NCBI GenBank assembly: GCA_964439175.1
Contig: CAYTNQ010000004.1
Coordinates: 8,759-72,758, forward strand
DNA: 64,000 bases
Direction of reading: 5' to 3'
From: an uncultured Anaerolineales bacterium
GTDB taxonomy: Bacteria > Chloroflexota > Anaerolineae > 4572-78 > NAK82
Shown here: positions 1 to 64,000 of the stretch, one piece after another
Numbering within the stretch: position 1 is the stretch's first letter
How the letters are laid out: the number at the start of each line of letters is the position of its first letter
Program-made: the position numbers and the translations under genes
The notes under the pieces: generated by a model
What the model was told of the DNA's origin: nothing
The model's input: the letters and a program-made list of their open reading frames with translations, nothing else
Databases searched by the model: none

Positions 1-353
1 TCTGGCGCCGGCCCAAGCGCCCCTACCGGGCGCCCATCCATCGCAGCTTCTTCCCCCTCACACAGGGAGAGGCGGGGAGACGACACGACTCGACACCCGA
101 TTACATGCGGGAGCTGCTGTCGCCAGAGCAAGTGAGAGCTACTGGCCTCTTCAAGCCGGCAGCCGTAAGCCACTTGGTGCAGAAGATCGAGCGCGGGATG
201 CGCCTGAGTGAGACCGACGATATGGCATTGGCCGGTATCCTATCCAGCCAGCTCGTCTATCTGCAATTCATATCCGATTTCAAGATGCCGCCCCCCCTTT
301 CGGCCGTCGATGACGTGAAAGTCTGCCTTGGGCATAGGGTAGCATCTCCTTAA
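1..353 (+). CDS. Asparagine synthase-family amidotransferase, C-terminal fragment (5' end outside window)
   Basis: Frame 3 is open from nt 3 (WRRPKRPYRAPIHRSFF...) into the listed 105..353 ORF. The R-x-K-x-x-[FY]-x-x-P segment and the LLSPEQV..GLF..LAGILSSQL tail resemble the C-terminal end of AsnB-type enzymes. Stop TAA 351-353 overlaps the next ATG by 1 nt. Confidence 0.5.
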   Translation, partial: WRRPKRPYRAPIHRSFFPLTQGEAGRRHDSTPDYMRELLSPEQVRATGLFKPAAVSHLVQKIERGMRLSETDDMALAGILSSQLVYLQFISDFKMPPPLSAVDDVKVCLGHRVASP

Positions 354-1357
354 TGAATAAGGATGGCAAAATGACCTTTGACAAACACATCCTCGACCTG
401 GATCCGGCCGCCGAAACCGAGCACATTGTCTCCCTGCTGCATCACACGGTGGGCCGGGTGATGCGTCGCCGGGGCGGGGTGGTTGGCATCAGTGGCGGAA
501 TAGACTCGTCGGTTGTGCTAGCCTTGTGCGTGCGTGCCTTTGGCCCCCAGCGGGTGGCTGCTATCATCATGCCGGAGAAGGACTCCGACCCCGACAGCGA
601 AAAGCTGGCGCACCGGGTAGCCCACCACTACGGCGTGAATCCTGTGCTGGAGAACATCACCCCCATCCTTGAAGGCTTTGGCTGCTACCAACGCCGCGAC
701 AAGGCGATTGGGCGTGTCTTCCCTGAGTACGATGCCGCCGCCGGCTACAAGGCCAAGATCGTGCTGCCACAAAACTTGCTGGACGAGGACACCCTCAACG
801 TCTTCTCCCTGACCATCATCACCCCCAACGGCGAAGAGAAGAACAAACGCCTGCCCCTGCGCGAGTATTTTCAGATCGTGGCCGCGTCCAACTTCAAGCA
901 GAGGACCCGTATGGCAATGCTCTACTATCAGGCCGAGCTCCGCAACTACGCCGTAGTCGGCACCGCCAACAAGAACGAACACGACCAGGGTTTCTTCGTC
1001 AAATACGGAGACGGCGGCGTGGACGTGAAACCTATCGTCCACCTCTTCAAAACCCAGGTATATCAACTGGCCGAATACCTCGACGTGCCTGACGAGATTC
1101 GGGAGCGCCCACCGACCACCGACACGTACAGCGCCCCCAGTACCCAGCAAGAGTTCTTCTTCCGTCTCCCCTTTGAGACGATGGACCTGCTGTGGTACGC
1201 CCAGGAGCACGACGTGCCGGTACCCGAGGTAGCTCAGGCGATGGGACTGACCGAGGTTCAGGTACAACGCGCCTTCGACGACTTCATCCGCAAGCAGCGC
1301 ACCACCGAATACTTACGCATGCCACCCTTGGATATTGCCGATGGCCCATGCGACTAG
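353..1357 (+). CDS. nadE: NH3-dependent NAD+ synthetase
   Basis: PP-loop ATP-pyrophosphatase signature GISGGIDSSVVLAL near the N-terminus. About 330 aa with no nitrilase-type glutaminase domain. Conserved blocks GTANKNEHDQGFFVKYGDGG and KTQVYQLAEYLDVP. An alternative ATG lies at 371. Confidence 0.85.
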   Translation: MNKDGKMTFDKHILDLDPAAETEHIVSLLHHTVGRVMRRRGGVVGISGGIDSSVVLALCVRAFGPQRVAAIIMPEKDSDPDSEKLAHRVAHHYGVNPVLENITPILEGFGCYQRRDKAIGRVFPEYDAAAGYKAKIVLPQNLLDEDTLNVFSLTIITPNGEEKNKRLPLREYFQIVAASNFKQRTRMAMLYYQAELRNYAVVGTANKNEHDQGFFVKYGDGGVDVKPIVHLFKTQVYQLAEYLDVPDEIRERPPTTDTYSAPSTQQEFFFRLPFETMDLLWYAQEHDVPVPEVAQAMGLTEVQVQRAFDDFIRKQRTTEYLRMPPLDIADGPCD

Positions 1358-1391
1358 CCGGACATGCAGTCGCTGTGGTACCACAGTGTGA

Positions 1392-1420
1392 TTGACCGGG
1401 AAAGCTAGTTGAAATAAGAT
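1392..1420 (+). promoter_or_regulatory. Sigma-70-like promoter for the DUF362 gene
   Basis: TTGACC (1392-1397), exactly 17 nt spacer, TAAGAT (1415-1420). It sits 48 nt upstream of ATG 1468, which has an AGGAGA Shine-Dalgarno. Confidence 0.45.
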
Positions 1421-1467
1421 ACTGTACCTTAAAAACATGATAAGACACAGACAGGAGAAAAAGCCTC

Positions 1468-2685
1468 ATGAAGAAAAAGGAGATTTCGCGACGGCATTTG
1501 CTTAAAGGTCTGATAGCCGCAGCCGGCGGACTGGGCCTGCACCAACTGGTAAAAGGCATTGACTTCGAGGCGATGGCACAAACGCTGGACAAATTCGTCT
1601 ACCTGCCTATTATTTTCAAAGGGGAAGGCGGACCTCCTTCCCCACCCACCGCCAATGGCAGAGTGATCCACGTGCACAATCCAGACGCCACGGATTGGAA
1701 CTTCTCCAGTAGCTGGTATGGTAATTATGTCAATCAAACGGTAGTAACCGCGATGGTCGAGCGCGGCCTGATGGAGCTGACGGGGACCAATTCCATTCAG
1801 GCTGCATGGGCCCAACTGCTCCCCAACTACCAGTCAGGTCAAGCCATCGCCATCAAAGCTAACTTCAACAATGCTCGCTGTGATGATAGTGACAACCAGA
1901 TTGACGGGCTGATCGAACCGGTCAACGCGTTGATCTCCACCTTAAAGACCTTCGGTGTGGTGGAGAGCAACATCTGGATCTATGATGCGCTCAGGCCACT
2001 CCCTGACCGTTTCGTGAACCGCTGTCTTTACAGCGGCGTGCGATTCTTTGACAGCGCGAGCAAGGGCTGTCGAGAGGATGCGGCTTTCAACAGCAATGAT
2101 CCCAACGCTGAAGTCACCTTTCAGCATGCCAACCTGTCCAATCGCCGATTGACAGATGTGGTGATCAACGCCGATTACCTGATCAACATGCCGATCATCA
2201 AAGACCACGGCATCCACCCTGTCACACTGGGTTTCAAGAATCACTTCGGTTCAATTCACACAGTAACCGGGCCCGGAGACGATGACTTGCATCTTTACAT
2301 CAACCCTACGGAGAGCGTGTACAACCCAAACTACAGCCCGTTGGTGGATATTTACCTGAACCCTCACATCGGCAACAAAACTGTGCTGACGGTAGGCGAC
2401 GGACTATACGGGGCACTAGGTGACACTCGTGCCGTGCCCCAGCGCTGGAGTACGTTCGGCAACCAGGCACCCAACAGCCTCTTCTTCAGCCAGGATCCGG
2501 TAGCCCTTGATTGCGTGATGCTGGACATCTTATACGCCGAGCCAGTGTATCATGACCCCAATCAGGACCGGGCTGACGATTACCTGAAGGCAGCAGCCAA
2601 CGCCGGCCTGGGAACCCACGACCGGAACTATCCATGGACCGATGGTGGCTATTCCAACATTGATTATGTACGGGTAGAGCTGTAA
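1468..2685 (+). CDS. Tat-exported DUF362 domain protein
   Basis: Twin-arginine signal SRRHLLKGLIAAAGG, then a YLPIIFK motif (1600-1620) and a Pro-rich spacer. DUF362-like core blocks follow (AIAIKANFNNA, INMPIIKDHG..TLGFKNHFGS). It is a paralogue of 27769..29127. Confidence 0.7.
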   Translation: MKKKEISRRHLLKGLIAAAGGLGLHQLVKGIDFEAMAQTLDKFVYLPIIFKGEGGPPSPPTANGRVIHVHNPDATDWNFSSSWYGNYVNQTVVTAMVERGLMELTGTNSIQAAWAQLLPNYQSGQAIAIKANFNNARCDDSDNQIDGLIEPVNALISTLKTFGVVESNIWIYDALRPLPDRFVNRCLYSGVRFFDSASKGCREDAAFNSNDPNAEVTFQHANLSNRRLTDVVINADYLINMPIIKDHGIHPVTLGFKNHFGSIHTVTGPGDDDLHLYINPTESVYNPNYSPLVDIYLNPHIGNKTVLTVGDGLYGALGDTRAVPQRWSTFGNQAPNSLFFSQDPVALDCVMLDILYAEPVYHDPNQDRADDYLKAAANAGLGTHDRNYPWTDGGYSNIDYVRVEL

Positions 2686-2725
2686 TAACGCACAGCCGAT
2701 AACATAGCACCCACGTGTGGGTATG

Positions 2726-2766
2726 AAAAGACCCCCTTGTATAATAATGTCAGGGGGTCTTTTTGT
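2726..2766. terminator. Bidirectional rho-independent terminator between convergent genes
   Basis: Stem GACCCCCT (2730-2737) pairs with AGGGGGTC (2752-2759). It is flanked by an A-run upstream and TTTTT (2760-2764) downstream. Confidence 0.7.
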
Positions 2767-2815
2767 TGCAAGTCGCAGGTCTGCACAGTGGCAGATTTAG
2801 GCCAAACTGCCCCCG

Positions 2816-5800
2816 CTACTTCACGATGATAGGCAGGAAGACCCGCCGGATGCTTGGGCTGATAATTACCTGAGCCTGATCCGTACCAATCCCGCCATCA
2901 TCGTCTTCAACTTTAAGGGTAACAGTGAATGTCCCCTCGGACGTGAAGTTGGCAGTGGCGGTTACGCCTTGAGTCTCAAAGCTGCCATCGTCGTTCATGT
3001 CCCAACTGTAAGTCATTACGTCGCCACTCGACAGGCTCCCATCAAGAGTGATAGTCTCGCTGACCTGCCCCGTATAGGGGCCACCTGCCTCAGCGACAGG
3101 GAGCATATTCTGGATGGTAACAGTTGCTGTGTCTACGTCTGCCAGGCTGTTGTCGTCTTCGACGGTGAAGGTGACCACATACGTGCCGACGGCAGCATAG
3201 GCGTGAGCAGGCATCAGCCCACTGCCAATACCTCCATCGCCAAACTGCCAGGTATAGATCATGGGATCATTGTTGGCATCCCAGGACGTTGATCCATCGA
3301 AAGTGATGGGCATGGTTTCGTATCCACTATAGGTGCCCGAAATCACTGCCACAGGTGCTATGTTATTCACCGTGACTGAGGCAGTGCTCGTTAACGTGTC
3401 CATCGCCGCCAGCACGGTACCGGGGTAAATGCCATCCCTAATGCCTGCAGTGAACAGGCCATCGGTTGTGATGCTGCCACTGTCCGGATTGAGCACACTC
3501 CAGTTGACATCCATTTCATAGCAAGGCATATCGTAATCGTCATAACCGATGGCCTCGAATGGTTGCGTCTGGCTCGGGTCCAACGCAACCGCCTTCGGAC
3601 TTACCTCGATGCGCACAATCGTGCCGTCGACAAAGCTTACGCTGGTATACCCACTCACACTACCCGAGGTAGCGGTAATCACGGCCGTCCCAGCCTGGGT
3701 GGGCGCGGTGAGTACCGCGCTCGCCTGACCATTGGTCGTCGTCGTCACGTAAGGATTCGAGGATAAGCTGCCGGCACTCGTGGTGAACGTCACCGGCGTG
3801 CCGTCGCTAACCTGGTTGTTGTGTGCATCAATGACTGTGGCCGTCAGGATTGACGTTGATTGGCCATTGGCCGGGATGCAGGACGGATCGGCTTCCACTG
3901 TCACAGTGTAAGGGGGACCAGATGTAACAGTGATGAGGCCCGTGGTATCACCGGTCACGATAGAGGTGATTTGAATCTGGGCCGTGCCCACGCCATGTCC
4001 AGTGAAGGTCGCGCTACGATGGTCGCCAGCCGGCGTTAGATCGGCAGCGGTGACGCCGCCAGTGAGATTGATCAACGCCCAGGTAACAGGCACGTTGGCA
4101 ACGAAATTGCCACCACTGTCGTAAGCATCGGCATAAACCACCATGGATTGACCGGCAGTCAGCATAGCCGTGGTGATCTCGCTGCCGCTGCCATCGGGCG
4201 CGCTCTCAATACGTGTCTCAGTGGCCGACGTCGTAACCTGCACCAACCCTGAACTGATCGCCTCCGTATCCTGCACCATCACCGACGTGTCGGTTGTCCT
4301 GTCTTCGACCACCGAATCGGCGTCCGCGTCGAAAATAATCTGGAAGTCATCAGGAGTATGGAAGGCGGCATCCTGGGTCAACGTAATTACCACAAAGTAA
4401 TACTTCTGCTGGGAGGGAGTCAGTTCCACGAGCGAGTCGCCGTCAGCAAACGAGATAGTTTGCACCCCATTAGTAAGAGCCAGATCTGGGACAGTGAGCA
4501 CCAGCGTGTCCGACGCCCCCCAATTTCCGTCGGTACTATAATAGAGAGCCAGATTCTCAATGAGCGCGTTGGCCTGCTCCGATGTCAACGGGTTTCCGCC
4601 AGAGTCGGCCAGGTGCAGGCGCCACTCGGCCATCTCAATCGCATCATCTCCAACATGGCCCCGATGGCGAGCTTCGATGCGCATCATGTCGTCGGCCGCG
4701 CCATCTGCCAGCGTGGCTGGCGCCCGGGGCGTTGCCGTCTCGGCAACGCTGCCACCCCGGTTTTGCCAGGCCATTACTTCAGGCCCATTACGAACGCCGC
4801 CACCACCTACAGCATCCAAGTCCCCATCCCGATCTAGATCTGCCAGTCTCACAGCATTAAGGTCTGCATCAATTTCGGCGAGATTGCGTCGGACCCAGGT
4901 CGTGTCCGTGATAAACGCGCCAAAGGGCACCCCGCTGTTTTCCCAAACCTTCAACTCATTCGTTTCCCACATACGGCTGCCAGATAAAATATCAAGATAC
5001 CCATCTTGGTTTACATCGCCAATGTCAATAGATACAACTGAATCCCCTAGCCAGGGGGCCGAAGGCGGCGGATTGTAGGCGACAGCCGTAAACGACCATA
5101 GCTCACCGCTAAAGGGTGTTCCATCATTCTTCCATGCCTTGACCTGATAGTCCGCTTCAATGTCATCGCCGGTGACGATGTCCAGGTCACCGTCGTTATT
5201 CAAATCCGCCAGCTTCAGCGTGTAAATAGCGGTGCCCCAATACCCATGATAGCGACCGGATCCAAACGTCGCCGTCTCTGGATCTCGTCCCACATTGGTT
5301 TCAGGCCACAGCCCACTGAATGGTGTCGCATCTCCCTGAAATGCTCGCAGTTCGTAAACGTCGGCATATAATGAAGTATCGGTCGATGGCTGCGTCCCAC
5401 TAAGCACCGGAGTAGCCGGTCCCAGACCGGCTACCACGTCCAAATTCCCATCATTGTCCAGGTCACCCACCGCCAGGCTGTAGACCGTGACAGTGACCAC
5501 GGCAATATCGTTGTGGTCCCAGACCCCATCGAACGGCGTCGCATCATTACGCCAGGCCACCACTTTGCGCGAAGGCGCTTCGTAAGGCCAGCTATAACCG
5601 CTGCCGGATACCAGATCCAGGTAGCCGTCGAAATCCAGGTCAGCTAAATCGAGCGCCATCACTGAGTCACTCAAGTAGCTACCGATACTGCTCCCGTTCC
5701 ACGGCCCATCGAAGGGCGAGCCGTCGTTTTCCCAGACCTGAATGCGTGGACTGCCGTACTGCCCTGAAACCAGGTCCACATCACCGTCGTTATCCAGGTC

Positions 5801-7312
5801 ACCGGCAGCCAGCGCGTAAACGTCACTGCCGGTATTGCTGACCAGGGTATGACTCTGTGAGGTCTCCTGGAAGGGCGTGCCGTCGTTCTCCCAGGCAACG
5901 ATTGCGCTGTCCCTGCCGGCCGACACCACATCCAGGTCACCATCGCCGTCCAGATCCACTGTGAGCACAGCCTGCATCTGCTCAGTTCGCTCATCCAGGG
6001 CGGTCTCAACCCCAGCGAACGGGGTCACCTGCCGGCCGACAAAGGTGTTTTGGACGATTTGCAGTTCGTCGGCACCACTGGCATTGTCCTGTCCGTACAT
6101 TATGTCAATATCATAGTCGCTGTCAAAATCGGCTGCCGCCAAGACGTTGACGCTGGCATCGCTGTTGTCCAAGATGGTGACGCTCCAGGCACCGTCAAAG
6201 GGCCCATTGTCACCCGGCCCCTGCCAGGGATTTTGCCAGGATTGCATACTGTGGCTTGTGGCTTCGGCGCCGCTCACCAGGTCCAGATCGCCGTCGTCGT
6301 CCAGGTCAGCCGCGATGAGTGCATTGACCGCGCCTGCCGCGTCGCCGATGTCGTTACCGCTCCCCCACGTCCCGCTAAATGCCGCCGCACCTGGGTTTTG
6401 CCAGACGATGACATTCCCCGCGCTGTCGCCGCTGGCAATGTCGGTATCCCCATCTCGATCCCAGTCGCCCAGAGCCAGGGACAGACCATCGCCAGCCAGG
6501 CTGCCGGTCCCAAGAGCTACAGATGTCCAGCCACCAGTAAAGGGGGTGCCGTTGTTGCGCCAGACTTGCACCCGATCCGTCGCGCCGCCACTCACTGTCA
6601 CCAGGTCCAGAGCACCATCCCCATCCAGATCCGCCAGGGCCAGGTCACTGATAGCGTCACCACTTCCCGACACATTGAGCCCGCTCCAGGGAGTGGTGAA
6701 GGAAGCCCCTTGCGTGAGAGGATTACGCCAGAAATGGAGAGCGCCGCTGGCATCGGCTACGACCAAATCGAGCCAGCCATCGTTGTCCAGATCACCTGCA
6801 GCTATGGCCAGCAGATCATCGCCGAGACCAGAAACCAGCGTGTTGCTCGTACTCCACGCGCCACCAAAAGGAGAAGTCCCAGGATTACGCCACAGCGTCA
6901 CCTGATTGCTACCGCTTCCACCACCGGTGACGGCTGCCAGGTCCAAATGACCATCACGGTCGAAATCGGCCAGGACCAAGTCGCGGATAGTCTGCCCCGC
7001 ACTTGCAACCGTGACAGCAGAAGCCCAGCCATTAAATGGTGTCCCATCATTGGACCGGATCACCAGGCTTGAGCCATCAGCGTAAGCCACGTCTCGTGTG
7101 CCATTGTTGTCAATATCCCCTGCGGCCAGCGCCAGCACGTTACTGGAGGCTTCCCCGGCCCCGAGAGCCGAGCCAAAGTCGTGGGTGTCACCTTCGATCG
7201 GTGGAGTCGCCAGGACAGGCGTTGGATCGCTCAGCAGCAAGGCCATTGCCAACCCCAGGGCCACCGCAGGCAAGAAGAAAGCTAGAAAGAGAGAGAGGAT
7301 GCGTCGGCTCAT
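2816..7312 (-). CDS. Giant secreted FG-GAP/VCBS repeat protein with Ig-like and PKD domains
   Basis: Signal peptide MSRRILSLFLAFFLPAVALGLAMA after an AAAGGAA SD. There are 14 Ca-loop repeats D-x-[DN]-x-D-G-x-x-D (GDIDNNGTRD ... ADLDRDGDLD), enough for two 7-bladed propellers. C-terminal Ig-like modules and two PKD-like modules follow (YTWQFGDGG, YSWDMNDDGSF). The protein ends FLPIIVK-stop. The ORF-track start at 7405 lies upstream of the predicted -10 box, so ATG 7312 is preferred. Confidence 0.8.
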   Translation of the reverse strand: MSRRILSLFLAFFLPAVALGLAMALLLSDPTPVLATPPIEGDTHDFGSALGAGEASSNVLALAAGDIDNNGTRDVAYADGSSLVIRSNDGTPFNGWASAVTVASAGQTIRDLVLADFDRDGHLDLAAVTGGGSGSNQVTLWRNPGTSPFGGAWSTSNTLVSGLGDDLLAIAAGDLDNDGWLDLVVADASGALHFWRNPLTQGASFTTPWSGLNVSGSGDAISDLALADLDGDGALDLVTVSGGATDRVQVWRNNGTPFTGGWTSVALGTGSLAGDGLSLALGDWDRDGDTDIASGDSAGNVIVWQNPGAAAFSGTWGSGNDIGDAAGAVNALIAADLDDDGDLDLVSGAEATSHSMQSWQNPWQGPGDNGPFDGAWSVTILDNSDASVNVLAAADFDSDYDIDIMYGQDNASGADELQIVQNTFVGRQVTPFAGVETALDERTEQMQAVLTVDLDGDGDLDVVSAGRDSAIVAWENDGTPFQETSQSHTLVSNTGSDVYALAAGDLDNDGDVDLVSGQYGSPRIQVWENDGSPFDGPWNGSSIGSYLSDSVMALDLADLDFDGYLDLVSGSGYSWPYEAPSRKVVAWRNDATPFDGVWDHNDIAVVTVTVYSLAVGDLDNDGNLDVVAGLGPATPVLSGTQPSTDTSLYADVYELRAFQGDATPFSGLWPETNVGRDPETATFGSGRYHGYWGTAIYTLKLADLNNDGDLDIVTGDDIEADYQVKAWKNDGTPFSGELWSFTAVAYNPPPSAPWLGDSVVSIDIGDVNQDGYLDILSGSRMWETNELKVWENSGVPFGAFITDTTWVRRNLAEIDADLNAVRLADLDRDGDLDAVGGGGVRNGPEVMAWQNRGGSVAETATPRAPATLADGAADDMMRIEARHRGHVGDDAIEMAEWRLHLADSGGNPLTSEQANALIENLALYYSTDGNWGASDTLVLTVPDLALTNGVQTISFADGDSLVELTPSQQKYYFVVITLTQDAAFHTPDDFQIIFDADADSVVEDRTTDTSVMVQDTEAISSGLVQVTTSATETRIESAPDGSGSEITTAMLTAGQSMVVYADAYDSGGNFVANVPVTWALINLTGGVTAADLTPAGDHRSATFTGHGVGTAQIQITSIVTGDTTGLITVTSGPPYTVTVEADPSCIPANGQSTSILTATVIDAHNNQVSDGTPVTFTTSAGSLSSNPYVTTTTNGQASAVLTAPTQAGTAVITATSGSVSGYTSVSFVDGTIVRIEVSPKAVALDPSQTQPFEAIGYDDYDMPCYEMDVNWSVLNPDSGSITTDGLFTAGIRDGIYPGTVLAAMDTLTSTASVTVNNIAPVAVISGTYSGYETMPITFDGSTSWDANNDPMIYTWQFGDGGIGSGLMPAHAYAAVGTYVVTFTVEDDNSLADVDTATVTIQNMLPVAEAGGPYTGQVSETITLDGSLSSGDVMTYSWDMNDDGSFETQGVTATANFTSEGTFTVTLKVEDDDGGIGTDQAQVIISPSIRRVFLPIIVK

Positions 7313-7377
7313 TTTAAGGTTCCTTTCGCATGGTCCAGGCAAAGAAAATCCTTTCCCCATTTGGCAGGCTGCTGAAA

Positions 7378-7432
7378 ATTGTAGCACTCTATCCTTAGAG
7401 AGCACTCAGAAGTTAATTAGAAATCAATTAGA
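7378..7432 (-). promoter_or_regulatory. Diverged copy of the shared promoter/operator cassette (upstream of the FG-GAP gene)
   Basis: The minus strand reads TCTAAT-TGATT-TCTAAT, then 32 nt, then TGC-TACAAT. The 11-bp repeat phasing and the 32-nt distance to an extended -10 box match the four stronger copies. Confidence 0.4.
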
Positions 7433-7861
7433 GAGTTGAGAGTTATTAAGATTTTTATGAACAAACAACGCTCAGCCTACTGCTGTTCTACTGATACCCA
7501 ACCACTACCCTATGTGGGACCATATCGCTATTCTTTTTGTCCCGAATTCCTGGTAATATAGGGATTATCCAGACTCAATGAGACTTGCAAAACCCTTGGG
7601 CACAATGCCGCAATCCGGCGCCAAGAGTATGTAGAACGACCAACCTGACGGCATGGGAACGATGCGTGACATCGGCCACGCATAGGCCGTCGAGACGGCC
7701 ACCTGGCGCTTCGCCCTGGCAATTACCCCGCTGGGGGAAAACCATTTGCAAGTCCTGGCCAAGATGCTCTGGCAGCATCAAAACCTGCGTGGCGAGCCGC
7801 CGGCCCAAAAAGCCGGGTACAGCCCCTTAACAGCTAGAGATCAGAAAGGGAAGGAGACGCT

Positions 7862-9598
7862 ATGACAACAGGGAAAAGACTGGGCATTGTGCTTTTGCTT
7901 GCTTCACTTCTGCCTTGGTTGGACACCGTTCCCTCGTTCCCGCCCTCCTTTGTGACACCCGCATTGGCCCAAGAACCGCCACTACGTCGGGTTAATGCCC
8001 CCTACTTTAGTGGTAAGGTTTATCTGGGATCCTCGGCCATCTTCTGGTTCGGCGAAATACAAGACCTCGACAACTATATAGACGTGCGTGTGGGCTACAA
8101 CGACGATTATATCCATCTCTACCTATCTGTCGCTGACCATTACCTCTGGTACGACACATCTCCCGGTCCCGACCTGACTGATTGGGACGCCGCCACCATC
8201 TACCTTGACGTTGGCGGGCAAGGGGGCACAGCGCCTAACGCTAACGATTACCGCTTTGTCAGCCAACTCAATGACTGGGAGGATCGAGCCGCTTACCAGG
8301 CCGCCTGGCAGGGCAACGGCGGTGGCTGGTCACCAGCGAGCATCAGCTTTACCACCCTCTCAAACTGGCGTAGTGACCCACCGACTGTGAACGACAACAC
8401 CTATCAGGATAGAGGTTGGGTAACGAGCATTTACATCCCGTTCAGCAGTCTGGGACTGTCGGGGCCGCCACCCGACGGCACCACATGGGGACTGGCAGTA
8501 GTACTGCACGACCGGGACAGCGCGGCCGGCTCACCAGCCATTCCCGACAAAAGCTGGCCAGAGATAACAAACGGGACCATCCCTGCTACTTGGGGCCAGC
8601 TTACTTTCAACCCTCCATCTTACGTTCCCCCTTCGGCTGTTGTCGAAGGAGCGTGGATCTCGTCCGATAGCGATGTGGAGGACGCCTTCGTTGGCGGTGG
8701 TGCCACTTGCCAGGGTACCTTCAACACTAACTTTGGTGATTGGCCCGATCTTTACATTCAAAACCAGGAGGACATCGCCGACCATCCCTGTTTCAACAAG
8801 GCATATCTGCGTTTCGACCTGAGTGATCTCCCCCCCGGCCGCACCATTGTGTCGGCCACCCTCACCCTGACCCAATTCGGTAATTCACAGCCATCTGACG
8901 CCCAGCCATCTCTCATCTGGCTCCACACGCTGGACGACGACTGGCGAGAGGACACCATTACCTGGAACAACGCCCCCCTAGCTCGCGAAAACCTCACCCG
9001 TACCAGGGTGGACGTGATTGGCCCACCCTGGCCTCTGACACCTTACCAATGGGACGCCACACAAGCTGTGGCCGAAGCCTACGCAGTTGGCGAAAGTTCA
9101 GTAGACCTGGCTCTGTACGAAGCGGACTATTATTATCACAGCGGCAAATATTTCGTCGCCTCCGAGTCCACCATGGCTTCAGCACGCCCCAGGCTCACTG
9201 TGGTGTACGGGTCTTCTGCAGCTTCTTTGTCCAAGCGCGTGTCACCTGTCGTCGCCCATCAGGACGAGATTCTCACCTACACCCTCACCCTCATCGGCAA
9301 CGATAAGCCGCTGACCGTCACCGACGAGTTGCCGGCCGGCCTGGGCGAACCAGGCGCGCCCGCTGCCTCATCCGGCGTCGTCACTTACGTTCCCGGCACG
9401 AGACGTATCGAATGGAATGACACACCGGCTATTGGCCAGGCGGTGAATATCGTGTTCACCGCCCCTGTCGCCATTCCCGGCCCTATTGCTATTCACAACA
9501 CCGCCATCCTCACCACCGACAGCGGAATCATCCACACAGCCAGCGCTACTACCATCGTTGACCCTATCAGCGCATATTTACCGATCGTCTTCAAATAG
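7862..9598 (+). CDS. Secreted CBM9-like / DNRLRE-like / DUF11 domain protein
   Basis: GGAAGGAG SD and a signal peptide (LGIVLLLASLLPWL). The N-terminal sugar-binding-like domain contains YIDVRVGYNDDYIHLYL. The block CFNKAYLRFDLSDLPPGRTIVSATLTL is DNRLRE-like. A C-terminal DUF11-type repeat follows (SKRVSPVVAHQDEILTYTLTL). The protein ends YLPIVFK-stop. Confidence 0.7.
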   Translation: MTTGKRLGIVLLLASLLPWLDTVPSFPPSFVTPALAQEPPLRRVNAPYFSGKVYLGSSAIFWFGEIQDLDNYIDVRVGYNDDYIHLYLSVADHYLWYDTSPGPDLTDWDAATIYLDVGGQGGTAPNANDYRFVSQLNDWEDRAAYQAAWQGNGGGWSPASISFTTLSNWRSDPPTVNDNTYQDRGWVTSIYIPFSSLGLSGPPPDGTTWGLAVVLHDRDSAAGSPAIPDKSWPEITNGTIPATWGQLTFNPPSYVPPSAVVEGAWISSDSDVEDAFVGGGATCQGTFNTNFGDWPDLYIQNQEDIADHPCFNKAYLRFDLSDLPPGRTIVSATLTLTQFGNSQPSDAQPSLIWLHTLDDDWREDTITWNNAPLARENLTRTRVDVIGPPWPLTPYQWDATQAVAEAYAVGESSVDLALYEADYYYHSGKYFVASESTMASARPRLTVVYGSSAASLSKRVSPVVAHQDEILTYTLTLIGNDKPLTVTDELPAGLGEPGAPAASSGVVTYVPGTRRIEWNDTPAIGQAVNIVFTAPVAIPGPIAIHNTAILTTDSGIIHTASATTIVDPISAYLPIVFK

Positions 9599-9635
9599 AC
9601 TCCCCTACGTAGTCCTGATTGGAGGAAAAGGTGTT

Positions 9636-12600
9636 ATGAAACAGTTCTCAATGTCCTTTGTCGTAACTATCACTACTTTGTTGATATTAGCCGTTGCGGC
9701 CCTGGCTGACGAACCGACTGCACCTCCTACCCAAACTGCCGACAGCGACTGGCCTATGCTGGCGCACGACCTGGCGCGCTCTAATGCCACGACCCAGGAA
9801 GTAGACCCAGGCAATGTACCTTTTCCAGGGAAGCCAGTTTGGGTCCGTGATTTTGCCAGTGGCGACGAGAAGACTGCGGAGTTGATCTTCAATCAATACC
9901 AGCCTATTGTCGCTGGTGGCCTGGTTTACGTAGGTACATCGCGCAATAATATGTATGCACTGAACACCGAGACCGGTGCCATTGTCTGGACCTATGATGG
10001 CGGTGAGCCGGGGATGATCATGGCCTCACCGTCGGTCGTCGATGGTGTCCTCTACTATGCCGCCACCAATGGTCACGTCTACGCCCTCAACGCCACCAGT
10101 GGCAGCTTGCTCTGGGATCAGGAGATCGTCAGACTGGGTGGCTTTCGCACCTCACCGGCTGTATACGCCGGTTCCATCTACCTGGGTGGGGAAGATGGCA
10201 TCTTCTACGCTCTCGGGGCGGCCGACGGTGCCATTCGCTGGACCTACGACACCGGTGCCCCTATCCTCAACACTGCTGCCATAGACGTAGCCAGAGGACG
10301 CATCTACTTTGCCAACGAGGATATGTACGGCTTTGCGCTAGATCTCAACGGAAATTTCGCCTGGAAATCAGCCAAATTCTACGGCACTAGCACACGCCAT
10401 TTCTACCCCGTCATAGCCGAGAGCGGGGATGCAGTGATCTTCAGAACATCGCCTGGCCCAACCTACCGGGCATTGCACGGTGGCGACACACTGATGGCCC
10501 GTGCCGCCGGTCACACCATCCCCGACGATTTCACATCTATTGGCGATGGTGACTACGGTGCTGATGTCTTGGCACCATATAACGAAGCTGGCTTTAACGC
10601 CGAACAAAACGCGATTGTAAACTGGCTGACCAACCAATATCCAGAGTACCAGACTTTCTACGTATTAAACGCTAACAATGGCAATAAACGTTATGTAACG
10701 GCTGTCCTCTGGTCTGGACCCTCTGGCGACGTAGGGGAACCCCCGGTCGTGGCTCCCGACGGCACCGTGTACGTACGAACGCGGTCCTATTACACCAACT
10801 TTGACGGTACCGGGGCCGTCTATATCTTTGGCGCCCCAGCAGCCACCCTGGATCTGAATACCGGGCGTGTGCGACTCGTCCTACTGCCCAACACGACCCA
10901 ACAGAACAGCTTCGAAACGGGGATTTTTTCGATCTCTGATGAGTCCTCGGCCATCAGCCTCAGTGGCAACCGGCTCTACTTCTATAGCCATGGTGACGTC
11001 CTTGGCACTATGCTGACTTCTGGTGAAGACGCTCGCATGCTGGCCGTCACCCGGGATATGCCCCACGGAATAGATGGCGATCAACGAGGCAAGGCCCTTC
11101 CCTTCGGTCAAGAAGGCCTGCTCGATCAGGGAATGGCTGGCCCAGTCCGTTCTATGGCTGGAGCTGGCGGCGGCACCTCCCTCTGGGGCCAGCCAGCCGT
11201 TATTGCCGACAGCAAGGTCTTTTACGTCTCCCAAGGTATGATCGGTATGTACCAGCGCAATTTCAACGGCGAAACCAACTACATCGCTGCTTCACCAGGA
11301 ACTCAGCCGACTACCGGTCCTATTGCAGTACCACCAGCCTCAGCCCTGGAGAGCTACGTCACTGAAATAGAAAGTTATCCTGTTGGCCCATCGGCCGCCC
11401 CCGATATAAGAAACGAATTGGAGACTCATGTATTGGACCTGGTGTCAGGCGGGCGGTACGCGCCATTCATTCAATTGGCGGGCAAAAAACCGGGTTGGAT
11501 CTACTACAGCGACCCCACTGAGGAGGCTTATATCCTGGCCATCGCCTACCCCTACCTCTCGCCCGGATTGCAAGAGCAAGTCCGATCGCACCTGAATGCC
11601 CTGTGGGCAGCGTATCCAAACCCGCTCAACGCGAACTTACCCTACAACGATCTCACCACTCGTCGCCGAGAGCGATACGAAATCAACAACGACGCGGGGC
11701 GACACGCGGTCGACAAGGGCAGCAGTTACACCATTGACGCGTCGGACCGGCTGTACAATCTTTGGGGTTACGCCTATTATCTTCATGATTGGACTTTTAT
11801 CGTGGATCGTTGGAGTTCAATAGCCAGTGTAGCCCATAGCATTGATCCCAGCATTATAGAAAGCGGCCAGTTTCCCTCTCGTTCGGTCAACAGGCGAGTA
11901 GCCTCTCTCGTCGGCTATGCCCGTATGGCCGACTATCTGCGAGCGGCTTACCCTAATAACCCAACGTATCAAACAGAGTACGCATGGGCCATCAGCGCGG
12001 CAACCACTGCGCTACGCGCTCGCCTCCAATGGGAAGAGGACCATCGACCGGTCGGCAGCCCCTGGAGCCGGGATTGGATTCTGGATGACACGGCTGGAGC
12101 TGGCGATGAAGTCTTTTTGAAGACCAGTTGGGGAACAGGCGGGCAGATCATCCGCTACAATGGGTTGGTGCCGGCCATCGCCCGCGCCCTGCGGGACTAT
12201 GCCTGGGACGATATGCAATTGCAAAATGACTTTGTGGACACAGTCATTCCGGCCCAAATTCTCGCTTGGTCCTTCGTCGTAAATCGAGCGGAGCTATTCA
12301 GTAATCGCCCACACCAGGCACGTGAGGTCTTCCTGGCCAAGGCTCTGATCATGGAAGAGGACCCCGAGGTATTGCGCGACTACCTGAGTTATCCCTGGTG
12401 CAAGGGCGATTTGTACTACATCGAGCGATTGGTGTACATCATCCGGGGATCGGCGTTGAGCGCCCATAAATCGGTCAGCAGCACCACCGCCGAACAAAAC
12501 GATACCCTGACCTATACCCTGTTTATCGTTGGGACAGGGGGCGTTATCACCGTCACCGATTCTATCCCGGGCGGCACCAGCTACCTCAATGGCTCAGCCC

Positions 12601-12833
12601 AGCGAGACCCGGTGATAGGCACACTCACTGCCGACAGCACCCAGGTTCGCTGGACTGGCACGCTCACCGCCAATGAAGGCCTGGAAATCACTTTCGACGT
12701 TATCGTAGAAGCCGCCGATCCGAAAGCCATCGTCAACCGTGCCGAGTTAGACACCGGTGATAACGTCTTGGAGTTAAGCGCGCTGACCATTGCCAATGGG
12801 CTGAAGGCTTTCTTGCCAATCGTTCTGAAGTAA
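9636..12833 (+). CDS. Secreted PQQ-like beta-propeller protein with helical middle region and DUF11 tail
   Basis: ATG 9636 is preceded by GGAGGAAAAGG and followed by a signal peptide (MKQFSMSFVVTITTLLILAVAALA). PQQ/BamB-type repeats are present (GGLVYVGTSRNNMYALNTETGAIVWTY; DGVLYYAATNGHVYALNATSGSLLW). The C-terminal DUF11-type domain contains TLTYTLFIVGTGGVITVTDSIPGG. The protein ends FLPIVLK-stop. The listed 9486 start would overlap the previous gene. Confidence 0.75.
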   Translation: MKQFSMSFVVTITTLLILAVAALADEPTAPPTQTADSDWPMLAHDLARSNATTQEVDPGNVPFPGKPVWVRDFASGDEKTAELIFNQYQPIVAGGLVYVGTSRNNMYALNTETGAIVWTYDGGEPGMIMASPSVVDGVLYYAATNGHVYALNATSGSLLWDQEIVRLGGFRTSPAVYAGSIYLGGEDGIFYALGAADGAIRWTYDTGAPILNTAAIDVARGRIYFANEDMYGFALDLNGNFAWKSAKFYGTSTRHFYPVIAESGDAVIFRTSPGPTYRALHGGDTLMARAAGHTIPDDFTSIGDGDYGADVLAPYNEAGFNAEQNAIVNWLTNQYPEYQTFYVLNANNGNKRYVTAVLWSGPSGDVGEPPVVAPDGTVYVRTRSYYTNFDGTGAVYIFGAPAATLDLNTGRVRLVLLPNTTQQNSFETGIFSISDESSAISLSGNRLYFYSHGDVLGTMLTSGEDARMLAVTRDMPHGIDGDQRGKALPFGQEGLLDQGMAGPVRSMAGAGGGTSLWGQPAVIADSKVFYVSQGMIGMYQRNFNGETNYIAASPGTQPTTGPIAVPPASALESYVTEIESYPVGPSAAPDIRNELETHVLDLVSGGRYAPFIQLAGKKPGWIYYSDPTEEAYILAIAYPYLSPGLQEQVRSHLNALWAAYPNPLNANLPYNDLTTRRRERYEINNDAGRHAVDKGSSYTIDASDRLYNLWGYAYYLHDWTFIVDRWSSIASVAHSIDPSIIESGQFPSRSVNRRVASLVGYARMADYLRAAYPNNPTYQTEYAWAISAATTALRARLQWEEDHRPVGSPWSRDWILDDTAGAGDEVFLKTSWGTGGQIIRYNGLVPAIARALRDYAWDDMQLQNDFVDTVIPAQILAWSFVVNRAELFSNRPHQAREVFLAKALIMEEDPEVLRDYLSYPWCKGDLYYIERLVYIIRGSALSAHKSVSSTTAEQNDTLTYTLFIVGTGGVITVTDSIPGGTSYLNGSAQRDPVIGTLTADSTQVRWTGTLTANEGLEITFDVIVEAADPKAIVNRAELDTGDNVLELSALTIANGLKAFLPIVLK

Positions 12834-12852
12834 AACTATAGAAAGCGAAAAG

Positions 12853-12904
12853 CAGCCCTCGCTGTGCCTCTCTAACAAGATGGGCACCAAGCGAGGGCTG
12901 TTTT
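12853..12904. terminator. Bidirectional rho-independent terminator between convergent genes
   Basis: CAGCCCTCGC (12853-12862) pairs with GCGAGGGCTG (12891-12900). There is an inner GTGCC/GGCAC extension. TTTT at 12901-12904 and GAAAAG upstream flank it. Confidence 0.7.
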
Positions 12905-12924
12905 GGAATAGCCACCAGATACTA

Positions 12925-14523
12925 CTATCGGGCAGACAGTTCGTCAGTGGTAAGCAGCCCAAAAGAATCGGCGTCTACATAAAGCCGTTCGGTGGGGTTC
13001 AGCGCCAGATACGTCAGGCCATCACCCCCTGGCAAGGGAATCTGTAATGCCCGCTGTGGCGTGTCGAGAAAGGCCAGCAACTCATCATCAAAGAGAACCA
13101 GGTAAGTGATTTCATCTGACGAGGCTGGTCGCCCTAACAAGTCGGCCAGCGAGAAAACCCCAATGCTCTGGCGGGGGTTCGTCGCCCCCCCCTCACCCAA
13201 CTCCCACTTAGGGATCACACTGAAGCGGATCAGGGGATAGTCGCTCAAGTAATACTCCAGGTGACGCCAGGCCGTTCCCATTATTACCGTCCGGTCGGGT
13301 GGGAACTCACGGCGGACCACTTCCAGTCGCTGCTGGTAGTATTGATCGTGTTGGCGGATAGTTTGCCAGGTGAGGAGCTTGAAGCGATCACCGCCCAAAG
13401 GGTACATAGGAACAGCCAGAAAAATGATCGCCTGTAACGCAACCAGTCCACCCGTCAGCCCCCATCGCCCCCCCCACCGACTTCCGGCCAGGCGGTGCAA
13501 GCTCTCGGCGCTGGTGAGAAGGAGAGCCGGCAGGAACACGAAAACCAACCCTTGCTGTCCCATATGGACAAAGGTGTAGTAAAGAATTGAAGGCGTTATC
13601 CAAAGAAACAGGAACCAAAGTCGTCGGCGTTGCAGCAATTTTAAGGCGCGGGGGAATCGCAATAGGCCATACGCTATCGCAGGGACGATGGGCAGTCCCC
13701 AGGCATAGAGCGTGTACATGCCCAGCTTGTGGAGATTGCGCTGCAAGCCCCACATTCCCCCACTAAACACCGACGTAGTCTCATTGTAACTCCCGGCAAA
13801 GGCGCTCAATATCTCGAAGTAGCGGATGAGCCCGTTCGTAGATCTCACCAGTGGCACAAACCACAATAAATCTACGATTCCCATCACCACCATCGCCGGC
13901 AACACTCTGCGCCAACCCAGCCGCCAGGCTGCCAAAAGTGCCAGCGGTATCAAAAAGACTTGCGTCTGAGGTCGTAGCCCACCAGCGATAGCCAGCGCCA
14001 CAGCCGCGGGCAGTGCGAATCGCACCTCCCCCTGCATCACCCGATAAAGCATCCATACCACCAGAATGACGGTCAGGGTATCCAGGCTGTGTGGCAGCGC
14101 GACCTCGCCGTAAAACCAGAAGAGCGGACTGGATGCCAGGAAGAGAGCTGCTATCAGCCCCGTCTCACGGGAGAACATCGTCCGAGCCAGGAGATAGAGG
14201 GCCACCACTGCCAGGCCGGAGCTGAGCAGGCTAATGCCGACTAACGCTACCTGGGGATCGCCAACCAGATAATTCACCAGACGTCCCAACATCACATACA
14301 CAATATATCCGGGCACCTGAGGCTGGTCGGCGGCCACGTCGAAGCGATAAAGAGCCATAGCGAAATTCACGGAATCCCAATGATACAGAATGTGGCTGGT
14401 GAAGGGTAAGCGGGAAAGCAACCCCAGCAGAAAAAGAAACAGCAGACACAATCGCTCACTTTGAAGTATCCATAACCAAATTCGCCTATCGCCAGCTATT
14501 CGACCAGACAGTGAATAAATCAT
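12925..14523 (-). CDS. GT-C fold membrane glycosyltransferase-like protein (PMT/ArnT/DUF2723-like)
   Basis: Polytopic membrane protein (many hydrophobic segments in the first ~370 aa) with a soluble C-terminal domain. The first loop, HILYHWDSVNFAMALYRFDVAADQPQVPGY, resembles GT39/GT83-type enzymes. ATG 14523 has an AAGGAA SD and avoids overlap with the upstream gene. Confidence 0.55.
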   Translation of the reverse strand: MIYSLSGRIAGDRRIWLWILQSERLCLLFLFLLGLLSRLPFTSHILYHWDSVNFAMALYRFDVAADQPQVPGYIVYVMLGRLVNYLVGDPQVALVGISLLSSGLAVVALYLLARTMFSRETGLIAALFLASSPLFWFYGEVALPHSLDTLTVILVVWMLYRVMQGEVRFALPAAVALAIAGGLRPQTQVFLIPLALLAAWRLGWRRVLPAMVVMGIVDLLWFVPLVRSTNGLIRYFEILSAFAGSYNETTSVFSGGMWGLQRNLHKLGMYTLYAWGLPIVPAIAYGLLRFPRALKLLQRRRLWFLFLWITPSILYYTFVHMGQQGLVFVFLPALLLTSAESLHRLAGSRWGGRWGLTGGLVALQAIIFLAVPMYPLGGDRFKLLTWQTIRQHDQYYQQRLEVVRREFPPDRTVIMGTAWRHLEYYLSDYPLIRFSVIPKWELGEGGATNPRQSIGVFSLADLLGRPASSDEITYLVLFDDELLAFLDTPQRALQIPLPGGDGLTYLALNPTERLYVDADSFGLLTTDELSAR

Positions 14524-14539
14524 CGAGGCAATTCCTTGC

Positions 14540-16147
14540 TTATTTACGACGCCAGCCGCGCCACACCACAACTGCGCCTAAAATAACCATAGCGGAGGGC
14601 ACCAGGCTGGCAAATAACAGAAGTACGTCGTCGTTCTCTGTGTAGATCGAATTGGGGTCAAAACCGGATGAAGGGATTGAAAGCGACTTCACCGAAGCTG
14701 AAACCGGTGTAGCAATGGAAACGATTGCCGGTACAGGTACTTCCGTCGGAGTCGGTGAAGGCACAGGCGTAGGTAATAGGGGTATCTCGGGCGCATCCAC
14801 CTGAGCAGTGCTGAACCAAATCTGTCGGAAGCGGGCTGCCTCAGCGCTGAAGTCGCCCACCCACCAGACTGCATACAGACGGTTCCCCTGTCCAATGGCG
14901 ATTTTGGGATAATATGCATCGGCATACGCCGGACCTTCGGGTGCCTTATAGATCTGAGTTGGCCGCGACCAAGATATCCCATTCCATAGCAGGTGATACA
15001 CCCCTAGCCGATCACTCTCTGATCCCTCGCGCCCAACAGCGATCAGATGAAAGTTGCCGGCACTATCAACGGCCATATCATAAGCATCAAAGAGAGACAG
15101 TCCCGTTGTGACAAAGCCCGGGATCTTATCTGGCGGTGCCCATGAATGCCCACCATCAGTTGACCAAGTGTAGTAAACGGCTTGTCGGCTCCAGGCCTGC
15201 CACGCGGCCAACACCCGGCCCCGCCCGTCGCTGGCCGCCGCCAACTGAGAGTTTTTGCTCTCAGGATAGGAGAATACTGTGGGAGGCGACCACGTCTGCC
15301 CATCATCTGTAGAGAAGATGAGCACCCCATCGCTGGGATCTCCCTCCAACGCCAGGCGATCCCACCCTTCGTCCCAGGTAATGTAGATCGTGCCACTGCT
15401 GTCGATCTTAATCTGACCTCGTGTGGCGCCTACGGGCGAATTCGACAAATTCATGGGAGAAGACCAGTTACGCCCCCCATCCTTGGAACGACGGTAAAAG
15501 AGATCAGATAACAACTCAGGGTTTGCATCCTCGCTCTCTGGAACTTCAACGGGCACCCACTGGTCATAAATCAGGTGCACGGTCCCCTGGCTATCTACGG
15601 CAACATCGGACATGTAGGCCATTTCCCCACTCATGGGCCGGGGTTCAGACCAGGCGGTGGCTGACAGGGACTCCGATGCCAGTGCACGCATAAAGACGAC
15701 CTGCCATCCCAGGGCATGAGTCGCATAAATGTTTCCAGCCTGATCTGCGGTGATTGTCTCACGCAGAACCCCCCCACCCTGGCCTGTGGAGGCGAACACG
15801 TCGTTAGGTTCCGACCAGCGTCGACCATCCCAGACGCGATGCATCAGCTTGTAAGTGACCTGGTTAGTAAACGTGGTATTCTGCCCTTCCTCCGGCTGCA
15901 TCGTTTCCCAAACCACGTGGAGATTCCCCAGGTTATCAACAGTCAGGTCGGGGAACCAGGCCAGCGCCCCATCCTCAGATATCATTCGCGGCTGGCTCCA
16001 AGTAACAGGCTGCGGCCCCTGCGCCCGCGCGTTGGGCCAGCCCTCAACCGGCAGCCAGGCCAGCGTCCACGCCATCGCCAGGACAATCGCCAAGACTACT
16101 TGCACTACGGCGAGATACCTTCGAAAACGTTTGAATATCATACACAC
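14540..16147 (-). CDS. BNR/Asp-box repeat (sialidase-like beta-propeller) protein with C-terminal membrane anchor
   Basis: N-terminal signal/anchor. Asp-box motifs S-x-D-x-G-x-x-W appear three times (SKDGGRNWS, STDDGQTWS, STDGGHSWA). There is a Pro/Thr-rich linker (PLLPTPVPSPTPTEVPVP). A C-terminal TM helix is followed by WRGWRRK. Confidence 0.7.
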   Translation of the reverse strand: MCMIFKRFRRYLAVVQVVLAIVLAMAWTLAWLPVEGWPNARAQGPQPVTWSQPRMISEDGALAWFPDLTVDNLGNLHVVWETMQPEEGQNTTFTNQVTYKLMHRVWDGRRWSEPNDVFASTGQGGGVLRETITADQAGNIYATHALGWQVVFMRALASESLSATAWSEPRPMSGEMAYMSDVAVDSQGTVHLIYDQWVPVEVPESEDANPELLSDLFYRRSKDGGRNWSSPMNLSNSPVGATRGQIKIDSSGTIYITWDEGWDRLALEGDPSDGVLIFSTDDGQTWSPPTVFSYPESKNSQLAAASDGRGRVLAAWQAWSRQAVYYTWSTDGGHSWAPPDKIPGFVTTGLSLFDAYDMAVDSAGNFHLIAVGREGSESDRLGVYHLLWNGISWSRPTQIYKAPEGPAYADAYYPKIAIGQGNRLYAVWWVGDFSAEAARFRQIWFSTAQVDAPEIPLLPTPVPSPTPTEVPVPAIVSIATPVSASVKSLSIPSSGFDPNSIYTENDDVLLLFASLVPSAMVILGAVVVWRGWRRK

Positions 16148-16195
16148 CTCTCAAACGGTTAACCAATGCCAATTAACTAAACGCACCCTAACTCT

Positions 16196-17569
16196 TCAAT
16201 GCGTAAAGTCAGTTGACTGATGAGCAACGCTCATTTGTGATCTTAAAACACTGACGAGACCGTATGCAGCTACAATAATCAAGTAAGGATCAAAGGGAAG
16301 CCTAAAACGCTCTTTTCCATACAAGAGGAACGCTATGCCGATGTTAATAAATATCGGCAGAACTGGTAATATCATCACCGATATACGCCTCTTCACTGCT
16401 ATTACCAGCCCCAGAACAGCCAATATCAGTATGAGCCTAAATGACCAGACCCTCAGTTTCCCAATACCAGTGAGATATTGCGGTACATCATTCAATTGTG
16501 TAGGGTCGTAATCAGCAGGAGATGGCTCTCGTACCCCCCTATAACCGAGTGGCGGAGACAACTCCTCTCTTGGAATGATGGGGTATGATTTCAATAATCG
16601 TGAAGCACCGTAGCGAACGAACACAACAGGGTGAGAAACGATGAATTCCTTCGCCACCCTCGAAAAATAGCGGTCCCGCTCCAATTCAGAAGCCTCATTA
16701 AAGTTTGGCATAGCGTCGCAATATTTCAATCCTTTCCCACATTCTTCCCATCCAGATGAAGTTTCAAGCATATATCGCAGCCAGTTCCCCTCCCACATGG
16801 ACCATCTCTTGTTTGGAAACACAGTGGGCTCACCCTGAACACGCCAGTTTCTAACTGCCCACGGCCCGACTGTGACGATAAACATGAGCGAAGCCAAGCC
16901 TATGCCAAGAGAGACACTACGTAGGGCGTTTTGCCTTCGTTTCAAGGTCCACCAAAAGGCAAACACCACCATTACTACCGCAAAGGCCAAAATCTCTGGC
17001 CTGACCAGGAAGGTCAGCCCGAACAGAGCCCCCCAAATGATAAAGTGAATATGTCGGAAGGTTCCCAACGCAAATTTGACCAAGAATAGCATAATCAACG
17101 ACACCAAAAAAGAATAAAGAGTCTCAGTCATAATGGGACGAGTGTACATGACGAGCGGCGGATATACACATACAATTAAAGCCGCCAATAGGCCCACAGA
17201 CTCTCCTAAGACCTTCCTGGCGGTAAGAAAGGTAACGACACATACGCCAGCGCCAAGCACGACTTGCAGTAATCTAACAGCAAGATAGCTTTCGCCGAAA
17301 AGGTAGAACAATACAGATAATATTATGGGGTAAACAGGTGGCTGGATGGAGGTTGGTGTGTTGGCATCGGCCACAAAGATATCGAAGCTTAAGGAGAGGC
17401 CACGACCCTCAACAATGCTCTTGGCCAGGTCAATATAGATGTATTGATCATGTAAAGAGTCATAAATACGTTCATCGGCACCAAGGGTGATAATGAAAAG
17501 CAAACGAACAATGAGTGCAAGGATAAAAATGGAGATTGAGATTATCAAAGCCCGATTCTTAGCAAGCAT
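16196..17569 (-). CDS. GT-C fold membrane glycosyltransferase (ArnT/PMT_2-like)
   Basis: Has about 10+ hydrophobic helices. The early loop reads DERIYDSLHDQYIYIDLAKSIVEGRGLS, and the helix pattern is typical of GT39/GT83 family proteins. ATG 17569 has a GGGGAAGG SD; the listed 17590 start is a TTG. Spot counts give about 42-43% GC. Confidence 0.6.
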   Translation of the reverse strand: MLAKNRALIISISIFILALIVRLLFIITLGADERIYDSLHDQYIYIDLAKSIVEGRGLSLSFDIFVADANTPTSIQPPVYPIILSVLFYLFGESYLAVRLLQVVLGAGVCVVTFLTARKVLGESVGLLAALIVCVYPPLVMYTRPIMTETLYSFLVSLIMLFLVKFALGTFRHIHFIIWGALFGLTFLVRPEILAFAVVMVVFAFWWTLKRRQNALRSVSLGIGLASLMFIVTVGPWAVRNWRVQGEPTVFPNKRWSMWEGNWLRYMLETSSGWEECGKGLKYCDAMPNFNEASELERDRYFSRVAKEFIVSHPVVFVRYGASRLLKSYPIIPREELSPPLGYRGVREPSPADYDPTQLNDVPQYLTGIGKLRVWSFRLILILAVLGLVIAVKRRISVMILPVLPIFINIGIAFLLYGKERFRLPFDPYLIIVAAYGLVSVLRSQMSVAHQSTDFTH

Positions 17570-17634
17570 GCATCTACCTTCCCCGTACAAAGCTGTCCAA
17601 GCATCTGGTTAGCGGCCAGGCTTTACAGAAACCA

Positions 17635-18399
17635 TCACGGCCCTCTACCTTCACCACTATAAAGAACAGGCCGAGCAACTGGACTTCTCTCCCCAAACAG
17701 CGCCATCCGCATCACATAACTAAAAGCCTCGATCACAATCCTGAAAGACATCTTTGATTGGCCGACCCGCCGATCTTCAAAAATGATCGGAAACTCTGAG
17801 ACTCTCCCCCCTAGACGCTCAACATAGTAAACGGACCCTACCTGAAAGGCATAGCCCTTCAATTGCATCTCTTGCCAAGGCACTTTCTGTAGCAACTCAC
17901 GGCGATAACATCGAAATCCGCCGGTGCAGTCTCGGGTTTTCAGCCCCAACATCAAACGAGCAAAGGTGTTACCCCCACCGCTGATCAGTTTGCGCAGCGC
18001 CCCCCAGTTTTGCGTGCCCCCCCCTTTTACGTAGCGCGAGCCGATGACCAGGTCGGCCAAGGCAATCTCTTCCAAAAACCCGGGCAAATAGCGAGGGTGA
18101 TGAGAAAAGTCGCAATCCATCTCCAATACATAGTCATACTCTCCGGCTAACGCCCAGCTAAACCCCGCGACATAAGCCGTCCCCAGGCCCATCTTCCCAG
18201 GGCGGTGGATGACATGCACGGCAGGCAGTTCTGCCGCCAACCGGTCCGCAATCTCTCCTGTGCCGTCTGGAGAGTTGTCATCAATCACCAGGATGTCAAA
18301 GCCACAGTTCTGGGCTAATATGGCAGAAACCAGCGGAGCGAGGTTTTCTGCCTCGTTATAAGTAGGAACAACGATGAGTGCACCAGCATGTTTTGTCAT
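17635..18399 (-). CDS. Polyprenol-phosphate mannose synthase-like GT2 (Ppm1/Dpm1 type)
   Basis: ALIVVPTYNEAENL, ILVIDDNSPDGTG, GLGTAYVAGF and EMDCDFSHHP blocks are characteristic of soluble Dpm1/Ppm1-type GT2 enzymes. About 255 aa. Confidence 0.75.
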   Translation of the reverse strand: MTKHAGALIVVPTYNEAENLAPLVSAILAQNCGFDILVIDDNSPDGTGEIADRLAAELPAVHVIHRPGKMGLGTAYVAGFSWALAGEYDYVLEMDCDFSHHPRYLPGFLEEIALADLVIGSRYVKGGGTQNWGALRKLISGGGNTFARLMLGLKTRDCTGGFRCYRRELLQKVPWQEMQLKGYAFQVGSVYYVERLGGRVSEFPIIFEDRRVGQSKMSFRIVIEAFSYVMRMALFGERSPVARPVLYSGEGRGP

Positions 18400-18417
18400 T
18401 TTCTTCTCACCCAAGAA

Positions 18418-20106
18418 TTATTGCAGCGTACCGTCTTCGACACGATAAATACTTACGTTTGAGTTAGAGAAGGCCAGGGTAAGCCATGGCGAAGTCATAG
18501 GGTCATAGGCTCCTCCTTCACGTTCAGCGGGACCAAAGAAGACGTAGCGAATGCTGTATTGCTGGACTATCGCCTGCCGCTCAGCATCGGGTGTGGCCGG
18601 GTCAAAGAAATCTTCCACTATTTCCCGCTTGTGATTGAAGTCTATCGTCATCACGGCATTGGCCAGGAAAGCCCTATTCCCGGCTAAGCCGGGGATATAG
18701 TGCCCCGTCACAAATGCGCTAAGCACTACTTGGTCCGGGTTGGCATTTAACTCAAGCCAGCGCATGGCGGCCACTTCGTCCCGATGCAGATAGAAAGGAT
18801 AGGTGTAACGATGCAAATCCACGAAGCGCCAGGCAAACAGGTAAAGATTAGTCGGCAGGACCGCCAGCAACAGCAGGGCCGGCACCCACTGCACCAGCCG
18901 CTCTCTGACCAGCCATCGCTGCCACCGCTCCTGGCCCCATCGGGCTTCCAGCCAGGGGATGAGACGGTCGAACACAAAGTCGGTCGCCATGGCTGCCAAC
19001 ACGAACTGAAAGCCAGTTAGCAGCATCACCTGAAAACGCAGAGGAAGATAAATGATCAGCAGATTGACAATAAACCAACCCTTGAGAAAGAGATCACGAT
19101 TGGACTGCCCACGCAAGAGACTGGTCTTGGGCATCTCGAAGGAGCCCAGCCCTCGCACAAACCCACCCAGTGCCAGAAATAGGGGGATGCCTAACAGCAC
19201 CAACAAGTGCAATGGAGAAGGCGTAAAGGCCCCCAGGTTATCGTACTGCGCCAGCGCTCGCTGCCAGGTCGGGTTGGCTGACGACGATACCCAGCCAAAA
19301 TAGAGCGGAGCTGGGGCCGATACCAACACCACCACCGCCAGGCTGGTGAAGGTATGCCAGCGGAAGCCATCACGCAGGGTCAATAGAAGCCCGAACACAC
19401 CCAACACTGTCCATATCGTCACCAGGTCGTAAATGTGACCTAACCCCAAAAAGAGCGCCACTCCTGCCGCCGCCAGCGACAGGCCGAACCGGCCCCGCTG
19501 ATGCCCCAGCCACGCCAGACCCAAAGCCAGCAACATCAGCGCCAGCGCCAACGCCAGGTGAGGCGAAGCCAGCAAAACCCAAAAGGTGTTGCCGGGTGTG
19601 GTATAGATATCGTGGGGCCAACGTACGTCCGAGAGACCGTTGAGGTACTTGTCAACAATCCAGATCCAACCCAAGCCAGAGCTCAAAGTAGTCAGCCAAA
19701 ACGCGAGACGCCGCCGAGCCGGTTCGGCGAAAAACAGACTGGACAGCCAATACGCCACACTTACATACAATGGCACGGCTAACAGGCGGAAGAGTTGATA
19801 CACCTGCCTCAGCGACAGTCCGAATAGCTCTGCCGCCCGCCCCGGAATCCACCAATGCAGGTTGACAAAGACAGAGGGGTTAGGCTCCGAAGTCAGCTTG
19901 TTCTCAATGAAAAAGCGCGCGCCCGATTCACGCATCCACGACAGGTATTGTGCCGTGTCATGGACGTTGAAGATGACGCCACTGAACCACTTATCTGGTG
20001 GTGCCGACAGGTAGCCATAAACGTAGGGCAACGAGGTAACCACCAGCAACACCAGTGAAGCAATGGCCACCTCGCGCAGAACCTCGGTTTTCAGCCCACT
20101 GCTCAA
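18418..20106 (-). CDS. Large polytopic membrane protein, GT-C-like (function putative; start uncertain)
   Basis: More than 10 predicted TM segments plus a C-terminal soluble domain, embedded between GT-C genes. The listed ORF (to 20325) overlaps the upstream gene by 223 nt. A TTG at 20106 forms a TTGA overlap with the upstream stop. Confidence 0.4.
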   Translation of the reverse strand: MSSGLKTEVLREVAIASLVLLVVTSLPYVYGYLSAPPDKWFSGVIFNVHDTAQYLSWMRESGARFFIENKLTSEPNPSVFVNLHWWIPGRAAELFGLSLRQVYQLFRLLAVPLYVSVAYWLSSLFFAEPARRRLAFWLTTLSSGLGWIWIVDKYLNGLSDVRWPHDIYTTPGNTFWVLLASPHLALALALMLLALGLAWLGHQRGRFGLSLAAAGVALFLGLGHIYDLVTIWTVLGVFGLLLTLRDGFRWHTFTSLAVVVLVSAPAPLYFGWVSSSANPTWQRALAQYDNLGAFTPSPLHLLVLLGIPLFLALGGFVRGLGSFEMPKTSLLRGQSNRDLFLKGWFIVNLLIIYLPLRFQVMLLTGFQFVLAAMATDFVFDRLIPWLEARWGQERWQRWLVRERLVQWVPALLLLAVLPTNLYLFAWRFVDLHRYTYPFYLHRDEVAAMRWLELNANPDQVVLSAFVTGHYIPGLAGNRAFLANAVMTIDFNHKREIVEDFFDPATPDAERQAIVQQYSIRYVFFGPAEREGGAYDPMTSPWLTLAFSNSNVSIYRVEDGTLQ

Positions 20107-21740
20107 GACCGGGGCTGCAACCCACGTCCTTCCCTTCGAACGATCCAAAACACGCCTCCTGGAACCAAAATCAGGGGGAACAAACTGTACCAGGACGATA
20201 GCCCCACCATCATCCCCAGATTGCGGGTGATATCGCCAGCCCAGAACTTGGGCCAAAAGAAATCGACCAGCGGGTTGCCGATGATGACTGGCGCGAACTC
20301 TTGCCCCGAGACTGACGCAATCCACACCAGCCCAAACGAACTAACCACCAGGCCCCAGGTCAACATCCGCCACAGAGGCTTCTCTCGCCAGGTCCAGACA
20401 CAGAAAGCGACCGGCAGCATCAAAAAGGGCAAAATGGTCAGCAGATTGCGCGGCCCGATGGCGTAGCCACCACGCCAATCATACCAGGCGGAAACTAGTG
20501 CCAGTTGCGCCAGCACCAAACTCAGCCAGAGCACCGCTTCGCCCCGCCACCTGGGCGAGCGGAGAAGATACCAGAAGCCGGGTATCGCCAGCAACAAAAA
20601 GGGCGATAGGAAGAACAACCCCCGGTAGGGACTGAACGTAACCCCCCACAACGCTTCCAGGCTGGGCCGACTGAAGCCGAGAAAGCCGGTGTTAGAAATT
20701 TCCGGAAAACGCCCCAGGTAACGGTAGCTCGATGAAAAGGGGCTGCCAAAGGCAGAGGCATTGTACCAACCCAGAATCAGGGCAAAAGGCAATCCCCCCA
20801 GGCCGAGCTTGGCGATCTCCCACTTCCGCTCCAGAAACCAAAGGGCATACAGCGACAGAATAACCAGCAGGATCAGGGCCGGGAACTCAGTTAGCACGGC
20901 CAATCCTAGCAGCCCCCCTACCCCCCACAGCCAATGATGGCTTATCTCACACTGCCGGATACGATAGAGCAAATAAAAGGCAAAAAAGAGTAACGCGGCA
21001 GCAATTTGATGGCCATAAAAAACGGACGAGTAGGGGAAGACAATGGTCGCCAACCCGTAGGCGAGGGCCAAAATGACTCGCCCCAGGGTATGCTCGGATT
21101 TCGGGGCGAACCCTCCCGGCAGGTTGACCACGCCCGTCCAGCGACCATTGCCGTCCAGGGTATGCTCGGATTTCGGGGCGAACCCTCCCGGGGCGCCCAA
21201 TGGTCTCCCCCTCGGGGCAGGCCTGTGCAGGGGACCATTGGGCGCTCCAGAAGGATGTGTCAAGGTAGGAGTAAATAACCGTCCCATAAAAAGATAAAGC
21301 AACGCAGCCAGCAGGGCCGAAGGGAGGGAGACCGTGACGAAAGTGGTGGCGTAGAGAGCCGCTGCAAAGTAGACCTTTTGCTCCAGCAGCCCGGTGCCTC
21401 CTTCGCGCAGTGTACTGGCCAGGGCCTGGCTGCCACTTAGCCGATGCAATATGGCTCGCATCGGCGGCGTGTCGGCCACCAGCCTGAAGACAAAATACGT
21501 CGGCACTCCCAAGAATGAAGTACCGGGGGCTTTGTCGGTATAAATGTGGTCACCGTAGACGGCATAGTCGCCTGTATTCTCATAATAGTCATCAATGTGT
21601 AGTACCCCTCGCTCTACGATGGCCAACGTCAGATCCATGCGCGAGTTCTGGTTCCACTCCGCCCAACGTGGGAAGAAGTAACCGTAGCAAAAAAGCAAAA
21701 CAAAGAATATTAGTAAGGCAACTCGTTTTTCTCTGGTCAT
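20103..21740 (-). CDS. Polytopic membrane protein, GT-C-like, carrying an in-frame repeat-derived insertion
   Basis: Start preferred at ATG 21740 (MTREKRVALLIFFVLLF). The first loop, WNQNSRMDLTLAIVERG..YTDKAPGTSFLG, and multiple TM helices are GT-C-like. The loop GAPGGFAPKSEHTLDGNGRWTGVVNLPGGFAPKSEHTLGRV is encoded by repeat DNA. Confidence 0.45.
   Translation of the reverse strand: MTREKRVALLIFFVLLFCYGYFFPRWAEWNQNSRMDLTLAIVERGVLHIDDYYENTGDYAVYGDHIYTDKAPGTSFLGVPTYFVFRLVADTPPMRAILHRLSGSQALASTLREGGTGLLEQKVYFAAALYATTFVTVSLPSALLAALLYLFMGRLFTPTLTHPSGAPNGPLHRPAPRGRPLGAPGGFAPKSEHTLDGNGRWTGVVNLPGGFAPKSEHTLGRVILALAYGLATIVFPYSSVFYGHQIAAALLFFAFYLLYRIRQCEISHHWLWGVGGLLGLAVLTEFPALILLVILSLYALWFLERKWEIAKLGLGGLPFALILGWYNASAFGSPFSSSYRYLGRFPEISNTGFLGFSRPSLEALWGVTFSPYRGLFFLSPFLLLAIPGFWYLLRSPRWRGEAVLWLSLVLAQLALVSAWYDWRGGYAIGPRNLLTILPFLMLPVAFCVWTWREKPLWRMLTWGLVVSSFGLVWIASVSGQEFAPVIIGNPLVDFFWPKFWAGDITRNLGMMVGLSSWYSLFPLILVPGGVFWIVRREGRGLQPRS
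21083..21191. repeat. 72-bp-period tandem duplication inside the GT-C-like CDS
   Basis: The 37-nt string CCAGGGTATGCTCGGATTTCGGGGCGAACCCTCCCGG occurs at 21083-21119 and again at 21155-21191. The period is 72 bp (24 codons), so the duplication is in frame. Confidence 0.85.
21190..21248. repeat. Palindromic (REP-like) element inside the CDS
   Basis: GGGGCGCCCAATGGTC (21190-21205) is a 15/16 reverse-complement match to GACCATTGGGCGCTCC (21233-21248). The G/C-rich core reads CCCCTCGGGGCAGGCCTGTGCAGGGG. The right arm and core recur at about 21849-21890 in the 5' leader of the same gene. Confidence 0.8.
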
Positions 21741-21919
21741 TGTCTCGTTAGTTGTGAGTACACCCAGTTTTTCGGGGTGAACCCTCCTGCAGGTTTTGGC
21801 TGAATAAGCTGCGACTTTTAACAGCAACCTGCCCCGTGGGGGGCTTTCCCCTGTGCAGGCCTGCCCCGAGGGGGGACCATTGGGCGCTCCGGGAGAGTGT
21901 GCTCTAAACCGCTGCTAAG

Positions 21920-21975
21920 ACTTTAGCATAGGATAGTAGGAACTCAATGTGAGACTAGTTAGAAAAAAGTTAGAG
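21920..21975 (-). promoter_or_regulatory. Shared promoter/operator cassette, copy A (upstream of 20103..21740 unit)
   Basis: The minus strand reads TCTAAC-TTTTT-TCTAAC-TAG-TCTCAC-A-TTGAGT-(16 nt)-TGC-TAAAGT. It is 50/55 identical to copy B. Confidence 0.6.
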
Positions 21976-21989
21976 ATCCAAATGCACCT

Positions 21990-23120
21990 TCATCTTGAAT
22001 TCGGTACGTAAGACGACGCTGTCCGAATAGCTTTCACAATACGTTGACTGGCGCGACCATCACCATAAGGATTGGCCCCTTGAGCCATACGCTGATAAGC
22101 CAGCCCATTCTCCAGCAAGGTAACAACCTCGCTGACAATGGCCTGTTCATCCGTGCCAACCACCTTGACCACGCCAGCCCCCACCCCCTCCGGGCGCTCA
22201 GTAACCTCACGCAACACCAGCACTGGCACTCCCAAACTGGGTGCTTCCTCCTGCAAGCCACCAGAGTCGGTCAGGATCAGATAAGCTTCGCTCATCAGCC
22301 GGACAAAGTCGTAGTAACCCAATGGCTCCATCAAGGTGATATTAGGAATATTCCCCAGCATCTCATGCACCGGTCCGAGCACATTGGGATTAGGATGCAC
22401 CGGATAGACAAGCTGAACACCTCCGGGATAGAGAGCAGCGATTTCAGCCAAGGCGCGACAGATGCGCATCAAAGGCCGGCCGAAATTCTCACGCCGATGG
22501 GCGGTGACCAGGATAAGCCGACGGCCATTGCTTGTCCATTGTCGAGAGGAATCCTCCTCCTGCTTCAACCGGCAAACAGTCATCAATAAAGCGTCAATGA
22601 CCGTGTTGCCAGTCACCACAATGGCTGATTCGGGTACTCCTTCACGCAGTAGATTCTGCTTGCTGCCCTCGGTCGGCGCAAAGTAGAGATCAGCCAGCAC
22701 ATCAGTGAGACGACGGTTTATTTCCTCAGGATAAGGCTGCCATTTATCGTTGGTGCGCAGGCCGGCCTCCACGTGTCCTACCCGAGCCTGATGATAGTAA
22801 GCGACCAGGCTGGCAACCATTACTGTGGTGGTATCTCCCTGCACCAGCACCCAATCGGGCCGTTCCTGAGCCACGACTTGATCCAGGCGAGTCAGAACGT
22901 TTGCCGTGAGCTGCGATAACGTTTGACCCGGCAGCATAACGTCCAGATCGTAGTCGGACTGGATGTCGAAGATATTCAATACCTGGTCGAGCATCTCCCG
23001 ATGTTGGGCCGTGGCGCAGTTCACCGATTGGATTTCGCCGGGGTATTTCTCCAGTTCCTTGATGACCGGGGCCATTTTGATGGCCTCTGGGCGAGTGCCA
23101 AAAACAGTGAGGACTTTCAC
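21990..23120 (-). CDS. wecB: UDP-N-acetylglucosamine 2-epimerase (non-hydrolysing)
   Basis: N-terminus (M)KVLTVFGTRPEAIKMAPV, plus the DSGGLQEEAPSLGVPVLVLREVTERPEG block, at 376 aa. These are hallmarks of WecB/MnaA. The GTG start forms a GTGA overlap with the upstream stop. Confidence 0.9.
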   Translation of the reverse strand: MKVLTVFGTRPEAIKMAPVIKELEKYPGEIQSVNCATAQHREMLDQVLNIFDIQSDYDLDVMLPGQTLSQLTANVLTRLDQVVAQERPDWVLVQGDTTTVMVASLVAYYHQARVGHVEAGLRTNDKWQPYPEEINRRLTDVLADLYFAPTEGSKQNLLREGVPESAIVVTGNTVIDALLMTVCRLKQEEDSSRQWTSNGRRLILVTAHRRENFGRPLMRICRALAEIAALYPGGVQLVYPVHPNPNVLGPVHEMLGNIPNITLMEPLGYYDFVRLMSEAYLILTDSGGLQEEAPSLGVPVLVLREVTERPEGVGAGVVKVVGTDEQAIVSEVVTLLENGLAYQRMAQGANPYGDGRASQRIVKAIRTASSYVPNSR

Positions 23121-24367
23121 CTTTGCTCTCCATGGGCTGTACGAATCCAGGTTACCGGCTTACTGCCAAAACGCGCAGCCAGTGCCAACCAGGTTCGCCA
23201 AAGAATAAAAAGCGGCCCTGACAGAATCGCCAGGTAAGCCCTAAGCGGAGCTTTCTCCAAAGCCAGGCCGATAAGCGGATAGACAAAAAGTACGCCCATA
23301 ACCGCCGCCCATGCGCCGACGACACCCCATGCGAAGATTGGACCAACCAGCCAATTGGCCAACACCTGAATCGCCAGAGACATGGCACTTATCATCGTGA
23401 GCGTCGAATAGGAGGGAAGATAGGCTTGAAGCGCACCGTCCAACAATGCCATATCTCGACGCTTGATTCCTTCCATCAGCAGGAGGCGCGCGAACTGCTG
23501 GCTGGCATCGCGCGTACCGCGCAGCCAACGTGCCCGTTGCGCTCGGGCCTGGGCCCAGGTGCGAGGTGCTTCACCATAGCCTATCGCAGCCGGTTCGTAA
23601 GCAATTTTGATACCTTCCAGGAGAAGTCTTTGGCGCAACTGGTAGTCCTCCGTCAGACCTTCCCCCCAGCCTATTTTGTGTAGTACATCGGCACGAAAGC
23701 AGATTGAGTCGCCCATATGCTTGGCCGACCAACCAAGATTGGAACGACCAAGGTTCTGAAACCTATTGTCAACCAGGAACATCGCCCACGTCAACGCTGG
23801 AAACCAACCGCTTTCAGGATTACTAATGACGTGCTGTCCCTGGATCACTTGGTCACCCTGGGCCAAGCGAGCGTCCATAACACGCAAAAAATTGGGATCG
23901 ACTTGCGTATCAGAGTCAAAGACCACAACGGCATCACAATTATCATCCAAGATTTGTTGGAACAACCAGGAGAGGGCTGCTCCCTTGCCATTTCTGGGAC
24001 CCTCATTGCGCTCATGCACAACCGCGCCAGCCCGACGTGCCAGAGCCGCAGTATTGTCCGAACAATGATCCGCTACAATGTGGATACTGAACAAGTCCGC
24101 TGGATAGTCTAGTGTGTGCATTCGCTGGACTGTGGCTTCAATAACATTCGCCTCATTGTGAGCTGGGATGGCAATGATGAAACGATTCGATGGACGCCGG
24201 CCGCGTATTGCCTGTAGCGATACAGGACGTACCAATCCCAATACAAGGAGAAGCAAATATCCCAAAGGCAAAACGCTAATAAGCAAAGCAATTAGAGAAA
24301 CAGTTGTCACAATCTCCATCACAATCCCCCACCCTATCCGGGTAGAAAGCCAATGACGACAGGTCAC
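23117..24367 (-). CDS. Membrane-embedded synthase-type GT2 glycosyltransferase (PgaC/IcaA/NodC-like)
   Basis: N-terminal TM, then FIIAIPAHNEANVIE, VVFDSDTQV (DxD) and QRARWLRG (the Q-x-x-RW motif of processive GT2 synthases). C-terminal TM helices follow. Confidence 0.7.
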   Translation of the reverse strand: MTCRHWLSTRIGWGIVMEIVTTVSLIALLISVLPLGYLLLLVLGLVRPVSLQAIRGRRPSNRFIIAIPAHNEANVIEATVQRMHTLDYPADLFSIHIVADHCSDNTAALARRAGAVVHERNEGPRNGKGAALSWLFQQILDDNCDAVVVFDSDTQVDPNFLRVMDARLAQGDQVIQGQHVISNPESGWFPALTWAMFLVDNRFQNLGRSNLGWSAKHMGDSICFRADVLHKIGWGEGLTEDYQLRQRLLLEGIKIAYEPAAIGYGEAPRTWAQARAQRARWLRGTRDASQQFARLLLMEGIKRRDMALLDGALQAYLPSYSTLTMISAMSLAIQVLANWLVGPIFAWGVVGAWAAVMGVLFVYPLIGLALEKAPLRAYLAILSGPLFILWRTWLALAARFGSKPVTWIRTAHGEQR

Positions 24368-24368
24368 C

Positions 24369-25523
24369 TCATCCTATATGAGATGACAGATCACTCCCAT
24401 TTTCCACCTTGTCCAACATCAGCAAGGCATCGATGAAGAACTTTACGGCCCAGTTAGGATATTTGAAACGTTCGTACCGGCCATAGATCGGGTAAGACCC
24501 TGCAACGGCCCCTCGGACATTAGGATTAGACGTTTTCAAATTCTGGGTGCGGGCAACGAATGCGATGGCCTTCTTGGCGGCGGCGTAGTAAATCGGATTG
24601 CTGCCGGTCTCATACAAACGCAGCCATAGATGGCTCATCTGACAATTACCTGTCAGACAACTCGAAGAGCTTGTCGCGCGCCACGCTGAGCCATAGGTAC
24701 TGGCCAAGCTACCATCAGGGCACTGGCAGGCCAAAAGCGCATCGGCCGTCAGTTGGGCTGCTTCAACATAACGCGCCTCATTAAGCAACAAGCCACACTC
24801 AAATAGCCCCTCGGCCGTATAGGCCAGCGTGTGAGTGAATGGATCCTCCCCTTCAACGAAGGCGCAGTGCCGGAACCAGCCATCAGCATCCTGTTGCTGC
24901 TTCGCCCATTCCAGGTTACGCACGGCTGCTTGGCGATAGGTATCCCGACCAGCGTACCAGTGTAGCTCGAGCAGTGCCCACGCCACGCGCGTGTCGATCA
25001 CCTTTTCCACATCCAGGTACTGATAATTCTTCCAGGAACCTGAGGAATGCTGGACTGAGACTAGCCAGTCGCCAGCACGCATTGCCACATCCAGGTATCG
25101 CTCGTCGCCGCTCGCCTCAAAGGCAGCCAACCAGCCAAATATCACCTGGCCCGTATCAAATACAATAGGATAGGCTCTCGAACTTGCCCAATGCTCCACG
25201 CCGCCATCGGGCGTCGTGCTTTTCAGCAGATAATCAGCCAGAGAGAGAGCCAGTGTCCGCAAATCAGGGCGGTCAAGCACCACTGCTGCGTTAAGCAAGG
25301 TCGGAATTGTGTATCCAGTTGTCTCAGGGTAGGACGGGAACCAACGACTGCGCAACAGGTGGTAGCCTTTTGAGATGCCGCTACGACCAGCCTTAGCATA
25401 AGCGAGCCGAATCCAGTCAATCGCCGCATTCAAGCGATCCTTTATCTGCAAACCATCTGTAGACAATACGCCAGGCCCACGCAACCCAACCCAAACCTCC
25501 TGGAACGCTGAAAGATCGACCAT
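24369..25523 (-). CDS. Alpha/alpha-toroid-like protein (prenyltransferase/terpene-cyclase or six-hairpin glycosidase-like fold), function unknown
   Basis: Repeated helical-hairpin pattern with Trp/Gly-rich turns (GGVEHWA, SGSWKNY, DADGWFRH, CPDGSLAS). No signal peptide or TM. The fold call is pattern recognition only. Confidence 0.3.
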   Translation of the reverse strand: MVDLSAFQEVWVGLRGPGVLSTDGLQIKDRLNAAIDWIRLAYAKAGRSGISKGYHLLRSRWFPSYPETTGYTIPTLLNAAVVLDRPDLRTLALSLADYLLKSTTPDGGVEHWASSRAYPIVFDTGQVIFGWLAAFEASGDERYLDVAMRAGDWLVSVQHSSGSWKNYQYLDVEKVIDTRVAWALLELHWYAGRDTYRQAAVRNLEWAKQQQDADGWFRHCAFVEGEDPFTHTLAYTAEGLFECGLLLNEARYVEAAQLTADALLACQCPDGSLASTYGSAWRATSSSSCLTGNCQMSHLWLRLYETGSNPIYYAAAKKAIAFVARTQNLKTSNPNVRGAVAGSYPIYGRYERFKYPNWAVKFFIDALLMLDKVENGSDLSSHIG

Positions 25524-25579
25524 CTTTTTTATGTCCTTCCTGACACCAGCCGCTGACAGCTAACTCGACGGGATGATCT

Positions 25580-26620
25580 TTACGAACTTCCTTGATTTGC
25601 GAATGTCTTCAAAGGAGTTTGTGCAATCCCAGTAATTAGCTTCCACATACGGCGAACGGGCCAAATAACTGAACGCCCCCACATCACTGAGAATCGAGGT
25701 ATTAAACGTCCCCCGAATCCTCTGAAAAAGATTTCTACACTGGGTACATCTGATCCATCAAAGTCGAATTCCGTTACACCGATTTCTTCGTTGCAGAAAC
25801 GTATGCACTCCCACAGTAGCAAGGCCATACAATTTCCACTGGCAATGTCTCGATTCATCCCGCTTAGGAGATAATACGCTCTTTTATGATCCCAAACCAA
25901 GATCGCTCCAGCGCAAACTCTACCAGAGGTGTCCTTGATTTGGAGAAACTTTGCTCGGTTCTTTGTCGATATTGCTGTGTACCAACTCCGGATCTCCCCA
26001 ACTCTACCCAGTATTAAGCGTTTGTTGTGAGTTGCCAAAGAGTGCATCAAGAGCGGAAAAAACTCATCCAGATTATCGCTCAATTCACACGATAGTCCTT
26101 CTTCATAGCCTTTTCTGATCTTGCGCCTCCTGTCCTGATTCAGATCCTTCCATACGCGGTCCATATCGTCTAGTTCAATAACATACGTATACTCAATATT
26201 TACATTGAATCCGTTCTGCTGGAACGGTTGTATATCCATCTGGTTAGGGGAAAGAGGTATCCTGATGAAATCACAAAAGGTCGTAACGTGATGAATCAAC
26301 GATAAAGCAATCTCTTTCTCCAATGTCAACGCTCGGTGGTACTTTCCGTCTGTCTTACTTATCACCGGACCCAGATAGGGGGTCAGATAAGGTGGCCTGG
26401 CAACCGTCAACCCCGCTATCTGCTGGTACAACAAGGGCATACCTCCAGTAAGCACTCCAGCTTCATTGTAACAACCGACCACAGCAATTGACCTGCCAAA
26501 CGACTTCAACCAGTGAGTCTGGTGAAACAAAGTTCCGCTTTCTGAAGTCTCGACAAAATCATCCCAAAGTTCATAATCATCCTCAGGCAATAGCCTGGAT
26601 TGATACTTATATTCGGACAT
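25580..26620 (-). CDS. FemAB/GNAT-like acyl- or aminoacyl-transferase (Acetyltransf_6-like)
   Basis: The N-terminal block YELWDDFVETSESGTLFHQTHWLKSFG and the C-terminal block AGAILVWDHKRAYYLLSGMNRD resemble FemAB-like or BioF2-like GNAT proteins found in glycan loci. ATG 26620 has a TGGAGG SD. GC is lower than its neighbours. Confidence 0.5.
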   Translation of the reverse strand: MSEYKYQSRLLPEDDYELWDDFVETSESGTLFHQTHWLKSFGRSIAVVGCYNEAGVLTGGMPLLYQQIAGLTVARPPYLTPYLGPVISKTDGKYHRALTLEKEIALSLIHHVTTFCDFIRIPLSPNQMDIQPFQQNGFNVNIEYTYVIELDDMDRVWKDLNQDRRRKIRKGYEEGLSCELSDNLDEFFPLLMHSLATHNKRLILGRVGEIRSWYTAISTKNRAKFLQIKDTSGRVCAGAILVWDHKRAYYLLSGMNRDIASGNCMALLLWECIRFCNEEIGVTEFDFDGSDVPSVEIFFRGFGGRLIPRFSVMWGRSVIWPVRRMWKLITGIAQTPLKTFANQGSS

Positions 26621-26689
26621 AGTCAATTGCCTCCATATATTTCTAGCATCAAGCAACGCATGTTGTAGACAGATTGTAACTACTCAGCT

Positions 26690-26787
26690 ACCCTTGCGAA
26701 GGTTGCGAATAGCTTTGCACACAGGGCAATTTTCGGTAGGCCGGGACACTTTCGCTCTGAAAATTCTTACCAAACCTTCGCAAGGGT
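26690..26787. repeat. Intergenic long hairpin element (15-bp stem, 68-nt loop), sibling of 51355..51454
   Basis: ACCCTTGCGAAGGTT (26690-26704) is the perfect reverse complement of AACCTTCGCAAGGGT (26773-26787). An outer CTACTCAG/CTGAGTAG pair extends it. Confidence 0.8.
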
Positions 26788-26847
26788 TATCTGGCCTGAG
26801 TAGTAACGACAGATTTTCGAATAATTGTGACCAAGGACTCCGTAGAT

Positions 26848-27756
26848 TTACAGAGAAGGAAGCACACGCAGCAAATCCAAATACAAACGCGAACGTTGGG
26901 CGACTTGACTTGATTTCCCTAAACCCATGATACCCCACGCTACACGTGTTAGAACCGTAACAAAAAGGATAAGTTTGTAAACCCAACTCCCCCACTTTCC
27001 TCTGGTCTTTCGAAAGAACAAGACTTTGCTGTGGTGCAATTCTAGAAACATCTCTCTTACAGCCTGACACGTGCTTTGTCCACCATAGTGAATGATCCTT
27101 GCCATAGGCACCCAGTAAATTAGTAATCCTGCCTGCAGCAGGCGATAGCACAAATCTACTTCTTCGGTGAACATGAAGAATGCTCCGTCCAACAACCCGA
27201 TGTTTGCCAATACTTTGCGACGAACAAGCATACAATTGCCTTGAATCACCTCAACAGTATGCGCTATTGTAGTGTCCCAGTTTTCTTCTCTGTAAACAGA
27301 TCGTACCAGGAAATGGTCCAAGTGCATAAGTCGCCAGAATTCCCGCCATAATGTTGGCATGGGATCACAAGAGGACTGAAGCGTAAAATCTGGATTGAGA
27401 ATCATCGGGCCAATAGCCCCTGCTTCAGGATGTGTTTCAATGAAATCTATAAGCGTTTGCAAGGTGCCCGGGAGGATTTTCGTGTCTGGGTTCAGCAAGA
27501 GCACAAGACGTCCTAAACTCTTCTTGATAGCTTGGTTGTTTGCCCGAGCAAATCCTACATTCTCGGTGTTTTGGATCAAACGCACCTGTGGGAACCGCGC
27601 TCGCACCATCAGAGCACTGTCGTCGCTGGATGCGTTGTCCACCACCAACACCTCAAATTCACCCCCTGGCGGGTGAGCATAGACCGATGCCAGGCACTGT
27701 GCCAGCATATCGCGTGTGTTCCAATTGACGATGATAATACTCATGTCAGGTTGCAT
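26848..27756 (-). CDS. GT2 family glycosyltransferase (rhamnosyltransferase-like)
   Basis: SIIIVNWNTRDMLAQCLASV, VVDNASSDDS and LLLNPDT blocks of the GT2 GT-A fold. 302 aa. Confidence 0.75.
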   Translation of the reverse strand: MQPDMSIIIVNWNTRDMLAQCLASVYAHPPGGEFEVLVVDNASSDDSALMVRARFPQVRLIQNTENVGFARANNQAIKKSLGRLVLLLNPDTKILPGTLQTLIDFIETHPEAGAIGPMILNPDFTLQSSCDPMPTLWREFWRLMHLDHFLVRSVYREENWDTTIAHTVEVIQGNCMLVRRKVLANIGLLDGAFFMFTEEVDLCYRLLQAGLLIYWVPMARIIHYGGQSTCQAVREMFLELHHSKVLFFRKTRGKWGSWVYKLILFVTVLTRVAWGIMGLGKSSQVAQRSRLYLDLLRVLPSL

Positions 27757-27768
27757 AAGCTGTCTTTC

Positions 27769-29127
27769 CTACAGGGGAATGGCACGAGTGACCAACTCCA
27801 GCCCTTCTTGACCGAAGCGTACCGTGTACCCTGCGTCCAGTATACGGGCCTGGGCGGCCAGCAGATAGCGACGGAAAGGGCTATCACTGTCAGGATCTGC
27901 CATGTCCAACTCCCACTGCTCCATCCTGGCCTCTTTTTGCAACGGCAGCAGTACATGGCGGGCAGCATAGTAATCGAGGGCAATTGGATCCACGCCTGCC
28001 AGCAGCGAGCCCTGGCGAGGCGACATCTCGTAGGTGGCATCTTGGGTACGATTCCCATGGATGCCGACGAAAGTCGCGTCCACCAGGTTCAGGGTGGGGA
28101 AACGCAAGGTCATCAAGAGGCCGGGCAGCCCGGGAGGCAGGCCATTGAATGACTCGGTCAGCGCAGCATGGAATGAGAAGCTATCGGGATCTACACCCGC
28201 TTCGGCCGCGCCGACCCGCTTGCCCATCACACCCAAGAAGTTCTTGACGGCGGCGGTGACGCCAAACCAGCCGTGAGCCTTCAAGACTGGCAAGTTGATG
28301 AATTTCAGCCGGGCTGCGTCGAACTGGTGACTATTCCAAATGCCATACCGCAGACTGACCCGTGTACCGTAATCTGTAACGAATTTGGGGTAATTGAGGG
28401 GATAGGGCCCGGCCATAACATAGCCCTCGCGTTCGTCTCCCTCGTCCCACTCGCCGACCTGTTCGCGCAGCGGGGCCCAATTGTAAAGCGACACTTGATA
28501 ACCAGCAGCGGCAAACATATCTACTACGCGCTGGTACGATTGGGAATGGTCGGGAAACTCGTCATTGTTGGTAGATGGTTCGGCCAGGTGATGCCTGGAC
28601 ATCTGGCCATTTTCAACGACAACCACTTCGCCCGTGAACCCATCGGGATGGTCAAGCAGCCGCCGAATCAAACCACGCACTACGTCGGTGTTGGTCATCC
28701 CCCGCTGCTCCCATTGGGCATTGACTTTGACCAATACCACATCTTCCGGTCCAATCAGGCCGTTGGGGCCATTGCGAAGGCCATTCCGAGGGCTGCGGTA
28801 AAACTTGAGGTCATGCTCACCCATCAGGTCGAGCATTGCATCCACACCCGCGTGGTTCGCCTGCCAGTCTGCATCCGGTGAGTAAGCTGGTTGCCAGCCG
28901 GGCCTAGAAGAGTTGTCTATACGGAAAACTGCCGATTGCCCCATCACCTGAGGCGCAGGCGGCAACGGCTTGACGCTAAGTTGCTTCAAGATCTTGGCTG
29001 CCAGCCCTTGCCAGCGGCGCCGAGGCGGTTCAAGTAAGACCGACACGCCACACGCACCGGCAACCACTAGTCCACCTGCGACCATGCCCAGAAACCTTCT
29101 CCTGCTGATCTCCCTCAACTTAGCCAT
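27769..29127 (-). CDS. Tat-exported DUF362 domain protein (second paralogue)
   Basis: Twin-arginine signal SRRRFLGMVAGGLVVAGA. DUF362-like blocks include VVLVKVNAQWEQRGMTNTD and FINLPVLKAHGWFGVTAAVKNFLG. Confidence 0.7.
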   Translation of the reverse strand: MAKLREISRRRFLGMVAGGLVVAGACGVSVLLEPPRRRWQGLAAKILKQLSVKPLPPAPQVMGQSAVFRIDNSSRPGWQPAYSPDADWQANHAGVDAMLDLMGEHDLKFYRSPRNGLRNGPNGLIGPEDVVLVKVNAQWEQRGMTNTDVVRGLIRRLLDHPDGFTGEVVVVENGQMSRHHLAEPSTNNDEFPDHSQSYQRVVDMFAAAGYQVSLYNWAPLREQVGEWDEGDEREGYVMAGPYPLNYPKFVTDYGTRVSLRYGIWNSHQFDAARLKFINLPVLKAHGWFGVTAAVKNFLGVMGKRVGAAEAGVDPDSFSFHAALTESFNGLPPGLPGLLMTLRFPTLNLVDATFVGIHGNRTQDATYEMSPRQGSLLAGVDPIALDYYAARHVLLPLQKEARMEQWELDMADPDSDSPFRRYLLAAQARILDAGYTVRFGQEGLELVTRAIPL

Positions 29128-29139
29128 TTCACCGCTGCC

Positions 29140-30567
29140 CTACGTCTCCTCGGCCAAGCTGCTGGCCTTCGTGATGCGGTATAGAGTGACCATCCCGCCC
29201 AGGAAAAGCCAGGTATAGACCGAATGATCAAAACCGACGATGGTCTGGTTATAGGCAAAGGGCAAAACCCAATCGCCAAGCATCATCGAGAAGATTGCGC
29301 CAACACATCCGCCCAGGGTGGCATTGGCAAAGGCTTCTTCAAAGTTCCGTCGTCCGCGCAAGATGCGGGTCGTCTTATCCCCGGTCCGGACCAATGTCGC
29401 CAACATCCAGAGCAGTATAGAAAAGCCAACAACGCCAGTTTGGGCCACCATATCGAAAAAGTTGTTGTGAGTCGAGCGGGCGTTCTCTGGGTGATAGGTC
29501 ATGTAGTAAACGGCATAGCCCGCCGGCCCGGAACCGAAGAGGGGGTGTTTCAACACGTGGTCAATATTAGCCTGCCACAGCTCCAGCCGTTCAAAATCGC
29601 CTTCCGCCTCAGAATCGAGATAGATCTTTTCGTAAAAAAAATTGAAGTTTAACCCCAGGAAAATGAGGCCGCCTATCGCCGCCGCAACAAAGAGTCCTTT
29701 TGATCGCTTCAACGTAATAACAACACAAGCCACCCCCAGCGGCACCCAGCCCGAAAGCCAAAGCAACCCCTTGATAAATGTCCAGTGGACCCAAGCCGCC
29801 AGTAGCCCCAGGAGAAGCCCACGTACCCACAAAGGTAAATCCTCATCGAAGAGAGCGAAGCCATAAGCCAGAGCAGCCAGCCATGTAGGAAAGATACCAC
29901 CCGTGTTAAAAATGTCTCTGAAGGGCAAGCCGAGATTGTACGTTACGATAGAAAGCGCGCCCAGACCGATGAAAATCCAGACCATCCACTTCAGCCATTT
30001 CACCTCTTCCACCTTATTGGAAACCAGCAAGGTAACGCCCGGCAAGAGGATAATCACGACCAGTGCCGCCAGTTGCACCAGAGGGAACGAACCCCAAGAC
30101 TGCACCAGTGGATCGCGAAACAGGTTGCTCCAGACGTAGGCGACGATAGCCACCGAGATAAATGCTAAAACCGGCCGGTTGATGGGAGAAGGTTTCAAAG
30201 AGAGCTTTTTGTCAATTACCAACATCTGGAACAACCAGATACCGACCAAGCCCAGTGAAACAATTAAGCTGAAGACAATTTCACTTTGCGTTCCAGTAGG
30301 CAGTCGGACACGTACCAGGCCAGCGGTGAGCAATATTGCCAGCAGGCCATATTCAAAACGCCCCAACCGGCGGAGACTCAGCAGGGCAATCGGGGCAAAG
30401 GCCGCAGCTATCAACAACTCCGGCTTGTGTATTACGTACATCTTCCCTATGAGACGTCCCACAAAAAGAGAAAGGCCCCACAGACCGAATATAATCACCG
30501 ACTGCATAAGCTTCCGCTTGATGCGTGGAGTCAAGAATGAGTCAAACTGCACCAATACCCAAGTCAT
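29140..30567 (-). CDS. O-antigen ligase/polymerase-like (Wzy_C domain) membrane protein
   Basis: About 11 TM helices with a large external loop. The block RLELWQANIDHVLKHPLFGSGPAGY...STHNNFFDMVAQTGVVGF is characteristic of the WaaL/Wzy_C family. Confidence 0.7.
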   Translation of the reverse strand: MTWVLVQFDSFLTPRIKRKLMQSVIIFGLWGLSLFVGRLIGKMYVIHKPELLIAAAFAPIALLSLRRLGRFEYGLLAILLTAGLVRVRLPTGTQSEIVFSLIVSLGLVGIWLFQMLVIDKKLSLKPSPINRPVLAFISVAIVAYVWSNLFRDPLVQSWGSFPLVQLAALVVIILLPGVTLLVSNKVEEVKWLKWMVWIFIGLGALSIVTYNLGLPFRDIFNTGGIFPTWLAALAYGFALFDEDLPLWVRGLLLGLLAAWVHWTFIKGLLWLSGWVPLGVACVVITLKRSKGLFVAAAIGGLIFLGLNFNFFYEKIYLDSEAEGDFERLELWQANIDHVLKHPLFGSGPAGYAVYYMTYHPENARSTHNNFFDMVAQTGVVGFSILLWMLATLVRTGDKTTRILRGRRNFEEAFANATLGGCVGAIFSMMLGDWVLPFAYNQTIVGFDHSVYTWLFLGGMVTLYRITKASSLAEET

Positions 30568-30570
30568 ATG

Positions 30571-31776
30571 TCACCCGCTCCCATTAGCCAGTTGCCTCAG
30601 AATGGTTTCGTACTGTTGCCCGATTATATCCCAATCGTACTTACCCCTGACCAGCTCACGCCCCTTACGAGATAGCGTCTGCCGCAACGAGTGATCTTCC
30701 AAAAGATTTACTACGGCCTCTGCAAACTCAGCCGGTTCGTCAGCTATGAGGAGATCCTGACCGGGGACTACCTCAAGACCCTCTGCCCCTTTGCTGGTCG
30801 AAACGACCGGGACACCCAGGGCCATCGCCTCTAGAATCTTGAGGCGCGTCCCACCGCCGATGCGCATCGGAGCCACACATACCTGGCTACGAGCCACCAG
30901 GGGGCGAATGTCATCTGCATAGCCAGTGAAGGTTACGTCTGCTGTCAACGGCAGGCGATCAACCGGCACTCCCTCTGTCGAGCCGGTAATACGCAGTTTC
31001 AGACTCGGTCTACGTGTCTTCAACAAAGGAAAGACCTCCCCTAAGAAGAAACGCATTGCATCGAAATTGGCCTCGTATGTGAGCGCCCCGGTGAAGATAA
31101 GTGTATCTGGCTCGGGCAGGCCGTAATTACCCTCATAGAGCTTGACGTCAATGCCATTCGGGATAATCTCCACCCCCTGGTAATTGGGCACGATTTCCAG
31201 CAGGTTGGCCTGCTCCTGAACCGAGGCTACAGTACACACGTCAAATCGGCGCAGTATCTGGGCGGTAAATCGCCGCATCTTCCACCACGTCATCCCATAT
31301 CGCAGACGACCCCATGCACTACGCTGTATGGTGGATTGTTCCTTGAGGACAGCCAATTCCAGGTCCTCCAACACGGCCGGTATCCCTTTGATAGCAACAA
31401 CATAGGGAGCAACGTCCACTGCCGCCCCAACTTCAAATGCTACCGCCGCATCGAACCGTCCATTTGAAGCGATTCGCTGGATGCGCGCCGCAGCCTTCGG
31501 GTCGTAGGCATCCACCACAGCGCGCGGTTTGGAAGACAGAAAGCCCATCCAGGCCTTGAGACTAGAGCGATGGAAGACCCGCCCTGGCAACAGATAGACT
31601 TCCCGGCAATACGGCTTAAGGGAATCCAGGTAGTAGACATCCCGTGCCTCGCGGCTAAAAACGGCCAGAGTCACCTGATGTCTAGAACTAAACTGCTTGA
31701 GCAGATTATAGACTCGTAGCCGCGCACCATTGTCCGGTGGATAGGGGAACCACCACGAAAGGGCTAGAATCCGCAC
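30571..31776 (-). CDS. GT4 family glycosyltransferase
   Basis: (M)RILALSWWFPYPPDNG N-terminus and a GT-B C-terminal E-x7-E region (GGGTRLKILEAMALGVPVVST). GTG start. Confidence 0.8.
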   Translation of the reverse strand: MRILALSWWFPYPPDNGARLRVYNLLKQFSSRHQVTLAVFSREARDVYYLDSLKPYCREVYLLPGRVFHRSSLKAWMGFLSSKPRAVVDAYDPKAAARIQRIASNGRFDAAVAFEVGAAVDVAPYVVAIKGIPAVLEDLELAVLKEQSTIQRSAWGRLRYGMTWWKMRRFTAQILRRFDVCTVASVQEQANLLEIVPNYQGVEIIPNGIDVKLYEGNYGLPEPDTLIFTGALTYEANFDAMRFFLGEVFPLLKTRRPSLKLRITGSTEGVPVDRLPLTADVTFTGYADDIRPLVARSQVCVAPMRIGGGTRLKILEAMALGVPVVSTSKGAEGLEVVPGQDLLIADEPAEFAEAVVNLLEDHSLRQTLSRKGRELVRGKYDWDIIGQQYETILRQLANGSG

Positions 31777-31780
31777 GTTG

Positions 31781-32695
31781 TCACCCCAAATTTATCTGGC
31801 CGAACCGGCCGTTTCGGTAATCGAAAATCGCCCGGAGCATCATATTTCGTTGAGCCAACTTGTCTCGCCATTTGGGTCGCAGCGACCAACTCACCAGCGT
31901 TCGCAGATACTCACACACCAGTGTGTGGAACCAGGCACGCCATCCGAAGCCCGCGCTATGCAAGAAGAGCAAACGGTTGCGGGTCATGTAGTAATGCACA
32001 ATAGGCGAGGCTGCGCGCCGCCCTGGTGAGATTTTGTGCCACACCTTTGCCCTCGGCACATGGACGATGTGGTAGCCAGCTCGCCGTACTCGTACACACC
32101 ACTCGGCCTCTTCGTAATAAGCAAAAAACCTCTCGTCCAGCAGCCCCACCTGCTCCAACACCGATCTTCGGACCAGCAAGGCACAGCCGGAAACGAAATC
32201 TACTTCACAGGGCTTAGAATCATGTTGCCCGCTATCCAGCTCGCCTAGCCCAACCATCCGCGCCTGCCCCCGGTGTTGGTCAATCACACCACCTGCCGAC
32301 CAAATGACTTCAGGTCGGTCATAATAATAAATCAGTGGCCCTGCTATTCCTACCTTGGGATCTGCTTCCACCGCCTCGACCAGACAGGTCAAGGAATCTG
32401 GGGCCACCTCAGTATCATGGTTGAGCAACAGTACATAATCCGCACCCCGATCCAGCGTATGGCGCATCCCCACATTGTTGCCTCCGGTGAAACCTAGATT
32501 GTCGCCTGTCTCAATCAACGACATCTCCGGGAAGCTCTGTCGAATAGCTGCTATCGAACCGTCGGTGGAAGAGTTGTCCACGACCAGCACGTCGAAACAT
32601 GGATAATCCATTTGGCGCAGCGAGGCCAGACAATCTAACGTATCTTGACCACCGTTCCAATTCAACACGACCACCGCCACCTGAGGGAAAGTCAT
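31781..32695 (-). CDS. GT2 family glycosyltransferase
   Basis: VAVVVLNWNGGQDTLDCLASL, VVDNSSTDGS and LLLNHDTEV blocks. ATG 32695 is preceded by AAGGGAGG. The longer listed ORF would overlap the upstream gene. Confidence 0.75.
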   Translation of the reverse strand: MTFPQVAVVVLNWNGGQDTLDCLASLRQMDYPCFDVLVVDNSSTDGSIAAIRQSFPEMSLIETGDNLGFTGGNNVGMRHTLDRGADYVLLLNHDTEVAPDSLTCLVEAVEADPKVGIAGPLIYYYDRPEVIWSAGGVIDQHRGQARMVGLGELDSGQHDSKPCEVDFVSGCALLVRRSVLEQVGLLDERFFAYYEEAEWCVRVRRAGYHIVHVPRAKVWHKISPGRRAASPIVHYYMTRNRLLFLHSAGFGWRAWFHTLVCEYLRTLVSWSLRPKWRDKLAQRNMMLRAIFDYRNGRFGQINLG

Positions 32696-32763
32696 TGAGC
32701 CTCCCTTGTCAGCCCTAGCCCCTATACAGCAACCCCTCGCAGACTCGCTCGCCAGGTTTGGAA

Positions 32764-33462
32764 TCAGCGCTCCCACTTCAGTACCCGATCAATGACACGC
32801 GCTGGATTGCCCACCACCAACGAATTGGGCGGCACGTCACGACGCACTACCGACCCGGCTCCGACGACCGAACCGGAGCCAATGGTAACACCTTTCATAA
32901 TGATCGAATTGGGGCCGATCCACACGTCGTCACCGATAGTGATGGGTGCTTCAATCTCTGATTCGCCCGTGCTTTTCAACCAGAGCTTGTGACCGATGGA
33001 GTCGAAGATGCTGCAATTCCAGCTAATCATACAGCGTGCGCCAATGCGCACCTGGGTGGCAGCCATAATCCGTGTATTGGGACCGATGATGGCGCGCGGA
33101 CCAATAGAGAGCAACGAGCCTTCTTTACCTACCCGCAACACACAACCTCGAGAGATGCGGGCACCTCGGCCGATCAGGATGCAACCTTTACCTTTCTTGA
33201 GGATATCCACGCCAGGTTCTAGCACAGCCAGCTCGCGCGAATCGAATTTGTGTAATCGCACTAAGAATCGGATGACGCCTATGGTCATCTGCCGGCGCTC
33301 GCGCCAACTCATCTCCCAAAAGCGGCTCCAGAAGCGTTGGAATCCCAAGTCGGTGTCCGGCTGCCATGGCTGATCCAGCGGCAACTGCTCAATCAGATTC
33401 TCACTCATCGCTGCCTCTCCCCACATGGTGTTGAGGTAGTTAATTACATGTTGACGAGACAT
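32764..33462 (-). CDS. Hexapeptide-repeat (LbH) O-acetyltransferase
   Basis: The C-terminal half is a run of [LIV]-G-x-x-x-x hexapeptides (IGPNTRIMA.., IGDDVWIGPNSIIMKGVTIGSGSVVGAGSVV). An alternative start lies at 33408. Confidence 0.75.
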   Translation of the reverse strand: MSRQHVINYLNTMWGEAAMSENLIEQLPLDQPWQPDTDLGFQRFWSRFWEMSWRERRQMTIGVIRFLVRLHKFDSRELAVLEPGVDILKKGKGCILIGRGARISRGCVLRVGKEGSLLSIGPRAIIGPNTRIMAATQVRIGARCMISWNCSIFDSIGHKLWLKSTGESEIEAPITIGDDVWIGPNSIIMKGVTIGSGSVVGAGSVVRRDVPPNSLVVGNPARVIDRVLKWER

Positions 33463-33478
33463 GCCGCAAGAGCATGTC

Positions 33479-34675
33479 CTACGATCCTGCTACCTCGCTG
33501 AGATGATTCTCCAGTTCGGCCACGGTACGCTCCCATCGCCAGCCGGTTTCTGCCTGGCGTCGCCCCTCTGACCCATAACGAGCTGCCCATTCCGGCCGTT
33601 CTAGCAAACCGCGCACAGCAGCCGCAAAACGGCGCGTGTCTCGATCCGTCAACAAGCCATTTATGCCATCGGTAACCGACTCGCGAATCCCCCCCTCGGC
33701 GACGCCGACTACCGGTGTCCCACACGCCATCGACTCCAGTGCTACTAATCCGAAAGGTTCCATCACAGGCGCCACTAGCGTGCAGCGGGCGATGTTGTAA
33801 AACCGCACCAATTCTTCCTCAGAGACCATCGTCTTGAGTGTCAGCTTCACGCCGCGCGTCGCAGCCAACATCTCCAGGTATCTACGCTCCTCGACTTCCT
33901 GATAATTGCTGATGATGACCAGCTCCGGGCGGATAGACTGCGGAAGCAGCCCCAAGCTCTCCACCAGGAAATCGAAAGCCTTGTTCGGGGTCAGAGCACC
34001 TACACCCACCACAATGTTCTCTTTGGGCAAGCCTAAGGGCCTGAAAGTTTCCAGGTCTACCCCATGGTAGACAACGCGGGCATCTACCCCATAAATGCGA
34101 TAAAGAGATTCGCGAGTGAAGTAAGAGTTGGTGACAATGCGCGTAGCAAAATGGATGTTATGCCGTTCCGTCGCCTGAAGCCGGCGATTATAAAGCCAGA
34201 TGAACGGATCAATCCGATTCAGGCGGGCGCCCCCCCCCCCATTCCGATGGCTATGACGGCACGGAGGCTCGTAAAAGCGACGGAAGGGTTCCCGGCTGTG
34301 GTAGAGAGTGGGCGTCTTTAGAAAGCGCAAGATCGACGGATTTTGGGTGAACTGGCAAGGGTGGACGTAGACCACATCGTAGTCGCCCCGATCAACTTTT
34401 GCTGCAATCTGGCGCTCCACCCCTTCCAGCCGGGCCAGGTCACGCCAGCGCACTAACTGATTCAGTCTTCCCAGCGGGCTGCGAAATAGTCGCCCCGGGG
34501 CAAAGTCCACTACAGTCGTTTCTGCTACACATTGTTGCAGATCAAAGAATTTCACATCGGCTGTGCCAGGACAAAAGAGATCCACCCGGTGGCATTCCGC
34601 CAGCCGGCGGACGATCTCGTAGGTCGAGTGCTTGGCACCCCCAGAATGCAAATTGTGGTAAACGGCAATACGCAT
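33479..34675 (-). CDS. GT4 family glycosyltransferase
   Basis: MRIAVYHNLHSGGA N-terminus and a GT-B C-terminal motif (EPFGLVALESMACGTPVVG). ATG 34675 overlaps the upstream TGA (TGATG). Confidence 0.8.
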   Translation of the reverse strand: MRIAVYHNLHSGGAKHSTYEIVRRLAECHRVDLFCPGTADVKFFDLQQCVAETTVVDFAPGRLFRSPLGRLNQLVRWRDLARLEGVERQIAAKVDRGDYDVVYVHPCQFTQNPSILRFLKTPTLYHSREPFRRFYEPPCRHSHRNGGGGARLNRIDPFIWLYNRRLQATERHNIHFATRIVTNSYFTRESLYRIYGVDARVVYHGVDLETFRPLGLPKENIVVGVGALTPNKAFDFLVESLGLLPQSIRPELVIISNYQEVEERRYLEMLAATRGVKLTLKTMVSEEELVRFYNIARCTLVAPVMEPFGLVALESMACGTPVVGVAEGGIRESVTDGINGLLTDRDTRRFAAAVRGLLERPEWAARYGSEGRRQAETGWRWERTVAELENHLSEVAGS

Positions 34676-35841
34676 CACACCCGACTCTCCAAGAAGTCCC
34701 AATAGCCCTGGGCGGCCTGTTCCCAGGTGTGATGAGTGGCAACGTGCTGGAAAGCAGCCTTCCCCATCCTCGCGCGTAACGCTTCATCCCGTACTAAGCG
34801 CAACAACCCCTCACGAATCTGAAACACTTCCTCTGAACCAGGAATGATCTTGATTGTGCAGGAGTCAGGTAGCTCAGCCAGCGAGCCATCACCAGTCACC
34901 AGCACAGGTTTGCCGTAACTCAGGAGACGTAGAGCTGTCGAAGATGTTTCGCCCTCCGAGGGATAGCGCAGGTTCACGCCAACGTCGGTGATGGAAAGGT
35001 ACTTCCGGAAGGTCTCATCATCCACGCGACCGGGTAACAAGACGTGATCCGATAGCCCAAGCTGGTTCACCATACCTTCCACATCCAAATCGAAGACCCG
35101 CCCAACCAACACGTAGAGCGCTCGAGGAAATACGCGTACCACCTCTGTCAGCGCCTCCAATGCCTGGGCGATGCGCTTGCGAGCGGCGATGACGCCAAAA
35201 GAGGCGATGATGGGCCAGCGGTCAACCAGGCCCAACTCCTGACGAAGCGCAATATTGTCAAAGGATTGAGCCGGAGGCACACCTCGCCGGACCATCCGAA
35301 CAGGAAGATGAGGATAGCGACATCTCAAGACCTGCTCGGCATCCACATTATGCACGATTATCCCCCGGCTTTTCCGGACAGCCAGTCGGTTCATAAGCAA
35401 ATGGTCAAGTCGCCTGGTGCCCTGGCGAAGCAAGAAAAGGTCCGCACCAGCTCGCACAGCGGTTGCAGCCCCTTCATTGCACCACACTTGTTGCAGGAAA
35501 TCCAGTCGGCGTCCCTGTCCTAAGGTTTGGCTGCCGATAACGCCTAACATCGTAATCTCGTGCATTACGACCACTCCCCCCATCTCCATCAACAAATTGT
35601 AGATTGGAGCGTGCCGAGGATTGTTTCGCAACTGGAAGACGAGGTGATCGTACTTGTTTCGGCGTGTCGTCAAGTCGCTATACTGCAATACGCGGAAAAC
35701 ATCGGCGACATCGGCGGACAATTCCTCCGTTTCCGGGTCTGTTACAACCTCAATCTTATAATGACGGGATAAGTAGGGCAACAACTCTCTTCCGTAGACA
35801 TTCAGCCCGGCCACAGGTTCGATATAAGCAAGACTTTTCAT
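34675..35841 (-). CDS. GT4 family glycosyltransferase
   Basis: GT-B C-terminal block SEGETSSTALRLLSYGKPVLVT. It is the first gene downstream of promoter cassette copy B. Confidence 0.7.
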   Translation of the reverse strand: MKSLAYIEPVAGLNVYGRELLPYLSRHYKIEVVTDPETEELSADVADVFRVLQYSDLTTRRNKYDHLVFQLRNNPRHAPIYNLLMEMGGVVVMHEITMLGVIGSQTLGQGRRLDFLQQVWCNEGAATAVRAGADLFLLRQGTRRLDHLLMNRLAVRKSRGIIVHNVDAEQVLRCRYPHLPVRMVRRGVPPAQSFDNIALRQELGLVDRWPIIASFGVIAARKRIAQALEALTEVVRVFPRALYVLVGRVFDLDVEGMVNQLGLSDHVLLPGRVDDETFRKYLSITDVGVNLRYPSEGETSSTALRLLSYGKPVLVTGDGSLAELPDSCTIKIIPGSEEVFQIREGLLRLVRDEALRARMGKAAFQHVATHHTWEQAAQGYWDFLESRV

Positions 35842-35892
35842 TCGCCAACAGATCCTTTGGCAAGCGCAACTTAGCGCCCCTTCTGTTGTCCA

Positions 35893-35950
35893 ACTCTAAC
35901 ATAGGATAATAAGAACTCAATGTGAGACTAGTTAGAAAAAAGTTAGAAAG
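35893..35950 (-). promoter_or_regulatory. Shared promoter/operator cassette, copy B
   Basis: The minus strand reads TCTAAC-TTTTT-TCTAAC-TAG-TCTCAC-A-TTGAGT-(16 nt)-TGT-TAGAGT. It ends 52 nt upstream of ATG 35841. Confidence 0.6.
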
Positions 35951-35972
35951 GCTCGGAGCAAAAGATGGGGGA

Positions 35973-37199
35973 TTAGCGGTGGGGAAAATGCTGTTGAACG
36001 ATTTGCCACATCTCGTCAGCACGTCGCGGCCAGGTGTTACGCCGGGCATAAGCCAGCCGGCGCTCAGTCAGAGCACCGCCTTCGGCCAGCGCCCGCTCCA
36101 AGGCCGCCACAAATCCTCCTGAGGTATCGCCAATGTACACAACATCGGCAAACCGCTCTGTGCCGGCCACACTGGTGCTCACGATGGGTTTTCCAGAAGC
36201 CAAATAGTCGTAGAGTTTGATAGGATCCATACTGCGCGTGAGAGACGAGCGCAGGTGAGGCAAAATGCACACGTCAAAGCCCCGCATGAAACCGCCCAAC
36301 TCACCATATGCACGTTGCCCCATCAGGTAGACATTAGGCTGCGCCGCCAGCGCATCCACCATCGTCCTTTTGCTGACCCACACATTTCCAACCAGCACAA
36401 AAGACCAATTGGGCCGGTCTGCGATGACCTGCTTCAACATAACGTAGTCTATCTTGTCACCTATCTGTCCAATGTAACCGATGATAGGACGTGGCAAATC
36501 CGCCAATTCCGGCGCAACGGCATCTGGGGCATTATCACTCAACACTGAGATATCGGTAGCATTCGGGGCACGGTAGCTATTCGGGTTCATAGCACGGGCC
36601 CGGCGAAAGAGTTCCTCAGAAACGGTAAACACCACATCGGCCCGGCGCAGGATGCACTCATTACCCGCGACGAGTTCCTGCCGGTCGGCCACCGGTAACC
36701 AGTCAAATTCAGCCCAATCGTCGGTCCAGTCGTAGCAGAGCAGCGCTCGTTCGGGAAAAGCGTCTATCAGGTCTACCTGCAGGGGATGATACAACCAAAG
36801 CACCAGTCGCTCGCCAGGTAGTCTTCGCAAATGCCAGCGGACCAGTTGTACGTAGAGCGATCGATTAATACGCGGCAGCGGGCTGGAATGGCGTAACGCC
36901 GCCAGGCGTGTCAGGGGTAACGTTTTGCTGGAACCGGTGTAAGACCATACTCTGTCCGCCTCAGCCACCATGCGTCCCACCAGGGTTTGCCAATGCTTGC
37001 GCCGATCAGGCCCCAAATAATCTGGCTCAAACCTTCCACGCATCACGTCGAGGAAGCTGTTGGGCAGGGGGGGATTCACGTGCAGCACCGAGGCGACGTT
37101 GGGCTGATGGGAGAACTCATAAGCAAGGCGTTGTTTACGCCTCCAGCGATTGTCCCACTCATTGACAGAAAAGAAGATGAGCTTAATATCTTCGCTCAT
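35973..37199 (-). CDS. GT4-like glycosyltransferase (TuaH-like)
   Basis: N-terminus IKLIFFSVNEWDNRWRRKQRLAYEF and C-terminal block SMDPIKLYDYLASGKPIVST. Confidence 0.65.
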   Translation of the reverse strand: MSEDIKLIFFSVNEWDNRWRRKQRLAYEFSHQPNVASVLHVNPPLPNSFLDVMRGRFEPDYLGPDRRKHWQTLVGRMVAEADRVWSYTGSSKTLPLTRLAALRHSSPLPRINRSLYVQLVRWHLRRLPGERLVLWLYHPLQVDLIDAFPERALLCYDWTDDWAEFDWLPVADRQELVAGNECILRRADVVFTVSEELFRRARAMNPNSYRAPNATDISVLSDNAPDAVAPELADLPRPIIGYIGQIGDKIDYVMLKQVIADRPNWSFVLVGNVWVSKRTMVDALAAQPNVYLMGQRAYGELGGFMRGFDVCILPHLRSSLTRSMDPIKLYDYLASGKPIVSTSVAGTERFADVVYIGDTSGGFVAALERALAEGGALTERRLAYARRNTWPRRADEMWQIVQQHFPHR

Positions 37200-37335
37200 G
37201 ACCTGACCGACGGTAACACAAAAAATGCAACAGGTGCTACCTCTCCCTCACCGGGCAAACCTAATCCCTCCAACCAATGAAAGATATAGAGCGAGTCCCC
37301 CTAGACTTGTCATGAGCCGTCGGAGCACATGACAC

Positions 37336-38559
37336 TCAACTTGCTGCCACCCGTTGAAACATTGCTACCAACTCACGGGTGCCTTCGAGCAAGTTGAAGT
37401 TGGCGGCGATTACATCTCGGCTCCGGTGTCCCATGGCGGCACGAGTGGACTCGCCAGCGGCCCAAAGGGCTTGCAAGGCCTCAGCCAGAGCAACCGGATC
37501 CCGCGGAGGCACCAGCCGGCCAGTATCTGATCGTACCAGTTCACCGATGCCCACGATGTCGCTGGATACAACTGGCACTTCCATAGCCATAGCCTCGGCC
37601 AATACAACGGGCATACCGTCGCGATCCCCGTCCTCAGCAATGATGCAGGGTAACGCAAAGACATCACACCATGCCAGGAGTGACATCACCTCGCTATGGG
37701 GTAATGCTCCCAGCAAATGTACTCGCTCTTCCAGGCCGTAATGGGCAATGAGAGATTCCAGTTCTGATCTGAGAGGACCATCGCCGACGATACGGCACTC
37801 GAAATCAACACCCTGGGCCCGCAACAGATGGCAAGCTTCGATCAGGTAACGATGCCCTTTCTTCTCGACCAGACGGCCCACGGAAAGAAGACGCAACTCC
37901 CCATCGCTGGGGCGGGTCGGCGGCGGCGTAAAGCGAGACAAGTCTACCCAGGGATGAAGAATGTGAATCTTGCCGGGATCCAGGCCAGGATAAGTGTCAA
38001 GCAGGTAAGATTTGTTGTACTGGGAAACAGTGACAATGAAAGCAGCTTCGTGCAGCTTTTCACCCAAATCGGGCGGAGGCAAAAAAATATCGTTAGCGTG
38101 CATGGTGACGCTAAAAGGGATCTGCAGGAGAGTGGCAAATATACGAGCCACACTGGCACCTTCGGTGCCGAAATGCGCATGAAGATGATTCACTCCGCGA
38201 CAGCGCAGGTAATCGGCCCAGTAAGCAAATCGGGCAAAGGCGCGCCAACCGCGAAAAAATTGGCCGGCTTCGGTGAGTTGGCGAGCCCGTCGGTACCGTC
38301 GGGGGCCCTGGTAGGCCAGCAGGCGCAGATTGGCCAGCCCTACCTCGGTGACAGGTTTCCGCGTCTGACGCCAGGGGATGACGTATCTCAGCAACGACTC
38401 GGTCACCTGGTGTTGTACCGGTGACGGGGGAGGATCAAGCACCGGAACAATTTCGAAAGGTACCCCCAGGGTCCGCAACGTCGCCAGCTCGTTTAGCACA
38501 AAGGTCTGCGACAGCACTGGAAAGGATTTAAGGATGTAGCCAACTTTGAGCTCAGCCAT
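37336..38559 (-). CDS. GT4 family glycosyltransferase (WcaL-like)
   Basis: KVGYILKSFPVLSQTFVLNEL N-terminus and the DGMPVVLAEAMAMEVPVVSS E-x7-E region. Confidence 0.8.
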   Translation of the reverse strand: MAELKVGYILKSFPVLSQTFVLNELATLRTLGVPFEIVPVLDPPPSPVQHQVTESLLRYVIPWRQTRKPVTEVGLANLRLLAYQGPRRYRRARQLTEAGQFFRGWRAFARFAYWADYLRCRGVNHLHAHFGTEGASVARIFATLLQIPFSVTMHANDIFLPPPDLGEKLHEAAFIVTVSQYNKSYLLDTYPGLDPGKIHILHPWVDLSRFTPPPTRPSDGELRLLSVGRLVEKKGHRYLIEACHLLRAQGVDFECRIVGDGPLRSELESLIAHYGLEERVHLLGALPHSEVMSLLAWCDVFALPCIIAEDGDRDGMPVVLAEAMAMEVPVVSSDIVGIGELVRSDTGRLVPPRDPVALAEALQALWAAGESTRAAMGHRSRDVIAANFNLLEGTRELVAMFQRVAAS

Positions 38560-38594
38560 GGTCGCATCACTTGTTCAGTTTAATGTAACAAACA

Positions 38595-40412
38595 TCACGA
38601 ATCTATCCATAACCTATGAGCAATCTCAAACACAGTAAGAGCAGCTACAAGATCCTGCCAATTATCTTCTCCTGAGAAGTGCTGATCCAGGAGAGTTCTG
38701 ACAGTCTCCCAGCGAAGGTAGGTTCGAAATGCAGCGTTGGGATTGTATAAAATTTCGAAAAGAATAGACCGCATCTCACCACGACTCCATTGATAATAGA
38801 GATCCAGCTTGTGACTGGGAACACCCCCCCCGAACCATTGCCATACCCTCCGTTTGATCCTCCGATAGCGTTCTATCGTCTGGACTCTCCACGCCGGAAC
38901 TGATAGAGGAACGAGATTCTTTGCATATGGAATGTCCAAGAGCTCGGGATAAAGCCTCTTGATCAAGTCAACTTGTATTCTGTTGGTGATCCGCTCAGAT
39001 ATTGGAATGGTGGCAAGGGCCTCTATCCATTGATGGTCGAGATACGGAAAGTAAACCTCTCTGCTAGCACGAACTATCAAGGTTGCTTTATTGAGAAACT
39101 TACGACAACGCTCATGAAGATAAAGATATTCCAGCGCAGCCACAGGGGAATCCTTGGGATTATACTCCATAATGAGGGGATCCAGATGCTCCTCCGGGGC
39201 ACGAAGGCCAAGACGTAGAAACTCAGGTTTCCAGAGTTGTTCCAGATGTTGAGTAGTTTTGGACAATATCCAACGTTTTAAGAGCTTTGATACTGCGCTA
39301 AGATCACGAACATTGAGATCGGCTGGAAAAACCCAAAAACCACGGACGAATTCTCCTCCAACTCCAGAGACTTCTGCATCAAATGGGTATGGAGAGTAAA
39401 GGGTTTGGCAAGGATGGCTATGAAGAGTCGCCACTATCCCGCCTTGACGAAGTACCATAGGAACGAGCCACTCGCCTAGATTGTCCGGACTAAGTAGCTC
39501 AAAGATGTGTTTCACCTCAACTTGAGCAGCTATTTCCTTGGCTAACATTACATCTATGCTATCAGGTTGCCCGCCAGTATGGGTAACATAAGATAGTTCT
39601 TGGTTCGCAGCGGCAGCCAAAATACAGCGGGAGTCAAGTCCACCCGTCAGGCCAATACTACAAGTCAAGTCAGGGCGAATAGAACGCTTGACAGCTATTT
39701 TGAACACATCCTCCAGTTCATCTAACCGTCGTTCATCATATCTTCCATAAGGTTCCAAATGATCCAAATACCAATACCGATGGATGCGAACTTCGCCCCC
39801 CTCGTACGTAAGGAAACTGGCAGGCGGCAAGATGCGGACATCTTTGAGAAGCGTCCTCTCACCCAGGATGTACCCATAGCTTAGTAAATCGGCGAAACCC
39901 TCCACATCAATCTCTGGAGAAAATATGCCGGTTGCTGCAACCCGTGCCATCATTGATGAAAAGGCAAGGACACCATTCCGCAAGACGAAAAACAACGGGC
40001 GGTGACCTAGTCTGTCATTAGCCAAAACCAGACGGCCAACCCTGCCATCCCACCAGGCCACGTTGAAACTACCACTGATTTCGCACAAGCGTTCAGTCCC
40101 TGATTCGAGATATCGCTTGAGCAATAAAGTGGCCCCATTACCCTCAATTAGGCTTTCTTCATGGACACTTGCATCACGGTATATGACCCCGTCAAATACG
40201 CAAGATACCTTATTAATTGGATCTTCAGCAAAATACCCTACCTCGCCGACTCTGGCGGGGTGAAGTACTCCAAGGCCAGCATAGCCTTCTTTTGTCGTAT
40301 ACTGCTTCTTGATTACTGGCCAAGGGGATTGGATAGCTTCGAGCATTCTATTGAGCAAAGTAAGAGGATCAGAGATGCCCTTTTGTGCTGCAAACCCATA
40401 TACGCCGCTCAT
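38595..40412 (-). CDS. Asparagine synthase-family protein lacking the N-terminal catalytic Cys
   Basis: AsnB architecture: an Ntn-type N-domain and a PP-loop synthetase domain (IGLTGGLDSRCIL). The N-terminus is M-S-G-V instead of M-C-G-I; codon 2 is AGC at 40407-40409. Spot counts give about 38-47% GC. Confidence 0.7.
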   Translation of the reverse strand: MSGVYGFAAQKGISDPLTLLNRMLEAIQSPWPVIKKQYTTKEGYAGLGVLHPARVGEVGYFAEDPINKVSCVFDGVIYRDASVHEESLIEGNGATLLLKRYLESGTERLCEISGSFNVAWWDGRVGRLVLANDRLGHRPLFFVLRNGVLAFSSMMARVAATGIFSPEIDVEGFADLLSYGYILGERTLLKDVRILPPASFLTYEGGEVRIHRYWYLDHLEPYGRYDERRLDELEDVFKIAVKRSIRPDLTCSIGLTGGLDSRCILAAAANQELSYVTHTGGQPDSIDVMLAKEIAAQVEVKHIFELLSPDNLGEWLVPMVLRQGGIVATLHSHPCQTLYSPYPFDAEVSGVGGEFVRGFWVFPADLNVRDLSAVSKLLKRWILSKTTQHLEQLWKPEFLRLGLRAPEEHLDPLIMEYNPKDSPVAALEYLYLHERCRKFLNKATLIVRASREVYFPYLDHQWIEALATIPISERITNRIQVDLIKRLYPELLDIPYAKNLVPLSVPAWRVQTIERYRRIKRRVWQWFGGGVPSHKLDLYYQWSRGEMRSILFEILYNPNAAFRTYLRWETVRTLLDQHFSGEDNWQDLVAALTVFEIAHRLWIDS

Positions 40413-40503
40413 ATCCGGACTCTTGAGTAAGAAAGAATGCTGTGCAAATGGAGTTCGCGCCTATCACCCCAAACTTGGATTGAGTAGGTAATCAGAAGCA
40501 GTT

Positions 40504-42156
40504 TCATAGATACCCCAACCCTCTCAGATGTTCCTCTAACTTAGTGATTTCCTCCTCACTGAGATCCTGACTTCCACCAGACTCAAAATCAACTGCAGAC
40601 TGATGCCTTACTGGATTCTTTTCTCGAAATGCTGAAGACAGAACAGTCTCGGGTACTCTACCATCAAAATCCTCCGGAATGGGCACGCCGTACAAGTGTA
40701 ATACCAAGGCTGGCAAGTCCATAATGGACATACGATGGTCAGTGTGGCTACCAGTATTGAAGTCGGGCCCGGAGAGGACAAACAGTCCATCGCGCGCGTG
40801 GTCACCGAAGCGGTTGAGCCGATTGACGAAGCAGAACCAATCAGGATCATAGTCCACGATCAGATCGCAGGTTGAATCGTAAAAATCAGCAATCAAGTCG
40901 GGCGCTTGATTTAGTGCTGGCCCCTGGTAGAGTTCCTCACGCCGGTAGACCCGAGAAAAGACCGTATTTCCTATCACAGGGTCCTTAACAGTTAACAGAT
41001 CACGGATCAGAGCAGCCCGCAGTGATTCATATTCGCGTTCCAGGACTGCCCCTTTATCCAAACCTTGCTCCCCCAAATCGATGAAGATCGTTCCACTGTT
41101 GGCCTGAGTATAAACCCTGGTACGCATCCAATCCAGCCGCTGAGTGAATCGATATTCCAGCACTTGAGGCGCTGACCGATACATCGCCTGCCACAAGGGT
41201 CGTCGCAGCACCGATGGAATCACGGTTAGGATACTTTTGAGCAGATTACGCAACACCCGTTCGCCAGTACCGTTCATTCCTCGGGACTCAAGGTAGCGAG
41301 CCAGGACGAAATTGATTTCATAAGAGGGGATGTCCAACGACTTCTCCCCATAGACGGCATATCCGAACTGGGCTAGCCACTTGCCTAACAGGAAGGCACT
41401 TTTGATCCGTCGTGAGCCGTGGTCAGACATAATGATGAAATTGGCTTCAGGATAGAGATCGACAAAGCGGCCAATCTCAACGTCTATGTTTTCAAGATTC
41501 CGTTGAATGTGCTCAAAGTTGCTGGTAAGATGGTTAAGCCGATCCAGGGATGCGTAGTTAAGCGCGAATACGTCCACTTGGTATTCATCAATTAGCTCCA
41601 GAGCAATGTCAGTTTGGCGTCGCTCGTACTCCAGCCAGGCTGTCAGGAAGGCATCTTGACCTTGCTCGACGCTTTTCAGAGGCACATCCACCGTGTATGG
41701 GCCATGGCGGGTTTCGATCTGATCCAATATAGATTGGGGATAGGTATAGTCCCGAGCTGAGTCGGGCACGGGAATGCCCGCCACGAGAAAGCCATCAAGA
41801 GACCGGGGTGGATAGGTTAGCGGGATGTTAAAGAGTCCCACGCGCACGCCGGCCCAATTAAGGTAGTGCCAGAAGGAGGTACCCCCTCGTATGGCAGCAC
41901 TGACAGGCTGGAAACCGCTTTTCTCATCGTGTTGCACTAACCAACCAAACACGCCGTGCTTACCCGGATTGAGCCCGGTGATAAACGAAGAAAAAGCAAC
42001 AGGCGTCACGGGAGGCATGGTCGACTCCAGGATGCCTCGCGTGCCCCTCTCAATAAGACGTGAAAGATTCGGCATGCGACCCTGCTCTAACAGCGGGTCC
42101 AGGTACTCCCAGCAGCCACTATCAATACTCAGGATAAAGGTTTTCGTGTGGGTCAT
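40504..42156 (-). CDS. Alkaline-phosphatase superfamily protein (type I phosphodiesterase/nucleotide pyrophosphatase-like), cytoplasmic
   Basis: FILSIDSGCWEYL..MPNLSRL..STMPPVTPVAFSSFITGLNPGKHGVFGW carries the metal/nucleophile Thr region. MSDHGS is also present. No signal peptide. ATG 42156 forms an ATGA overlap with the wzt stop. Confidence 0.65.
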   Translation of the reverse strand: MTHTKTFILSIDSGCWEYLDPLLEQGRMPNLSRLIERGTRGILESTMPPVTPVAFSSFITGLNPGKHGVFGWLVQHDEKSGFQPVSAAIRGGTSFWHYLNWAGVRVGLFNIPLTYPPRSLDGFLVAGIPVPDSARDYTYPQSILDQIETRHGPYTVDVPLKSVEQGQDAFLTAWLEYERRQTDIALELIDEYQVDVFALNYASLDRLNHLTSNFEHIQRNLENIDVEIGRFVDLYPEANFIIMSDHGSRRIKSAFLLGKWLAQFGYAVYGEKSLDIPSYEINFVLARYLESRGMNGTGERVLRNLLKSILTVIPSVLRRPLWQAMYRSAPQVLEYRFTQRLDWMRTRVYTQANSGTIFIDLGEQGLDKGAVLEREYESLRAALIRDLLTVKDPVIGNTVFSRVYRREELYQGPALNQAPDLIADFYDSTCDLIVDYDPDWFCFVNRLNRFGDHARDGLFVLSGPDFNTGSHTDHRMSIMDLPALVLHLYGVPIPEDFDGRVPETVLSSAFREKNPVRHQSAVDFESGGSQDLSEEEITKLEEHLRGLGYL

Positions 42157-43421
42157 ATTTCTCCTCGTACCAGTTCGGGTAACGGCCCTTTTTCCATATC
42201 CCACTCGTGCTCCAAGTAAACGAACGCCCCTCCCTGGTCGAAGCGTGACCCAACGCTGAAAACCACGGCGCTATCGATCGCATCATAAGTGAAGGGTGAA
42301 AAGTGATCCCGCTTAACGCCGACGTTAATGTTGTACTCCCCATTTAACAAATTCAGACTCTTATAGTGCACCCGGGCAATACCAGCATCACCTGGCTTGA
42401 AGTCGCCCTGGACATTGAAGCGTGCACTGCTCGTGCCATGCAGAATCTGATACCCCTGGCGAATACGCGAGTAAAAAACGGGATTGCTGACCGGCGCATT
42501 GGCCCGGAAGTGAATCTCCAGCGTCATTGGCTCGGCAGTCAGAAACGAGAGGCGCTCCTTGCCGTCGCTATCGAGCAGGGAAATGCCAACGATCTCTATC
42601 TCCTGGTTCTCCCCTCTTCCATTGCTACCCACAGCGCCACCCTGGCCGCGCAAGGCTTCGGTGGCAAAGGCTGTATGATACAAGTCAAGGGCCTCTTGTG
42701 TATCTCCCTGGAAGACGACCTTGCCTTTGTGCAACAAGATGGCCCGGTCACACAGCTTTTGAATCTGCTCCTTACTATGAGAAACGATGACCATACATTT
42801 GCCAGCGGCTCTGAACTCCTTGATGCGCTGGATGCACTTGTCTTTGAACATGTGATCACCGACGGCCAGCACTTCGTCAATGAGCAAGATGTCGGGATCC
42901 ACATGGGCCGCTACCGAAAAACCAAGACGCACGTACATTCCTGATGAATACCGCTTAACTGGCATATCAATGAAGTCGGCTAATTCAGCGAATTCCACGA
43001 TGCTGTCGAATTTCCTGTCTATCTCGCGCCGGCTCAAATCCAGTATGGAGGCATTTAAATAGATATTCTCTCGGCCTGTCAAATCGGGGTGAAAGCCGGC
43101 ACCTAGCTCGATCAACGCCGAAACGCGGCCATTGACAGCAATGTGTCCACTGGTTGGTCGGGTGACACGGGAGAGCAATTTTAGGATTGTGGTCTTGCCA
43201 GCCCCATTAGGACCAATGATTCCCAGTGTCTCTCCGCGATCAGCCTCGAAACTGACCCCCCCTAAAGCCCACAGCAAATTCGCTTTGTCTGTATTGTTAC
43301 CTCGGAGCAGACTATTCAATGCCGAAGGGATCGCTTCCCGCAGACTACCGCGCCCGCGATCTATGCGATAAGCTTTACATACATCCTGAAATTCGATGGC
43401 AGCCATCAGCACCTCGACCAA
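42153..43421 (-). CDS. wzt: Polysaccharide ABC exporter ATPase with C-terminal glycan-binding-type domain
   Basis: Walker A GPNGAGKTT, signature YSSGMYVRL and Walker B LLIDEVLAVGD. A ~170-aa beta-rich C-terminal extension resembles the Wzt_C domain of O-antigen exporters. Confidence 0.85.
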   Translation of the reverse strand: MVEVLMAAIEFQDVCKAYRIDRGRGSLREAIPSALNSLLRGNNTDKANLLWALGGVSFEADRGETLGIIGPNGAGKTTILKLLSRVTRPTSGHIAVNGRVSALIELGAGFHPDLTGRENIYLNASILDLSRREIDRKFDSIVEFAELADFIDMPVKRYSSGMYVRLGFSVAAHVDPDILLIDEVLAVGDHMFKDKCIQRIKEFRAAGKCMVIVSHSKEQIQKLCDRAILLHKGKVVFQGDTQEALDLYHTAFATEALRGQGGAVGSNGRGENQEIEIVGISLLDSDGKERLSFLTAEPMTLEIHFRANAPVSNPVFYSRIRQGYQILHGTSSARFNVQGDFKPGDAGIARVHYKSLNLLNGEYNINVGVKRDHFSPFTYDAIDSAVVFSVGSRFDQGGAFVYLEHEWDMEKGPLPELVRGEI

Positions 43422-43424
43422 GTT

Positions 43425-44207
43425 CTAAATAATATCGGCAAACGCGGCCTCGGACCGCTTGAAATACCAATAAGCTATAATCAACAAGACAAGCGATACC
43501 AACCCTCCCAACACCAAATAGGGGAACGAAGGCCATTCTCCCAGCAAGATGATGCGGCGATAGGAATCGATAATCGAGGCCATCGGGTTTAGCATATACA
43601 CGGCAAGAAACCGGGGAGGGACCATGCTCAGCGGGTAGATGATGGGCGTGAGGTACATCCACAACTGAAGGCCCAACGGAACCACGAAGCGCACATCCCG
43701 GTAAAAGACATTCATTGCCGAAGCGAGCAGTACCACACTAACCGTGAAGACGATCTGGATCAAGAGCAACAGGGGAATACAAATCAGGCTGGCAGTCAAA
43801 GGTATCTGGTAGAAGATCATCATCCCCACGAAGATAAGCGAGGCAATAAAGAAATCCACCAGACTGGCTAAGACTGCCGAAAGAGGCAATATCTCGCGCG
43901 GGAAATAGATCTTGGTCACCAGGCTCATATTGCTGACCAGGCTGCTCACTCCGAAGGTGATGGAAGAGTTAAAGAAGGTCCAGGGCAGCAGGGCCGAATA
44001 GTAGAAGATAGGATAGGGAATACCATCTGTCGACACCCGGACAAAGCGCGAGAAGATGACAGCAAATATAAGAGTGGCCGATAGAGGTTGCAAAATCGCC
44101 CAGGCTGCCCCCATCAGAGATTGCTTGTAACGCACTTTGATATCGCGGACCACCCAACTGATGAGCAGCCCGCGATGAGCAGACAGTTCTTGTATATTTG
44201 CCAGCAT
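43425..44207 (-). CDS. wzm: ABC-2 type polysaccharide exporter permease
   Basis: LISWVVRDIKVRYKQSLMGAAWAILQP N-terminal signature and six TM helices. 260 aa. It lies directly upstream of wzt. Confidence 0.85.
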   Translation of the reverse strand: MLANIQELSAHRGLLISWVVRDIKVRYKQSLMGAAWAILQPLSATLIFAVIFSRFVRVSTDGIPYPIFYYSALLPWTFFNSSITFGVSSLVSNMSLVTKIYFPREILPLSAVLASLVDFFIASLIFVGMMIFYQIPLTASLICIPLLLLIQIVFTVSVVLLASAMNVFYRDVRFVVPLGLQLWMYLTPIIYPLSMVPPRFLAVYMLNPMASIIDSYRRIILLGEWPSFPYLVLGGLVSLVLLIIAYWYFKRSEAAFADII

Positions 44208-44208
44208 C

Positions 44209-46059
44209 TCAAACCTCAGCCCATTCTATTTCGCCCAAGCCATGGCTGCCGCCGTAGTCCATTACGAATTGGCGCAAGTCCTCCGTGCGGACCCACCACT
44301 GGCGACCTATCTTTATGGCCGAGATGCGTCCTGTCTCGCACCAGCGGGCGGCTGTGGCCTCTGCGACCCCCAGATACTCGGCCACATCGGCACAGGAGAG
44401 CATCCCGTCGTCGGATTGGGCATGTTGACCTCGACCAAACGGCAATCCAAAACGTCCCAGCCAGCCGAGCCCGCCACGGCTGTCAGGTGCCGCCCTCCCT
44501 GATTTGACCCGGCGGCTGTAAAGGTAATAACTACGGGGCAGGCTGACCCCATTGAACACGATACCCGCCAGGTTTGTCAGTCCCAGCGCTGCAAAGCGCC
44601 CGACGGCCTTTTGGGTAGCGCGACGACTGCTTTGATCCTGCCTCACCACCAGCAATGACGCATCTACCCGAGTCGCCAGGATAGCTGCATCAGGGTGTAA
44701 TAACATCGGTCCGCAGTCAAAGACTGCCAGCCTGGCCCGCTCCCGCAAGCATCCGATCAGGCGAGTCAGGTTGGGTGATCCCAAGAGCAAAGTGGGATCA
44801 ACCGGCACCTTGCCGGCCGGCAACACCCACAGATTAGCGATATCCACTGACTGCAATGCCCGGTCCAGTGTCTCATCAAAGGTTTCTTCTGAGGCAGTTA
44901 GCACATCAGCCAACCCAAACAGGTTGGGTAGGTCGAATAATTCGTGAACCGACGGCTTGCGCAAATCAGCATCAACCACAATTGTGGGAAATCCACCCGA
45001 GGCAGTAATGGCCGCCAGATTGACCGCGGTCAGGGTTTTACCTTCTCGCATCTCCGGGCTGCTAATAAGCAACGCGCGGATATCGTGGTCGCGCATCGAA
45101 AGAAAAAGGTTCGTCCGCATATTGCGGATAGCGTCGGCCTCAGGCGACCACAAATCTTTGCGCGTGACCAGCTTATCCGACGACGACAACCTGCCCAACG
45201 CCCCCAGGATGGGGACGCCCGCCACGGTTTGGGTACCTTTGGCATGCCACGTCAAGGTATCGGTGGCGAATTCCAAAAGCAGCACGGCACTCACCGACAA
45301 AGCCAGGCCTGCTAGCGCAGCAATCAAAACGTTCTTTTTCACGTTAGGCGCAATTGGCTTCGTCGAAATGGTCGCAGGCTCGACAATGGTGAGGGTGTTG
45401 ATAGACGAATCGGAGAGATAGCCCAATAAGCTAGTATAGTTAGCCTGATAGTCTGATTTTAACGTCTGAAGTTCGGCCAGGCGTGACTTGGCCTCAGCAA
45501 TGTCAGCGGCCGAGGTCATATTCAGCATCGAATCCTCAGCCTCTTTGATCTGGCGACTTGCCTCTTCGATCTTTGACTGCAATTCCTGAAGCTGGGCATA
45601 GATGAACTGTCGTGCAGACTGCTGCTCCCGCGCTTCAGTCGGGCTCTGCAAAATCAACTCCTGGGCCACGGCATCAGCCAATATCTGCGCCCGCTGCGGG
45701 TCGACGTCAAACACAGTAATCTCAAGAAGCTGAACGTCAGGCACAACCTTGGTGCTAATCATGCCTGCCAACTGGCCAGTGCTCATATCCAGCCCCAGCT
45801 TGTCGATTACTGCTTGCGTGATGGGTTTGCGCAGCACAAGCTGACCGTAAATCTCAGCCAGGGTCCGACTCAAGCCCAAGTCACGCAAATCGGGATTGGT
45901 GCTTTGAATGCTGGTACCCACCATCAGCGTGGTCCGCGAGGCATAGATGCGCGGCTGTCGCTCGCTGTACATGTAGCTGGCACCGGCCGCCAGGGCTACA
46001 CTGACCAAAACCAGCCACCACCAGCGCTTGACAATATCAAAATAACGTCCTAAATCCAT
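44209..46059 (-). CDS. Wzz-type chain-length determinant fused to BY-kinase and to a C-terminal excisionase-type HTH
   Basis: N-terminal Wzz block (YFDIVKRWWWLVLV..) is followed by a coiled-coil and a second TM. Walker A is SPEMREGKT, Walker A' VVDADLRKP, Walker B AVFDCGP. The Tyr cluster is SYYLYS. A Gly/Arg linker leads to MLSCADVAEYLGVAEATAARWCETGRISAIKIGRQWWVRTEDLRQFV. Confidence 0.8.
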   Translation of the reverse strand: MDLGRYFDIVKRWWWLVLVSVALAAGASYMYSERQPRIYASRTTLMVGTSIQSTNPDLRDLGLSRTLAEIYGQLVLRKPITQAVIDKLGLDMSTGQLAGMISTKVVPDVQLLEITVFDVDPQRAQILADAVAQELILQSPTEAREQQSARQFIYAQLQELQSKIEEASRQIKEAEDSMLNMTSAADIAEAKSRLAELQTLKSDYQANYTSLLGYLSDSSINTLTIVEPATISTKPIAPNVKKNVLIAALAGLALSVSAVLLLEFATDTLTWHAKGTQTVAGVPILGALGRLSSSDKLVTRKDLWSPEADAIRNMRTNLFLSMRDHDIRALLISSPEMREGKTLTAVNLAAITASGGFPTIVVDADLRKPSVHELFDLPNLFGLADVLTASEETFDETLDRALQSVDIANLWVLPAGKVPVDPTLLLGSPNLTRLIGCLRERARLAVFDCGPMLLHPDAAILATRVDASLLVVRQDQSSRRATQKAVGRFAALGLTNLAGIVFNGVSLPRSYYLYSRRVKSGRAAPDSRGGLGWLGRFGLPFGRGQHAQSDDGMLSCADVAEYLGVAEATAARWCETGRISAIKIGRQWWVRTEDLRQFVMDYGGSHGLGEIEWAEV

Positions 46060-46132
46060 TGGCTTCTGCCTCCCTCTCTAGTGGCCAACGAGGCTGAAAA
46101 TTGCCACGATGAAGGTCAAACTTATCGCCCCC

Positions 46133-46189
46133 AATCTAGCATATCTGCATAGGAACCCAATGTGAGAATAGTTAGAAAAAAGTTAGAAG
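46133..46189 (-). promoter_or_regulatory. Shared promoter/operator cassette, copy C
   Basis: The minus strand reads TCTAAC-TTTTT-TCTAAC-TAT-TCTCAC-A-TTGGGT-(16 nt)-TGC-TAGATT. It is 74 nt upstream of ATG 46059 and immediately downstream of a terminator hairpin. Confidence 0.6.
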
Positions 46190-46194
46190 TACAA

Positions 46195-46235
46195 TTTGAG
46201 AGCCTTTCACCCACGGATCGGGAAAGGCTCTCAAA
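46195..46235 (-). terminator. Hairpin terminator after the TolB-like gene
   Basis: Perfect 14-bp stem TTTGAGAGCCTTTC (46195-46208) / GAAAGGCTCTCAAA (46222-46235) with a 13-nt loop. The U/A runs are part of the stem. Confidence 0.55.
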
Positions 46236-46330
46236 TTAGCAATTGGCCGACTGACTCTGAACCAATCCCACGATTCACATCCACTAGAGGGCTACACACT
46301 TACCGTGTTGAGTGGAATTGGGATAAGCAC

Positions 46331-48217
46331 TTATTCGACCTGTGTTGGGTCGCGGGCCGGATCGGTATATTTGATCCACACCGGGTCCCAGTCATTGAAT
46401 CCAGTATGACTAAGACTATACAGGCCGCTGCCGTCGGCGTTCATCACCCAAATTTGTTTATTTCCGGTACGATTGGACCAGAAAACGATTTTTGACCCAT
46501 CGGGCGACCAGGACGGGTGCTTGTCCCACCAATTATAGTGGTCGCTCGTCAACTGGCGGGCATCAGTGCCATCACGATTGATGACCCAAATCTCATCGTT
46601 GCCACTATCGGTAGAGACGAAGGCGATTTGATCCATAGTCGGCGACCAAACCGGATCGTAGGCGATCCCAGCGCCGAAGTGAGTGATTTGTTCTTCCACC
46701 TTGTAGTAAAAATCGTAAAAGAACAAAGAGGGAACCTTCAGTTGAACCGGAACAGTTCTCCCGGAGCCATTGTCTTCGGCCGTATTTATCAACGCATCCT
46801 TCACAAACACGCGATACCGCTGATCGGCCGAGTAGGCATCGCGAGCCAAAGCCACCTCGTAATGCACACGATCAGTCAGCAGCGCCAGGTTGCTCCCGTC
46901 CGGGTCTATCACGTACACCAACGGTTCATCACCGCCAGCCCGATCCGACAGAAAGGCGATCTTGCCCACCAGCACCGATGGGATAGGCTGGGGTGTGGCT
47001 GTAGGCGTGGGAGTAGGCGCAGGCGTTGGAATCTCACCGTTGAGCAGTACAAAGACCGACGTAGGCGTGGCCGTCCATACGTTCATTGGCGTGGGAGTGG
47101 GTGTGCCAAAAGCGATGACTTCAGCCATAGCGACCGCATCCTGGTACACAGCCGTGGCTGTGTTGGCCGGCGCAGGGCGCGGCGTGACGACGATAGGCGT
47201 CACCCAGTTCTCCGGGACCGGGGTGTAGGTGCCCGTTGCAGTTGCCACCTGGGTGGCCGTGGCCGCCAGTGCCGCCACAGTGAAAATATTCTCCGGCGTC
47301 GGCGTGCTGGTGACCACAACGTAGGTGGCCGTTGGTGTCGGGGTGTAGCCGGCCGCCAGCGCTTCGGCCTCGGACGTTTGAGTGACGTTGGGTATGGGCG
47401 TGGGCAACAAAACTCCCAGACGCAAAATAGGGCCATGTCCCAACGTACCCGACCCGTATCCCGTGTCCCAGGCAAAGAGATTCTCTTCACCACCAGCCGG
47501 CCCATCAATCCGAAACGAGACACTGCCCACCGCCAGCCGACTCTCAAGCAGTGCACGCTGTTCAGCACTGAACTCAAAAATGTTAATGTGCGTTCGTCCC
47601 AAGTCGGGGGGCATTAACACAGGTGGGATGACAGCATCCACCGGCGCATTACCGATAACTTCGTAGGTGTGAGAGGCCCAGCGATCCTCCATCGCTTCGC
47701 CCAAAAGCGATAGTGTCCACGTCCCTTCGCTTCCTAATCCGGCATCTTGCAGGCCAGTCAGCTCGAGTTGCGCTGAATAAATCAGAGCATCCGGTGGCAG
47801 GAAAGACAGGTCAAATTGCATGGCACCCAGGTAACGATGATCGGCACTCCAACCGGCAAAGAGGTTACTATCGCCAAAGTGATTGCCACTTTCACCAGAG
47901 CGCACCCAGCCGACCGCATTGACGTGCGGAGAAATAGCGTATACAATCCCTCCAATCGCTGAAACAGGAGCAACTGTTGGGCTGGCTGCGGGCTCTGGGC
48001 TCTCTGTTGGCAATACCTGCGGCCGTGGGGTCACCGTCGGCGATGGTAATGGGGTGAAGGTAGCCGTTGCCGTAGATTCGATCAGCATCTGTGGCGTGGC
48101 AGGTTCCGGTGAGTTAGCGCCCAGATAAACCAGCACCCCCAAGATGCCCATTCCCGTCAGCAAGACCACAATAGCGACGATTGTCCGGGTACCCAACCTC
48201 TCACGTAATTGCCACAT
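46331..48217 (-). CDS. Membrane-anchored TolB-like (PD40/WD40-like beta-propeller) protein with Pro/Thr-rich linkers
   Basis: N-terminal TM (IVAIVVLLTGMGILGVLVYL). A domain containing AMQFDLSFLPPDALIYSAQLELTG follows. Long PT linkers are present (TPTPTATYVVVTSTPTP, PTPAPTPTPTATPQP). C-terminal PD40 repeats include WSPDGSKIVFWSNRTGNKQIWVMNADGSG. Confidence 0.7.
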   Translation of the reverse strand: MWQLRERLGTRTIVAIVVLLTGMGILGVLVYLGANSPEPATPQMLIESTATATFTPLPSPTVTPRPQVLPTESPEPAASPTVAPVSAIGGIVYAISPHVNAVGWVRSGESGNHFGDSNLFAGWSADHRYLGAMQFDLSFLPPDALIYSAQLELTGLQDAGLGSEGTWTLSLLGEAMEDRWASHTYEVIGNAPVDAVIPPVLMPPDLGRTHINIFEFSAEQRALLESRLAVGSVSFRIDGPAGGEENLFAWDTGYGSGTLGHGPILRLGVLLPTPIPNVTQTSEAEALAAGYTPTPTATYVVVTSTPTPENIFTVAALAATATQVATATGTYTPVPENWVTPIVVTPRPAPANTATAVYQDAVAMAEVIAFGTPTPTPMNVWTATPTSVFVLLNGEIPTPAPTPTPTATPQPIPSVLVGKIAFLSDRAGGDEPLVYVIDPDGSNLALLTDRVHYEVALARDAYSADQRYRVFVKDALINTAEDNGSGRTVPVQLKVPSLFFYDFYYKVEEQITHFGAGIAYDPVWSPTMDQIAFVSTDSGNDEIWVINRDGTDARQLTSDHYNWWDKHPSWSPDGSKIVFWSNRTGNKQIWVMNADGSGLYSLSHTGFNDWDPVWIKYTDPARDPTQVE

Positions 48218-48223
48218 ATCTCC

Positions 48224-49939
48224 CTATCTCCGAACGAACGCCAGCGTCTGCAATCCGATGTCCACCGCGCTCTTGAAACCTTCCCAGGAATTCAACCCTT
48301 TGAGCATGGTCCAAATAGGGCCAGGGCGCAAAGCCCACTCGCGTGTGGCCCGCTTTTGCCAGTATTCCAGGCACTCGGCGGTAAGACCCGTTTCGCGATA
48401 GTCGAGCACGGTAGAGCGATCCATGTCCACCTCTTCCCAGGCGGTGCCCGGTCGGAACCAGCCGTTTTCGACCACATCGAGGAAGAAAGGCGTGCCGGGA
48501 TAGGGAGCAGCGATGTGGAAAAGAGCCAGGTCCAGCGGCAACCTCTTGGCAAAGTCAATAGTTTTCCGGATGGTCTCCTCAGTCTCACCGGGCAGGCCTA
48601 TAATAAAATAACCCCAGTTTCCGATTCCGGCCTCCTTTGACCAGCGTAACGCCCGTTCCACTTTTTCCGGATAAGCTCCCTTGCGTGCTCGCCGCAATAT
48701 CTCCTCCGACGCCGATTCAATGCCCCAGGAGATCATCCAGCAACCTGCTTTGCCCATCAATTGCAACATCTCCTCGTCCACATAATCCACGCGACTGTTG
48801 CACGTCCAGCGAACTTTGAGCCCTTGCTCGATAATCGACTTACACAGGCCTACTACCTGATCCCGACTCACCGTGAACAGATCAGCGTACATGTGAATAT
48901 TGTGAATCCCCAAGTCGTGGAGCAGCCATAACTCTTCCACAATGTTCTCTGGTGAGCGGACGCGCACCGAATACTGGTAAGTGACGTGTTTGATGCAATA
49001 CTTGCAACCGGCGGTGCACCCCCGACTGGTGACGATGAAGGTATAGGGGCCCTTGATCATCGGGATACGATACTCATCCAAGGGGAGCAGGTGATGCATA
49101 GGCATAGGTAGATCATCCAAGTTGGCGATAAACGGCCGGTTGGCATTGGTCACGATTTCCCCATTACGTCGCCATCCCAGACCTTTGATGGTCGATAACT
49201 GATGATCGACAGCCGATGATTGGTCACCAATGGCTGACCGCCCGTCCAGGGACCAAGCGGGTCGCCATGCGGGATCCGTGTCGGAAAGCAACCGGTAGAT
49301 GTGTCCCTCTTGATCGGCAATGCGCCCATTCAGCCCTTGTAAACGGCCGTCAATCACCTGCCAACGACCATTAGCTACCTCCAGCGTATCCACCAACTCC
49401 CGCAGAGTCAGCTCTGGCTCGCCCCGGAGCACAAAATCCAACGCCGGGAACCGCGCCATCGTTTCACCCACCATCGGTGTGACATGTGTGCCAAAGGCGA
49501 TAGTCTTGGCCCCCAGGCTGTGGGCCAGAAAGACACCGTACATATCGTTAGTGAGTGTAGGGGCTGTCACCTGTGTCAGGTAATATTTGGGTTGCTTCGC
49601 GCGCAGTAATTGCTCGAACTCAGGCCAGGTCATTCGGGTGGCGATGGCATCCACCACCTCCACGCTGTAATCTGGGTGCAGTAAAGCCGCCAATTGAGCC
49701 AGCGACACCTGAGGCCAGATCATATTCTCACGCGAACGCCGGCCTACCCGGTGTTGGCTTCGAATCCAGATACCACCATCGGGCGCCGGTGGATTGACCA
49801 GCATGACATCCACCGCCCCCTCAGGCCGCTTCTGGGGTAGACTGCGCAAAACCGTCCCCACATCAGGATAATCAGCCTCACGCAATGGTTTCAATTTCCG
49901 CGTACCCAGGTTATGCCACACTTCCTGCTCAGTCATCAA
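48224..49939 (-). CDS. B12-binding-domain radical SAM enzyme
   Basis: N-terminal Rossmann-like B12-binding region (VMLVNPPAP...). The radical SAM cluster motif C-x3-C-x2-C lies in VTSRGCTAGCKYCIKH. 571 aa. It ends 6 nt before the next start codon. Confidence 0.8.
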   Translation of the reverse strand: MMTEQEVWHNLGTRKLKPLREADYPDVGTVLRSLPQKRPEGAVDVMLVNPPAPDGGIWIRSQHRVGRRSRENMIWPQVSLAQLAALLHPDYSVEVVDAIATRMTWPEFEQLLRAKQPKYYLTQVTAPTLTNDMYGVFLAHSLGAKTIAFGTHVTPMVGETMARFPALDFVLRGEPELTLRELVDTLEVANGRWQVIDGRLQGLNGRIADQEGHIYRLLSDTDPAWRPAWSLDGRSAIGDQSSAVDHQLSTIKGLGWRRNGEIVTNANRPFIANLDDLPMPMHHLLPLDEYRIPMIKGPYTFIVTSRGCTAGCKYCIKHVTYQYSVRVRSPENIVEELWLLHDLGIHNIHMYADLFTVSRDQVVGLCKSIIEQGLKVRWTCNSRVDYVDEEMLQLMGKAGCWMISWGIESASEEILRRARKGAYPEKVERALRWSKEAGIGNWGYFIIGLPGETEETIRKTIDFAKRLPLDLALFHIAAPYPGTPFFLDVVENGWFRPGTAWEEVDMDRSTVLDYRETGLTAECLEYWQKRATREWALRPGPIWTMLKGLNSWEGFKSAVDIGLQTLAFVRR

Positions 49940-50043
49940 CCCATACTCCTTGTGACTATACTACACTGTCAAACTAACCTGTAGATCCCAATTGAGGGAT
50001 TCTATGTCCTTATGCGTTGCGGAGAAAGCCAGAAAGTAGGTTG

Positions 50044-51348
50044 TCATCGCACCTGCATAGAGGCTGTCAACTCTTCCATCGACGCACCAGTCTGTACTGC
50101 CGGGGTTGGGGTAGGCAAAACCCCCTCACGCTGTGTCCCCAAATCGTCGTAGGCTCGAGCTTCACGCTTACTGAGTTCCGCCAGGACGTTCACCAACAAC
50201 CACGAAGTCATCAATTGAAAGCCACTCAAAACCAGCACCGAACTAACCGCCGGCGCGAACCAGGAAGGCACTACCCTCGACGAATCCAGGCCCAAAAGCA
50301 CAGCCAGCACATAGACGACGACTCCTCCCACAACCGAAACCATTCCCATCCAGCCGAAGTGACCCTCCAACGGGGTACGGAAGAGGGGGCGACCGAACAA
50401 CCCTTGTCGTACCTGGCGCTTGTGAAAGAGTGACACTAAATAGTTGAACGTCGCTCCCGTCGAAAACAGATTGATGCCCACGGCAGCCAGCACGAAAGCG
50501 GCAAAGAAACGCGAGAAAGGCCACTGAGATGTGTTCTCGCCAATGCCGACCAATCCGGCAAAGAGAGCTACCAGAACGGCGACCAGCACCAACCCACTTC
50601 CCACCGCCCCCAGGATCCGGACGGGATTGTAGGTCATAGCCGTAGTCACGATAGACCTGAGGAAGCGAACTCCATCCTTCACGACACTCAGTTTTGACCG
50701 CCCCACCCGCTCAGCGTAGGGAATAGGCACTTCAACAATGCGCAGATTCTCATGGATGGCACGGGTACTCATCACCGGTGTGAAGTTCAGACCGTCGGGA
50801 AGTGGATAAAGGAGCAACAACGCATCGCGCCGCAATACCCGCTGTCCGCTGGCACTGTCGCTGACCCGCTGATTGCCGATAAGCGACACCAACGTGGCAA
50901 AGATGAGATTGCCGAGACGACGGACTGGCGGCATGTCGCTTTCGGCACCAGCCATCCGCGAGCCGATAACCAAATCGGCCCCTTCCTCCAAAATAGGCCG
51001 GCAGAGTTGAGGGAAATATTTAGGCGGATAGGTGCCATCAGCGTCAAGAAAAGCCAGCAAATTCCCCTTGGCATGGCGAAAGCCGGTTTTAATAGCTGCC
51101 CCATACCCCCGGTTGACCGCGTGCTGCACCAACACCACCTCTGGATAACCGGCGACAATCTCGGCCGTTCGGTCGCGCGATCCGTCGTCCACCACGATCA
51201 ACTCCAAATCCGAGACCCCAACCTTGGCTAACGAGCCTTTGATCGCCAGCACCCGCTCAATGATGTCGGCGATGCCGTCCTCTTCGTTCAACGCCGGGAT
51301 CACAACTGATAACGTATTCACTGCCTGCCCTCCTGTAATGGTAACCAC
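50044..51348 (-). CDS. Polyprenyl-phosphate glycosyltransferase (GT2, ArnC/GtrB/Dpm1-like) with C-terminal TM bundle
   Basis: LSVVIPALNEEDGI, VVDDGSRDRTAEI, NRGYGAAIKTGF and FLDADGTYPP blocks, then four hydrophobic helices. Start is GTG 51348, or a GTG nine codons downstream with an AGGAGGG SD. Confidence 0.75.
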   Translation of the reverse strand: MVTITGGQAVNTLSVVIPALNEEDGIADIIERVLAIKGSLAKVGVSDLELIVVDDGSRDRTAEIVAGYPEVVLVQHAVNRGYGAAIKTGFRHAKGNLLAFLDADGTYPPKYFPQLCRPILEEGADLVIGSRMAGAESDMPPVRRLGNLIFATLVSLIGNQRVSDSASGQRVLRRDALLLLYPLPDGLNFTPVMSTRAIHENLRIVEVPIPYAERVGRSKLSVVKDGVRFLRSIVTTAMTYNPVRILGAVGSGLVLVAVLVALFAGLVGIGENTSQWPFSRFFAAFVLAAVGINLFSTGATFNYLVSLFHKRQVRQGLFGRPLFRTPLEGHFGWMGMVSVVGGVVVYVLAVLLGLDSSRVVPSWFAPAVSSVLVLSGFQLMTSWLLVNVLAELSKREARAYDDLGTQREGVLPTPTPAVQTGASMEELTASMQVR

Positions 51349-51354
51349 TCAGCA

Positions 51355-51454
51355 TACCCTCCCGCAGGTTGCAATGAAGGGGCATTCGGCATCTGGATTG
51401 CCAGGTATGGCAAGGGTTTCTACACTGGCGTTTGCCTAAACCTGCGGGAGGGTA
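51355..51454. repeat. Intergenic long hairpin element (16-bp perfect stem, 68-nt loop)
   Basis: TACCCTCCCGCAGGTT (51355-51370) is the exact reverse complement of AACCTGCGGGAGGGTA (51439-51454). On the minus-strand RNA the 3' arm contains GGGAGGG, 10 nt upstream of GTG 51348. Confidence 0.85.
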
Positions 51455-51471
51455 AACAGTTACCTGTAATG

Positions 51472-52245
51472 CTACTGTTGCCTGGTACCCCTATCCCGAA
51501 ACTGTTCCAGCCGCCCCCAAAATACCTCCGGCCGCTGGCGATGGTTACTCTCTATTTGACGCCGGTCTCTGATGGTTTTGGCCGGAGCCCCGACGGCGAT
51601 GCTGTAGGGCGGGACGTCACCGGTGACGACGGCGCCGGCGCCGATCACACTACCCTGTCCGATGGTCACTCCGTCAAGCACAACAGCGCTGGCGCCGATC
51701 CACACGTCGTCTTCAATGACAATCCCTTGAGCAGTGATGCCCTGTTCACGGATAGGGCGGCTGGGGTCGTCGTAGACGTGGTTCACCGCCACGATTTGCA
51801 CCATCGGCCCGGTGTACACGTCGTTGCCAATGTGTACCCCCCCCTGGCCGCGCACCACGTTGAACTCGCCTATAAAGCAATTCCTGCCAATAGTGATACC
51901 GGCCTGAGGCAAATGACGAAAATTGAAAACGTGCAACATAGTATGATGCATGACAAAAGTACCTTCGCCGATGCTGATGCCGCCTGGCAAGGCGTGGAGA
52001 TAAACGCCACGATCCAGGTACACATTCTTACCCAGGCAAACGTTGCCGGCGTAGACAATGCGCACACCAGCTTCGATAGCTGGCACACCGTCAAGCTTCA
52101 TAATCGACCGATAAACCAGAGCGCGCAGCCCAATGCCGGCGACGGTGGGTACCCAGCCAAAGATGCTCAACACCAACTGTTCCAGCATATAAGCGGGCAA
52201 GCTCGAAGCCTGCCCCGTCAAGTAATAGCGAAGTTGCTCAATCAT
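51472..52245 (-). CDS. Hexapeptide-repeat (LbH) acyltransferase
   Basis: Long run of hexapeptide repeats ([13 protein letters not shown].., [13 protein letters not shown].., [31 protein letters not shown]). The plus-strand ORF 51469..52260 is its antisense shadow. Confidence 0.75.
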
Positions 52246-52261
52246 AGCCAGGAAGAATAAA

Positions 52262-52633
52262 TCAGGTGCTCGAAACGATTGTCACCCCTACCAAAACGCA
52301 GCCAATGCCCACCCATCGCCAGGAAGGTACCTGCTCTCCCAAAAGCAGCCAGGCAAAAAGAGGCACCAACACAAAATTCAGCGCAAGCAGCGGATAGGCC
52401 AGACTGACGTCCAGGCGAGACAGAACCACTAGCCAGATCATGGCACTCACGCCATAACACCCCAATCCTAACAACACCCATGGCGTCGTGAAAACCTGAA
52501 TGGCCGTGCGTAACACGGCAGTCAAGCTGGACAGATCCAGTGCGCCCATGCGTTCCATGCCCATCTTCAGCAAAATCTGGCCACTCACTCCCAACAGGCT
52601 GGATACGAGAACGAGCAAAAGCGAAAGTACCAT
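52262..52633 (-). CDS. Small four-helix EamA/SMR-like membrane protein (ArnE/ArnF flippase-like)
   Basis: 123 aa with four hydrophobic helices. SGQILLKMG and [21 protein letters not shown] resemble EamA half-domains or undecaprenyl-phosphate-aminoarabinose flippase subunits. Confidence 0.55.
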
Positions 52634-52654
52634 CTGACCGTTGCTCCCCCGATT

Positions 52655-53287
52655 TCAAGAGCTTCTTGCAACCAACACTGACTGCCGGTAGTGTCGAACA
52701 TTGACCGGGCTCCACATATCCACCTCATGAGAGATGCCCAGCTCAGCTTGGAAAATGTGGGTGGCGGCCCCCATCAAATTGGGGGTGATGGTGAAACGGT
52801 CCACCGAACGGAATGCAGGCAAAAGCTGTTGCAAGCCCCGACCGGTCAACACCAGGAAGATCCGACAACCAACGAGTTGTCCGGCAATTAAGTCGGTGGC
52901 GGCGTCACCGACGAGATAGGATTGGGACAGGTCTATGTCCATCTCATCCGCCACCTGCAACAGCATCCCTGGCCCAGGTTTGCGACAGGTACAGCCGTCT
53001 TCTGGGCGGTGCGGGCAATAGACTACCCGATCAATGCAGCCACCAGAGGCCTCCACCGCCGCCACCATCCGCCGATGAATATCATCTACCACACTCGCTG
53101 GCACCATTTCCCGGCCAACAATGGCCTGGTTGGTAACCACGATAATCGGCAGGCCCAATCGGCCCAGAGCTGCCAATCCATTTTGGGCTCCAGGCAAAAA
53201 TCGAAATTCGTCCCAACTCTTCACATGGTCGGATCGATTTTCACAGATCACCCCATCCCGGTCGAGAAATATGGCACGTATTCCCAT
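52655..53287 (-). CDS. gmhB: D-glycero-D-manno-heptose 1,7-bisphosphate phosphatase-like HAD-IIIA phosphatase
   Basis: Nucleophile motif FLDRDGVI, VVTNQ, the Zn-finger-like insert CPHRPEDGCTCRKPGPGM and GDAATD. Confidence 0.7.
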   Translation of the reverse strand: MGIRAIFLDRDGVICENRSDHVKSWDEFRFLPGAQNGLAALGRLGLPIIVVTNQAIVGREMVPASVVDDIHRRMVAAVEASGGCIDRVVYCPHRPEDGCTCRKPGPGMLLQVADEMDIDLSQSYLVGDAATDLIAGQLVGCRIFLVLTGRGLQQLLPAFRSVDRFTITPNLMGAATHIFQAELGISHEVDMWSPVNVRHYRQSVLVARSS

Positions 53288-53345
53288 CGTTCCCCCGTCA
53301 AAGCAGATGCAATAGCTCTACTTAGTCTAGAATTTTCACCTTGTG

Positions 53346-53401
53346 AGTCTAACAGCTTTTAATCATAAAGGCGTGAGAATATACTTAGAAAAAAGTTAGA
53401 A
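53346..53401 (-). promoter_or_regulatory. Shared promoter/operator cassette, copy D
   Basis: The minus strand reads TCTAAC-TTTTT-TCTAAG-TATAT-TCTCAC-(21 nt)-TGT-TAGACT. The distance from the second repeat to the -10 box is 32 nt, as in copies A-C. It is 59 nt upstream of ATG 53287. Confidence 0.5.
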
Positions 53402-53633
53402 TCAGCCATAGCAACCAGCCACTACCCTTTTCTATGTGCCAGACCAGTCTCAGGCTAAAGAGATTTGATTCACAACAATATTCTTTTTTGTGGTATATTT
53501 TAAGTGCAAACACATAAGTCTTGATAGGCACTGACATGGTTTTCTAGCCTAAAAAGGCCCATAGCAATGTGCAATACTTGTGTGAATGCACTTAAGAGGC
53601 CATCAAACTTTAATGCAGAAGGGAGAGAGACAA

Positions 53634-55154
53634 ATGCAAACGTTACTCGAAAAGCTACACATCAAAGACGTCAATCCCGGCGCCTGCAGTGGACATGATG
53701 CCTGGGTCGAGGATCCGAAGGGCAAGAAACTAACCTCATACAACCCAACCACTGGTGAACCAATTGCCAGTGTCATTCAGGCGACCGAAGGTACTTACGA
53801 AGCCATTATACGTAAGGCGACAGAAACCTTTCAAACATGGCGAACTATTCCCGCCCCAAAGCGCGGCCTGGTGATTCGTGATCTTGCCAATGCCCTACGC
53901 GAACAGAAAGAACCGCTGGGGGAACTGGTGACACTAGAAATGGGGAAAATCAAGGCCGAAGGGATAGGTGAAGTGCAGGAAATGATTGACATCTGTGATT
54001 TTGCCGTGGGGCTATCGCGCCAGTTGTACGGCTTAAGTATGCACTCCGAGCGGCCAGGTCACCGAATGTACGAACAGTGGCATCCCCTTGGCGCTATTGG
54101 CATTATTACTGCCTTCAACTTTCCGGTCGCAGTTTGGTCCTGGAACGCCGCCATTGCCGCTGTTTGCGGCAACACGATGGTATGGAAACCTTCATCCATT
54201 ACACCGTTGACCGCGATTGCCGTTCAGCACATCACCAACCGGGTAGCAAAGGACCACGGTCTGGACGGGGTATTTAACCTCGTCATCGGTACCGGGCGGG
54301 AGGTCGGCGAACGAATGATCAACGATTCGCATCTCCCTCTTATCAGTTTCACCGGATCAGTCAAGGTAGGACGTCGCATAGCAGAAACGGTCGCCCGTCG
54401 CCTGGGACGTACAATCCTGGAACTGGGAGGTAACAACGGGATCATCGTTGCCGAAGATGCCAACCTTGACCTGGCAGTACGGGCTATCCTGTTCGGCGCT
54501 GTCGGCACCGCCGGCCAGCGTTGCACCACCACCCGGCGTATCATCATGCACAAAGAGATTGCCGACGAACTCACCGACCGACTGGTGAAAGCCTATCAGC
54601 AAGTGCCGATTGGGGATCCATTAAAAGAAGGAATTTTGATGGGACCTCTGGTGAACGAAGAGGCAGTTGGGGACATGATGACGGCTCTGGAAACAGCCAA
54701 AGCCCAGGGAGGCAAGATCCTCACCGGCGGTAGACGCTTGCCGGAGAAAGGGGTATGCTTCGTCGAACCTACGATTGTCAACATGCCGCAGCAGACACCG
54801 CTTGTCTGCGAAGAAACCTTCGCCCCGATTCTGTACCTGATGGAATATGAAACCATAGAAGAGGCTATTGCCATTCACAATGGTGTCCCGCAGGGACTCT
54901 CCAGCGCCATCTTTACCACCAATTTGCTGACGGCCGAGAAGTTCTTGGCCGCCACAGGCTCAGACTGCGGGATCGCCAACGTCAACATTGGAACTAGCGG
55001 CGCAGAAATCGGCGGGGCGTTTGGCGGCGAAAAGGAGACAGGTGGCGGCCGCGAATCCGGCTCTGATGCCTGGAAAGGCTATATGCGCCGCCAGACAACC
55101 ACCATTAACTGGTCCTCCGAGCTGCCCCTTGCCCAGGGGATTGAATTCGGATAG
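53634..55154 (+). CDS. Aldehyde dehydrogenase, ALDH7 (aminoadipate-semialdehyde / piperideine-6-carboxylate dehydrogenase-like)
   Basis: ELGGNN (ALDH7 variant of ELGGKS), catalytic Cys block GTAGQRCTT, and NIGTSGAEIGGAFGGEKETGGGRE near the C-terminus. ATG 53634 follows a GGGAGAGAG SD. The listed 53586 start is probably too long. Confidence 0.8.
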   Translation: MQTLLEKLHIKDVNPGACSGHDAWVEDPKGKKLTSYNPTTGEPIASVIQATEGTYEAIIRKATETFQTWRTIPAPKRGLVIRDLANALREQKEPLGELVTLEMGKIKAEGIGEVQEMIDICDFAVGLSRQLYGLSMHSERPGHRMYEQWHPLGAIGIITAFNFPVAVWSWNAAIAAVCGNTMVWKPSSITPLTAIAVQHITNRVAKDHGLDGVFNLVIGTGREVGERMINDSHLPLISFTGSVKVGRRIAETVARRLGRTILELGGNNGIIVAEDANLDLAVRAILFGAVGTAGQRCTTTRRIIMHKEIADELTDRLVKAYQQVPIGDPLKEGILMGPLVNEEAVGDMMTALETAKAQGGKILTGGRRLPEKGVCFVEPTIVNMPQQTPLVCEETFAPILYLMEYETIEEAIAIHNGVPQGLSSAIFTTNLLTAEKFLAATGSDCGIANVNIGTSGAEIGGAFGGEKETGGGRESGSDAWKGYMRRQTTTINWSSELPLAQGIEFG

Positions 55155-55168
55155 TGGGGCAGTCTGCC

Positions 55169-55189
55169 CAAACCGCCCAGGCCGGTTTG
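55169..55189. terminator. Weak hairpin between convergent genes
   Basis: CAAACCG..CGGTTTG stem (7 bp plus one more after a mismatch). It lies between the ALDH stop (55154) and the wzt-2 stop (55196). There is no strong U-run. Confidence 0.3.
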
Positions 55190-55195
55190 TTCCGA

Positions 55196-56479
55196 TTAAT
55201 GCACCTCGAGCGCTGGCAGACTGGCCTGAAGCGGAAGCGCGCCACAGACTTCCCAGCGGTGCGGTGGACGAAGAACACCCTTCTCGCCTCCAATAAGGCG
55301 GACGAGCAGCGGATAGGCATGCCAATGATAATCGTAAGCATAAGCCCAGTTTTGCTCGTAGACGCCGACGTCCACATAGTATTCTCCCCCGTTGAGGTCG
55401 AGCCGATCCAGTTGTAATACGATCTGGCCCCTGCCCTGGAGTGTTGGCAGAGTCAGCCCGGCTGCCGATGTGTTGGTATCATAGCAGACAAAGCCATCCT
55501 CACGGGTAATGGTGACACCAAAGATCGCTGCTGAGATAGGCTGAGGGGCCAGATACTCGATTTCGACGCGCAAAGGATCACCACTCTTCAACTCTGTGAC
55601 CAGAAAGCCATCGGTGTCGAGCAAGCGAACGGCGACAATCTCCATCGCTAACGACCCAAAGCGGTTCTCGTTGACCCGCAGTTCGGCACCGGTGGCTGTG
55701 CGTAGAGCGGGCCGCGCTGCCGGTGTGCGCCGCCGCGTCTCTGCCGACATCTCTGCCACATACTGTCCCACTACCACATCCGCCGCCCCGTAAGCTGCCA
55801 TATGTCCGGTACGCAGCCATAATACCTGGTCGCACAGTTGCTGGACCATGGTAGCATCGTGGGAAACGAGGATGATGGTACAGCCCTCGGCTTTGAACTG
55901 AGCGATTCGCTCCAGGCACTTGCGCTGAAACGCCATATCCCCGACTGCCAGCACCTCGTCAATCAGCAAGATCTCGGGCTCCATATGGGCGGCGATGGCA
56001 AAGGCCAGCCGCATCTGCATGCCGGTGCTGTAGGTGCGCAGCGGGTTATCAATAAACTGCTCGAGTTCCGCAAAGGCTACGATTGAGTCGAATCGTTGCG
56101 CCACCTCGCGACGGGTAAAGCCACTGATAACTCCATTGACGAAAACGTTCTCCCGCCCCGTCAGGTCAGGGTGAAAACCAGCCCCCAGGTCCAGCAGCGC
56201 GCCAATCCGTCCGTTGGCCTTCACACTGCCCTCATCAGGCCGTCCGACGCCGCCGATAAGCCGCAGCAACGTCGATTTTCCCGCTCCATTGGGACCAATC
56301 ACTCCGACCATGCACCCCGGGGCAATGCTGAAACTGACATTGCGCAGCGCCCAAAACTGCTCCGCTGGCCCCAACCGGCGCAGGCCATGCAGGAGCGCCT
56401 CCTTGAGCGTCACCGGACGATCAGTGTGATAGCGGCGGAATTGCTTGCCCAAACCCCGCGCAACAATCGCATCGCTCAT
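55196..56479 (-). CDS. wzt: Polysaccharide ABC exporter ATPase, second copy, with C-terminal glycan-binding-type domain
   Basis: Walker A GPNGAGKST, signature YSTGMQMRL and Walker B LLIDEVLAVGD. A ~170-aa beta-rich C-terminal extension is present. The ATG directly abuts the TAG of the upstream fusion gene. Confidence 0.85.
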   Translation of the reverse strand: MSDAIVARGLGKQFRRYHTDRPVTLKEALLHGLRRLGPAEQFWALRNVSFSIAPGCMVGVIGPNGAGKSTLLRLIGGVGRPDEGSVKANGRIGALLDLGAGFHPDLTGRENVFVNGVISGFTRREVAQRFDSIVAFAELEQFIDNPLRTYSTGMQMRLAFAIAAHMEPEILLIDEVLAVGDMAFQRKCLERIAQFKAEGCTIILVSHDATMVQQLCDQVLWLRTGHMAAYGAADVVVGQYVAEMSAETRRRTPAARPALRTATGAELRVNENRFGSLAMEIVAVRLLDTDGFLVTELKSGDPLRVEIEYLAPQPISAAIFGVTITREDGFVCYDTNTSAAGLTLPTLQGRGQIVLQLDRLDLNGGEYYVDVGVYEQNWAYAYDYHWHAYPLLVRLIGGEKGVLRPPHRWEVCGALPLQASLPALEVH

Positions 56480-59416
56480 CTACAATTCCTCCACAAAGCG
56501 GCAACTGGCCCTGGTAAAGATAACGTAGCCGAGTCCCAGCAGCCCAGCAGTGAGAGCGGCAAGTCCCAACAGCGACAGACCATCTGGCAACTTCCCCCAG
56601 ATCAGGATAGCACGATAGGCATCAAGCATATGCATCATCGGGTTGAGACGATAGACAAGGCGGTAGCGCGCCGGAACAGCGCTGGCATCATAGAAGACGG
56701 GAGTGAGATAGAAAAGCAGCAGCAGCAGCACACCCAAGAGGTGTTGCGTGTCCCGGAAGGTAACGTGAAAGGTCGCCACCAGATAGGCCAGGCTAAGGAT
56801 AAGCAGGAATTGAACGGCAATCACCAACGGCAGCGCCACGAACGCCCCCGTCGGCCGCAAGCCGCTGAGCATCAGGAAGAGCAACAGGATAGGGAGCGCC
56901 AGCAGGAAGTGGATCATGTTGCTCATCACCGTGACCACCGGCAGAATGGCCGCCGGGAAACCGGGGCGCTTGATCAGATCGCGATTGTCGGTGATGGCGC
57001 CGGCTGCCAACAATAACGATGATTGGAACCAACTCCAGGCCAATACACCGCTGAAGACAAATAGGGGATAGTTCGGGATGTTGAGCGGCAGAACGCGACG
57101 GAAGAGGAAGATAAAGATCAGCAATTGGGCCAGCGGATTGAGGAGCGACCAAGCGATACCCAGCACCGAGCGCTTGTAGCGCAGTTTCATATCACGGGAA
57201 ACCAACTCGCGCAGCAGGTCGCGCAGATAGATCAGCCGCCGTGTGTAGAGCGGTGCGCTGGCATTGATCGTGATGGAGTTTCTTTGTAGGATCAGCACCG
57301 CACCAATGCCCAACACAACGCCAAGGACAAGCAACAAAGGCAACAAGGTATCAAGAGTGCTCGCCAATGTCCGGCCTTGTGCCAGCGCCAGCGTTGTCTG
57401 TACCTCGACCACGCCGTCCTGTGCCGCGATGGAATGGTAGTCTTGATCGCTATTGGTATCCCAGACCTCGCTCGCAACGCCGCCGCGCAGCTTCGTTGTC
57501 TCGAAGACATAGTCTATAGTCGCGCCGGAAGGTACCTGTACCTTGGCGACGAACGTGTCCCCCTCACGGACCATCGGAGTATACATGAGCGCATCTTTCA
57601 CCCGCGTCCCGGCCGGACGTGTCTCTTCGGTCACAACAGCCCACCCATTGATCCCCCAGACCAGAAACACCTCACCCGCTTCGGGCATATGGTAGCGGAT
57701 ATCCTGAGTGACAAGCGGAGTGTCAGCAGCCCTCGCAAGCGTCTGAGCCTGTGACAGAGCCAGTGTTGAGACTTCTGCCGGGCTAAGAACCCGATAAATA
57801 ACATACTGGGAAGTCTGAGAATGGAATTGACAGGTGCGCTTTATGTGCTCGACTAACGCGGGGTGACCTGTCCAAAAGTCCTTTTTACGCTCACTGGCAA
57901 TCCCCAGCCAGTCTGCACCCTTAGCCCGGAGTTCCTCGAACATTCGGATGGATTCATTGTCATCTTCAGGCAGTTGGTCCCACACGATATCATTGGAAGC
58001 AGGTGGGAAAATCCACCCACGCCGCCGGCTATAGTAGATGGCGTTAGGATCGCCAAGATCACTCGCCATGGTGACGACTAGGTCGCCCGGTTGCGATACT
58101 TGACGCAGAGCCAACCCCAACCCGTAGCTTTCGTCCCCATAGGGTCTGGTATACATATTCTTCAAAACATTCTGCCCAGCCCCACCAATTATGAGCAAGA
58201 ACACCGCCACTGCTGCTCGTGAGGCAAGCGGCCGTGTGCTCAAGGGCCTGAGGGATGCAATCGAAACGATGGCGTGGCCCGCCAGCGCCGCCCCTACGGG
58301 GTTGATAATGTGGAAGTTCCAAGGGTTGTCGACAAGCTCTTTGGCACCAATGAAGTAGTAAAAGATACCGGCGAGAAGCCACCAGTGAAACAGCCAGGGT
58401 GCCTTACCCGAGTTGTTTATTGGCAACTGGTCCTCCCCAGACTCCCGGCTGCGCTCCCTTCCGGGTGGGCGGAGGAGCAGACCCAGTGAAACAAGATAGA
58501 TCACAGGCGCAGCCCACAACCAATAGTAGAAATTCACTTGCAGGCTTGGAAGGAAATAGTTTTGGTCCCACCATTCCCTCAATCCATCATTCCAAAGCCA
58601 GTTTCCAGAACCCGCAAAATGGTATGGTGGGTAAGAGAGGGAAAGATGTCTCGCCCAGAGGTAGTAGCCGATCACCGGCGCCAATGCAAGGACCCCTACG
58701 ACACCAGGTATCACGAGCTTCGCCGGCTGCAATTTCCGCTTAGCGCCGAGGATAGTTAGCGTAGCGTAGGCCATTGGGAGCCCAACGATCAAGCCAGGAA
58801 TTTTCGTGAGGAGACCCCACGCTCCGGTCACCCCCGCCAGCAGCAAGTAGCGCTGGCGTTCAGTTTGGAGGTAGGCAACCAGCATCCAGAGGCTGGTTAT
58901 CATCAGCGCTACCATAGCTGGATCAGGTAGAAACGATCGTTCAACAAAAATGCTCCCCGGCAAAACCGCCATGACGGCGGCGCTGGCAATAGCACGCTCT
59001 TCATCCCACACCCGACGGACGAGTTGATAGAGAGCGAAGATACCCCACAAGCCAAACATCACGGCTACACTGCGTCCGACCCAATCCTGCTGGCCGACGA
59101 TGGTGTAAAGCACCGCTGCTATGTAAGACACTGTCTGAAATTCACGTCCCTGGTAGTTAGGCCCTGGCCCGCCCCAGTTCACTTCTGGGTAGAAGATGTT
59201 CCAATTGGTGCGGTAGAAGTTATCTGCCATCATAGCGGTACTGGCCTGTCGCCAACTGAAGACATCTGTAAAAGGTTGGGTGATGTGATGAAGCCGCAGG
59301 ATACCCGCAATGACCAGGACGATTACAATTTGTAGCGTGATCAGGCGCGCTGAGAAGTTATTGCACGGGTGAAAACGTTGTGGATAAGTTTTAGTGTAGA
59401 AACCAGGTGTTTTCAT
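56480..59416 (-). CDS. Fusion protein: GT-C (ArnT/PMT_2-like) glycosyltransferase + beta-sandwich carbohydrate-binding-like module + Wzm ABC-2 permease
   Basis: Residues are numbered from the listed ORF start. Residues ~35-560 form a GT-C pattern (FSWRQASTAMMADNFYR.., many TM helices, soluble C-domain). Residues ~585-690 form a beta-sandwich (EVFLVWGINGW..DTFVAKVQVPSGATIDYVF). A single TM spans 703-723. Residues ~735-991 form a complete Wzm (LLRELVSRDMKLRYKRSVLGIAWSLLNP plus 6 TM). No stop codon occurs anywhere in the ORF. ATG 59416 makes an ATGA overlap with the upstream gene. Confidence 0.75.
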   Translation of the reverse strand: MKTPGFYTKTYPQRFHPCNNFSARLITLQIVIVLVIAGILRLHHITQPFTDVFSWRQASTAMMADNFYRTNWNIFYPEVNWGGPGPNYQGREFQTVSYIAAVLYTIVGQQDWVGRSVAVMFGLWGIFALYQLVRRVWDEERAIASAAVMAVLPGSIFVERSFLPDPAMVALMITSLWMLVAYLQTERQRYLLLAGVTGAWGLLTKIPGLIVGLPMAYATLTILGAKRKLQPAKLVIPGVVGVLALAPVIGYYLWARHLSLSYPPYHFAGSGNWLWNDGLREWWDQNYFLPSLQVNFYYWLWAAPVIYLVSLGLLLRPPGRERSRESGEDQLPINNSGKAPWLFHWWLLAGIFYYFIGAKELVDNPWNFHIINPVGAALAGHAIVSIASLRPLSTRPLASRAAVAVFLLIIGGAGQNVLKNMYTRPYGDESYGLGLALRQVSQPGDLVVTMASDLGDPNAIYYSRRRGWIFPPASNDIVWDQLPEDDNESIRMFEELRAKGADWLGIASERKKDFWTGHPALVEHIKRTCQFHSQTSQYVIYRVLSPAEVSTLALSQAQTLARAADTPLVTQDIRYHMPEAGEVFLVWGINGWAVVTEETRPAGTRVKDALMYTPMVREGDTFVAKVQVPSGATIDYVFETTKLRGGVASEVWDTNSDQDYHSIAAQDGVVEVQTTLALAQGRTLASTLDTLLPLLLVLGVVLGIGAVLILQRNSITINASAPLYTRRLIYLRDLLRELVSRDMKLRYKRSVLGIAWSLLNPLAQLLIFIFLFRRVLPLNIPNYPLFVFSGVLAWSWFQSSLLLAAGAITDNRDLIKRPGFPAAILPVVTVMSNMIHFLLALPILLLFLMLSGLRPTGAFVALPLVIAVQFLLILSLAYLVATFHVTFRDTQHLLGVLLLLLFYLTPVFYDASAVPARYRLVYRLNPMMHMLDAYRAILIWGKLPDGLSLLGLAALTAGLLGLGYVIFTRASCRFVEEL

Positions 59417-62121
59417 TCCTGCCAGCCTACATTCAGGCTTTTCAAACTCCTCCAAGACCCATAGGATAACTCAGGTTGTTTATGGCGCTGGGAAACCGGG
59501 ACGTAGGGGTGGCTGTGGCCTTCGCGCCTGACACGCCGTCGTGACTGCCACAACGACCACGGTCCGGCCAGATTTCCTGCAATTTCAAGCAAGGTTAGCA
59601 ACAACGGATAGTCGCTCTTTTTGCCCCGCAGCCGATCCTTCAATTGCCACACGATCTGCCGCAGGCGCCAGCGTGGCATATGGACCGCCAAGTGTAGTAA
59701 CGCCCGCAGATCGTGATCGCGCAGCAGGGTCGTCACATGGTAAGCCACGTGGCCCTTACTGTAGTCGTAGATCTGGCGGCGCAGCGCTGACATATCGCGA
59801 CGATGCTTGTGCCGGACGTAGGCCGCCGGCTCATACACGAGCGTGTAGCCAGCCTTGAGCACTTTATAGAAAAGATACGTATCCTCTCCGACGCCGGCAG
59901 GCATGCCCGGTCCCAACGCTTCGTCCATCAGGCCTATCTGGGGATGGCTGAAGATACTGGCGCGAAAAGCAGCGTTGGCAGTTGCCCCCAGCTCCCACGT
60001 TGGTACAGCCTGGCGCCGAAATGATTCGAACCAGTCACCGCCGACCTCAAGCCGCTTAAAGCCACGTCCCAGGCCGCCGTATCTCTCAAAGAAGCACTGA
60101 GCCGAGGTTTCCAGTTCCAACGGCAAGGTATTGCCGGTCACGATCATCACATCGCTTCGAACGAAGGGGGCCACCAGCTTCTCCAGCCAATCGGGCGGGA
60201 CTATCACATCATCGTCTGTGGCGATAACGATGTCACCTTGACTGGCGGCAAATCCCGCATTACGAGCGTAAGCCAGTCCCCGGCGCGGCTCGTCTACCAA
60301 CACCACCCCCGGGAACTCGGCAACCACGGGTGGCGTCAGGCCAGAGGCCGGATTGTTGTCAACCACAACGATTTCGAAAAGCCGCGGCGACTCCTGGGCG
60401 ATCAGGCAGCGCAGGCATTCACGCAGACCGTCCGGCCGGTTGAGGGTCGCTACCACGACTGAGACTGAGACATCGGCAGGTAGTCTGGCAGACGCAGATG
60501 TCTCCGTCCCACCCACTGTCGGCATATAGTGCCGATTCAGGGCTGCCGCTATTTCAGCCCAGAGGAATTCCAGGCTTAAGTCGCGATCTGGCTCGACCAG
60601 TTTGAGGCCAAGTTGATCGACAATAGCCTGGCGCAGGCGGGTCGCGCTGACAGGTTGGTGATAGTTGGGGATATCCGCGCTACCCAGAAGGCGATCGTTC
60701 CAGGTCACAAAGACGCGCACCTGGGCGTAATCCGTCACGTCGGTCAACGCAGGCAAAGTTTGAGCCAAGTCGACGGTGCGCACCGCGACAGCGTCTCGAG
60801 GCTTGGAGATTCTCTTAGGTGACAGATGCCTCCCAGGAATCACAACCTGGGTAACAGGCCCAAAGCTATTGGCGACCCGAGCAGCAGCCTGGCGGGCCTT
60901 CCGGTAACGGCCCAAGCCTATAAAGGAGCCTTGCAATTCGGCCAGGATTAGATTACGCGGGAGGCGGGCCGGACGTACCAGGGAGACCAACAGAGGACGT
61001 ACATTCCCCTTCCACAGCCACCACAGGCCGAAACGGATGAAAGCAGAGCGCTCATCCGGATAAGCCAGGGCACTGCGCACAAAATACGAGTACAGGCCAA
61101 CACCATTGTTGGTTATCTGCCTTTGCAGTTGGCCGTAATCGCGGCGGTGGCGGTGGCGTACAATTGCGCTGGGCTCATAGACCAGTGTGTATCCTTCTTT
61201 TAACACGCGGAAGAACATTTCGAGGTCACCACCGCCGTTGGTGACTGTGCCTACATCCAGGGCTGGATCAAAGTACCCAATTTGGTCGAACAGGCTGCGA
61301 CGGTAGGCCATATTAGCCCCGGTGCCGAACTGTCCTGCGCCGTGATACGACCATTGCTCACCATTTTCTCGTTCCACCCGGTACCACCTTCGCTCGAAAC
61401 CGCGCCCGAAGCCGCCGTGCCATTCAAAGAAGATTTGGGCCTCGGTCTCAAGTTCATAGGGCACCACCAACCCGGTGACAGCCATCACATGCGGGCCTTC
61501 GGTGAAGACGCTGGTCAAAGCCCTGACCCAACCCGGGTCAACCACCCCATCGTCGTCTGTGTAGGCGATGATCTCACCCTGGGCCTCGATGATTGCCCGG
61601 TTGCGCGCCCAATTGAGGCCAGGCCGGGGCTCGCGAATATAGCGCACGCCTGGGTAGCTGGTGCGTATCAGGTGTTCGGTAGCATCACTGCTCGGCGCAT
61701 TATCCACAACCAGAAGATCAAGATCCGGGTAATCGAGTCGGCACAAGGCATCCAAACAGATCGCCAGGTCATCCGTGCGGTCGCGGGTACAGACCGCCAC
61801 CGTCACCAACGGGAATGGCCCAGTGGAGATTGGGTGCGCCCCATGAGCCAGGTCTGCAATACGTAGTCCACCCGGTTGTGGCGGGGCTGCCAACCCATCA
61901 CGCAATAGATGGCGTATGATGGCCCAGCTATGTTGATCCAGGATAGCTTTTCTCAGGGCTGCTGCTGTGCAGCGGCCGCCAATTACGGGCACCTGGACAT
62001 ATCCAATCGGCGTGCCGTGCAGGCGGACCAGTCCCCATAGAGCCACATAACCGTCCAGGCCCTCGATAGTCGTAGGCGGACAGCTCAATTCGATATCCAC
62101 CACTTTCATACGCTGAAACAC
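59413..62121 (-). CDS. Dual-module GT2 glycosyltransferase (putative glycan polymerase)
   Basis: Two complete GT2 modules. The first carries VVDNAPSSDAT / YTDDDGVVDPGW / GANMAYRR..GGGDLEMFFRVLKEGYTLVYEP. The second carries VVDNNPASGLT / ATDDDVIVPPDW / ANAAFRA..GVGEDTYLFYKVLKAGYTLVYEP. Confidence 0.8.
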   Translation of the reverse strand: MFQRMKVVDIELSCPPTTIEGLDGYVALWGLVRLHGTPIGYVQVPVIGGRCTAAALRKAILDQHSWAIIRHLLRDGLAAPPQPGGLRIADLAHGAHPISTGPFPLVTVAVCTRDRTDDLAICLDALCRLDYPDLDLLVVDNAPSSDATEHLIRTSYPGVRYIREPRPGLNWARNRAIIEAQGEIIAYTDDDGVVDPGWVRALTSVFTEGPHVMAVTGLVVPYELETEAQIFFEWHGGFGRGFERRWYRVERENGEQWSYHGAGQFGTGANMAYRRSLFDQIGYFDPALDVGTVTNGGGDLEMFFRVLKEGYTLVYEPSAIVRHRHRRDYGQLQRQITNNGVGLYSYFVRSALAYPDERSAFIRFGLWWLWKGNVRPLLVSLVRPARLPRNLILAELQGSFIGLGRYRKARQAAARVANSFGPVTQVVIPGRHLSPKRISKPRDAVAVRTVDLAQTLPALTDVTDYAQVRVFVTWNDRLLGSADIPNYHQPVSATRLRQAIVDQLGLKLVEPDRDLSLEFLWAEIAAALNRHYMPTVGGTETSASARLPADVSVSVVVATLNRPDGLRECLRCLIAQESPRLFEIVVVDNNPASGLTPPVVAEFPGVVLVDEPRRGLAYARNAGFAASQGDIVIATDDDVIVPPDWLEKLVAPFVRSDVMIVTGNTLPLELETSAQCFFERYGGLGRGFKRLEVGGDWFESFRRQAVPTWELGATANAAFRASIFSHPQIGLMDEALGPGMPAGVGEDTYLFYKVLKAGYTLVYEPAAYVRHKHRRDMSALRRQIYDYSKGHVAYHVTTLLRDHDLRALLHLAVHMPRWRLRQIVWQLKDRLRGKKSDYPLLLTLLEIAGNLAGPWSLWQSRRRVRREGHSHPYVPVSQRHKQPELSYGSWRSLKSLNVGWQE

Positions 62122-62185
62122 AAGGTACTCTCCCCGTTATTACAGTTGATGTCCTCGGTCGCAACCGCTATATCTTCTTCAGCAA

Positions 62186-64000
62186 CTACGATTTGGCCAA
62201 CAAGGTCGGCTTAACTTCCGGCACCCCGCGCCAGTCGCCACTATTCTGCTGGGGTGCAATCTGAATCGGCTCACGGTGACGGATCTGCCAGCGAGAACGA
62301 GCATAAGCAAATGGACCTAGAAGAGCACCGTAGAGACCGGCGACAACCACCTCGGGCGGAAGTAGATGCAAGCCCAGCAATGAAGCCGCCAACTCACGAA
62401 CTTGATACTTGACGAACCAACCCAGGCCCAGACGGAGTACTGCCAGATCACCGCGGATGGCCCACCTGGCAAAGGCCGCAGCGGCGCCCACGCTGTAGCG
62501 ATAGCGGAGCATACGCAGGCCAGAGAGCGTGCTGCGATGGCGGTGCCAGACAACCATAGCTGGCTCGTAGAGAATGGTTTCACCTCCCTTGAGCAGCCGG
62601 TAGAACATGTCGATGTCTCCGCCAGCATGGGCCGGGGTACCTGCGTCAAGGGCCTCGTTAAACGTCCCAAATCGGAGCAACGCCTGGCGCCGAAAGGCCA
62701 TATTGGCACCAACGCCGATATCACCGACCGGCGTGGTCGGCAGCGAGCCCTTGTAGAGTCGGCGCTCAAAGCCGCGCCCCAACCCGCCAGAGCGCTCGAA
62801 AAGGTACTGCGCTGGCGTCTTGAGTTCGAGGGGGAGTACCAACCCAATGACGCACGCAATGGCTGGATCAGCAAAGCCCATAGCGAGCGCTGCAAGCCAG
62901 CGCGAGTCCACGACTACGTCATCATCGACAAAGGCAACGATGTCACCACGGGCTTCGGCCAGGCCACGGTTGCGTGCACGGCAAAGGCCTACTTGCTCCT
63001 CACGTACAACTCGTACCGGGTAGTCGGCTGCAACTCGTGCTGTCTCAGGGCCTGAGCCATTATCGACGACGATGATCTCATGGGGAGCGCCCTCAATACC
63101 CCTGAGTCCTTGCAGGCAAGTGCGCAGCAGCGCAGGACGATTTCGGGTGCAGATCACGATTGAGATATGCTGGAGAGATGGGGTTTCCGGAAGCCGGTGA
63201 GGGGTAGCCTGTTTCTCCAGAGTATGGATTGCGCTGGCGAGTCGCGCCTGTGTAACCACAGGTCCCGGATTCTGAATGAGCAACGATCCCTGCGGCCGTC
63301 CATTCCGATTGACCAACAGGTACAGATCACGATTTTCCTCGAGCTCCAGAATCGCCGGAAGGCCGTCATCCAGCTCAAGGCTTAACACCTGGGCAGGCTG
63401 CAGATAGTGCATCTGCTCGCGCTGCACTCGTCGCAGCGAGCGCAAGAAAGCCACTGGACCTACGAGGTGACCCAGCGTCTCAATCAGGATCAGGTGGACC
63501 GGCAGCCCTTTGCGCTTCAGGAGTCGCCGGGCGAGCCAGCGCCCCTGCTGCCAGAAGCGATAACCGGCCAGCAACAACGCTTCACGCCTCATCTCGCGTT
63601 CAACCACTAAACTTTTGGTCAGCAACGCAGTGAAGGCCTTGCCATAAGCCCAGAATTGGCGATAGCTTTCGTCTTCACTCACTCGATGCCGATGGTAGAC
63701 CAACGCTGTAGGGTTGTAGACAGCGACAAAGCCCGCCCGCAGAAGTCGACGGAAGATGTCTATGTCTCCCCCGCCTCCGGTGGGGGTGCCAGCGTCGAGT
63801 GCCTCGTCAAAGGGGCCGATCACGTCGAAAACCTCGCGACGAAAGGCCATATTGCAGCCAGTCCCCAAATGTGAGGGGTAGACCGGGAACCAGGGACGAT
63901 CGTCGCTGGCGGTGAAACGTATAGGTTCCACGCCACGGTCGAACGAAAAGTGCTCCTCGAAATGACGCTGCGCCATTGTCCTTAGTTCCAGCGGCAGGAC
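62186..64000 (-). CDS. Multi-module GT2 glycosyltransferase, 5' end outside window
   Basis: The frame stays open upstream of the listed ATG 63976 to the window edge (VLPLELRTMAQRHFEE..). That segment aligns with the mid-module motif LPLELETSAQCFFERYGG of the neighbouring gene. It therefore holds one complete module (VVDNGSGPETA / FVDDDVVVDSRW / GANMAFRR..GGDIDMFYRLLKGG) and the C-terminal half of another. Confidence 0.75.
   Translation of the reverse strand, partial: VLPLELRTMAQRHFEEHFSFDRGVEPIRFTASDDRPWFPVYPSHLGTGCNMAFRREVFDVIGPFDEALDAGTPTGGGGDIDIFRRLLRAGFVAVYNPTALVYHRHRVSEDESYRQFWAYGKAFTALLTKSLVVEREMRREALLLAGYRFWQQGRWLARRLLKRKGLPVHLILIETLGHLVGPVAFLRSLRRVQREQMHYLQPAQVLSLELDDGLPAILELEENRDLYLLVNRNGRPQGSLLIQNPGPVVTQARLASAIHTLEKQATPHRLPETPSLQHISIVICTRNRPALLRTCLQGLRGIEGAPHEIIVVDNGSGPETARVAADYPVRVVREEQVGLCRARNRGLAEARGDIVAFVDDDVVVDSRWLAALAMGFADPAIACVIGLVLPLELKTPAQYLFERSGGLGRGFERRLYKGSLPTTPVGDIGVGANMAFRRQALLRFGTFNEALDAGTPAHAGGDIDMFYRLLKGGETILYEPAMVVWHRHRSTLSGLRMLRYRYSVGAAAAFARWAIRGDLAVLRLGLGWFVKYQVRELAASLLGLHLLPPEVVVAGLYGALLGPFAYARSRWQIRHREPIQIAPQQNSGDWRGVPEVKPTLLAKS

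Follow-up and report, generated by a model that had tools for sequence, protein, structure and literature searches.

Phased tandem-repeat cassettes, candidate targets of an OmpR/KdpE-like response regulator, head the gene blocks of a cell-surface glycan locus in an uncultured Anaerolineales bacterium

Introduction

In the Pho promoters of E. coli and B. subtilis, two boxes comprising four half-sites extend into and replace the -35 element, with some 10 bp left between the end of the proximal box and the -10 hexamer. OmpR and RpaB have half-sites of the GTTACA type, and the SARP activators, which combine an OmpR-like DNA-binding domain with a BTAD, use heptamer repeats that end 8 bp from the -10 box. 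Pho-type sites are composed of 11-nt repeat units (PMC2275107), and the KdpE operator consists of TTTATA, an AT-rich 5-mer and TTTACA (PMC3264566). Activation complexes in which tandem OmpR/PhoB-type tetramers or hexamers displace the contact between sigma-R4 and the -35 element have been documented structurally (PMC11825685). Our searches of the literature for a TCTAAC motif, or for Chloroflexi/Anaerolineae promoters associated with response regulators or two-component systems, found no relevant paper.

To our knowledge, transcription control in the Anaerolineae is all but unexplored. These abundant and mostly uncultured filamentous bacteria occur in sediments, anaerobic digesters and activated sludge, and surface polymers matter in flocs, granules and bulking. 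Here we followed up a sequence-only reading of a 64-kb window (the whole stretch of DNA that was analysed), which had noticed a repeated cassette in front of its minus-strand gene blocks. Judged by its sequence, the cassette joins the known class of OmpR/PhoB-type tandem-repeat promoters, here in an unstudied phylum. This gives a putative promoter/operator defined at the sequence level, (TCTAAC-N5)x4 followed by N7 and TGnTAnnnT, as well as a candidate cognate two-component system and a predicted envelope-glycan and surface-protein regulon, all of it testable with purified protein and synthetic DNA and no culture required.

Five cassettes head the gene blocks of a surface glycan locus

The window locus is a large cell-surface glycan locus, and its minus-strand blocks, listed here with a hairpin that lies between two of them, are headed by the cassettes.

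Block E, 2816..7311, minus strand: a giant FG-GAP/PKD/Big_1 surface protein, the likely start being the ATG at 7311 with an AAAGGA ribosome-binding site
Block A, 12925..21827, minus strand: two proteins without a Pfam match, GT2, PMT_2, BNR and PMT_2; the first start codon is uncertain
Block B, 21990..35841, minus strand: GT4s, a hexapeptide transferase, GT2s, a Wzy-like polymerase, DUF362, a GNAT/FemAB-like protein and a UDP-GlcNAc 2-epimerase
Block C, 35973..46059, minus strand: a Wzz/GNVR/P-loop BY-kinase with a C-terminal HTH_17 (44209-46059), Wzm, Wzt, a phosphodiesterase, an Asn-synthase-like protein and two GT4
Hairpin, 46195..46235, minus strand: symmetric, between the PD40 gene at the end of block D and cassette C; -29.6 kcal/mol, z = -5.8
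Block D, 46331..53287, minus strand: a HAD (GmhB-like) phosphatase, a 157-aa ORF, a hexapeptide transferase, GT2, a radical SAM protein and a PD40 protein

The pattern TCTAAY-N5-TCTAAB matches exactly five times in the window, always on the minus strand (7416-7432, 21958-21974, 35931-35947, 46171-46187 and 53384-53400), compared with 0.01 matches expected by chance, and a count of five was reached in none of 100 shuffles. The five copies are thus present where they had been reported. An independent repeat search of the window also returned the 55-nt family as its top direct repeat (A, 100%; B, 93%; C, 82%; D, 60%); copies A and B are indeed near-identical, with 51/55 shared positions instead of the 50/55 previously counted. 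When a weight matrix of 56 columns made from the cassettes was run over the window and its shuffles, all five copies aligned gap-free, with A-D scoring 72-78 bits and E 33 bits, while the rest of the window stayed below 8 bits and no shuffle reached 0.

All five cassettes are intergenic and oriented toward the first gene of a minus-strand block, with a minus-strand start codon 52-93 nt downstream of each, which agrees with their reported placement close before these genes. Cassettes A and B lie 15-25 nt past the stop of the same-strand gene before them, and no terminator intervenes; D and E sit in divergent intergenic regions. A block that D and E appeared to share upstream (CACATAG...GGGTAGTGG) was not alignable on closer comparison. 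The hairpin described as a terminator in front of cassette C is real and strong, but it carries no U-run and was not called by the terminator scan; it is probably a terminator or insulator.

Four phased half-sites precede an extended -10 box

Each cassette comprises four TCTAAC-like half-sites (R1 to R4) in an 11-bp phase, followed by an extended -10 box, TGnTAnnnT. Their positions in the window are as follows, with transcription starts expected 6-9 nt downstream of the TAnnnT boxes.

Cassette A, 21920..21975, minus strand: R1 21969-21974 TCTAAC; R2 21958-21963 TCTAAC; R3 21947-21952 TCACAT; R4 21936-21941 TCCTAC; -35-like TTGAGT 21942-21947; extended -10 TGCTAAAGT 21920-21928; predicted start ~21913
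Cassette B, 35893..35948, minus strand: R1 35942-35947; R2 35931-35936; R3 35920-35925 TCACAT; R4 35909-35914 TCTTAT; -35-like TTGAGT 35915-35920; extended -10 TGTTAGAGT 35893-35901; predicted start ~35886
Cassette C, 46133..46188, minus strand: R1 46182-46187; R2 46171-46176; R3 46160-46165 TCACAT; R4 46149-46154 TCCTAT; -35-like TTGGGT 46155-46160; extended -10 TGCTAGATT 46133-46141; predicted start ~46126
Cassette D ("type 2"), 53346..53401, minus strand: R1 53395-53400 TCTAAC; R2 53384-53389 TCTAAG; R3 53373-53378 TCTCAC; R4 53362-53367 TATGAT; no -35 hexamer; extended -10 TGTTAGACT 53346-53354; predicted start ~53339
Cassette E (four-repeat form), 7378..7433, minus strand: R1 7427-7432 TCTAAT; R2 7416-7421 TCTAAT; R3 7405-7410 TCTGAG; R4 7394-7399 TCTAAG; extended -10 TGCTACAAT 7378-7386; predicted start ~7371

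With the TAnnnT hexamer set as -12 to -7, the half-sites fall at about -61/-56, -50/-45, -39/-34 and -28/-23, and R4 ends 10 nt before the hexamer in every cassette. Their 11-bp spacing places them on one face of the helix. In a set of 117 distinct cassettes, TCTAAC is matched on average at 5.7, 5.7, 3.8 and 3.7 of its 6 positions at offsets 0, 11, 22 and 33, against a background of ~1.5 of 6, and the same 117 gave no signal for extra half-sites at offsets -11, -22 and +44. The C positions of TCTAAC are invariant, and near-perfect four-repeat cassettes are frequent (e.g. L108, L063, L087 and L061). The sequence-only reading was therefore right about the 11-bp-phased TCTAA repeats but stopped at two of them, when four half-sites extend to ~ -23. 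Its TCTCAC following the second repeat is present as the third phased half-site and not as a separate element, and copy E, which it called diverged and which does have the lower matrix score, is a four-repeat form. Its proposal of a two-repeat activator site or UP element at -45 to -65 does not hold, because the phased half-sites continue to ~ -23 in the geometry of tandem OmpR/PhoB-family boxes.

TGn and TAnnnT are found in all five window copies, and the gap-free matrix alignment means that their distance from repeat 2 is identical in all five, as had been claimed. The same extended -10 recurs at a fixed distance in 20 Chloroflexota instances chosen by an upstream 19-mer only, with the -10 box not used in the selection: TA...T lies exactly 27 nt past the 19-mer in 20/20, and TG is also present in 18 of them. 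The reported TTGAGT or TTGGGT with a 16-nt spacer to the -10 hexamer was seen in all three of A, B and C, and is missing in D, E and most relatives. Since A-C keep this hexamer between a degenerate R3 and R4, they look like a mixed form. The cassettes match the sigma-70 consensus at 8/12 positions, plus the TG; generic sigma-70 and terminator scans of the window yielded no more sites than its shuffles did, and the cassettes were not among them.

The cassette is conserved before the same gene classes in relatives

Searching relatives, as the earlier reading had suggested, located the cassette in 11 Chloroflexota/Anaerolineae MAGs and dozens of metagenome contigs, upstream of the same gene classes as in the window. 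A scan across GTDB with the 19-mer gave 26 matches, 17 of which, from the 11 MAGs, reach 50 bits or more over the whole cassette, and all matches outside Chloroflexota remain at or below 20 bits over that length. A cyanobacterial origin, which the style of the repeats had suggested, was rejected on these Chloroflexota/Anaerolineae matches. Between aldDH and HAD, the orthologous intergenic regions of three genomes (~80% coding identity) have the cassette (D) as their sole conserved block, with 52/56 positions invariant, and the orthologue of cassette C precedes the same gene in three further sequences (L009, L059 and L104). The gene order of block D also recurs in relatives, downstream of a regulator locus. 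A mobile miniature repeat of the MITE or REP kind was rejected, given the same orthologous intergenic site in three genomes and the consistent orientation toward the downstream gene.

Flanking sequence sufficed for 72 distinct cassettes. Of these, 56 have an ORF of 150 aa or more on the same strand that begins within 350 nt downstream (median distance, 72 nt), only two lie inside a long ORF, and 24 occupy divergent intergenic regions with no upstream same-strand gene to read through. Giant surface proteins (19) lead the families encoded downstream, ahead of HAD (15), Bac_transf (11), histidine kinases (11) and response regulators (8), followed by PD40, Wzc-HTH, GT4/GT2, UDP-Glc dehydrogenase and BNR; the giant surface proteins behind 19 cassettes of other contigs resemble the block E protein. 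Almost always, the cassette is found upstream of envelope-glycan, giant surface-protein or two-component system genes. It is a real and coherent regulon signature, and the view of it as a dedicated, oriented and promoter-linked element heading the blocks of the glycan locus is borne out by its retention across species before the same gene classes. In annotation, it can serve as a marker of transcription-unit boundaries in very long glycan loci.

A response regulator, RR-B, tracks the cassette

The regulators linked to the cassette have REC and Trans_reg_C domains. RR-B, an OmpR/KdpE-like response regulator, is highly conserved and has GAF/PAS histidine kinases as its partners. In seven regulator loci fetched solely by homology to RR-B, a cassette stands directly upstream of the histidine kinase-response regulator operon on the same strand in 7/7, and four of these loci have no glycan genes nearby. 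RR-B is translationally coupled to its kinase, with cassettes on both sides, and a cassette often lies between the regulator and a priming glycosyltransferase: one contig (L014) reads cassette, hybrid histidine kinase, OmpR-type response regulator, cassette and Bac_transf, and in two others (L021 and L022) RR-B orthologues are directly upstream of a cassette and Bac_transf. Over 120 protein clusters, the DNA-binding helix and wing of RR-B hardly vary, in keeping with the invariant half-sites. Its closest solved relative is E. coli KdpE (E = 6e-45, end-to-end alignment), with RpaA among the top solved relatives; the "KdpE" labels that JGI attaches to these regulators are best-hit names only.

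The 64-kb window contains no RR-B homologue (tblastn E > 0.6). Metagenomes that include the window do contain response-regulator-like contigs at ~80% identity, but their depth of 45-76 differs from the ~16-21 of the window, so we claim no link to the window genome. Comparison with relatives points to RR-B, encoded elsewhere in the genome, as the best candidate factor, and the window's own genome presumably encodes it. RR-B is predicted to be autoregulated via the cassette before its operon. With the 11-bp-phased direct repeats, an R4 that is 10 nt from the -10 hexamer and a linked regulator in relatives, the cassette has what is found at OmpR/PhoB-family promoters.

Comparison with known systems

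KdpE at kdpFABC offers the same 6+5+6 geometry, as in TCTAAC-TTTTT-TCTAAS, and in both cases the site is upstream of the core promoter. The cassette has four half-sites compared with two in Kdp, however, and the DNA-contact residues R193 and T215 of KdpE are K and A in RR-B. A Kdp system was also rejected because the half-site is TCTAAC rather than TTTATA/TTTACA and the neighbours are GAF/PAS kinases (not KdpD), Bac_transf and glycan genes, making glycan and surface genes, and not a K+ pump, the likely targets. PhoB/PhoP of E. coli, B. subtilis, Streptomyces and M. tuberculosis share head-to-tail repeats, the 11-bp period and, as predicted here, autoregulation, but the TCTAAC half-site sets the cassette apart, the extended -10 is integral to it and RR-B is nearer to KdpE than to PhoB. 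The four-repeat geometry brings a Pho regulon to mind, but the more than 100 genes downstream of ~120 cassettes include no pst, pho or phosphatase genes, and this reading was rejected on that ground.

Direct repeats are likewise common to cyanobacterial RpaB/HLR1 and enterobacterial OmpR, and the opposite strand of the cassette reads GTTAGA, which is 5/6 identical to GTTACA; these systems differ in phylum, regulon and repeat number, and the cassette is fixed to a TGn -10 box. As for SARP-type sites, the linked regulators have no BTAD, and the repeats stop 10 nt short of the -10 hexamer. The JUMPstart/ops-RfaH elements resemble the cassette in being short, conserved and placed at the head of long polysaccharide clusters that they co-ordinate. 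Unlike the cassette, which lies upstream of the -10 box, ops is part of the transcribed leader and affects elongation, and the protein linked to the cassette is a response regulator instead of a NusG paralogue. JUMPstart/ops itself was rejected, as GGCGGTAG gives 3 matches in the window, all within genes and at chance level.

Proposed mechanism and alternatives

We consider it probable that each cassette is a complete activator-dependent promoter bound by RR-B, uniting the five blocks in one regulon. Binding of RR-B to the cassette is proposed from the comparisons above, and its effect would be activation rather than repression, as suggested by the position of the half-sites only. Phosphorylated RR-B, an OmpR/PhoB-family and KdpE-like regulator with a cytoplasmic GAF/PAS histidine kinase as its partner, would bind the half-sites head-to-tail and recruit RNA polymerase. 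At D and E, which have no -35 hexamer, an RR-B tetramer over R1-R4 would replace the -35 contact, as PhoB/PhoP-type activators do, and at A-C, with their degenerate R3/R4 and TTGAGT -35, RR-B would probably act mainly from R1-R2, further upstream. RR-B would also autoregulate its own operon through the cassette. Beyond the five blocks, the regulon may extend to genes that follow cassettes in relatives, so that it would comprise the priming transferase, glycosyltransferases and a heptose-type sugar-nucleotide pathway, export by the Wzy/BY-kinase and ABC routes, and giant surface proteins.

A bolder extension, which we regard as rather improbable, is that the whole outer surface of filamentous Anaerolineae is under a master switch common to the lineage, made up of the cassette and its GAF/PAS kinase-regulator pair, with an activation order graded by subtype and feedback by the HTH-BY-kinase. 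If true, glycan, giant adhesin-like proteins, PD40 and DUF11 proteins, a DnaK-like chaperone and a REC-GGDEF protein would be switched as one unit; the subtypes would be four perfect repeats, a conserved "type 2" core and a "type 1" with its own -35 hexamer; and the HTH-fused BY-kinase would be a second, polymer-sensing input on type 1 promoters.

The alternative that survives best, though we think it unlikely, is that a paralogous OmpR-type regulator, RR-A (229-267 aa), binds the cassette instead of or together with RR-B, for example by telling subtypes apart. RR-A is 43% identical to RR-B and adjoins the RR-B operon in 7/7 of the loci, which had been selected by RR-B; RR-A-like regulators (~53% identical) also occur in contigs with four near-perfect repeats (L039, L082, L095 and L115), and the recognition helix of RR-A (YLRLYISYLRRK) is the one that more closely resembles the helix of KdpE. 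On the other hand, no cassette precedes RR-A in the seven loci, the 7.3-kb contig L014 has no RR-A beside its cassette-flanked kinase-RR-B unit, and it is RR-B rather than RR-A that is the kinase-coupled regulator with cassettes on both sides.

We give little credence to a factor-independent promoter, in which a weak extended -10 would be boosted by a T-tract and phased A/T-rich repeats serving as an UP element or as intrinsically curved DNA. Between about -61 and -45 the DNA is rich in A/T and includes a T6 tract, at the place where alpha-CTD contacts UP elements, and an extended -10 box follows, but an UP element does not account for invariant C positions or for repeats that run to -23 in strict 11-bp phase, nor for a cassette limited to one functional class (envelope, surface and two-component genes), as opposed to strong promoters at large, and co-occurring with one regulator family; UP elements were therefore rejected as a class.

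Even less plausible is the factor originally proposed, the C-terminal HTH_17 of the BY-kinase (44209-46059). Excisionase-type HTH domains can bind direct repeats, the fusion is real (E = 2e-10), and four genomes conserve it downstream of a cassette (the window, L009, L059 and L104). Since the gene lies downstream of the cassette, however, it is a target and not necessarily the factor, and this conserved target contrasts with an OmpR-family regulator that tracks the cassette in 7/7 loci. Moreover, L011 has a cassette although its Wzz protein lacks the HTH, the regulator loci of L027, L031, L033 and L034 have cassettes and no HTH-fused kinase gene within 20 kb, and four head-to-tail 6-bp half-sites with 11-bp spacing that abut the -10 box are an OmpR/PhoB-type signature.

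Metatranscriptome contigs at two cassettes of a relative

Also highly improbable is a post-transcriptional role as leader RNA or a non-template signal (antitermination, pausing or processing, in the manner of JUMPstart/ops): A and B lie so soon after the preceding stop with no terminator, and metatranscriptome contigs of a relative span cassettes, but a gathering-threshold Rfam scan of the whole window matched no family, no GGCGGTAG match falls near a cassette, an 11-bp DNA-face periodicity ending in TGnTAnnnT is unlike structured RNA, and the divergent intergenic cassettes (D, E and the 24/72) have no same-strand read-through from upstream. The metatranscriptomes are those of the relative H5_CFX7, in which two cassettes were examined in assembled contigs, and the contig boundaries are suggestive but contradictory. 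At the cassette of L021, contigs of two runs begin 18 nt past the -10 hexamer, those of one run leave the cassette as a gap and other runs span it, and the cassette of L006 is spanned in 4/4 runs. As a separate observation, one contig of a short-read assembly, from a single run, mis-joins at a cassette copy.

The cassette and its four phased half-sites

A promoter module of about 55 bp had been reported five times in the window by the sequence-only reading. Read on the minus strand, the pattern TCTAA[CT]-N5-TCTAA[CTG] was indeed found in all five named regions, and the 64 kb contain exactly these five matches, all on the minus strand, against a chance expectation of 0.01.

Cassettes of the window (R1 to R4, four 11-bp-phased TCTAAC-like half-sites)
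21920-21975, minus strand, cassette A: type 1; R3 TCACAT, R4 TCCTAC; TTGAGT-type -35 hexamer between R3 and R4
35893-35948, minus strand, cassette B: type 1, as A but R4 TCTTAT
46133-46188, minus strand, cassette C: type 1, as A but R4 TCCTAT
53346-53401, minus strand, cassette D: the widespread type 2; R3 TCTCAC, R4 TATGAT; no -35 hexamer
7378-7433, minus strand, cassette E: four-repeat form; R3 TCTGAG, R4 TCTAAG

In an independent repeat search, the 55-nt family came out ahead of every other direct repeat in the 64 kb (copy A 100%, B 93%, C 82%, D 60%). All five copies aligned without gaps in a 56-column weight matrix (72-78 bits for A-D, 33 bits for E), and thus the distance from the repeats to the TGnTAnnnT box is truly fixed, as had been claimed. 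When the window was scanned with this matrix, no other site reached 8 bits, and no shuffled sequence scored above 0. The reported TTG[AG]GT element of A-C is present as TTGAGT or TTGGGT, 16 nt 5' of the -10 hexamer (TAnnnT). Every copy is intergenic and does precede minus-strand genes, with a start codon 52-93 nt downstream. The supposed terminator upstream of C folds as a hairpin (-29.6 kcal/mol, z = -5.8), but it has no U-run.

The two TCTAA repeats originally described are present, but they are half of the array. Further phased repeats were suggested by T's that never vary, at 22 and 33 nt past the first T of R1. Metagenome contigs were scanned with a pattern fixing only R1, R2 and TGnTA, which yielded at least 120 loci. 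Many contigs carry four near-perfect repeats, as in locus L108 (TCTAAC-ttttt-TCTAAC-ccttt-TCTAAC-ccttt-TCTAAC-caaagtg-TGCTAAAAT) and the similar L063, L087, L154, L061, and L039. Among the matches listed, 117 distinct cassettes have a mean TCTAAC match of 5.7, 5.7, 3.8, and 3.7 of 6 at offsets 0, 11, 22, and 33, compared with a background of ~1.5 of 6, and offsets -11, -22, and +44 gave no TCTAAC signal in the same set. The cassette can thus be generalised as [TCTAAC-N5]x4, N7, TGnTAnnnT. With the hexamer set at -12 to -7, the half-sites reach from about -61 to -23, leaving 10 nt between R4 and the hexamer.

Tandem cassettes occur 5' of Bac_transf priming transferase genes, which suggests additional regulator occupancy at these sites. 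In L035 (10816-10925), L036 (10846-10955), L080, and L130, a half copy consisting of repeats without a -10 box begins 54 nt ahead of the full copy, while in L011 (3695-3921) 171 nt separate two full copies. Near-identical copies exceed the typical assembly word and may cause breaks or wrong joins when such loci are assembled from short reads: a Logan contig of metagenome run X1 joins at cassette C (46158-46188; 46188 to 43000), and contigs of runs X1-X3 have loose ends at cassette D (53358-53402), at 53401-53402.

Conservation of the cassette

An exact scan for TCTAACTTTTTTCTAASTA in one genome per GTDB species returned 26 matches, of which 17 lie in 11 Chloroflexota (Anaerolineae/Caldilineaceae) MAGs and score at least 50 bits over the full 56 nt. 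The roughly nine matches in other phyla score at most 20 bits over the same length and are thus chance 19-mer matches. In Chloroflexota instances picked by the 19-mer alone, TA...T follows exactly 27 nt on in 20 of 20, and TG is present as well in 18. Metagenomes containing the window come from sediment, mangrove, and marsh, and its nearest relatives have ~80% nucleotide identity in coding regions. In the orthologous divergent aldehyde dehydrogenase/HAD intergenic region of three genomes, the cassette is the sole conserved part (52/56 positions invariant). This amounts to a phylogenetic footprint, and neither a mobile repeat nor recent duplication would readily account for it.

A second conserved block, ATA(T)ACCACAAAAA...TTGTGAA, lies 5' of cassette D (window 53470-53500; about 4040-4070 in the related locus L001). 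Its plus-strand reading resembles TTCACA-N17-TGGTATATT, a putative promoter for the divergent aldehyde dehydrogenase gene (53586-55154).

A candidate regulator

Among the Pfam-annotated genes of the window, none encodes a response regulator or any further classical transcription factor, and tblastn of regulators from relatives against it gave only E > 0.6. The closest syntenic relative of the window comes from a MAG that also contains locus L014. In L014, a cassette is followed by a hybrid GAF-GAF-PAS histidine kinase, an OmpR-type regulator (REC + Trans_reg_C; RR-B), a second cassette, and Bac_transf. In L021 and L022, orthologues of this regulator (74-79% identical) immediately precede a cassette that is followed by Bac_transf. 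The family is strongly conserved (>120 protein clusters at ≥66% identity), with a nearly invariant recognition helix and wing; its named sources are Anaerolineae or Chloroflexota, and the JGI label is 'KdpE'. As an independent test, seven loci picked solely by RR-B homology were scanned with the weight matrix. In 7/7, a type 2 cassette lies directly 5' of the kinase-regulator operon or lone regulator on the same strand. Four of these (L027, L031, L033, and L034) have no glycan genes nearby, indicating that the tie is to the regulator and not merely to glycan loci. In L029, L035, and L036, glycan genes follow RR-B, with more cassettes before Bac_transf and the HAD gene, and the order HAD, hexapeptide transferase, GT2, radical SAM, PD40 is that of the genes behind cassette D, including the divergent aldehyde dehydrogenase.

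RR-B aligns end to end with E. coli KdpE (E = 6e-45), whose operator (PMC3264566) shares the 6+5+6 geometry of the cassette, with an AT-rich 5-mer between two 6-bp direct repeats. At the KdpE contact positions R193 and T215, RR-B has K and A, consistent with recognition of a different half-site. Among OmpR/PhoB-type regulators, tandem dimers or tetramers over -35 that replace the -35 contact are structurally documented (PMC11825685), and Streptomyces PhoP as a rule recognises 11-nt direct-repeat units (PMC2275107).

The paralogous OmpR-type regulator RR-A (43% identical to RR-B) may bind or co-bind the cassette, as it adjoins RR-B in 7/7 RR-B-selected loci and RR-A-like genes are present in contigs with four perfect repeats. 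The HTH tail of the BY-kinase, originally suggested as the factor, fares less well: the gene is a conserved cassette target, but it is missing from many cassette-bearing loci. RR-B is the better-supported candidate, and it replaces the earlier proposal. The HTH_17 domain (excisionase/MerR-type) occupies residues 554-599 of the BY-kinase-like protein (44209-46059), and in L009, L059, and L104 the same fusion is conserved downstream of a type 1 cassette. The alternative of a pure UP element is at odds with the invariance of the C's, with four-fold phasing to -23, and with the restricted gene classes downstream, while an ops-like transcribed leader is without support and conflicts with cassettes in divergent intergenic regions.

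Proposed mechanism and transcription

We propose that phosphorylated RR-B would bind the invariant half-sites R1-R2 with high affinity and then spread cooperatively onto R3-R4. At D, E, and most relatives, the RR-B tetramer would recruit RNA polymerase to an extended -10 promoter lacking a -35 hexamer, while at A-C a dimer at R1-R2 would help polymerase that uses its own -35 hexamer. Autoregulation of RR-B via the same cassette could yield a switch-like response. What we infer is that RR-B binds, in which direction it regulates, and where transcription starts. The cassette would belong to a textbook class, the response-regulator-dependent promoter with tandem phased half-sites. The literature searched held no description of the motif, its tight extended -10 coupling, the regulon, or the regulator family. 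To our knowledge, transcriptional regulation in Chloroflexota is almost undescribed.

None of the RNA runs covers the window. Transcription was viewed in assembled metatranscriptome contigs of the relative H5_CFX7, in which read-through or DNA in the libraries is inseparable from initiation. At the L021 cassette (RR-B/Bac_transf), contigs of two runs start at the same base, 18 nt past the hexamer, one with zero depth over the cassette, while other runs cross it; downstream depth is 1.3-1.6x upstream depth in three runs. At the L006 HAD cassette, contigs cross in 4/4 runs.

Genes behind the cassettes

By Pfam annotation, the window is a near-unbroken minus-strand glycan locus.

Pfam content of the glycan locus
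44209-46059, minus strand: Wzz/GNVR/P-loop BY-kinase with C-terminal HTH_17
Glycan locus: many GT2 and GT4 enzymes, Wzy-like polymerase
Glycan locus: two Wzm/Wzt ABC exporters, three PMT_2 proteins
Glycan locus: UDP-GlcNAc 2-epimerase, HAD phosphatase, radical SAM enzyme
Glycan locus: PD40 and BNR proteins, 1,500-aa FG-GAP/PKD surface protein

The minus-strand ORF 56480-59455 (991 aa) combines an N-terminal PMT_2 (GT-C type) domain, a weak CBM53 match, and a C-terminal ABC-2 (Wzm-type) permease; its neighbour at 55196-56479 is a Wzt ATPase that carries Wzt_C, and the pair constitutes a second ABC-type export route besides 42153-44207. The first ORF behind cassette A (no Pfam match) contains a perfect 37-nt direct repeat (21083-21119/21155-21191, 72-nt spacing). 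A 30-nt piece of it (21230-21259) recurs at 87% in the leader (21872-21901), between the cassette and the presumed TTG start, and this start and leader are therefore only provisional.

Among the matches listed, 56 of the 72 distinct cassettes with enough flank face a same-strand ORF of ≥150 aa beginning ≤350 nt downstream (median hexamer-to-ORF distance 72 nt), and only 2/72 lie inside a long ORF. The first downstream proteins were clustered and representatives annotated.

Protein families behind cassettes (number of cassettes upstream, among the matches listed)
Giant FG-GAP/PKD/DUF11/DUF7507 surface proteins: 19
GmhB-like HAD phosphatases: 15
Bac_transf priming transferases: 11
Histidine kinases: 11
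Response regulators, including one REC-GGDEF: 8
DnaK-like HSP70: 5
PD40 proteins: 4
HTH-fused BY-kinase: 4

Other downstream genes encode GT4, GT2, UDP-glucose dehydrogenase, BNR, hexapeptide transferase, C25-type peptidase, and FtsX/MacB proteins, and no pst/pho genes occur among the annotated downstream proteins of the matches listed. The predicted regulon thus comprises envelope glycan genes, surface proteins, and its own signalling genes, which, together with the conservation of the cassette, supports the regulon originally envisaged.

Type 2 cassettes are surrounded by genes for NTP_transferase, SIS isomerase or GHMP kinase, and GmhB-like HAD phosphatase (L029 11106-13438; L035 12515-14346, 17334-17942; window 52655-53287), which look like a nucleotide-activated heptose pathway. 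Only the GmhB-like phosphatase of such a pathway is in the window, so the remainder must be elsewhere in the genome. A DnaK-like HSP70 gene adjoins the regulator locus in L033 (58-1992), L035 (2515-4419), L036 (2218-4122), L081, and L120. It is preceded by the four-repeat cassette TCTAAC-N5-TCTAAC-N5-TCTAGT-N5-TCTAAC-N7-CTTTACAAT, without TG, and the chaperone therefore appears to be part of the regulon. In L087, a REC-GGDEF response regulator (diguanylate cyclase; 285-1250) lies directly 3' of a four-repeat cassette, which hints at a connection between the regulon and c-di-GMP signalling.

Follow-up and report, generated by a model that had tools for sequence, protein, structure and literature searches.

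A conserved fusion of a Wzc-like tyrosine autokinase to a BldC/Xis-type winged helix-turn-helix in uncultured Chloroflexota, and a repeated promoter cassette as its candidate target

BY-kinases play a central part in regulating the production of capsule and exopolysaccharide. In E. coli, kinases of the Wzc type alternate between an octamer, when dephosphorylated, and monomers, when phosphorylated, and the proteobacterial Wzc proteins of the PCP-2a class carry a periplasmic domain of about 400 aa and have the OPX protein Wza and the phosphatase Wzb as partners encoded in the cluster. To our knowledge, the Tyr cluster ends the protein in the known BY-kinases, the feedback from the phosphorylation cycle to gene expression is only partly understood, and the links that are known run through separate substrate proteins. 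For example, the B. subtilis BY-kinase PtkA phosphorylates separate transcription factors such as FatR and SalA. Among small DNA-binding proteins, those of the BldC/Xis type bind direct repeats as head-to-tail multimers, and canonical MerR regulators place a long coiled-coil dimerisation helix between an N-terminal winged helix-turn-helix (HTH) and an effector-binding domain. For the Anaerolineae, we know of almost no characterised transcriptional regulation.

The window, i.e. the whole stretch of 64,000 nucleotides analysed here, comes from an uncultured member of this class and holds a variable glycan cluster, with Wzm/Wzt ABC as the export route in the window and Wzx/Wzy in its relatives. 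As shown in Table 1, the first gene of the cluster encodes a conserved fusion, in which a Wzc/CapAB-like co-polymerase tyrosine autokinase is joined by a linker to a BldC/Xis-type winged HTH. Two TM helices around a Wzz domain are followed by a P-loop kinase, a Tyr cluster, the linker and the winged HTH, after which only 13 residues remain in the sequence and in the AlphaFold (AF2) model. The first-pass annotation of this DNA had described a Wzz/BY-kinase whose frame runs past its Tyr cluster into an excisionase/MerR-type HTH, and this architecture was borne out by profile cut-offs, AlphaFold, Foldseek, about 65 protein clusters and selection analysis. The start codon is preceded by the Shine-Dalgarno sequence GGGAGG, and the Walker A, A' and B motifs and the Tyr cluster quoted in that annotation were all found in the ORF sequence, the YYLY at the very position given before.

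Table 1 Features of the fusion gene and of the repeated promoter cassettes in the window.
Feature	Coordinates	Strand	Details
Wzc-like BY-kinase with C-terminal HTH_17, gene	44209..46059	-	complete, 616 aa, stop codon included; ORF listing, Pfam/NCBIfam
TM helix 1	45958..46023	-	about residues 13-34; hydrophobic stretch WWWLVLVSVALAAGASYMY; AF2 helix 14-34
Extracytoplasmic Wzz/chain-length-determinant domain	45343..45957	-	about residues 35-239; short, long coiled helical hairpin
TM helix 2	45265..45342	-	about residues 240-265; AF2 helix 240-265; hydrophobic sequence NVLIAALAGLALSVSAVLLLEFA
Cytoplasmic BY-kinase P-loop domain	44539..45126	-	residues 312-507; TIGR01007, pLDDT about 90
Walker A SPEMREGKT	45034-45060	-	residues 334-342
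Walker A' VVDADLRKP	44953-44979	-	residues 361-369
Walker B FDCGP	44707-44721	-	residues 447-451
Disordered basic Gly/Arg-rich linker	44404..44538	-	residues 508-552, about 45 residues; pLDDT about 30
Tyr cluster YYLY (Y511, Y512, Y514)	44518..44529	-	sequence; between kinase and HTH, not C-terminal
Aromatic linker motif WLGRFGLPF	44437-44463	-	semi-conserved in family
Winged HTH, HTH_17/excisionase type	44251..44403	-	residues 553-603, beta-alpha-alpha-beta-beta-alpha
Cassette C, fusion gene promoter	46133..46187	-	pattern count, alignment of window copies
Cassette C, direct repeats TCTAAC	46182-46187 and 46171-46176	-	T5 spacer
Cassette C, third half-site TCTCAC	46162-46167	-	
Cassette C, -35-like TTGGGT	46155-46160	-	
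Cassette C, extended -10 TGC-TAGATT	46133-46141	-	
Cassette D TCTAAC-T5-TCTAAG	53384..53400	-	upstream of operon from HAD-phosphatase gene to Tricorn-like gene; orthologous copies upstream of the HAD gene in L082, L083, L102, L103, L105, L001
Cassette B	35931..35947	-	upstream of glycosyltransferase operon 35841 to 21990; orthologous copies L081:14604, L082:21675
Cassette A	21958..21974	-	upstream of operon 21827 to 12925 (GT2, PMT_2, BNR genes)
Fifth, weaker copy TCTAAT-N5-TCTAAT	7416..7432	-	extended -10 TGCTACAAT; generalised motif scan; upstream of gene for a giant secreted FG-GAP/PKD/Big_1 protein (Pfam), whose true start is likely the ATG at 7311

The kinase body was recognised by the NCBIfam BY-kinase profile TIGR01007 (130.4 bits, cut-off 108.05), and both the kinase and the HTH were modelled confidently by AlphaFold. 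Of the profiles named for the body in the first-pass annotation, PF02706 (Wzz) passed by a narrow margin (25.6 bits vs 25.5) and PF13614 remained below its cut-off (11.6 bits vs 27), with PF01656 (CbiA) scoring above cut-off in its stead. The Wzz region also gave a weak GNVR match and partial matches to TIGR01006 and TIGR03007. G340, K341, D363, D365 and D448 were invariant in 41 of the 41 aligned family members, and in Foldseek searches the full-length model matched Wzc (9R62/7NHR, E about 1e-27) and CapAB (TM 0.87). The two TMs and the Wzz domain of the proposed PCP-2a layout are thus present, but the PCP-2a assignment itself did not hold, since the extracytoplasmic domain has only about 205 aa, and by this length the protein resembles a fused CapA/CapB-type system rather than a classical PCP-2a protein. 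No Wza/Poly_export or LMW-PTP/PHP phosphatase partner was found in the scanned ORFs of the window or in the syntenic loci. Y511, Y512 and Y514 are the presumed autophosphorylation sites, and a Tyr-rich cluster occurs at the same place in every aligned family tail. In the tail alignment, most family members share the linker motif [WLF][LF]x[KR][ILV][WL]PF; the linker as a whole is under relaxed selection (8 synonymous vs 10 non-synonymous changes) and has a mean charge of +2.6 in the fusions.

The HTH passed the cut-offs of PF12728 (HTH_17; 41.2 bits vs 27, and 45.0 with the tail alone) and TIGR01764 (excise; 30.4 bits vs 28.8, and 34.1 with the tail alone), and the peptide first singled out as an HTH corresponds to M553 (ATG at 44403) to V599 (44263). 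In the AF2 model, its elements E553-555, H556-563, H567-576, E582-584, E587-591 and H592-603 had pLDDT values of 84-89. The best Foldseek hit of the domain was BldC bound to DNA (6ama/6amk, TM 0.75-0.80, rmsd 1.5-1.9 A), the further closest folds were RacA, Pukovnik Xis and RdfS (TM 0.70-0.80 for the set including BldC), and the sequence matches in the PDB were 4j2n, 5i41 and 6amk. The BldC profile NF033787 was not passed (15.4-18 bits, cut-off 77), and Pfam searches of the fusion protein gave no match to PF00376 or PF13411 (canonical MerR) or to Trans_reg_C (ToxR/CadC type). In the HTH, 15 synonymous changes were counted vs 4 non-synonymous ones, indicating in-frame purifying selection. A functional excisionase, in the sense of a recombination directionality factor, was considered and rejected: integrase, recombinase and phage genes are absent from the 64-kb window, and the gene lies in a conserved chromosomal glycan cluster.

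The layout is shared by about 65 protein clusters with 36-92% identity in Anaerolineae/Caldilineae MAGs, and further members were found among the 50%-identity clusters. The search that gave the 65 clusters also turned up fusions with FHA, GAF and HhH domains. Among the GTDB-scan matches listed, 2 of the 80 loci carried the fusion, and a metagenome scan with the HTH core gave 17 loci, mostly short. Members are named in public records 'polysaccharide biosynthesis tyrosine autokinase' and nothing else, so the annotation hides the extra domain.

The gene had been said to sit directly behind copy C of a repeated operator-like cassette, and it does start 112 nt downstream of the GTTAGA-N5-GTTAGA at 46171-46187, a pattern which occurs four times in the window where 0.15 would be expected. 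On the strand of the genes, TCTAAC-T5-TCTAAC with a third half-site lies directly in front of the -35 at five promoters of the window, including that of the fusion gene, and spans about -62 to -37 of these promoters. With the third half-site, the array reads TCTAAC-T5-TCTAAC(-N3-5-TCnCAC), with an 11-bp period. Across five loci with 52-91% protein identity, the cassette was the sole conserved block of the upstream intergenic region. The repeat core was invariant in 20 instances, the -35 and the spacer drifted, and the extended -10 (TGn-TAnAnT) was judged by eye to be kept in all cassette copies. A scan of 46000-46400 for consensus sigma-70 promoters found none, because the -35 is weak. An RNA element at the cassette or in the 5'UTR was rejected, with 0 Rfam matches and a UTR fold z-score of -0.74.

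The generalised motif was matched 27 times in 19 fusion loci (shuffled sequences, mean 1.0, maximum 4), and all matches were co-oriented with the downstream genes. Neither the 304 kb covered by 25 HTH-less BY-kinase loci of Chloroflexota nor the 1.29 Mb of all non-fusion loci contained a match. Three fusion loci with a different linker (L104, L106 and L107) have the one-base variant TCAAAC-N5-TCAAAC with the 11-bp period kept, and no motif of this kind was found in the most divergent fusions (L002, L108 and L109).

These comparative data suggest that the HTH tail binds the repeated cassette and couples polymer assembly to transcription. We tentatively favour, at somewhat less than an even chance, a reading of the sequences in which the fusion protein, tethered to the membrane and gated by phosphorylation, regulates its own cluster. 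The HTH would bind the 11-bp-periodic TCTAAC direct repeats head-to-tail, at the promoter of the fusion gene itself and at least four others in the same glycan/surface-protein cluster, and the protein would act as a membrane-tethered activator of its own regulon in the manner of ToxR or CadC. The head-to-tail binding of direct repeats by BldC/Xis-type proteins matches the geometry of the TCTAAC-N5-TCTAAC-N3-5-TCnCAC array. Since the Tyr cluster lies between the kinase and the HTH, and Wzc proteins cycle between octamer and monomers, the autophosphorylation state would set the valency and avidity of the HTH for the repeat arrays, and the status of polymer assembly and export would thereby be coupled to transcription of the cluster. 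In favour of this model, cassette and fusion gene occur together across genomes, and the BY-kinase loci that lack the HTH have no cassette; phylogeny is a confounder here, as all the fusion loci come from related Anaerolineae/Caldilineae. It also weighs against the model that a membrane-tethered factor must bring chromosomal DNA to the membrane.

The steps may be spelled out further, with the octameric Wzc-like co-polymerase as a multivalent, phosphorylation-gated transcription factor, although in this degree of detail the proposal is doubtful. The dephosphorylated ring would present eight flexibly tethered BldC-like HTHs, which would bind head-to-tail to three-half-site TCTAAC arrays at five or more promoters. 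Binding would turn on the glycan/surface-protein regulon and hold the locus at the export machine, and autophosphorylation of the Tyr cluster would dissolve the ring or repel the DNA and so switch the regulon off.

A different account, which we regard as rather unlikely, is that the fused HTH does bind DNA, though at targets other than the TCTAAC cassette. In that case the alpha-CTD of RNAP, or a regulator encoded elsewhere, would read the cassette as an UP-like or activator element specific to the lineage, and the HTH would act on other sites or non-specifically, for example as a RacA-like tether that keeps the nucleoid or the locus at the membrane machinery. The A/T-rich repeat does occupy the position of an UP element (about -40 to -62), which also speaks against the regulator model, but its core is far more conserved than the promoter around it, and the strict 11-bp periodicity of the hexamers together with a third half-site is typical of protein operators. 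Several properties of the domain fit such an account: RacA, a chromosome anchor, is among its best matches both in sequence and in fold, and its net charge is low, the fused cores being near-neutral with a mean of +0.7 and the window protein at -1. The recognition helix, moreover, varies between genomes at its N-terminus while the repeat core stays constant, and this variability, like the near-neutral charge, counts against the regulator model as well. A further point against that model is that members of the fused family have Asp, Glu or Ala where BldC, Xis and RacA have the Lys of 'xKT' in the alignments with the PDB matches. The account of a different target, on the other hand, has against it that the repeat is absent from the 304 kb of HTH-less Chloroflexota BY-kinase loci and that the 64 kb encode no further regulator; neither the tail HMM run on six-frame translations nor Pfam searches of all large ORFs detected a second DNA-binding domain.

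The true binder could instead be a free paralogue, an objection to the regulator model that arises from L103-L107, where the same conserved cluster contains free HTH_17 genes of 58-94 aa. According to this explanation, the small HTH_17 protein is the real regulator of the cassette, and the HTH of the kinase is a partner or decoy that stacks head-to-tail with it, recruiting or sequestering it at the membrane, or presents it to the kinase as a substrate, so that regulation would be indirect. The free proteins are 38-48% identical to the fused domain and strongly basic, with a charge of +5 to +6 where the fused cores are about neutral, and HTH_17 domains of this subtype often occur in tandem arrays of up to eight per chain, which implies domain-to-domain stacking. 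However, in six genomes (the window, L081, L082, L083, L102 and L001) the cassette and the fused HTH come with no free HTH_17 in the cluster or the fetched flanks. Moreover, genomes with TCTAAC and genomes with TCAAAC share one and the same DNA-contact region in their free paralogue, which therefore does not track the operator change; more broadly, a comparison of these two groups showed no convincing specificity change in the residues of either the fused or the free HTH. We consider this explanation unlikely.

It is quite improbable that the HTH works as a soluble regulator, freed by proteolysis of the linker or by internal initiation at M553. In favour of release, the linker is long and disordered and under little constraint, and in the window and its closest relatives an in-frame ATG stands exactly at the start of the HTH, from which a free 64-aa HTH had been envisaged. 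This internal start was rejected as a feature of the family, for beyond the closest relatives M553 is not conserved and is Leu, Thr or Phe in most members, and no Shine-Dalgarno sequence precedes it, in contrast to the true start. Neither a protease site nor a partner protease is evident, and a fusion that has been kept across 36-92% identity speaks for the importance of the tether. Finally, an assembly or frameshift artefact, in which a BY-kinase gene would have been merged with an independent small gene of excisionase type and for which nothing speaks beyond the unusual architecture, is effectively refuted by an ORF with 0 internal stops in both the ORF listing and the sequence, by the same continuous ORF in about 65 independent clusters, which stem from many different samples and assemblers, by codon-level purifying selection in frame and by the conserved linker motif.

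The presence of the HTH and of a matching repeat upstream suggests that an export machine of a small group of uncultured Chloroflexota may switch its own genes directly. If the membrane-tethered regulator model is true, this would be the most direct coupling of polymer assembly and transcription yet seen; we know of no BY-kinase that has been described as closing, within one protein, the loop from polymer export back to transcription. The locus also defines a compact candidate regulon and a promoter architecture (extended -10, upstream direct repeats) in the Anaerolineae. The system is simple to test, as work in vitro needs no cultured organism, just the tail (about 110 residues) and a 55-bp DNA.

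Compared with known systems, the fusion shares with Wzc, Etk and CapAB (7NHR, 3LA6, 3BFV/4JLV) the TM-Wzz-TM layout, the P-loop kinase with Walker A, A' and B followed by a Tyr cluster, and the place at the head of a glycan-export cluster. In those proteins the Tyr cluster is terminal, whereas here it is internal and followed by the linker and a DNA-binding-type domain; the short extracytoplasmic domain and the lack of a Wza-type OPX or phosphatase partner in the window set the fusion further apart from the Wzc systems. The fused HTH has the fold of BldC, Pukovnik Xis (4J2N), RdfS (8DGL) and RacA and shares with them the signature LGVS..T..RW...G.L.A.K.GR.W, but those are free-standing soluble proteins of 50-80 aa (about 68 aa in BldC), while the fused HTH forms the C-terminus of a polytopic membrane kinase. 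Unlike the excisionases, it has no integrase or att context in the window, and it is near-neutral rather than basic. In its proposed action the protein would resemble ToxR, TcpP and CadC, with a membrane-tethered DNA-binding domain, direct repeats immediately in front of the -35, and transcription activated by a signal from the envelope side. Those regulators have an N-terminal OmpR-type winged HTH, one TM and a periplasmic sensor, in contrast to a C-terminal HTH_17 on a two-TM kinase, and the resemblance, hypothetical and drawn by analogy, would be functional and not homologous. As in PtkA with FatR and SalA, a BY-kinase would be linked to gene expression; there the DNA-binding protein is a separate substrate, and here it is part of the same polypeptide, beside the Tyr cluster.

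The fusion gene was found to be an unbroken 616-codon ORF, in which all the motifs claimed by the first-pass annotation were present, including Walker A, A' and B, the Tyr cluster and the HTH peptide. Profile searches confirmed both halves of the protein. The tail scored above the curated cut-off of both profiles proposed for it, PF12728 (HTH_17; 41.2 bits vs 27, and 45.0 with the tail alone) and TIGR01764 (excisionase family; 30.4 bits vs 28.8, and 34.1 with the tail alone). The body passed TIGR01007 (BY-kinase; 130.4 bits vs 108), and of the two profiles proposed for it PF02706 passed (Wzz; 25.6 bits vs 25.5) but PF13614 fell below its cut-off, with PF01656 passing at 29.1 bits vs 25.4.

Coordinates of the features described (window positions, unless a locus from another genome is named)
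Feature	Position	Strand	Detail
Fusion gene	44209-46059	-	Wzc-like BY-kinase with C-terminal HTH_17
Walker A	residues 334-342		SPEMREGKT
Walker A'	residues 361-369		VVDADLRKP
Walker B	residues 447-451		FDCGP
Tyr cluster	44518-44529	-	YYLY, Y511/Y512/Y514
HTH peptide start	44403	-	ATG, M553
Y604	44248-44250		F-x-x-x-Y-[QG]
Cassette A	21958-21974	-	heads first of four successive minus-strand operons by position
Cassette B	35931-35947	-	heads second
Cassette C	46171-46187	-	heads third; the fusion gene's own
Cassette D	53384-53400	-	heads fourth
Fifth, weaker cassette	7416-7432	-	with TGCTACAAT, 5' of FG-GAP/PKD gene
Hairpin	46198-46232	-	stem GAGAGCCTTTC...GAAAGGCTCTC
Transferase-permease ORF	56480-59455	-	991 aa
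Wzt ATPase	55196-56479		with Wzt_C carbohydrate-binding domain
ORF behind cassette A	18418-20325	-	635 aa
ORF behind cassette A	20103-21827	-	574 aa
Free HTH_17 genes	L103:5556-5798, L104:6640-6816, L105:6581-6862, L106:6429-6713, L107:6558-6818		58-94 aa, strongly basic
TCAAAC-N5-TCAAAC	L104:3432, L106:3356 and 17379, L107:3435, L086:1459
Repeat-filled gaps	L108:8822-8920, 9921-10001		around fusion gene

The structure of the fusion protein was modelled with AlphaFold2 from a 41-sequence family alignment (mean pLDDT 78.9). The model showed TM helices at residues 14-34 and 240-265, a confident kinase domain (pLDDT about 90), a disordered stretch at residues 508-550 (pLDDT about 30), where the Tyr cluster and Gly/Arg-rich linker are located, and a confident beta-alpha-alpha-beta-beta-alpha module at residues 553-603 (pLDDT 84-89). 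In Foldseek, the body matched full-length E. coli Wzc (9R62, 7NHR; E about 1e-27) and CapAB (TM 0.87). The tail-only model best matched DNA-bound BldC (6AMA/6AMK; TM 0.75-0.80, rmsd 1.5-1.9 A over about 50 residues), followed by RacA, mycobacteriophage Pukovnik Xis and the RdfS excisionase, and a PDB sequence-profile search returned the same set (4J2N, 5I41, 6AMK/6AMA; E 2e-4 to 1e-3). The Wzz domain, two TMs and kinase motifs of the PCP-2a layout assigned at first reading were all seen, but the extracytoplasmic domain has only about 205 residues, so that the protein resembles a fused CapA/CapB-type co-polymerase more than a classical PCP-2a. A further tyrosine, Y604, lies directly after the last HTH helix and is kept in at least 90% of main-family members (family alignment, column 50); its role could be structural or that of an additional phospho-acceptor.

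The kinase-HTH fusion is genuine and conserved. Among 5.8 billion protein clusters searched, about 65 had the same length and domain order, with C-terminal PF12728, at 36-92% identity. All came from Anaerolineae or Chloroflexota metagenome bins, and the remoter BY-kinases in this search (40% identity or less, 520-570 aa) had no HTH. An exhaustive search found additional 50%-identity clusters combining a P-loop with HTH_17, and among the matches listed for GTDB species representatives the fusion occurred only in one Caldilineaceae MAG and one Anaerolineae MAG. The family alignment showed invariant catalytic residues and an invariant W573 and W588 in the HTH, a Tyr-rich cluster in every tail and, in most tails, the linker motif [WLF][LF]x[KR][ILV][WL]PF. 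Compared with a 91%-identical homologue, synonymous to non-synonymous changes numbered 15 to 4 in the HTH, 59 to 25 in the kinase and 8 to 10 in the linker, indicating that the HTH is translated in this frame under purifying selection; together with the uninterrupted ORF, this answers the earlier concern about a missed stop or frameshift. A free HTH from the internal ATG, also suggested at first reading, was not supported: most members have Leu, Thr or Phe in place of M553, and its codon is preceded by CCGACGACGGG and no Shine-Dalgarno sequence, in contrast to GGGAGG at the true start of the fusion gene. Family members are named only 'polysaccharide biosynthesis tyrosine autokinase' in public records (e.g. 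MCL4295947.1, MBI1878347.1, HLF29140.1); the component families are known, and annotation seems to be lacking for the kinase-HTH combination and for the operator-like element paired with it.

Other post-kinase additions, namely FHA (PF00498/PF16697), HhH (PF14520) and GAF (PF13185/PF01590), were seen in other Chloroflexota BY-kinases from the search of 5.8 billion clusters (P0093, P0098, P0104), and signalling or output domains may generally be attached at the BY-kinase C-terminus in this phylum. Among the closest HTH_17 relatives are P0121 (623 aa) and many other proteins with up to eight tandem MerR/HTH_17 repeats per chain, consistent with domains of this type binding arrays head to tail.

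Pfam on the window ORFs and synteny identified the entire 64 kb as a glycan and surface-protein region, with GT2 and GT4 transferases, Wzy, two Wzm/Wzt pairs, PMT_2 transferases, a 2-epimerase, AsnB-like enzymes, a radical-SAM enzyme, a Tricorn/PD40-like protein and a 1,500-aa FG-GAP/PKD/Big_1 protein. The fusion gene lies 3' of a Tricorn-like (or GHMP-kinase) gene in every related locus and is followed by a variable export/assembly block, composed of Wzm/Wzt in the window and close relatives and of Wzx/Wzy at identities of 55% or below. One ORF encodes an unusual transferase-transporter fusion, with a PMT_2-type glycosyltransferase domain at residues 109-262 and an ABC-2 (Wzm-like) permease domain at residues 748-951, and adjoins a Wzt ATPase. 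The two ORFs heading the operon behind cassette A had no Pfam match at E <=1e-4. A hairpin with a perfect 11-bp stem separates the Tricorn-like gene from cassette C; it has no clear U-tract, has counterparts in three related loci (L081, L083, L102) and probably terminates the upstream operon.

Four copies of GTTAGA-N5-GTTAGA, all on one strand, were counted in the window, vs 0.15 expected. On the coding (minus) strand the cassette reads TCTAAC-TTTTT-TCTAAC, 3-5 bases, TCTCAC, a -35-like TTGrrT, a 16-nt spacer and an extended -10 (TGn-TAnAnT), and its three half-sites span about -62 to -37. Cassette C lies 112 nt 5' of the fusion gene, directly before it as originally described. The five window copies share the 11-bp period, a third half-site TCnCAC and a position just upstream of extended -10 promoters, and these near-identical 55-bp cassettes look like a compact glycan/surface-protein regulon.

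In the intergenic region upstream of the fusion gene, the cassette was the sole block conserved across five loci whose fusion proteins are only 52-91% identical. Its repeat core was essentially invariant in the 20 instances compared, which came from about 10 genomes, with drift in the -35 and spacer. The generalised motif TC[TA]AA[CT]-N5-TC[TA]AA[CGT] had 27 matches in 19 non-redundant fusion loci (338 kb; shuffle mean 1.0, maximum 4), all co-oriented with downstream genes, and none in 25 Chloroflexota BY-kinase loci without the HTH (304 kb) or in all non-fusion loci (1.29 Mb). These results showed that a cluster-specific conserved direct-repeat promoter element travels with the fusion, a co-occurrence that is phylogenetically confounded. 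L104, L106, L107 and also L086, a subgroup with a different linker, lack TCTAAC and have TCAAAC-N5-TCAAAC instead, with one base changed, the same 11-bp period and a distance of about 9 nt to the extended -10 (TGTTACAAT), nearer than in the TCTAAC cassette; this subgroup also lacks the WPF linker motif. Neither motif was found in the most divergent fusions (L002, L108, L109; 36-42% identity). In L108 (42% identity) the gaps around the fusion gene are full of short tandem or inverted repeats, with CCCTAAC heptamers and ATTTTAGATTTTGG-type units, and contain no TCTAAC cassette.

As to what binds the cassette, no second DNA-binding domain was found in the window by Pfam on large ORFs, and no second HTH by an HMM of the family HTH tails on six-frame translations; the intergenic gaps are too small for a hidden regulator. 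The true binders could be the free HTH_17 paralogues of L103-L107, located between the radical-SAM and Tricorn-like genes and 38-48% identical to the fused domain, as their charge is +5 to +6 and that of the fused HTH cores is near-neutral (mean +0.7, window -1). However, these genes are absent from the window and closer relatives, and six cassette-bearing loci have no such paralogue in the cluster. The repeat could also be a UP-like element, and, less probably, the HTH may be released from the membrane protein by proteolysis. No RNA element was found to fit the cassette or the region upstream of the fusion gene.

BldC and Xis-type domains bind direct repeats as head-to-tail multimers. Since the cassette half-sites are one helical turn apart and the fused HTH is the only consistently present DNA-binding domain, we infer that the membrane-tethered HTH would bind the repeats. 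Wzc alternates between an octamer in its dephosphorylated state and monomers when phosphorylated, and with the Tyr cluster between kinase and HTH, phosphorylation state could set HTH valency and DNA affinity. The location of the half-sites upstream of the -35 suggests that the cassette-bound fusion protein would act as an activator, analogous in function to ToxR and CadC.

Follow-up and report, generated by a model that had tools for sequence, protein, structure and literature searches.

The window analysed here, a 64,000 bp stretch of a contig from an uncultured Anaerolineales bacterium, contains a single gene in which a GT-C glycosyltransferase, a starch-binding-domain-like beta-sandwich, one transmembrane (TM) helix and a complete Wzm permease are joined, in that order, in one protein of 978 aa (Table 1). 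This covalent fusion is real, rare and undescribed. An earlier note on the same DNA had read the ORF (56480..59455, minus strand) as four parts, and its parsing, including the full-length Wzm, was borne out by translation, which gave no internal stop, by Pfam searches and by an AlphaFold2 (AF2) model. The likely start is the ATG at 59416, which overlaps, in an ATGA, the stop codon of the dual-GT2 ORF upstream, and residues are numbered here from this codon (those of the earlier note, counted from the TTG at 59455, are 13 higher). At the other end the Wzt gene begins with its ATG directly after the TAG stop (56480–56482), and both junctions are as the note had described them.

Table 1. Features of the fusion gene, its operon and the candidate donor genes.
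Feature	Coordinates	Strand	Basis
Whole fusion gene, 978 aa plus stop	56480..59416	(-)	ORF list and translation
GT-C membrane domain, residues 21-418	58163..59356	(-)	11 TM helices (AF2), PMT_2
Extracytoplasmic alpha/beta soluble domain of GT-C, residues 425-557	57746..58144	(-)	AF2, pLDDT >90
Starch-binding-domain-like beta-sandwich (CBM20/25/48/53 fold), residues 566-675	57392..57721	(-)	Foldseek, CBM53, alignment
Single connecting TM helix, residues 692-712, out to in	57281..57343	(-)	Hydropathy 2.91; AF2 helix, low pLDDT
Complete Wzm (ABC-2) permease, residues 716-978	56483..57271	(-)	PF01061, 6M96, 6OIH
Wzt ATPase with C-terminal Wzt_C carbohydrate-binding domain	55196..56479	(-)	Pfam ABC_tran and Wzt_C; start abuts fusion stop
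Dual-GT2 protein, 902 aa, candidate cytoplasmic polymerase	59413..62121	(-)	Two Pfam GT2 domains; stop overlaps fusion start
GT2 protein, 596 aa, upstream, co-oriented with fusion	62186..63976	(-)	Pfam GT2
Candidate donor synthase, GT2 with C-terminal TM helices, ArnC/DPMS/GtrB-like	50044..51348	(-)	Structure matches
Candidate lipid-phospho-sugar flippase, 123 aa, 4-TM EamA/SMR-type, ArnE/ArnF-like	52262..52633	(-)	Pfam EamA

A database search for the same domain order recovered 11 clusters (90% identity) with the full-length architecture from JGI, Logan and NCBI assemblies, at 52–89% identity. The architecture is rare, being represented by one 50%-identity cluster and one further protein (P0249) among 1.84 billion representatives. 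All four domains were found to be under purifying selection (dN/dS 0.09–0.19), selection on the linker is relaxed (dN/dS 0.86), and no indels separate the linker from that of the homologous locus L023. No in-frame ATG, GTG or TTG occurs between codons 708 and 737, stand-alone Wzm proteins starting at the equivalent of approximately residue 716. Given the same domain order in 11 independent clusters, purifying selection and an indel-free junction, the fusion is not an artefact.

The AF2 model of the fusion (pLDDT 84.9 overall) comprises the GT-C helices, an alpha/beta soluble domain (427–557), the beta-sandwich (568–673), a helix (692–712) and the Wzm helices. The GT-C fold was predicted with pLDDT mostly >85, and the first outer loop of its membrane domain forms two juxtamembrane helices. 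A Pfam PMT_2 domain (PF13231), of a GT39/GT83-like family, was matched at residues 96–249 (70.5 bits, cut-off 26.1), and Foldseek matched ArnT, AglB, STT3, ALG9/12, DPY19, Pmt4, AftB and Emb with a probability of 1.00 each, ArnT (5EZM) at a target-normalised TM-score of 0.60 (E 1e-9, rmsd 7.4 Å). No PDB sequence match to any solved GT-C was obtained for this part, even with a profile, so that ArnT-like chemistry rests on Pfam PMT_2 and the fold; the ArnT model was also absent among the NCBIfam matches, leaving the fusion GT-C without sequence-level equivalence to ArnT. Characterised enzymes of the PMT_2/ArnT kind transfer one sugar per polyprenyl-phosphate donor, and the GT-C of the fusion is likewise predicted to use a polyprenyl-phosphate-monosaccharide.

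Approximately 120 GT-C positions show conservation in 93% or more of the sequences, and the window protein departs from them at just one (L102, replaced by V). The first-loop aspartate D51, directly after TM1, is invariant (57/57), and E92, D111, R160, D165, K205, H266, H344 and H369 are among the conserved residues also kept; of these, D51, E92, D111, R160 and D165 face outward in the membrane domain. Conserved residues of the soluble domain are Y461, Y462, S463, R465, R466, G467, W468, F470, P471 and P472. Retention of these family residues, together with a dN/dS of 0.13 for the GT-C (0.14 for its soluble domain), indicates that the GT-C is not decaying.

The profile matches anticipated in the earlier note were obtained above cut-off for PMT_2 and ABC2_membrane, but for the beta-sandwich of the window protein CBM53 (residues 573–633) reached 21.3 bits, under the cut-off of 27.6. 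The homologous module scores 70.1 and 61.3 bits with CBM53 in two related proteins (P0003 and P0004, respectively). The module was modelled with a pLDDT of ~90 and matched the CBM20 of STBD1 by Foldseek (8X8K, E 2.4e-5, target-normalised TM-score 0.66), with further matches to CGTase CBM20, CBM25 and AMPK CBM48. W587, G588, W592, M611 and M615 are invariant in the alignment of homologues. We regard the beta-sandwich as a putative glycan-binding module, in which W587 and W592 may contribute to an aromatic platform.

The Wzm part consists of an N-terminal interface helix and six TM helices, and matched ABC2_membrane (PF01061) at residues 735–938 (62.7 bits, cut-off 26.9). Residues 734–957 align with residues 5–235 of the 256 aa Aquifex aeolicus Wzm (6M96, E 2.6e-20), and residue 3 of a stand-alone 263 aa Wzm (P0147, 73% identity) aligns with residue 718 of the fusion; the permease is therefore complete. 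Superposition on 6OIH gave a target-normalised TM-score of 0.88 (rmsd 2.5 Å). It is predicted to serve as the permease in a polysaccharide exporter of Wzm2Wzt2 composition. A Wzt with a Wzt_C domain directly follows the fusion in all six of the loci read (L001, L021, L022, L023, L025 and the P0005 contig), and GT2 genes precede the fusion in these homologous loci. The stand-alone wzm (43425–44207) that the earlier note had pointed to as an internal control is present in the window together with its wzt.

It had also been argued that the GT-C soluble domain and the CBM-like module lie outside, with exactly one TM helix leading back to a cytoplasmic Wzm N-terminus. This topology argument is correct: in a model of 11+1+6 TM helices, K and R account for 31 of 137 residues in inner loops versus 10 of 106 in outer loops, and split homologues carry a signal peptide or anchor immediately N-terminal to the beta-sandwich. 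Every fusion and every CBM-Wzm form has the connecting helix.

Comparative genomics revealed a modular family that includes the GT-C alone, GT-C with CBM, a signal-CBM-TM-Wzm form and the triple fusion; in P0249 a second, unrelated PMT_2 GT-C is joined to the same CBM-TM-Wzm cassette. Unfused orthologues occur together at a Kouleothrix locus (L002), with identities of 67% for the dual GT2 (over the full length of an 898 aa protein), 57% for the GT-C, 43% for Wzt and 48% for Wzm, and the 596 aa GT2 of the window is related to a 431 aa Kouleothrix GT2. The unfused Kouleothrix GT-C adjoins an ArnC-like GT2 (2.7e-73) and an LPG_synthase_TM protein. A Caldilineaceae locus (L001) has just three genes, of the polymerisation, export and decoration type.

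Candidates for the supply of a lipid-linked donor were identified 3–6 kb from the fusion, in a block conserved in L023. The GT2, 5 kb from the fusion, matches the ArnC structure 9BHC over residues 10–318 (E 2e-22), as well as DPMS (5MLZ) and GtrB (5EKP), with NCBIfam matches to AglJ, ArnC and PgfS that are all under cut-off. The small membrane protein scored 58.4 bits with ArnE (cut-off 92, 7e-16) and 53.5 bits with ArnF (cut-off 99, 3e-14) in NCBIfam. An opposite-strand aldehyde dehydrogenase gene separates both genes from the fusion operon, and since the window encodes two other stand-alone PMT_2 GT-Cs that may use them, assignment of the ArnC-like synthase to the fusion GT-C is non-exclusive. 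No Ara4N synthesis genes were seen, and window proteins score far below the cut-offs of galactan-specific NCBIfam models. A separate Wzy_C protein is encoded at 29140–30567, in the window's other cluster.

We consider it somewhat more likely than not that the fusion is an exporter-tethered, lipid-phospho-sugar-dependent GT-C that acts on the exported polymer by decoration or extension, while the CBM-like module holds the emerging chain. The adjacent GT2 enzymes would build a polyprenyl-diphosphate-linked polymer in the cytoplasm, the C-terminal domain of Wzt would recognise its end, and the polymer would be threaded out of the cytoplasm via the channel of Wzm. Outside, the tethered GT-C, present in two copies per transporter, would add sugars to the emerging polymer, possibly as side-chain decoration or outer extension, from a polyprenyl-phosphate-monosaccharide made by the ArnC-like GT2 and flipped by the ArnE/F-like protein. 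The beta-sandwich would bind the chain near the active site and may oppose back-sliding. More tentatively, Wzm2Wzt2 could carry a pair of GT-C active sites and a pair of glycan-binding modules around its outer opening and act as a co-export glycosylation machine, in which decoration of the polymer, and perhaps its outward ratcheting, takes place during threading. The coupling of export to an extracytoplasmic glycosyltransferase, as proposed in the earlier note, is strongly backed by the recurrence of the fusion, the second GT-C lineage, the unfused orthologous locus and the split forms.

It is unlikely that the fusion serves co-expression or assembly with no channelling, the GT-C acting on some other acceptor (a secreted protein, a membrane glycolipid or another glycan) and its attachment reflecting no more than a shared envelope-glycan regulon or a tolerant Wzm N-terminus. 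The same Wzm subfamily does bear unrelated N-terminal fusions to an FkbM methyltransferase (P0300) and a GT2 (P0305); however, these partners are also pathway enzymes, so that fusion tracks pathway membership. Stand-alone GT-C orthologues from Acidobacteriota and Nitrospirota lack wzm/wzt within 10 kb, which indicates that the GT-C family is not universally tied to this exporter, and the relaxed selection on the linker is also in keeping with fusion without channelling. In contrast, this reading does not sit well with two GT-C lineages on one CBM-Wzm cassette, with a beta-sandwich between GT-C and Wzm in every fusion of the two, or with maintenance of the fusion under purifying selection across the range of identities given above.

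The earlier note had also allowed for a ligase that hands the completed polymer on to a final acceptor. Such an exporter-tethered ligase or oligosaccharyltransferase, moving the whole polymer en bloc from polyprenyl-diphosphate to protein, peptidoglycan or glycolipid, now seems improbable. An exporter-to-ligase hand-off would favour a fusion, Pfam found no WaaL-like gene in the immediate fusion operon, and the lowest Foldseek E-values for the GT-C were those of archaeal AglB oligosaccharyltransferases (2e-11). However, the AglB matches have low TM-scores (0.33–0.39, rmsd ~16 Å) and ArnT is the better superposition, Pfam assigns PMT_2 with no STT3 or Wzy_C profile in the fusion at E <0.01, and the ArnC-like neighbour in Kouleothrix and the ArnC-like and ArnE/F-like pair in the window would be superfluous for en-bloc transfer.

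There is a slighter chance that the beta-sandwich, TM helix and Wzm form the working core, comparable to BcsB on BcsA in that an outer domain of the exporter receives the glycan, and that the GT-C is an optional addition with secondary or lost catalysis. Approximately 25 clusters of signal-CBM(x1–2)-TM-Wzm proteins without any GT-C are in line with this, for example at locus L008 of an Anaerolineales genome, and some of these loci have no GT-C nearby, but the retention of all but one highly conserved residue and the low dN/dS of the GT-C in the window argue against it. That the gene is an error of assembly or sequencing, or else a pseudogene formed by stop-codon loss between neighbours, can be practically dismissed: the rarity of the architecture is the sole point in its favour, against recurrence in independent clusters, a frame kept over the junction and purifying selection on every domain.

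The preferred model, a tethered GT-C acting on exported polymer, bears on how extracytoplasmic glycan modification is coordinated with ABC export and on contact between exporter and modifier; a natural covalent fusion argues that the two work side by side in these lineages. With a fixed stoichiometry of 1:1 and a short tether, the GT-C is limited in where it can lie relative to the channel, and the single polypeptide offers a target for cryo-EM and reconstitution. An outer glycan-binding-like domain on Wzm, with or without a GT-C, would add a new element, an outer receiver or ratchet, to the model of ABC exporters and could aid substrate prediction. If true, the co-export machine would be a polysaccharide counterpart of the oligosaccharyltransferase docked on the protein translocon, and the signal-CBM-TM-Wzm relatives would be an unrecognised class of ABC exporter with an outer receiving domain. 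Self-contained units for polymerisation, export and decoration, such as the Caldilineaceae locus, also have appeal for glyco-engineering.

Among known systems, the Wzm-Wzt transporter of Aquifex aeolicus (6OIH, 6M96, 7K2T) superposes over the full length of the fusion Wzm, and Wzt carries a carbohydrate-binding domain in both. Canonical Wzm begins with the cytoplasmic interface helix, whereas approximately 715 residues, including two extracytoplasmic domains, precede it in the fusion. In the BcsA-BcsB cellulose synthase, single-TM-anchored carbohydrate-binding domains are placed above a polysaccharide-translocating channel. The layout is alike, but there is no family relationship, BcsB forms a subunit of its own, and the synthase rather than an ABC transporter drives export. 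Mycobacterial galactan is synthesised by GlfT1 and GlfT2, exported by Wzm-Wzt (transporter structures 9QFX) and then arabinosylated by the GT-Cs AftA and EmbA/B from decaprenyl-phospho-arabinose. Arabinogalactan assembly thus follows the same logic, in which a GT2-built lipid-linked polymer is exported by Wzm/Wzt and elaborated outside by GT-Cs from a lipid-phospho-sugar, although its components are separate proteins and its GT-Cs are of other families, unlike the fusion. The ArnC/ArnE-ArnF/ArnT pathway of lipid A aminoarabinose modification provides the closest solved fold (ArnT, 5EZM) and relatives of the ArnC-like and ArnE/F-like window proteins, but there is no sequence-level ArnT match, all NCBIfam Arn matches are far under cut-off, and the acceptor of ArnT is lipid A whereas that of the fusion is likely a polymer. 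In Klebsiella and Citrobacter youngae, for example, O-polysaccharides exported by ABC transporters are modified in the periplasm by three-component GT-C systems, which like the fusion locus accompany a Wzm/Wzt polymer pathway whose Wzt has a CBM (PMC11127046). In this GtrA/GtrB/GtrC type the polyprenyl-phosphate sugar is the product of a GT2, is flipped across the membrane by a small membrane protein and is then added by a GT-C to lipid-linked polymer that has already been exported (PMC11127046), the same scheme as we propose for the fusion. The GT-C of the fusion belongs to a different, uncharacterised PMT_2 subfamily, and those of the three-component systems are free-standing and unlinked to the exporter, whereas here the GT-C is joined to Wzm through the CBM-like module and TM helix. 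The fusion would combine two known elements, ABC-dependent export and three-component GT-C glycosylation, and what is new is their covalent joining.

The open frame of the fusion (see table) contains no internal stop in translation, in agreement with the earlier note, which had described one continuous ORF. The most plausible start is the ATG at 59416, giving a product of 978 aa; residue numbers used here are 13 lower than in that note because we took this start. This ATG and the stop of the 902-aa ORF upstream share an ATGA overlap, and the next gene begins with its ATG right after the TAG stop of the fusion, so both junctions that had been read as translational coupling are present, as is the stand-alone wzm/wzt pair that served as an internal control. 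None of the note's factual statements needed correction when compared with the ORF list, the translation, the Pfam results and the junctions. A scan for promoters and terminators was uninformative, as counts were the same as in shuffled sequence.

Coordinates of the features described in the fusion, in the rest of the window and at loci carrying relatives
Feature	Position	Strand	Details
Fusion, open frame	56480-59455	-	991 codons
Fusion, PMT_2 (Pfam)	residues 96-249		70.5 bits, cut-off 26.1
Fusion, CBM53 (Pfam)	residues 573-633		21.3 bits, under cut-off 27.6
Fusion, ABC2_membrane (Pfam)	residues 735-938		62.7 bits, cut-off 26.9
Donor block, GmhB-like phosphatase		-	
Donor block, 123-aa 4-TM protein		-	ArnE 7e-16, ArnF 3e-14, both below cut-off
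Donor block, hexapeptide acyltransferase		-	
Donor block, 434-aa GT2 with C-terminal TM helices		-	residues 10-318 align with ArnC structures, 2e-22
Stand-alone PMT_2 GT-C	12925-14571	-	
Stand-alone PMT_2 GT-C	16196-17590	-	
259-aa GT2	17635-18414	-	
PCP/BY-kinase-like protein	44209-46059	-	616 aa; Wzz/GNVR chain-length-determinant regions, ParA/CbiA-like ATPase region, C-terminal HTH_17
B12-binding radical SAM protein	48224-49939	-	HpnJ-like (hopanoid-associated), 1.4e-60, below cut-off
Antisense ORF	51469-52260	+	
Antisense ORF	51472-52245	-	hexapeptide acyltransferase
L001, Caldilineaceae MAG GCA_041391145.1	10001-17550		minimal fusion locus
L026, methyltransferase-GT2 neighbourhood	4152-12547		
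L027, methyltransferase-GT2 neighbourhood	2981-9721		
L004, methyltransferase-GT2 neighbourhood	1-1352		
P0005 contig, methyltransferase-GT2 neighbourhood			

Beyond the window's own cluster, ten others among 5.8 billion protein clusters matched the fusion at 96-99% query coverage and 52-89% identity; all ten, from JGI, Logan and NCBI assemblies, carry PF13231 and PF01061, and the same domain order therefore recurs. Comparison with the closest relative (L023) gave dN/dS values of 0.13 for the membrane part of the GT-C, 0.14 for its soluble domain, 0.19 for the beta-sandwich and 0.09 for Wzm; the 55-codon linker reached 0.86 and had neither indels nor stops. On the strength of recurrence and codon analysis we reject an assembly artefact or frameshift, to which we give next to no credence. 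The architecture is nonetheless rare, with one full-length protein (P0010) and one divergent one (P0249) among 1.84 billion representatives at 50% identity. The earlier note had also raised internal initiation of the permease. Codons 708 to 737 contain no in-frame ATG, GTG or TTG, and the next candidates (L738 and M743) would delete the conserved YLRDLL interface helix; on these grounds an internal start in this stretch or beyond it was rejected, and Wzm is almost certainly produced as part of the long protein. What stands of that suggestion is that a separate Wzm initiated within the connecting TM helix is possible.

Together, Pfam, AlphaFold2 and Foldseek recovered the parts proposed from the sequence, with PMT_2 and ABC2_membrane above their cut-offs and CBM53 below. 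An AlphaFold2 model built from an alignment of 108 sequences had a mean pLDDT of 84.9, all four domains being confident. In Foldseek, the first 560 residues fell among GT-C enzymes, the best geometric fit being ArnT (5EZM; target-normalised TM-score 0.60, rmsd 7.4 Å), followed by AglB/STT3, ALG9/12, DPY19, Pmt4, AftB and Emb. Searches of the PDB by single sequence and by profile returned matches to Wzm only, so that placement of the GT-C, an uncharacterised PMT_2 subfamily, rests on Pfam and fold. The C-terminal part superposed on Wzm of A. aeolicus (6OIH) with a TM-score of 0.88 and an rmsd of 2.5 Å. Residues 734-957 align in sequence with 5-235 of the 256-aa solved Wzm, and residue 718 corresponds to residue 3 of a 263-aa stand-alone Ardenticatenaceae Wzm (73% identity); judged by alignment, the fused Wzm is complete (residues 716-978). 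Modelled alone, the beta-sandwich had a pLDDT of about 90, and its best match was the CBM20 of STBD1 (E 2.4e-5), ahead of CGTase CBM20, CBM25 and AMPK CBM48. In longer homologues it scores 61-70 bits against CBM53, clearly over the cut-off, and W587, G588, W592, M611 and M615 are invariant.

According to the AlphaFold2 helices and hydropathy, the GT-C has 11 TM helices and, like ArnT, two juxtamembrane helices in the first outer loop; it is followed by one connecting helix (692-712) and then by the six helices of Wzm. With the N-terminus taken as inside, lysine plus arginine account for 31 of 137 residues in short inner loops and 10 of 106 in outer loops, and the conserved acidic residues D51, E92, D111 and D165 all lie at the outer face. 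Relatives lacking the GT-C place a signal-peptide-like anchor directly before the sandwich, TM helix and Wzm, which puts the sandwich outside. The parity argument, by which an odd number of crossings separates the outer domains from Wzm, is thus borne out by the single helix, the charge counts and the signal-anchored relatives.

The nearest named relatives are Chloroflexota (Caldilineaceae, Ardenticatenaceae, Kouleothrix and Anaerolineales). JGI automatic annotation names both halves of the homologue P0002. The gene upstream in the window encodes two GT2 domains and the gene downstream ABC_tran plus Wzt_C; in all fusion loci examined, GT2 genes precede the fusion and a Wzt that carries Wzt_C comes directly after it. 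A minimal locus of three genes is present in a Caldilineaceae genome (L001). Its 1535-aa fusion is made up of a truncated GT2, two stretches of PMT_2, the sandwich and Wzm; next come Wzt and a further PMT_2-like protein (548 aa, weak match), and there are no other glycan genes within 10 kb. The Caldilineaceae protein P0012 has 560 extra N-terminal residues; they showed no similarity to the ArnC-like donor synthase or the dual GT2, and Pfam suggests a truncated GT2 and a second PMT_2 stretch. A Kouleothrix genome carries the orthologous set as separate genes, in this order: GT2, Wzm (48% identity to the window's), Wzt (43%), dual GT2 (67%), GT2-deacetylase, GT-C (57%), ArnC-like GT2 and an LPG_synthase_TM protein.

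GT-C, sandwich and Wzm are found in every combination, the triple fusion included. The GT-C occurs alone (about 540 aa, 55-65% identity) in Chloroflexota, cyanobacteria, Nitrospirota and Acidobacteriota, joined to a sandwich (P0057), or preceded by one or more (P0019); about 25 clusters, one from an Anaerolineales genome, consist of a signal, one or two sandwiches, a TM helix and Wzm. The cassette of P0249 (two sandwiches, TM helix, Wzm) is 51% identical to the window's, and its PMT_2 GT-C has no significant similarity to the window's; a GT-C has therefore joined such a cassette at least twice. This Wzm subfamily has cytoplasmic N-terminal partners as well, namely an FkbM methyltransferase (P0300) and a GT2 (P0305); the fusion partners are pathway enzymes. 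Scanning a genome collection with a single peptide pattern from the sandwich alignment, a low-sensitivity method that provides no phyletic census, found 13 loci, with no triple fusion and one CBMx2-TM-Wzm. Other proteins, secreted or in the membrane, also carry the sandwich, often as tandem copies, in cyanobacteria, Nitrospiraceae and Bacteroidota MAGs (L009-L020); in L010 and L015 it stands N-terminal to a distant GT-C. A methyltransferase-GT2 fusion (about 516 aa) is a recurrent neighbour of stand-alone GT-C orthologues in Acidobacteriota, Nitrospirota and cyanobacteria. At L026 and L027 a Methyltransf_9-like protein is a neighbour too, and wzm/wzt do not occur within 10 kb; these neighbourhoods hint at a core module that is conserved.

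Downstream of Wzt, beyond an aldehyde dehydrogenase gene on the opposite strand, lies a four-protein block that is kept in the 89%-identical relative. Its ArnE/ArnF-like protein and its 434-aa GT2, which matches DPMS and GtrB too, are candidates for the other two parts of a three-component GT-C system. Their assignment to the fused GT-C is not exclusive, because two more PMT_2 GT-Cs and a small GT2 lie at 13-18 kb, bringing the window to at least three GT-Cs and two candidate lipid-phospho-sugar synthases. In two stretches, 16-18 kb and 26-28 kb, GC content dips to 0.48. The radical SAM protein adjoins the ArnC-like GT2 and may modify a lipid-linked sugar or lipid. Two long antisense ORFs overlap almost totally, and family support exists only for the one on the minus strand. 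The stand-alone wzm/wzt pair is immediately preceded by a PCP/BY-kinase-like protein carrying a DNA-binding tail, an unusual combination.

On balance we lean towards a five-step reading. GT2 enzymes would assemble a lipid-linked polymer in the cytoplasm, the C-terminal domain of Wzt would check its terminus, the Wzm dimer would thread it outward, the tethered GT-C would add residues from a flipped polyprenyl-phosphate sugar, and the sandwich would bind the chain. To the observed domains, folds, topology, intact and recurrent fusion and neighbours, this adds a donor, acceptor, timing and sandwich role that we infer. As to polymer chemistry, the GT2 enzymes gave only weak MftF-like and EpsD-like matches, all below cut-off. 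Fusion without channelling is unlikely, though it draws support from the GT-C orthologues of Acidobacteriota and Nitrospirota that have no wzm/wzt within 10 kb and from CBM-Wzm loci that have no GT-C. That the GT-C is an en-bloc ligase seems distinctly improbable, since both its family assignment and its ArnC-like neighbours speak against it, and we consider it slightly more doubtful still that CBM-Wzm is the functional core and the GT-C an optional add-on.

The five-step reading follows the logic of three-component GT-C decoration, as do mycobacterial arabinogalactan assembly and the Arn pathway. Decoration of ABC-dependent O-polysaccharides after export by such three-component systems is established (PMC11127046). 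In full-text literature searches, neither a Wzm joined to a GT-C nor a Wzm with an extracytoplasmic or periplasmic domain turned up. In all three known systems the GT-C is a separate protein, whereas in the window it is fused to Wzm; the covalent link between exporter and modifier is a new element, as is the outer CBM-like domain on an ABC-2 permease.
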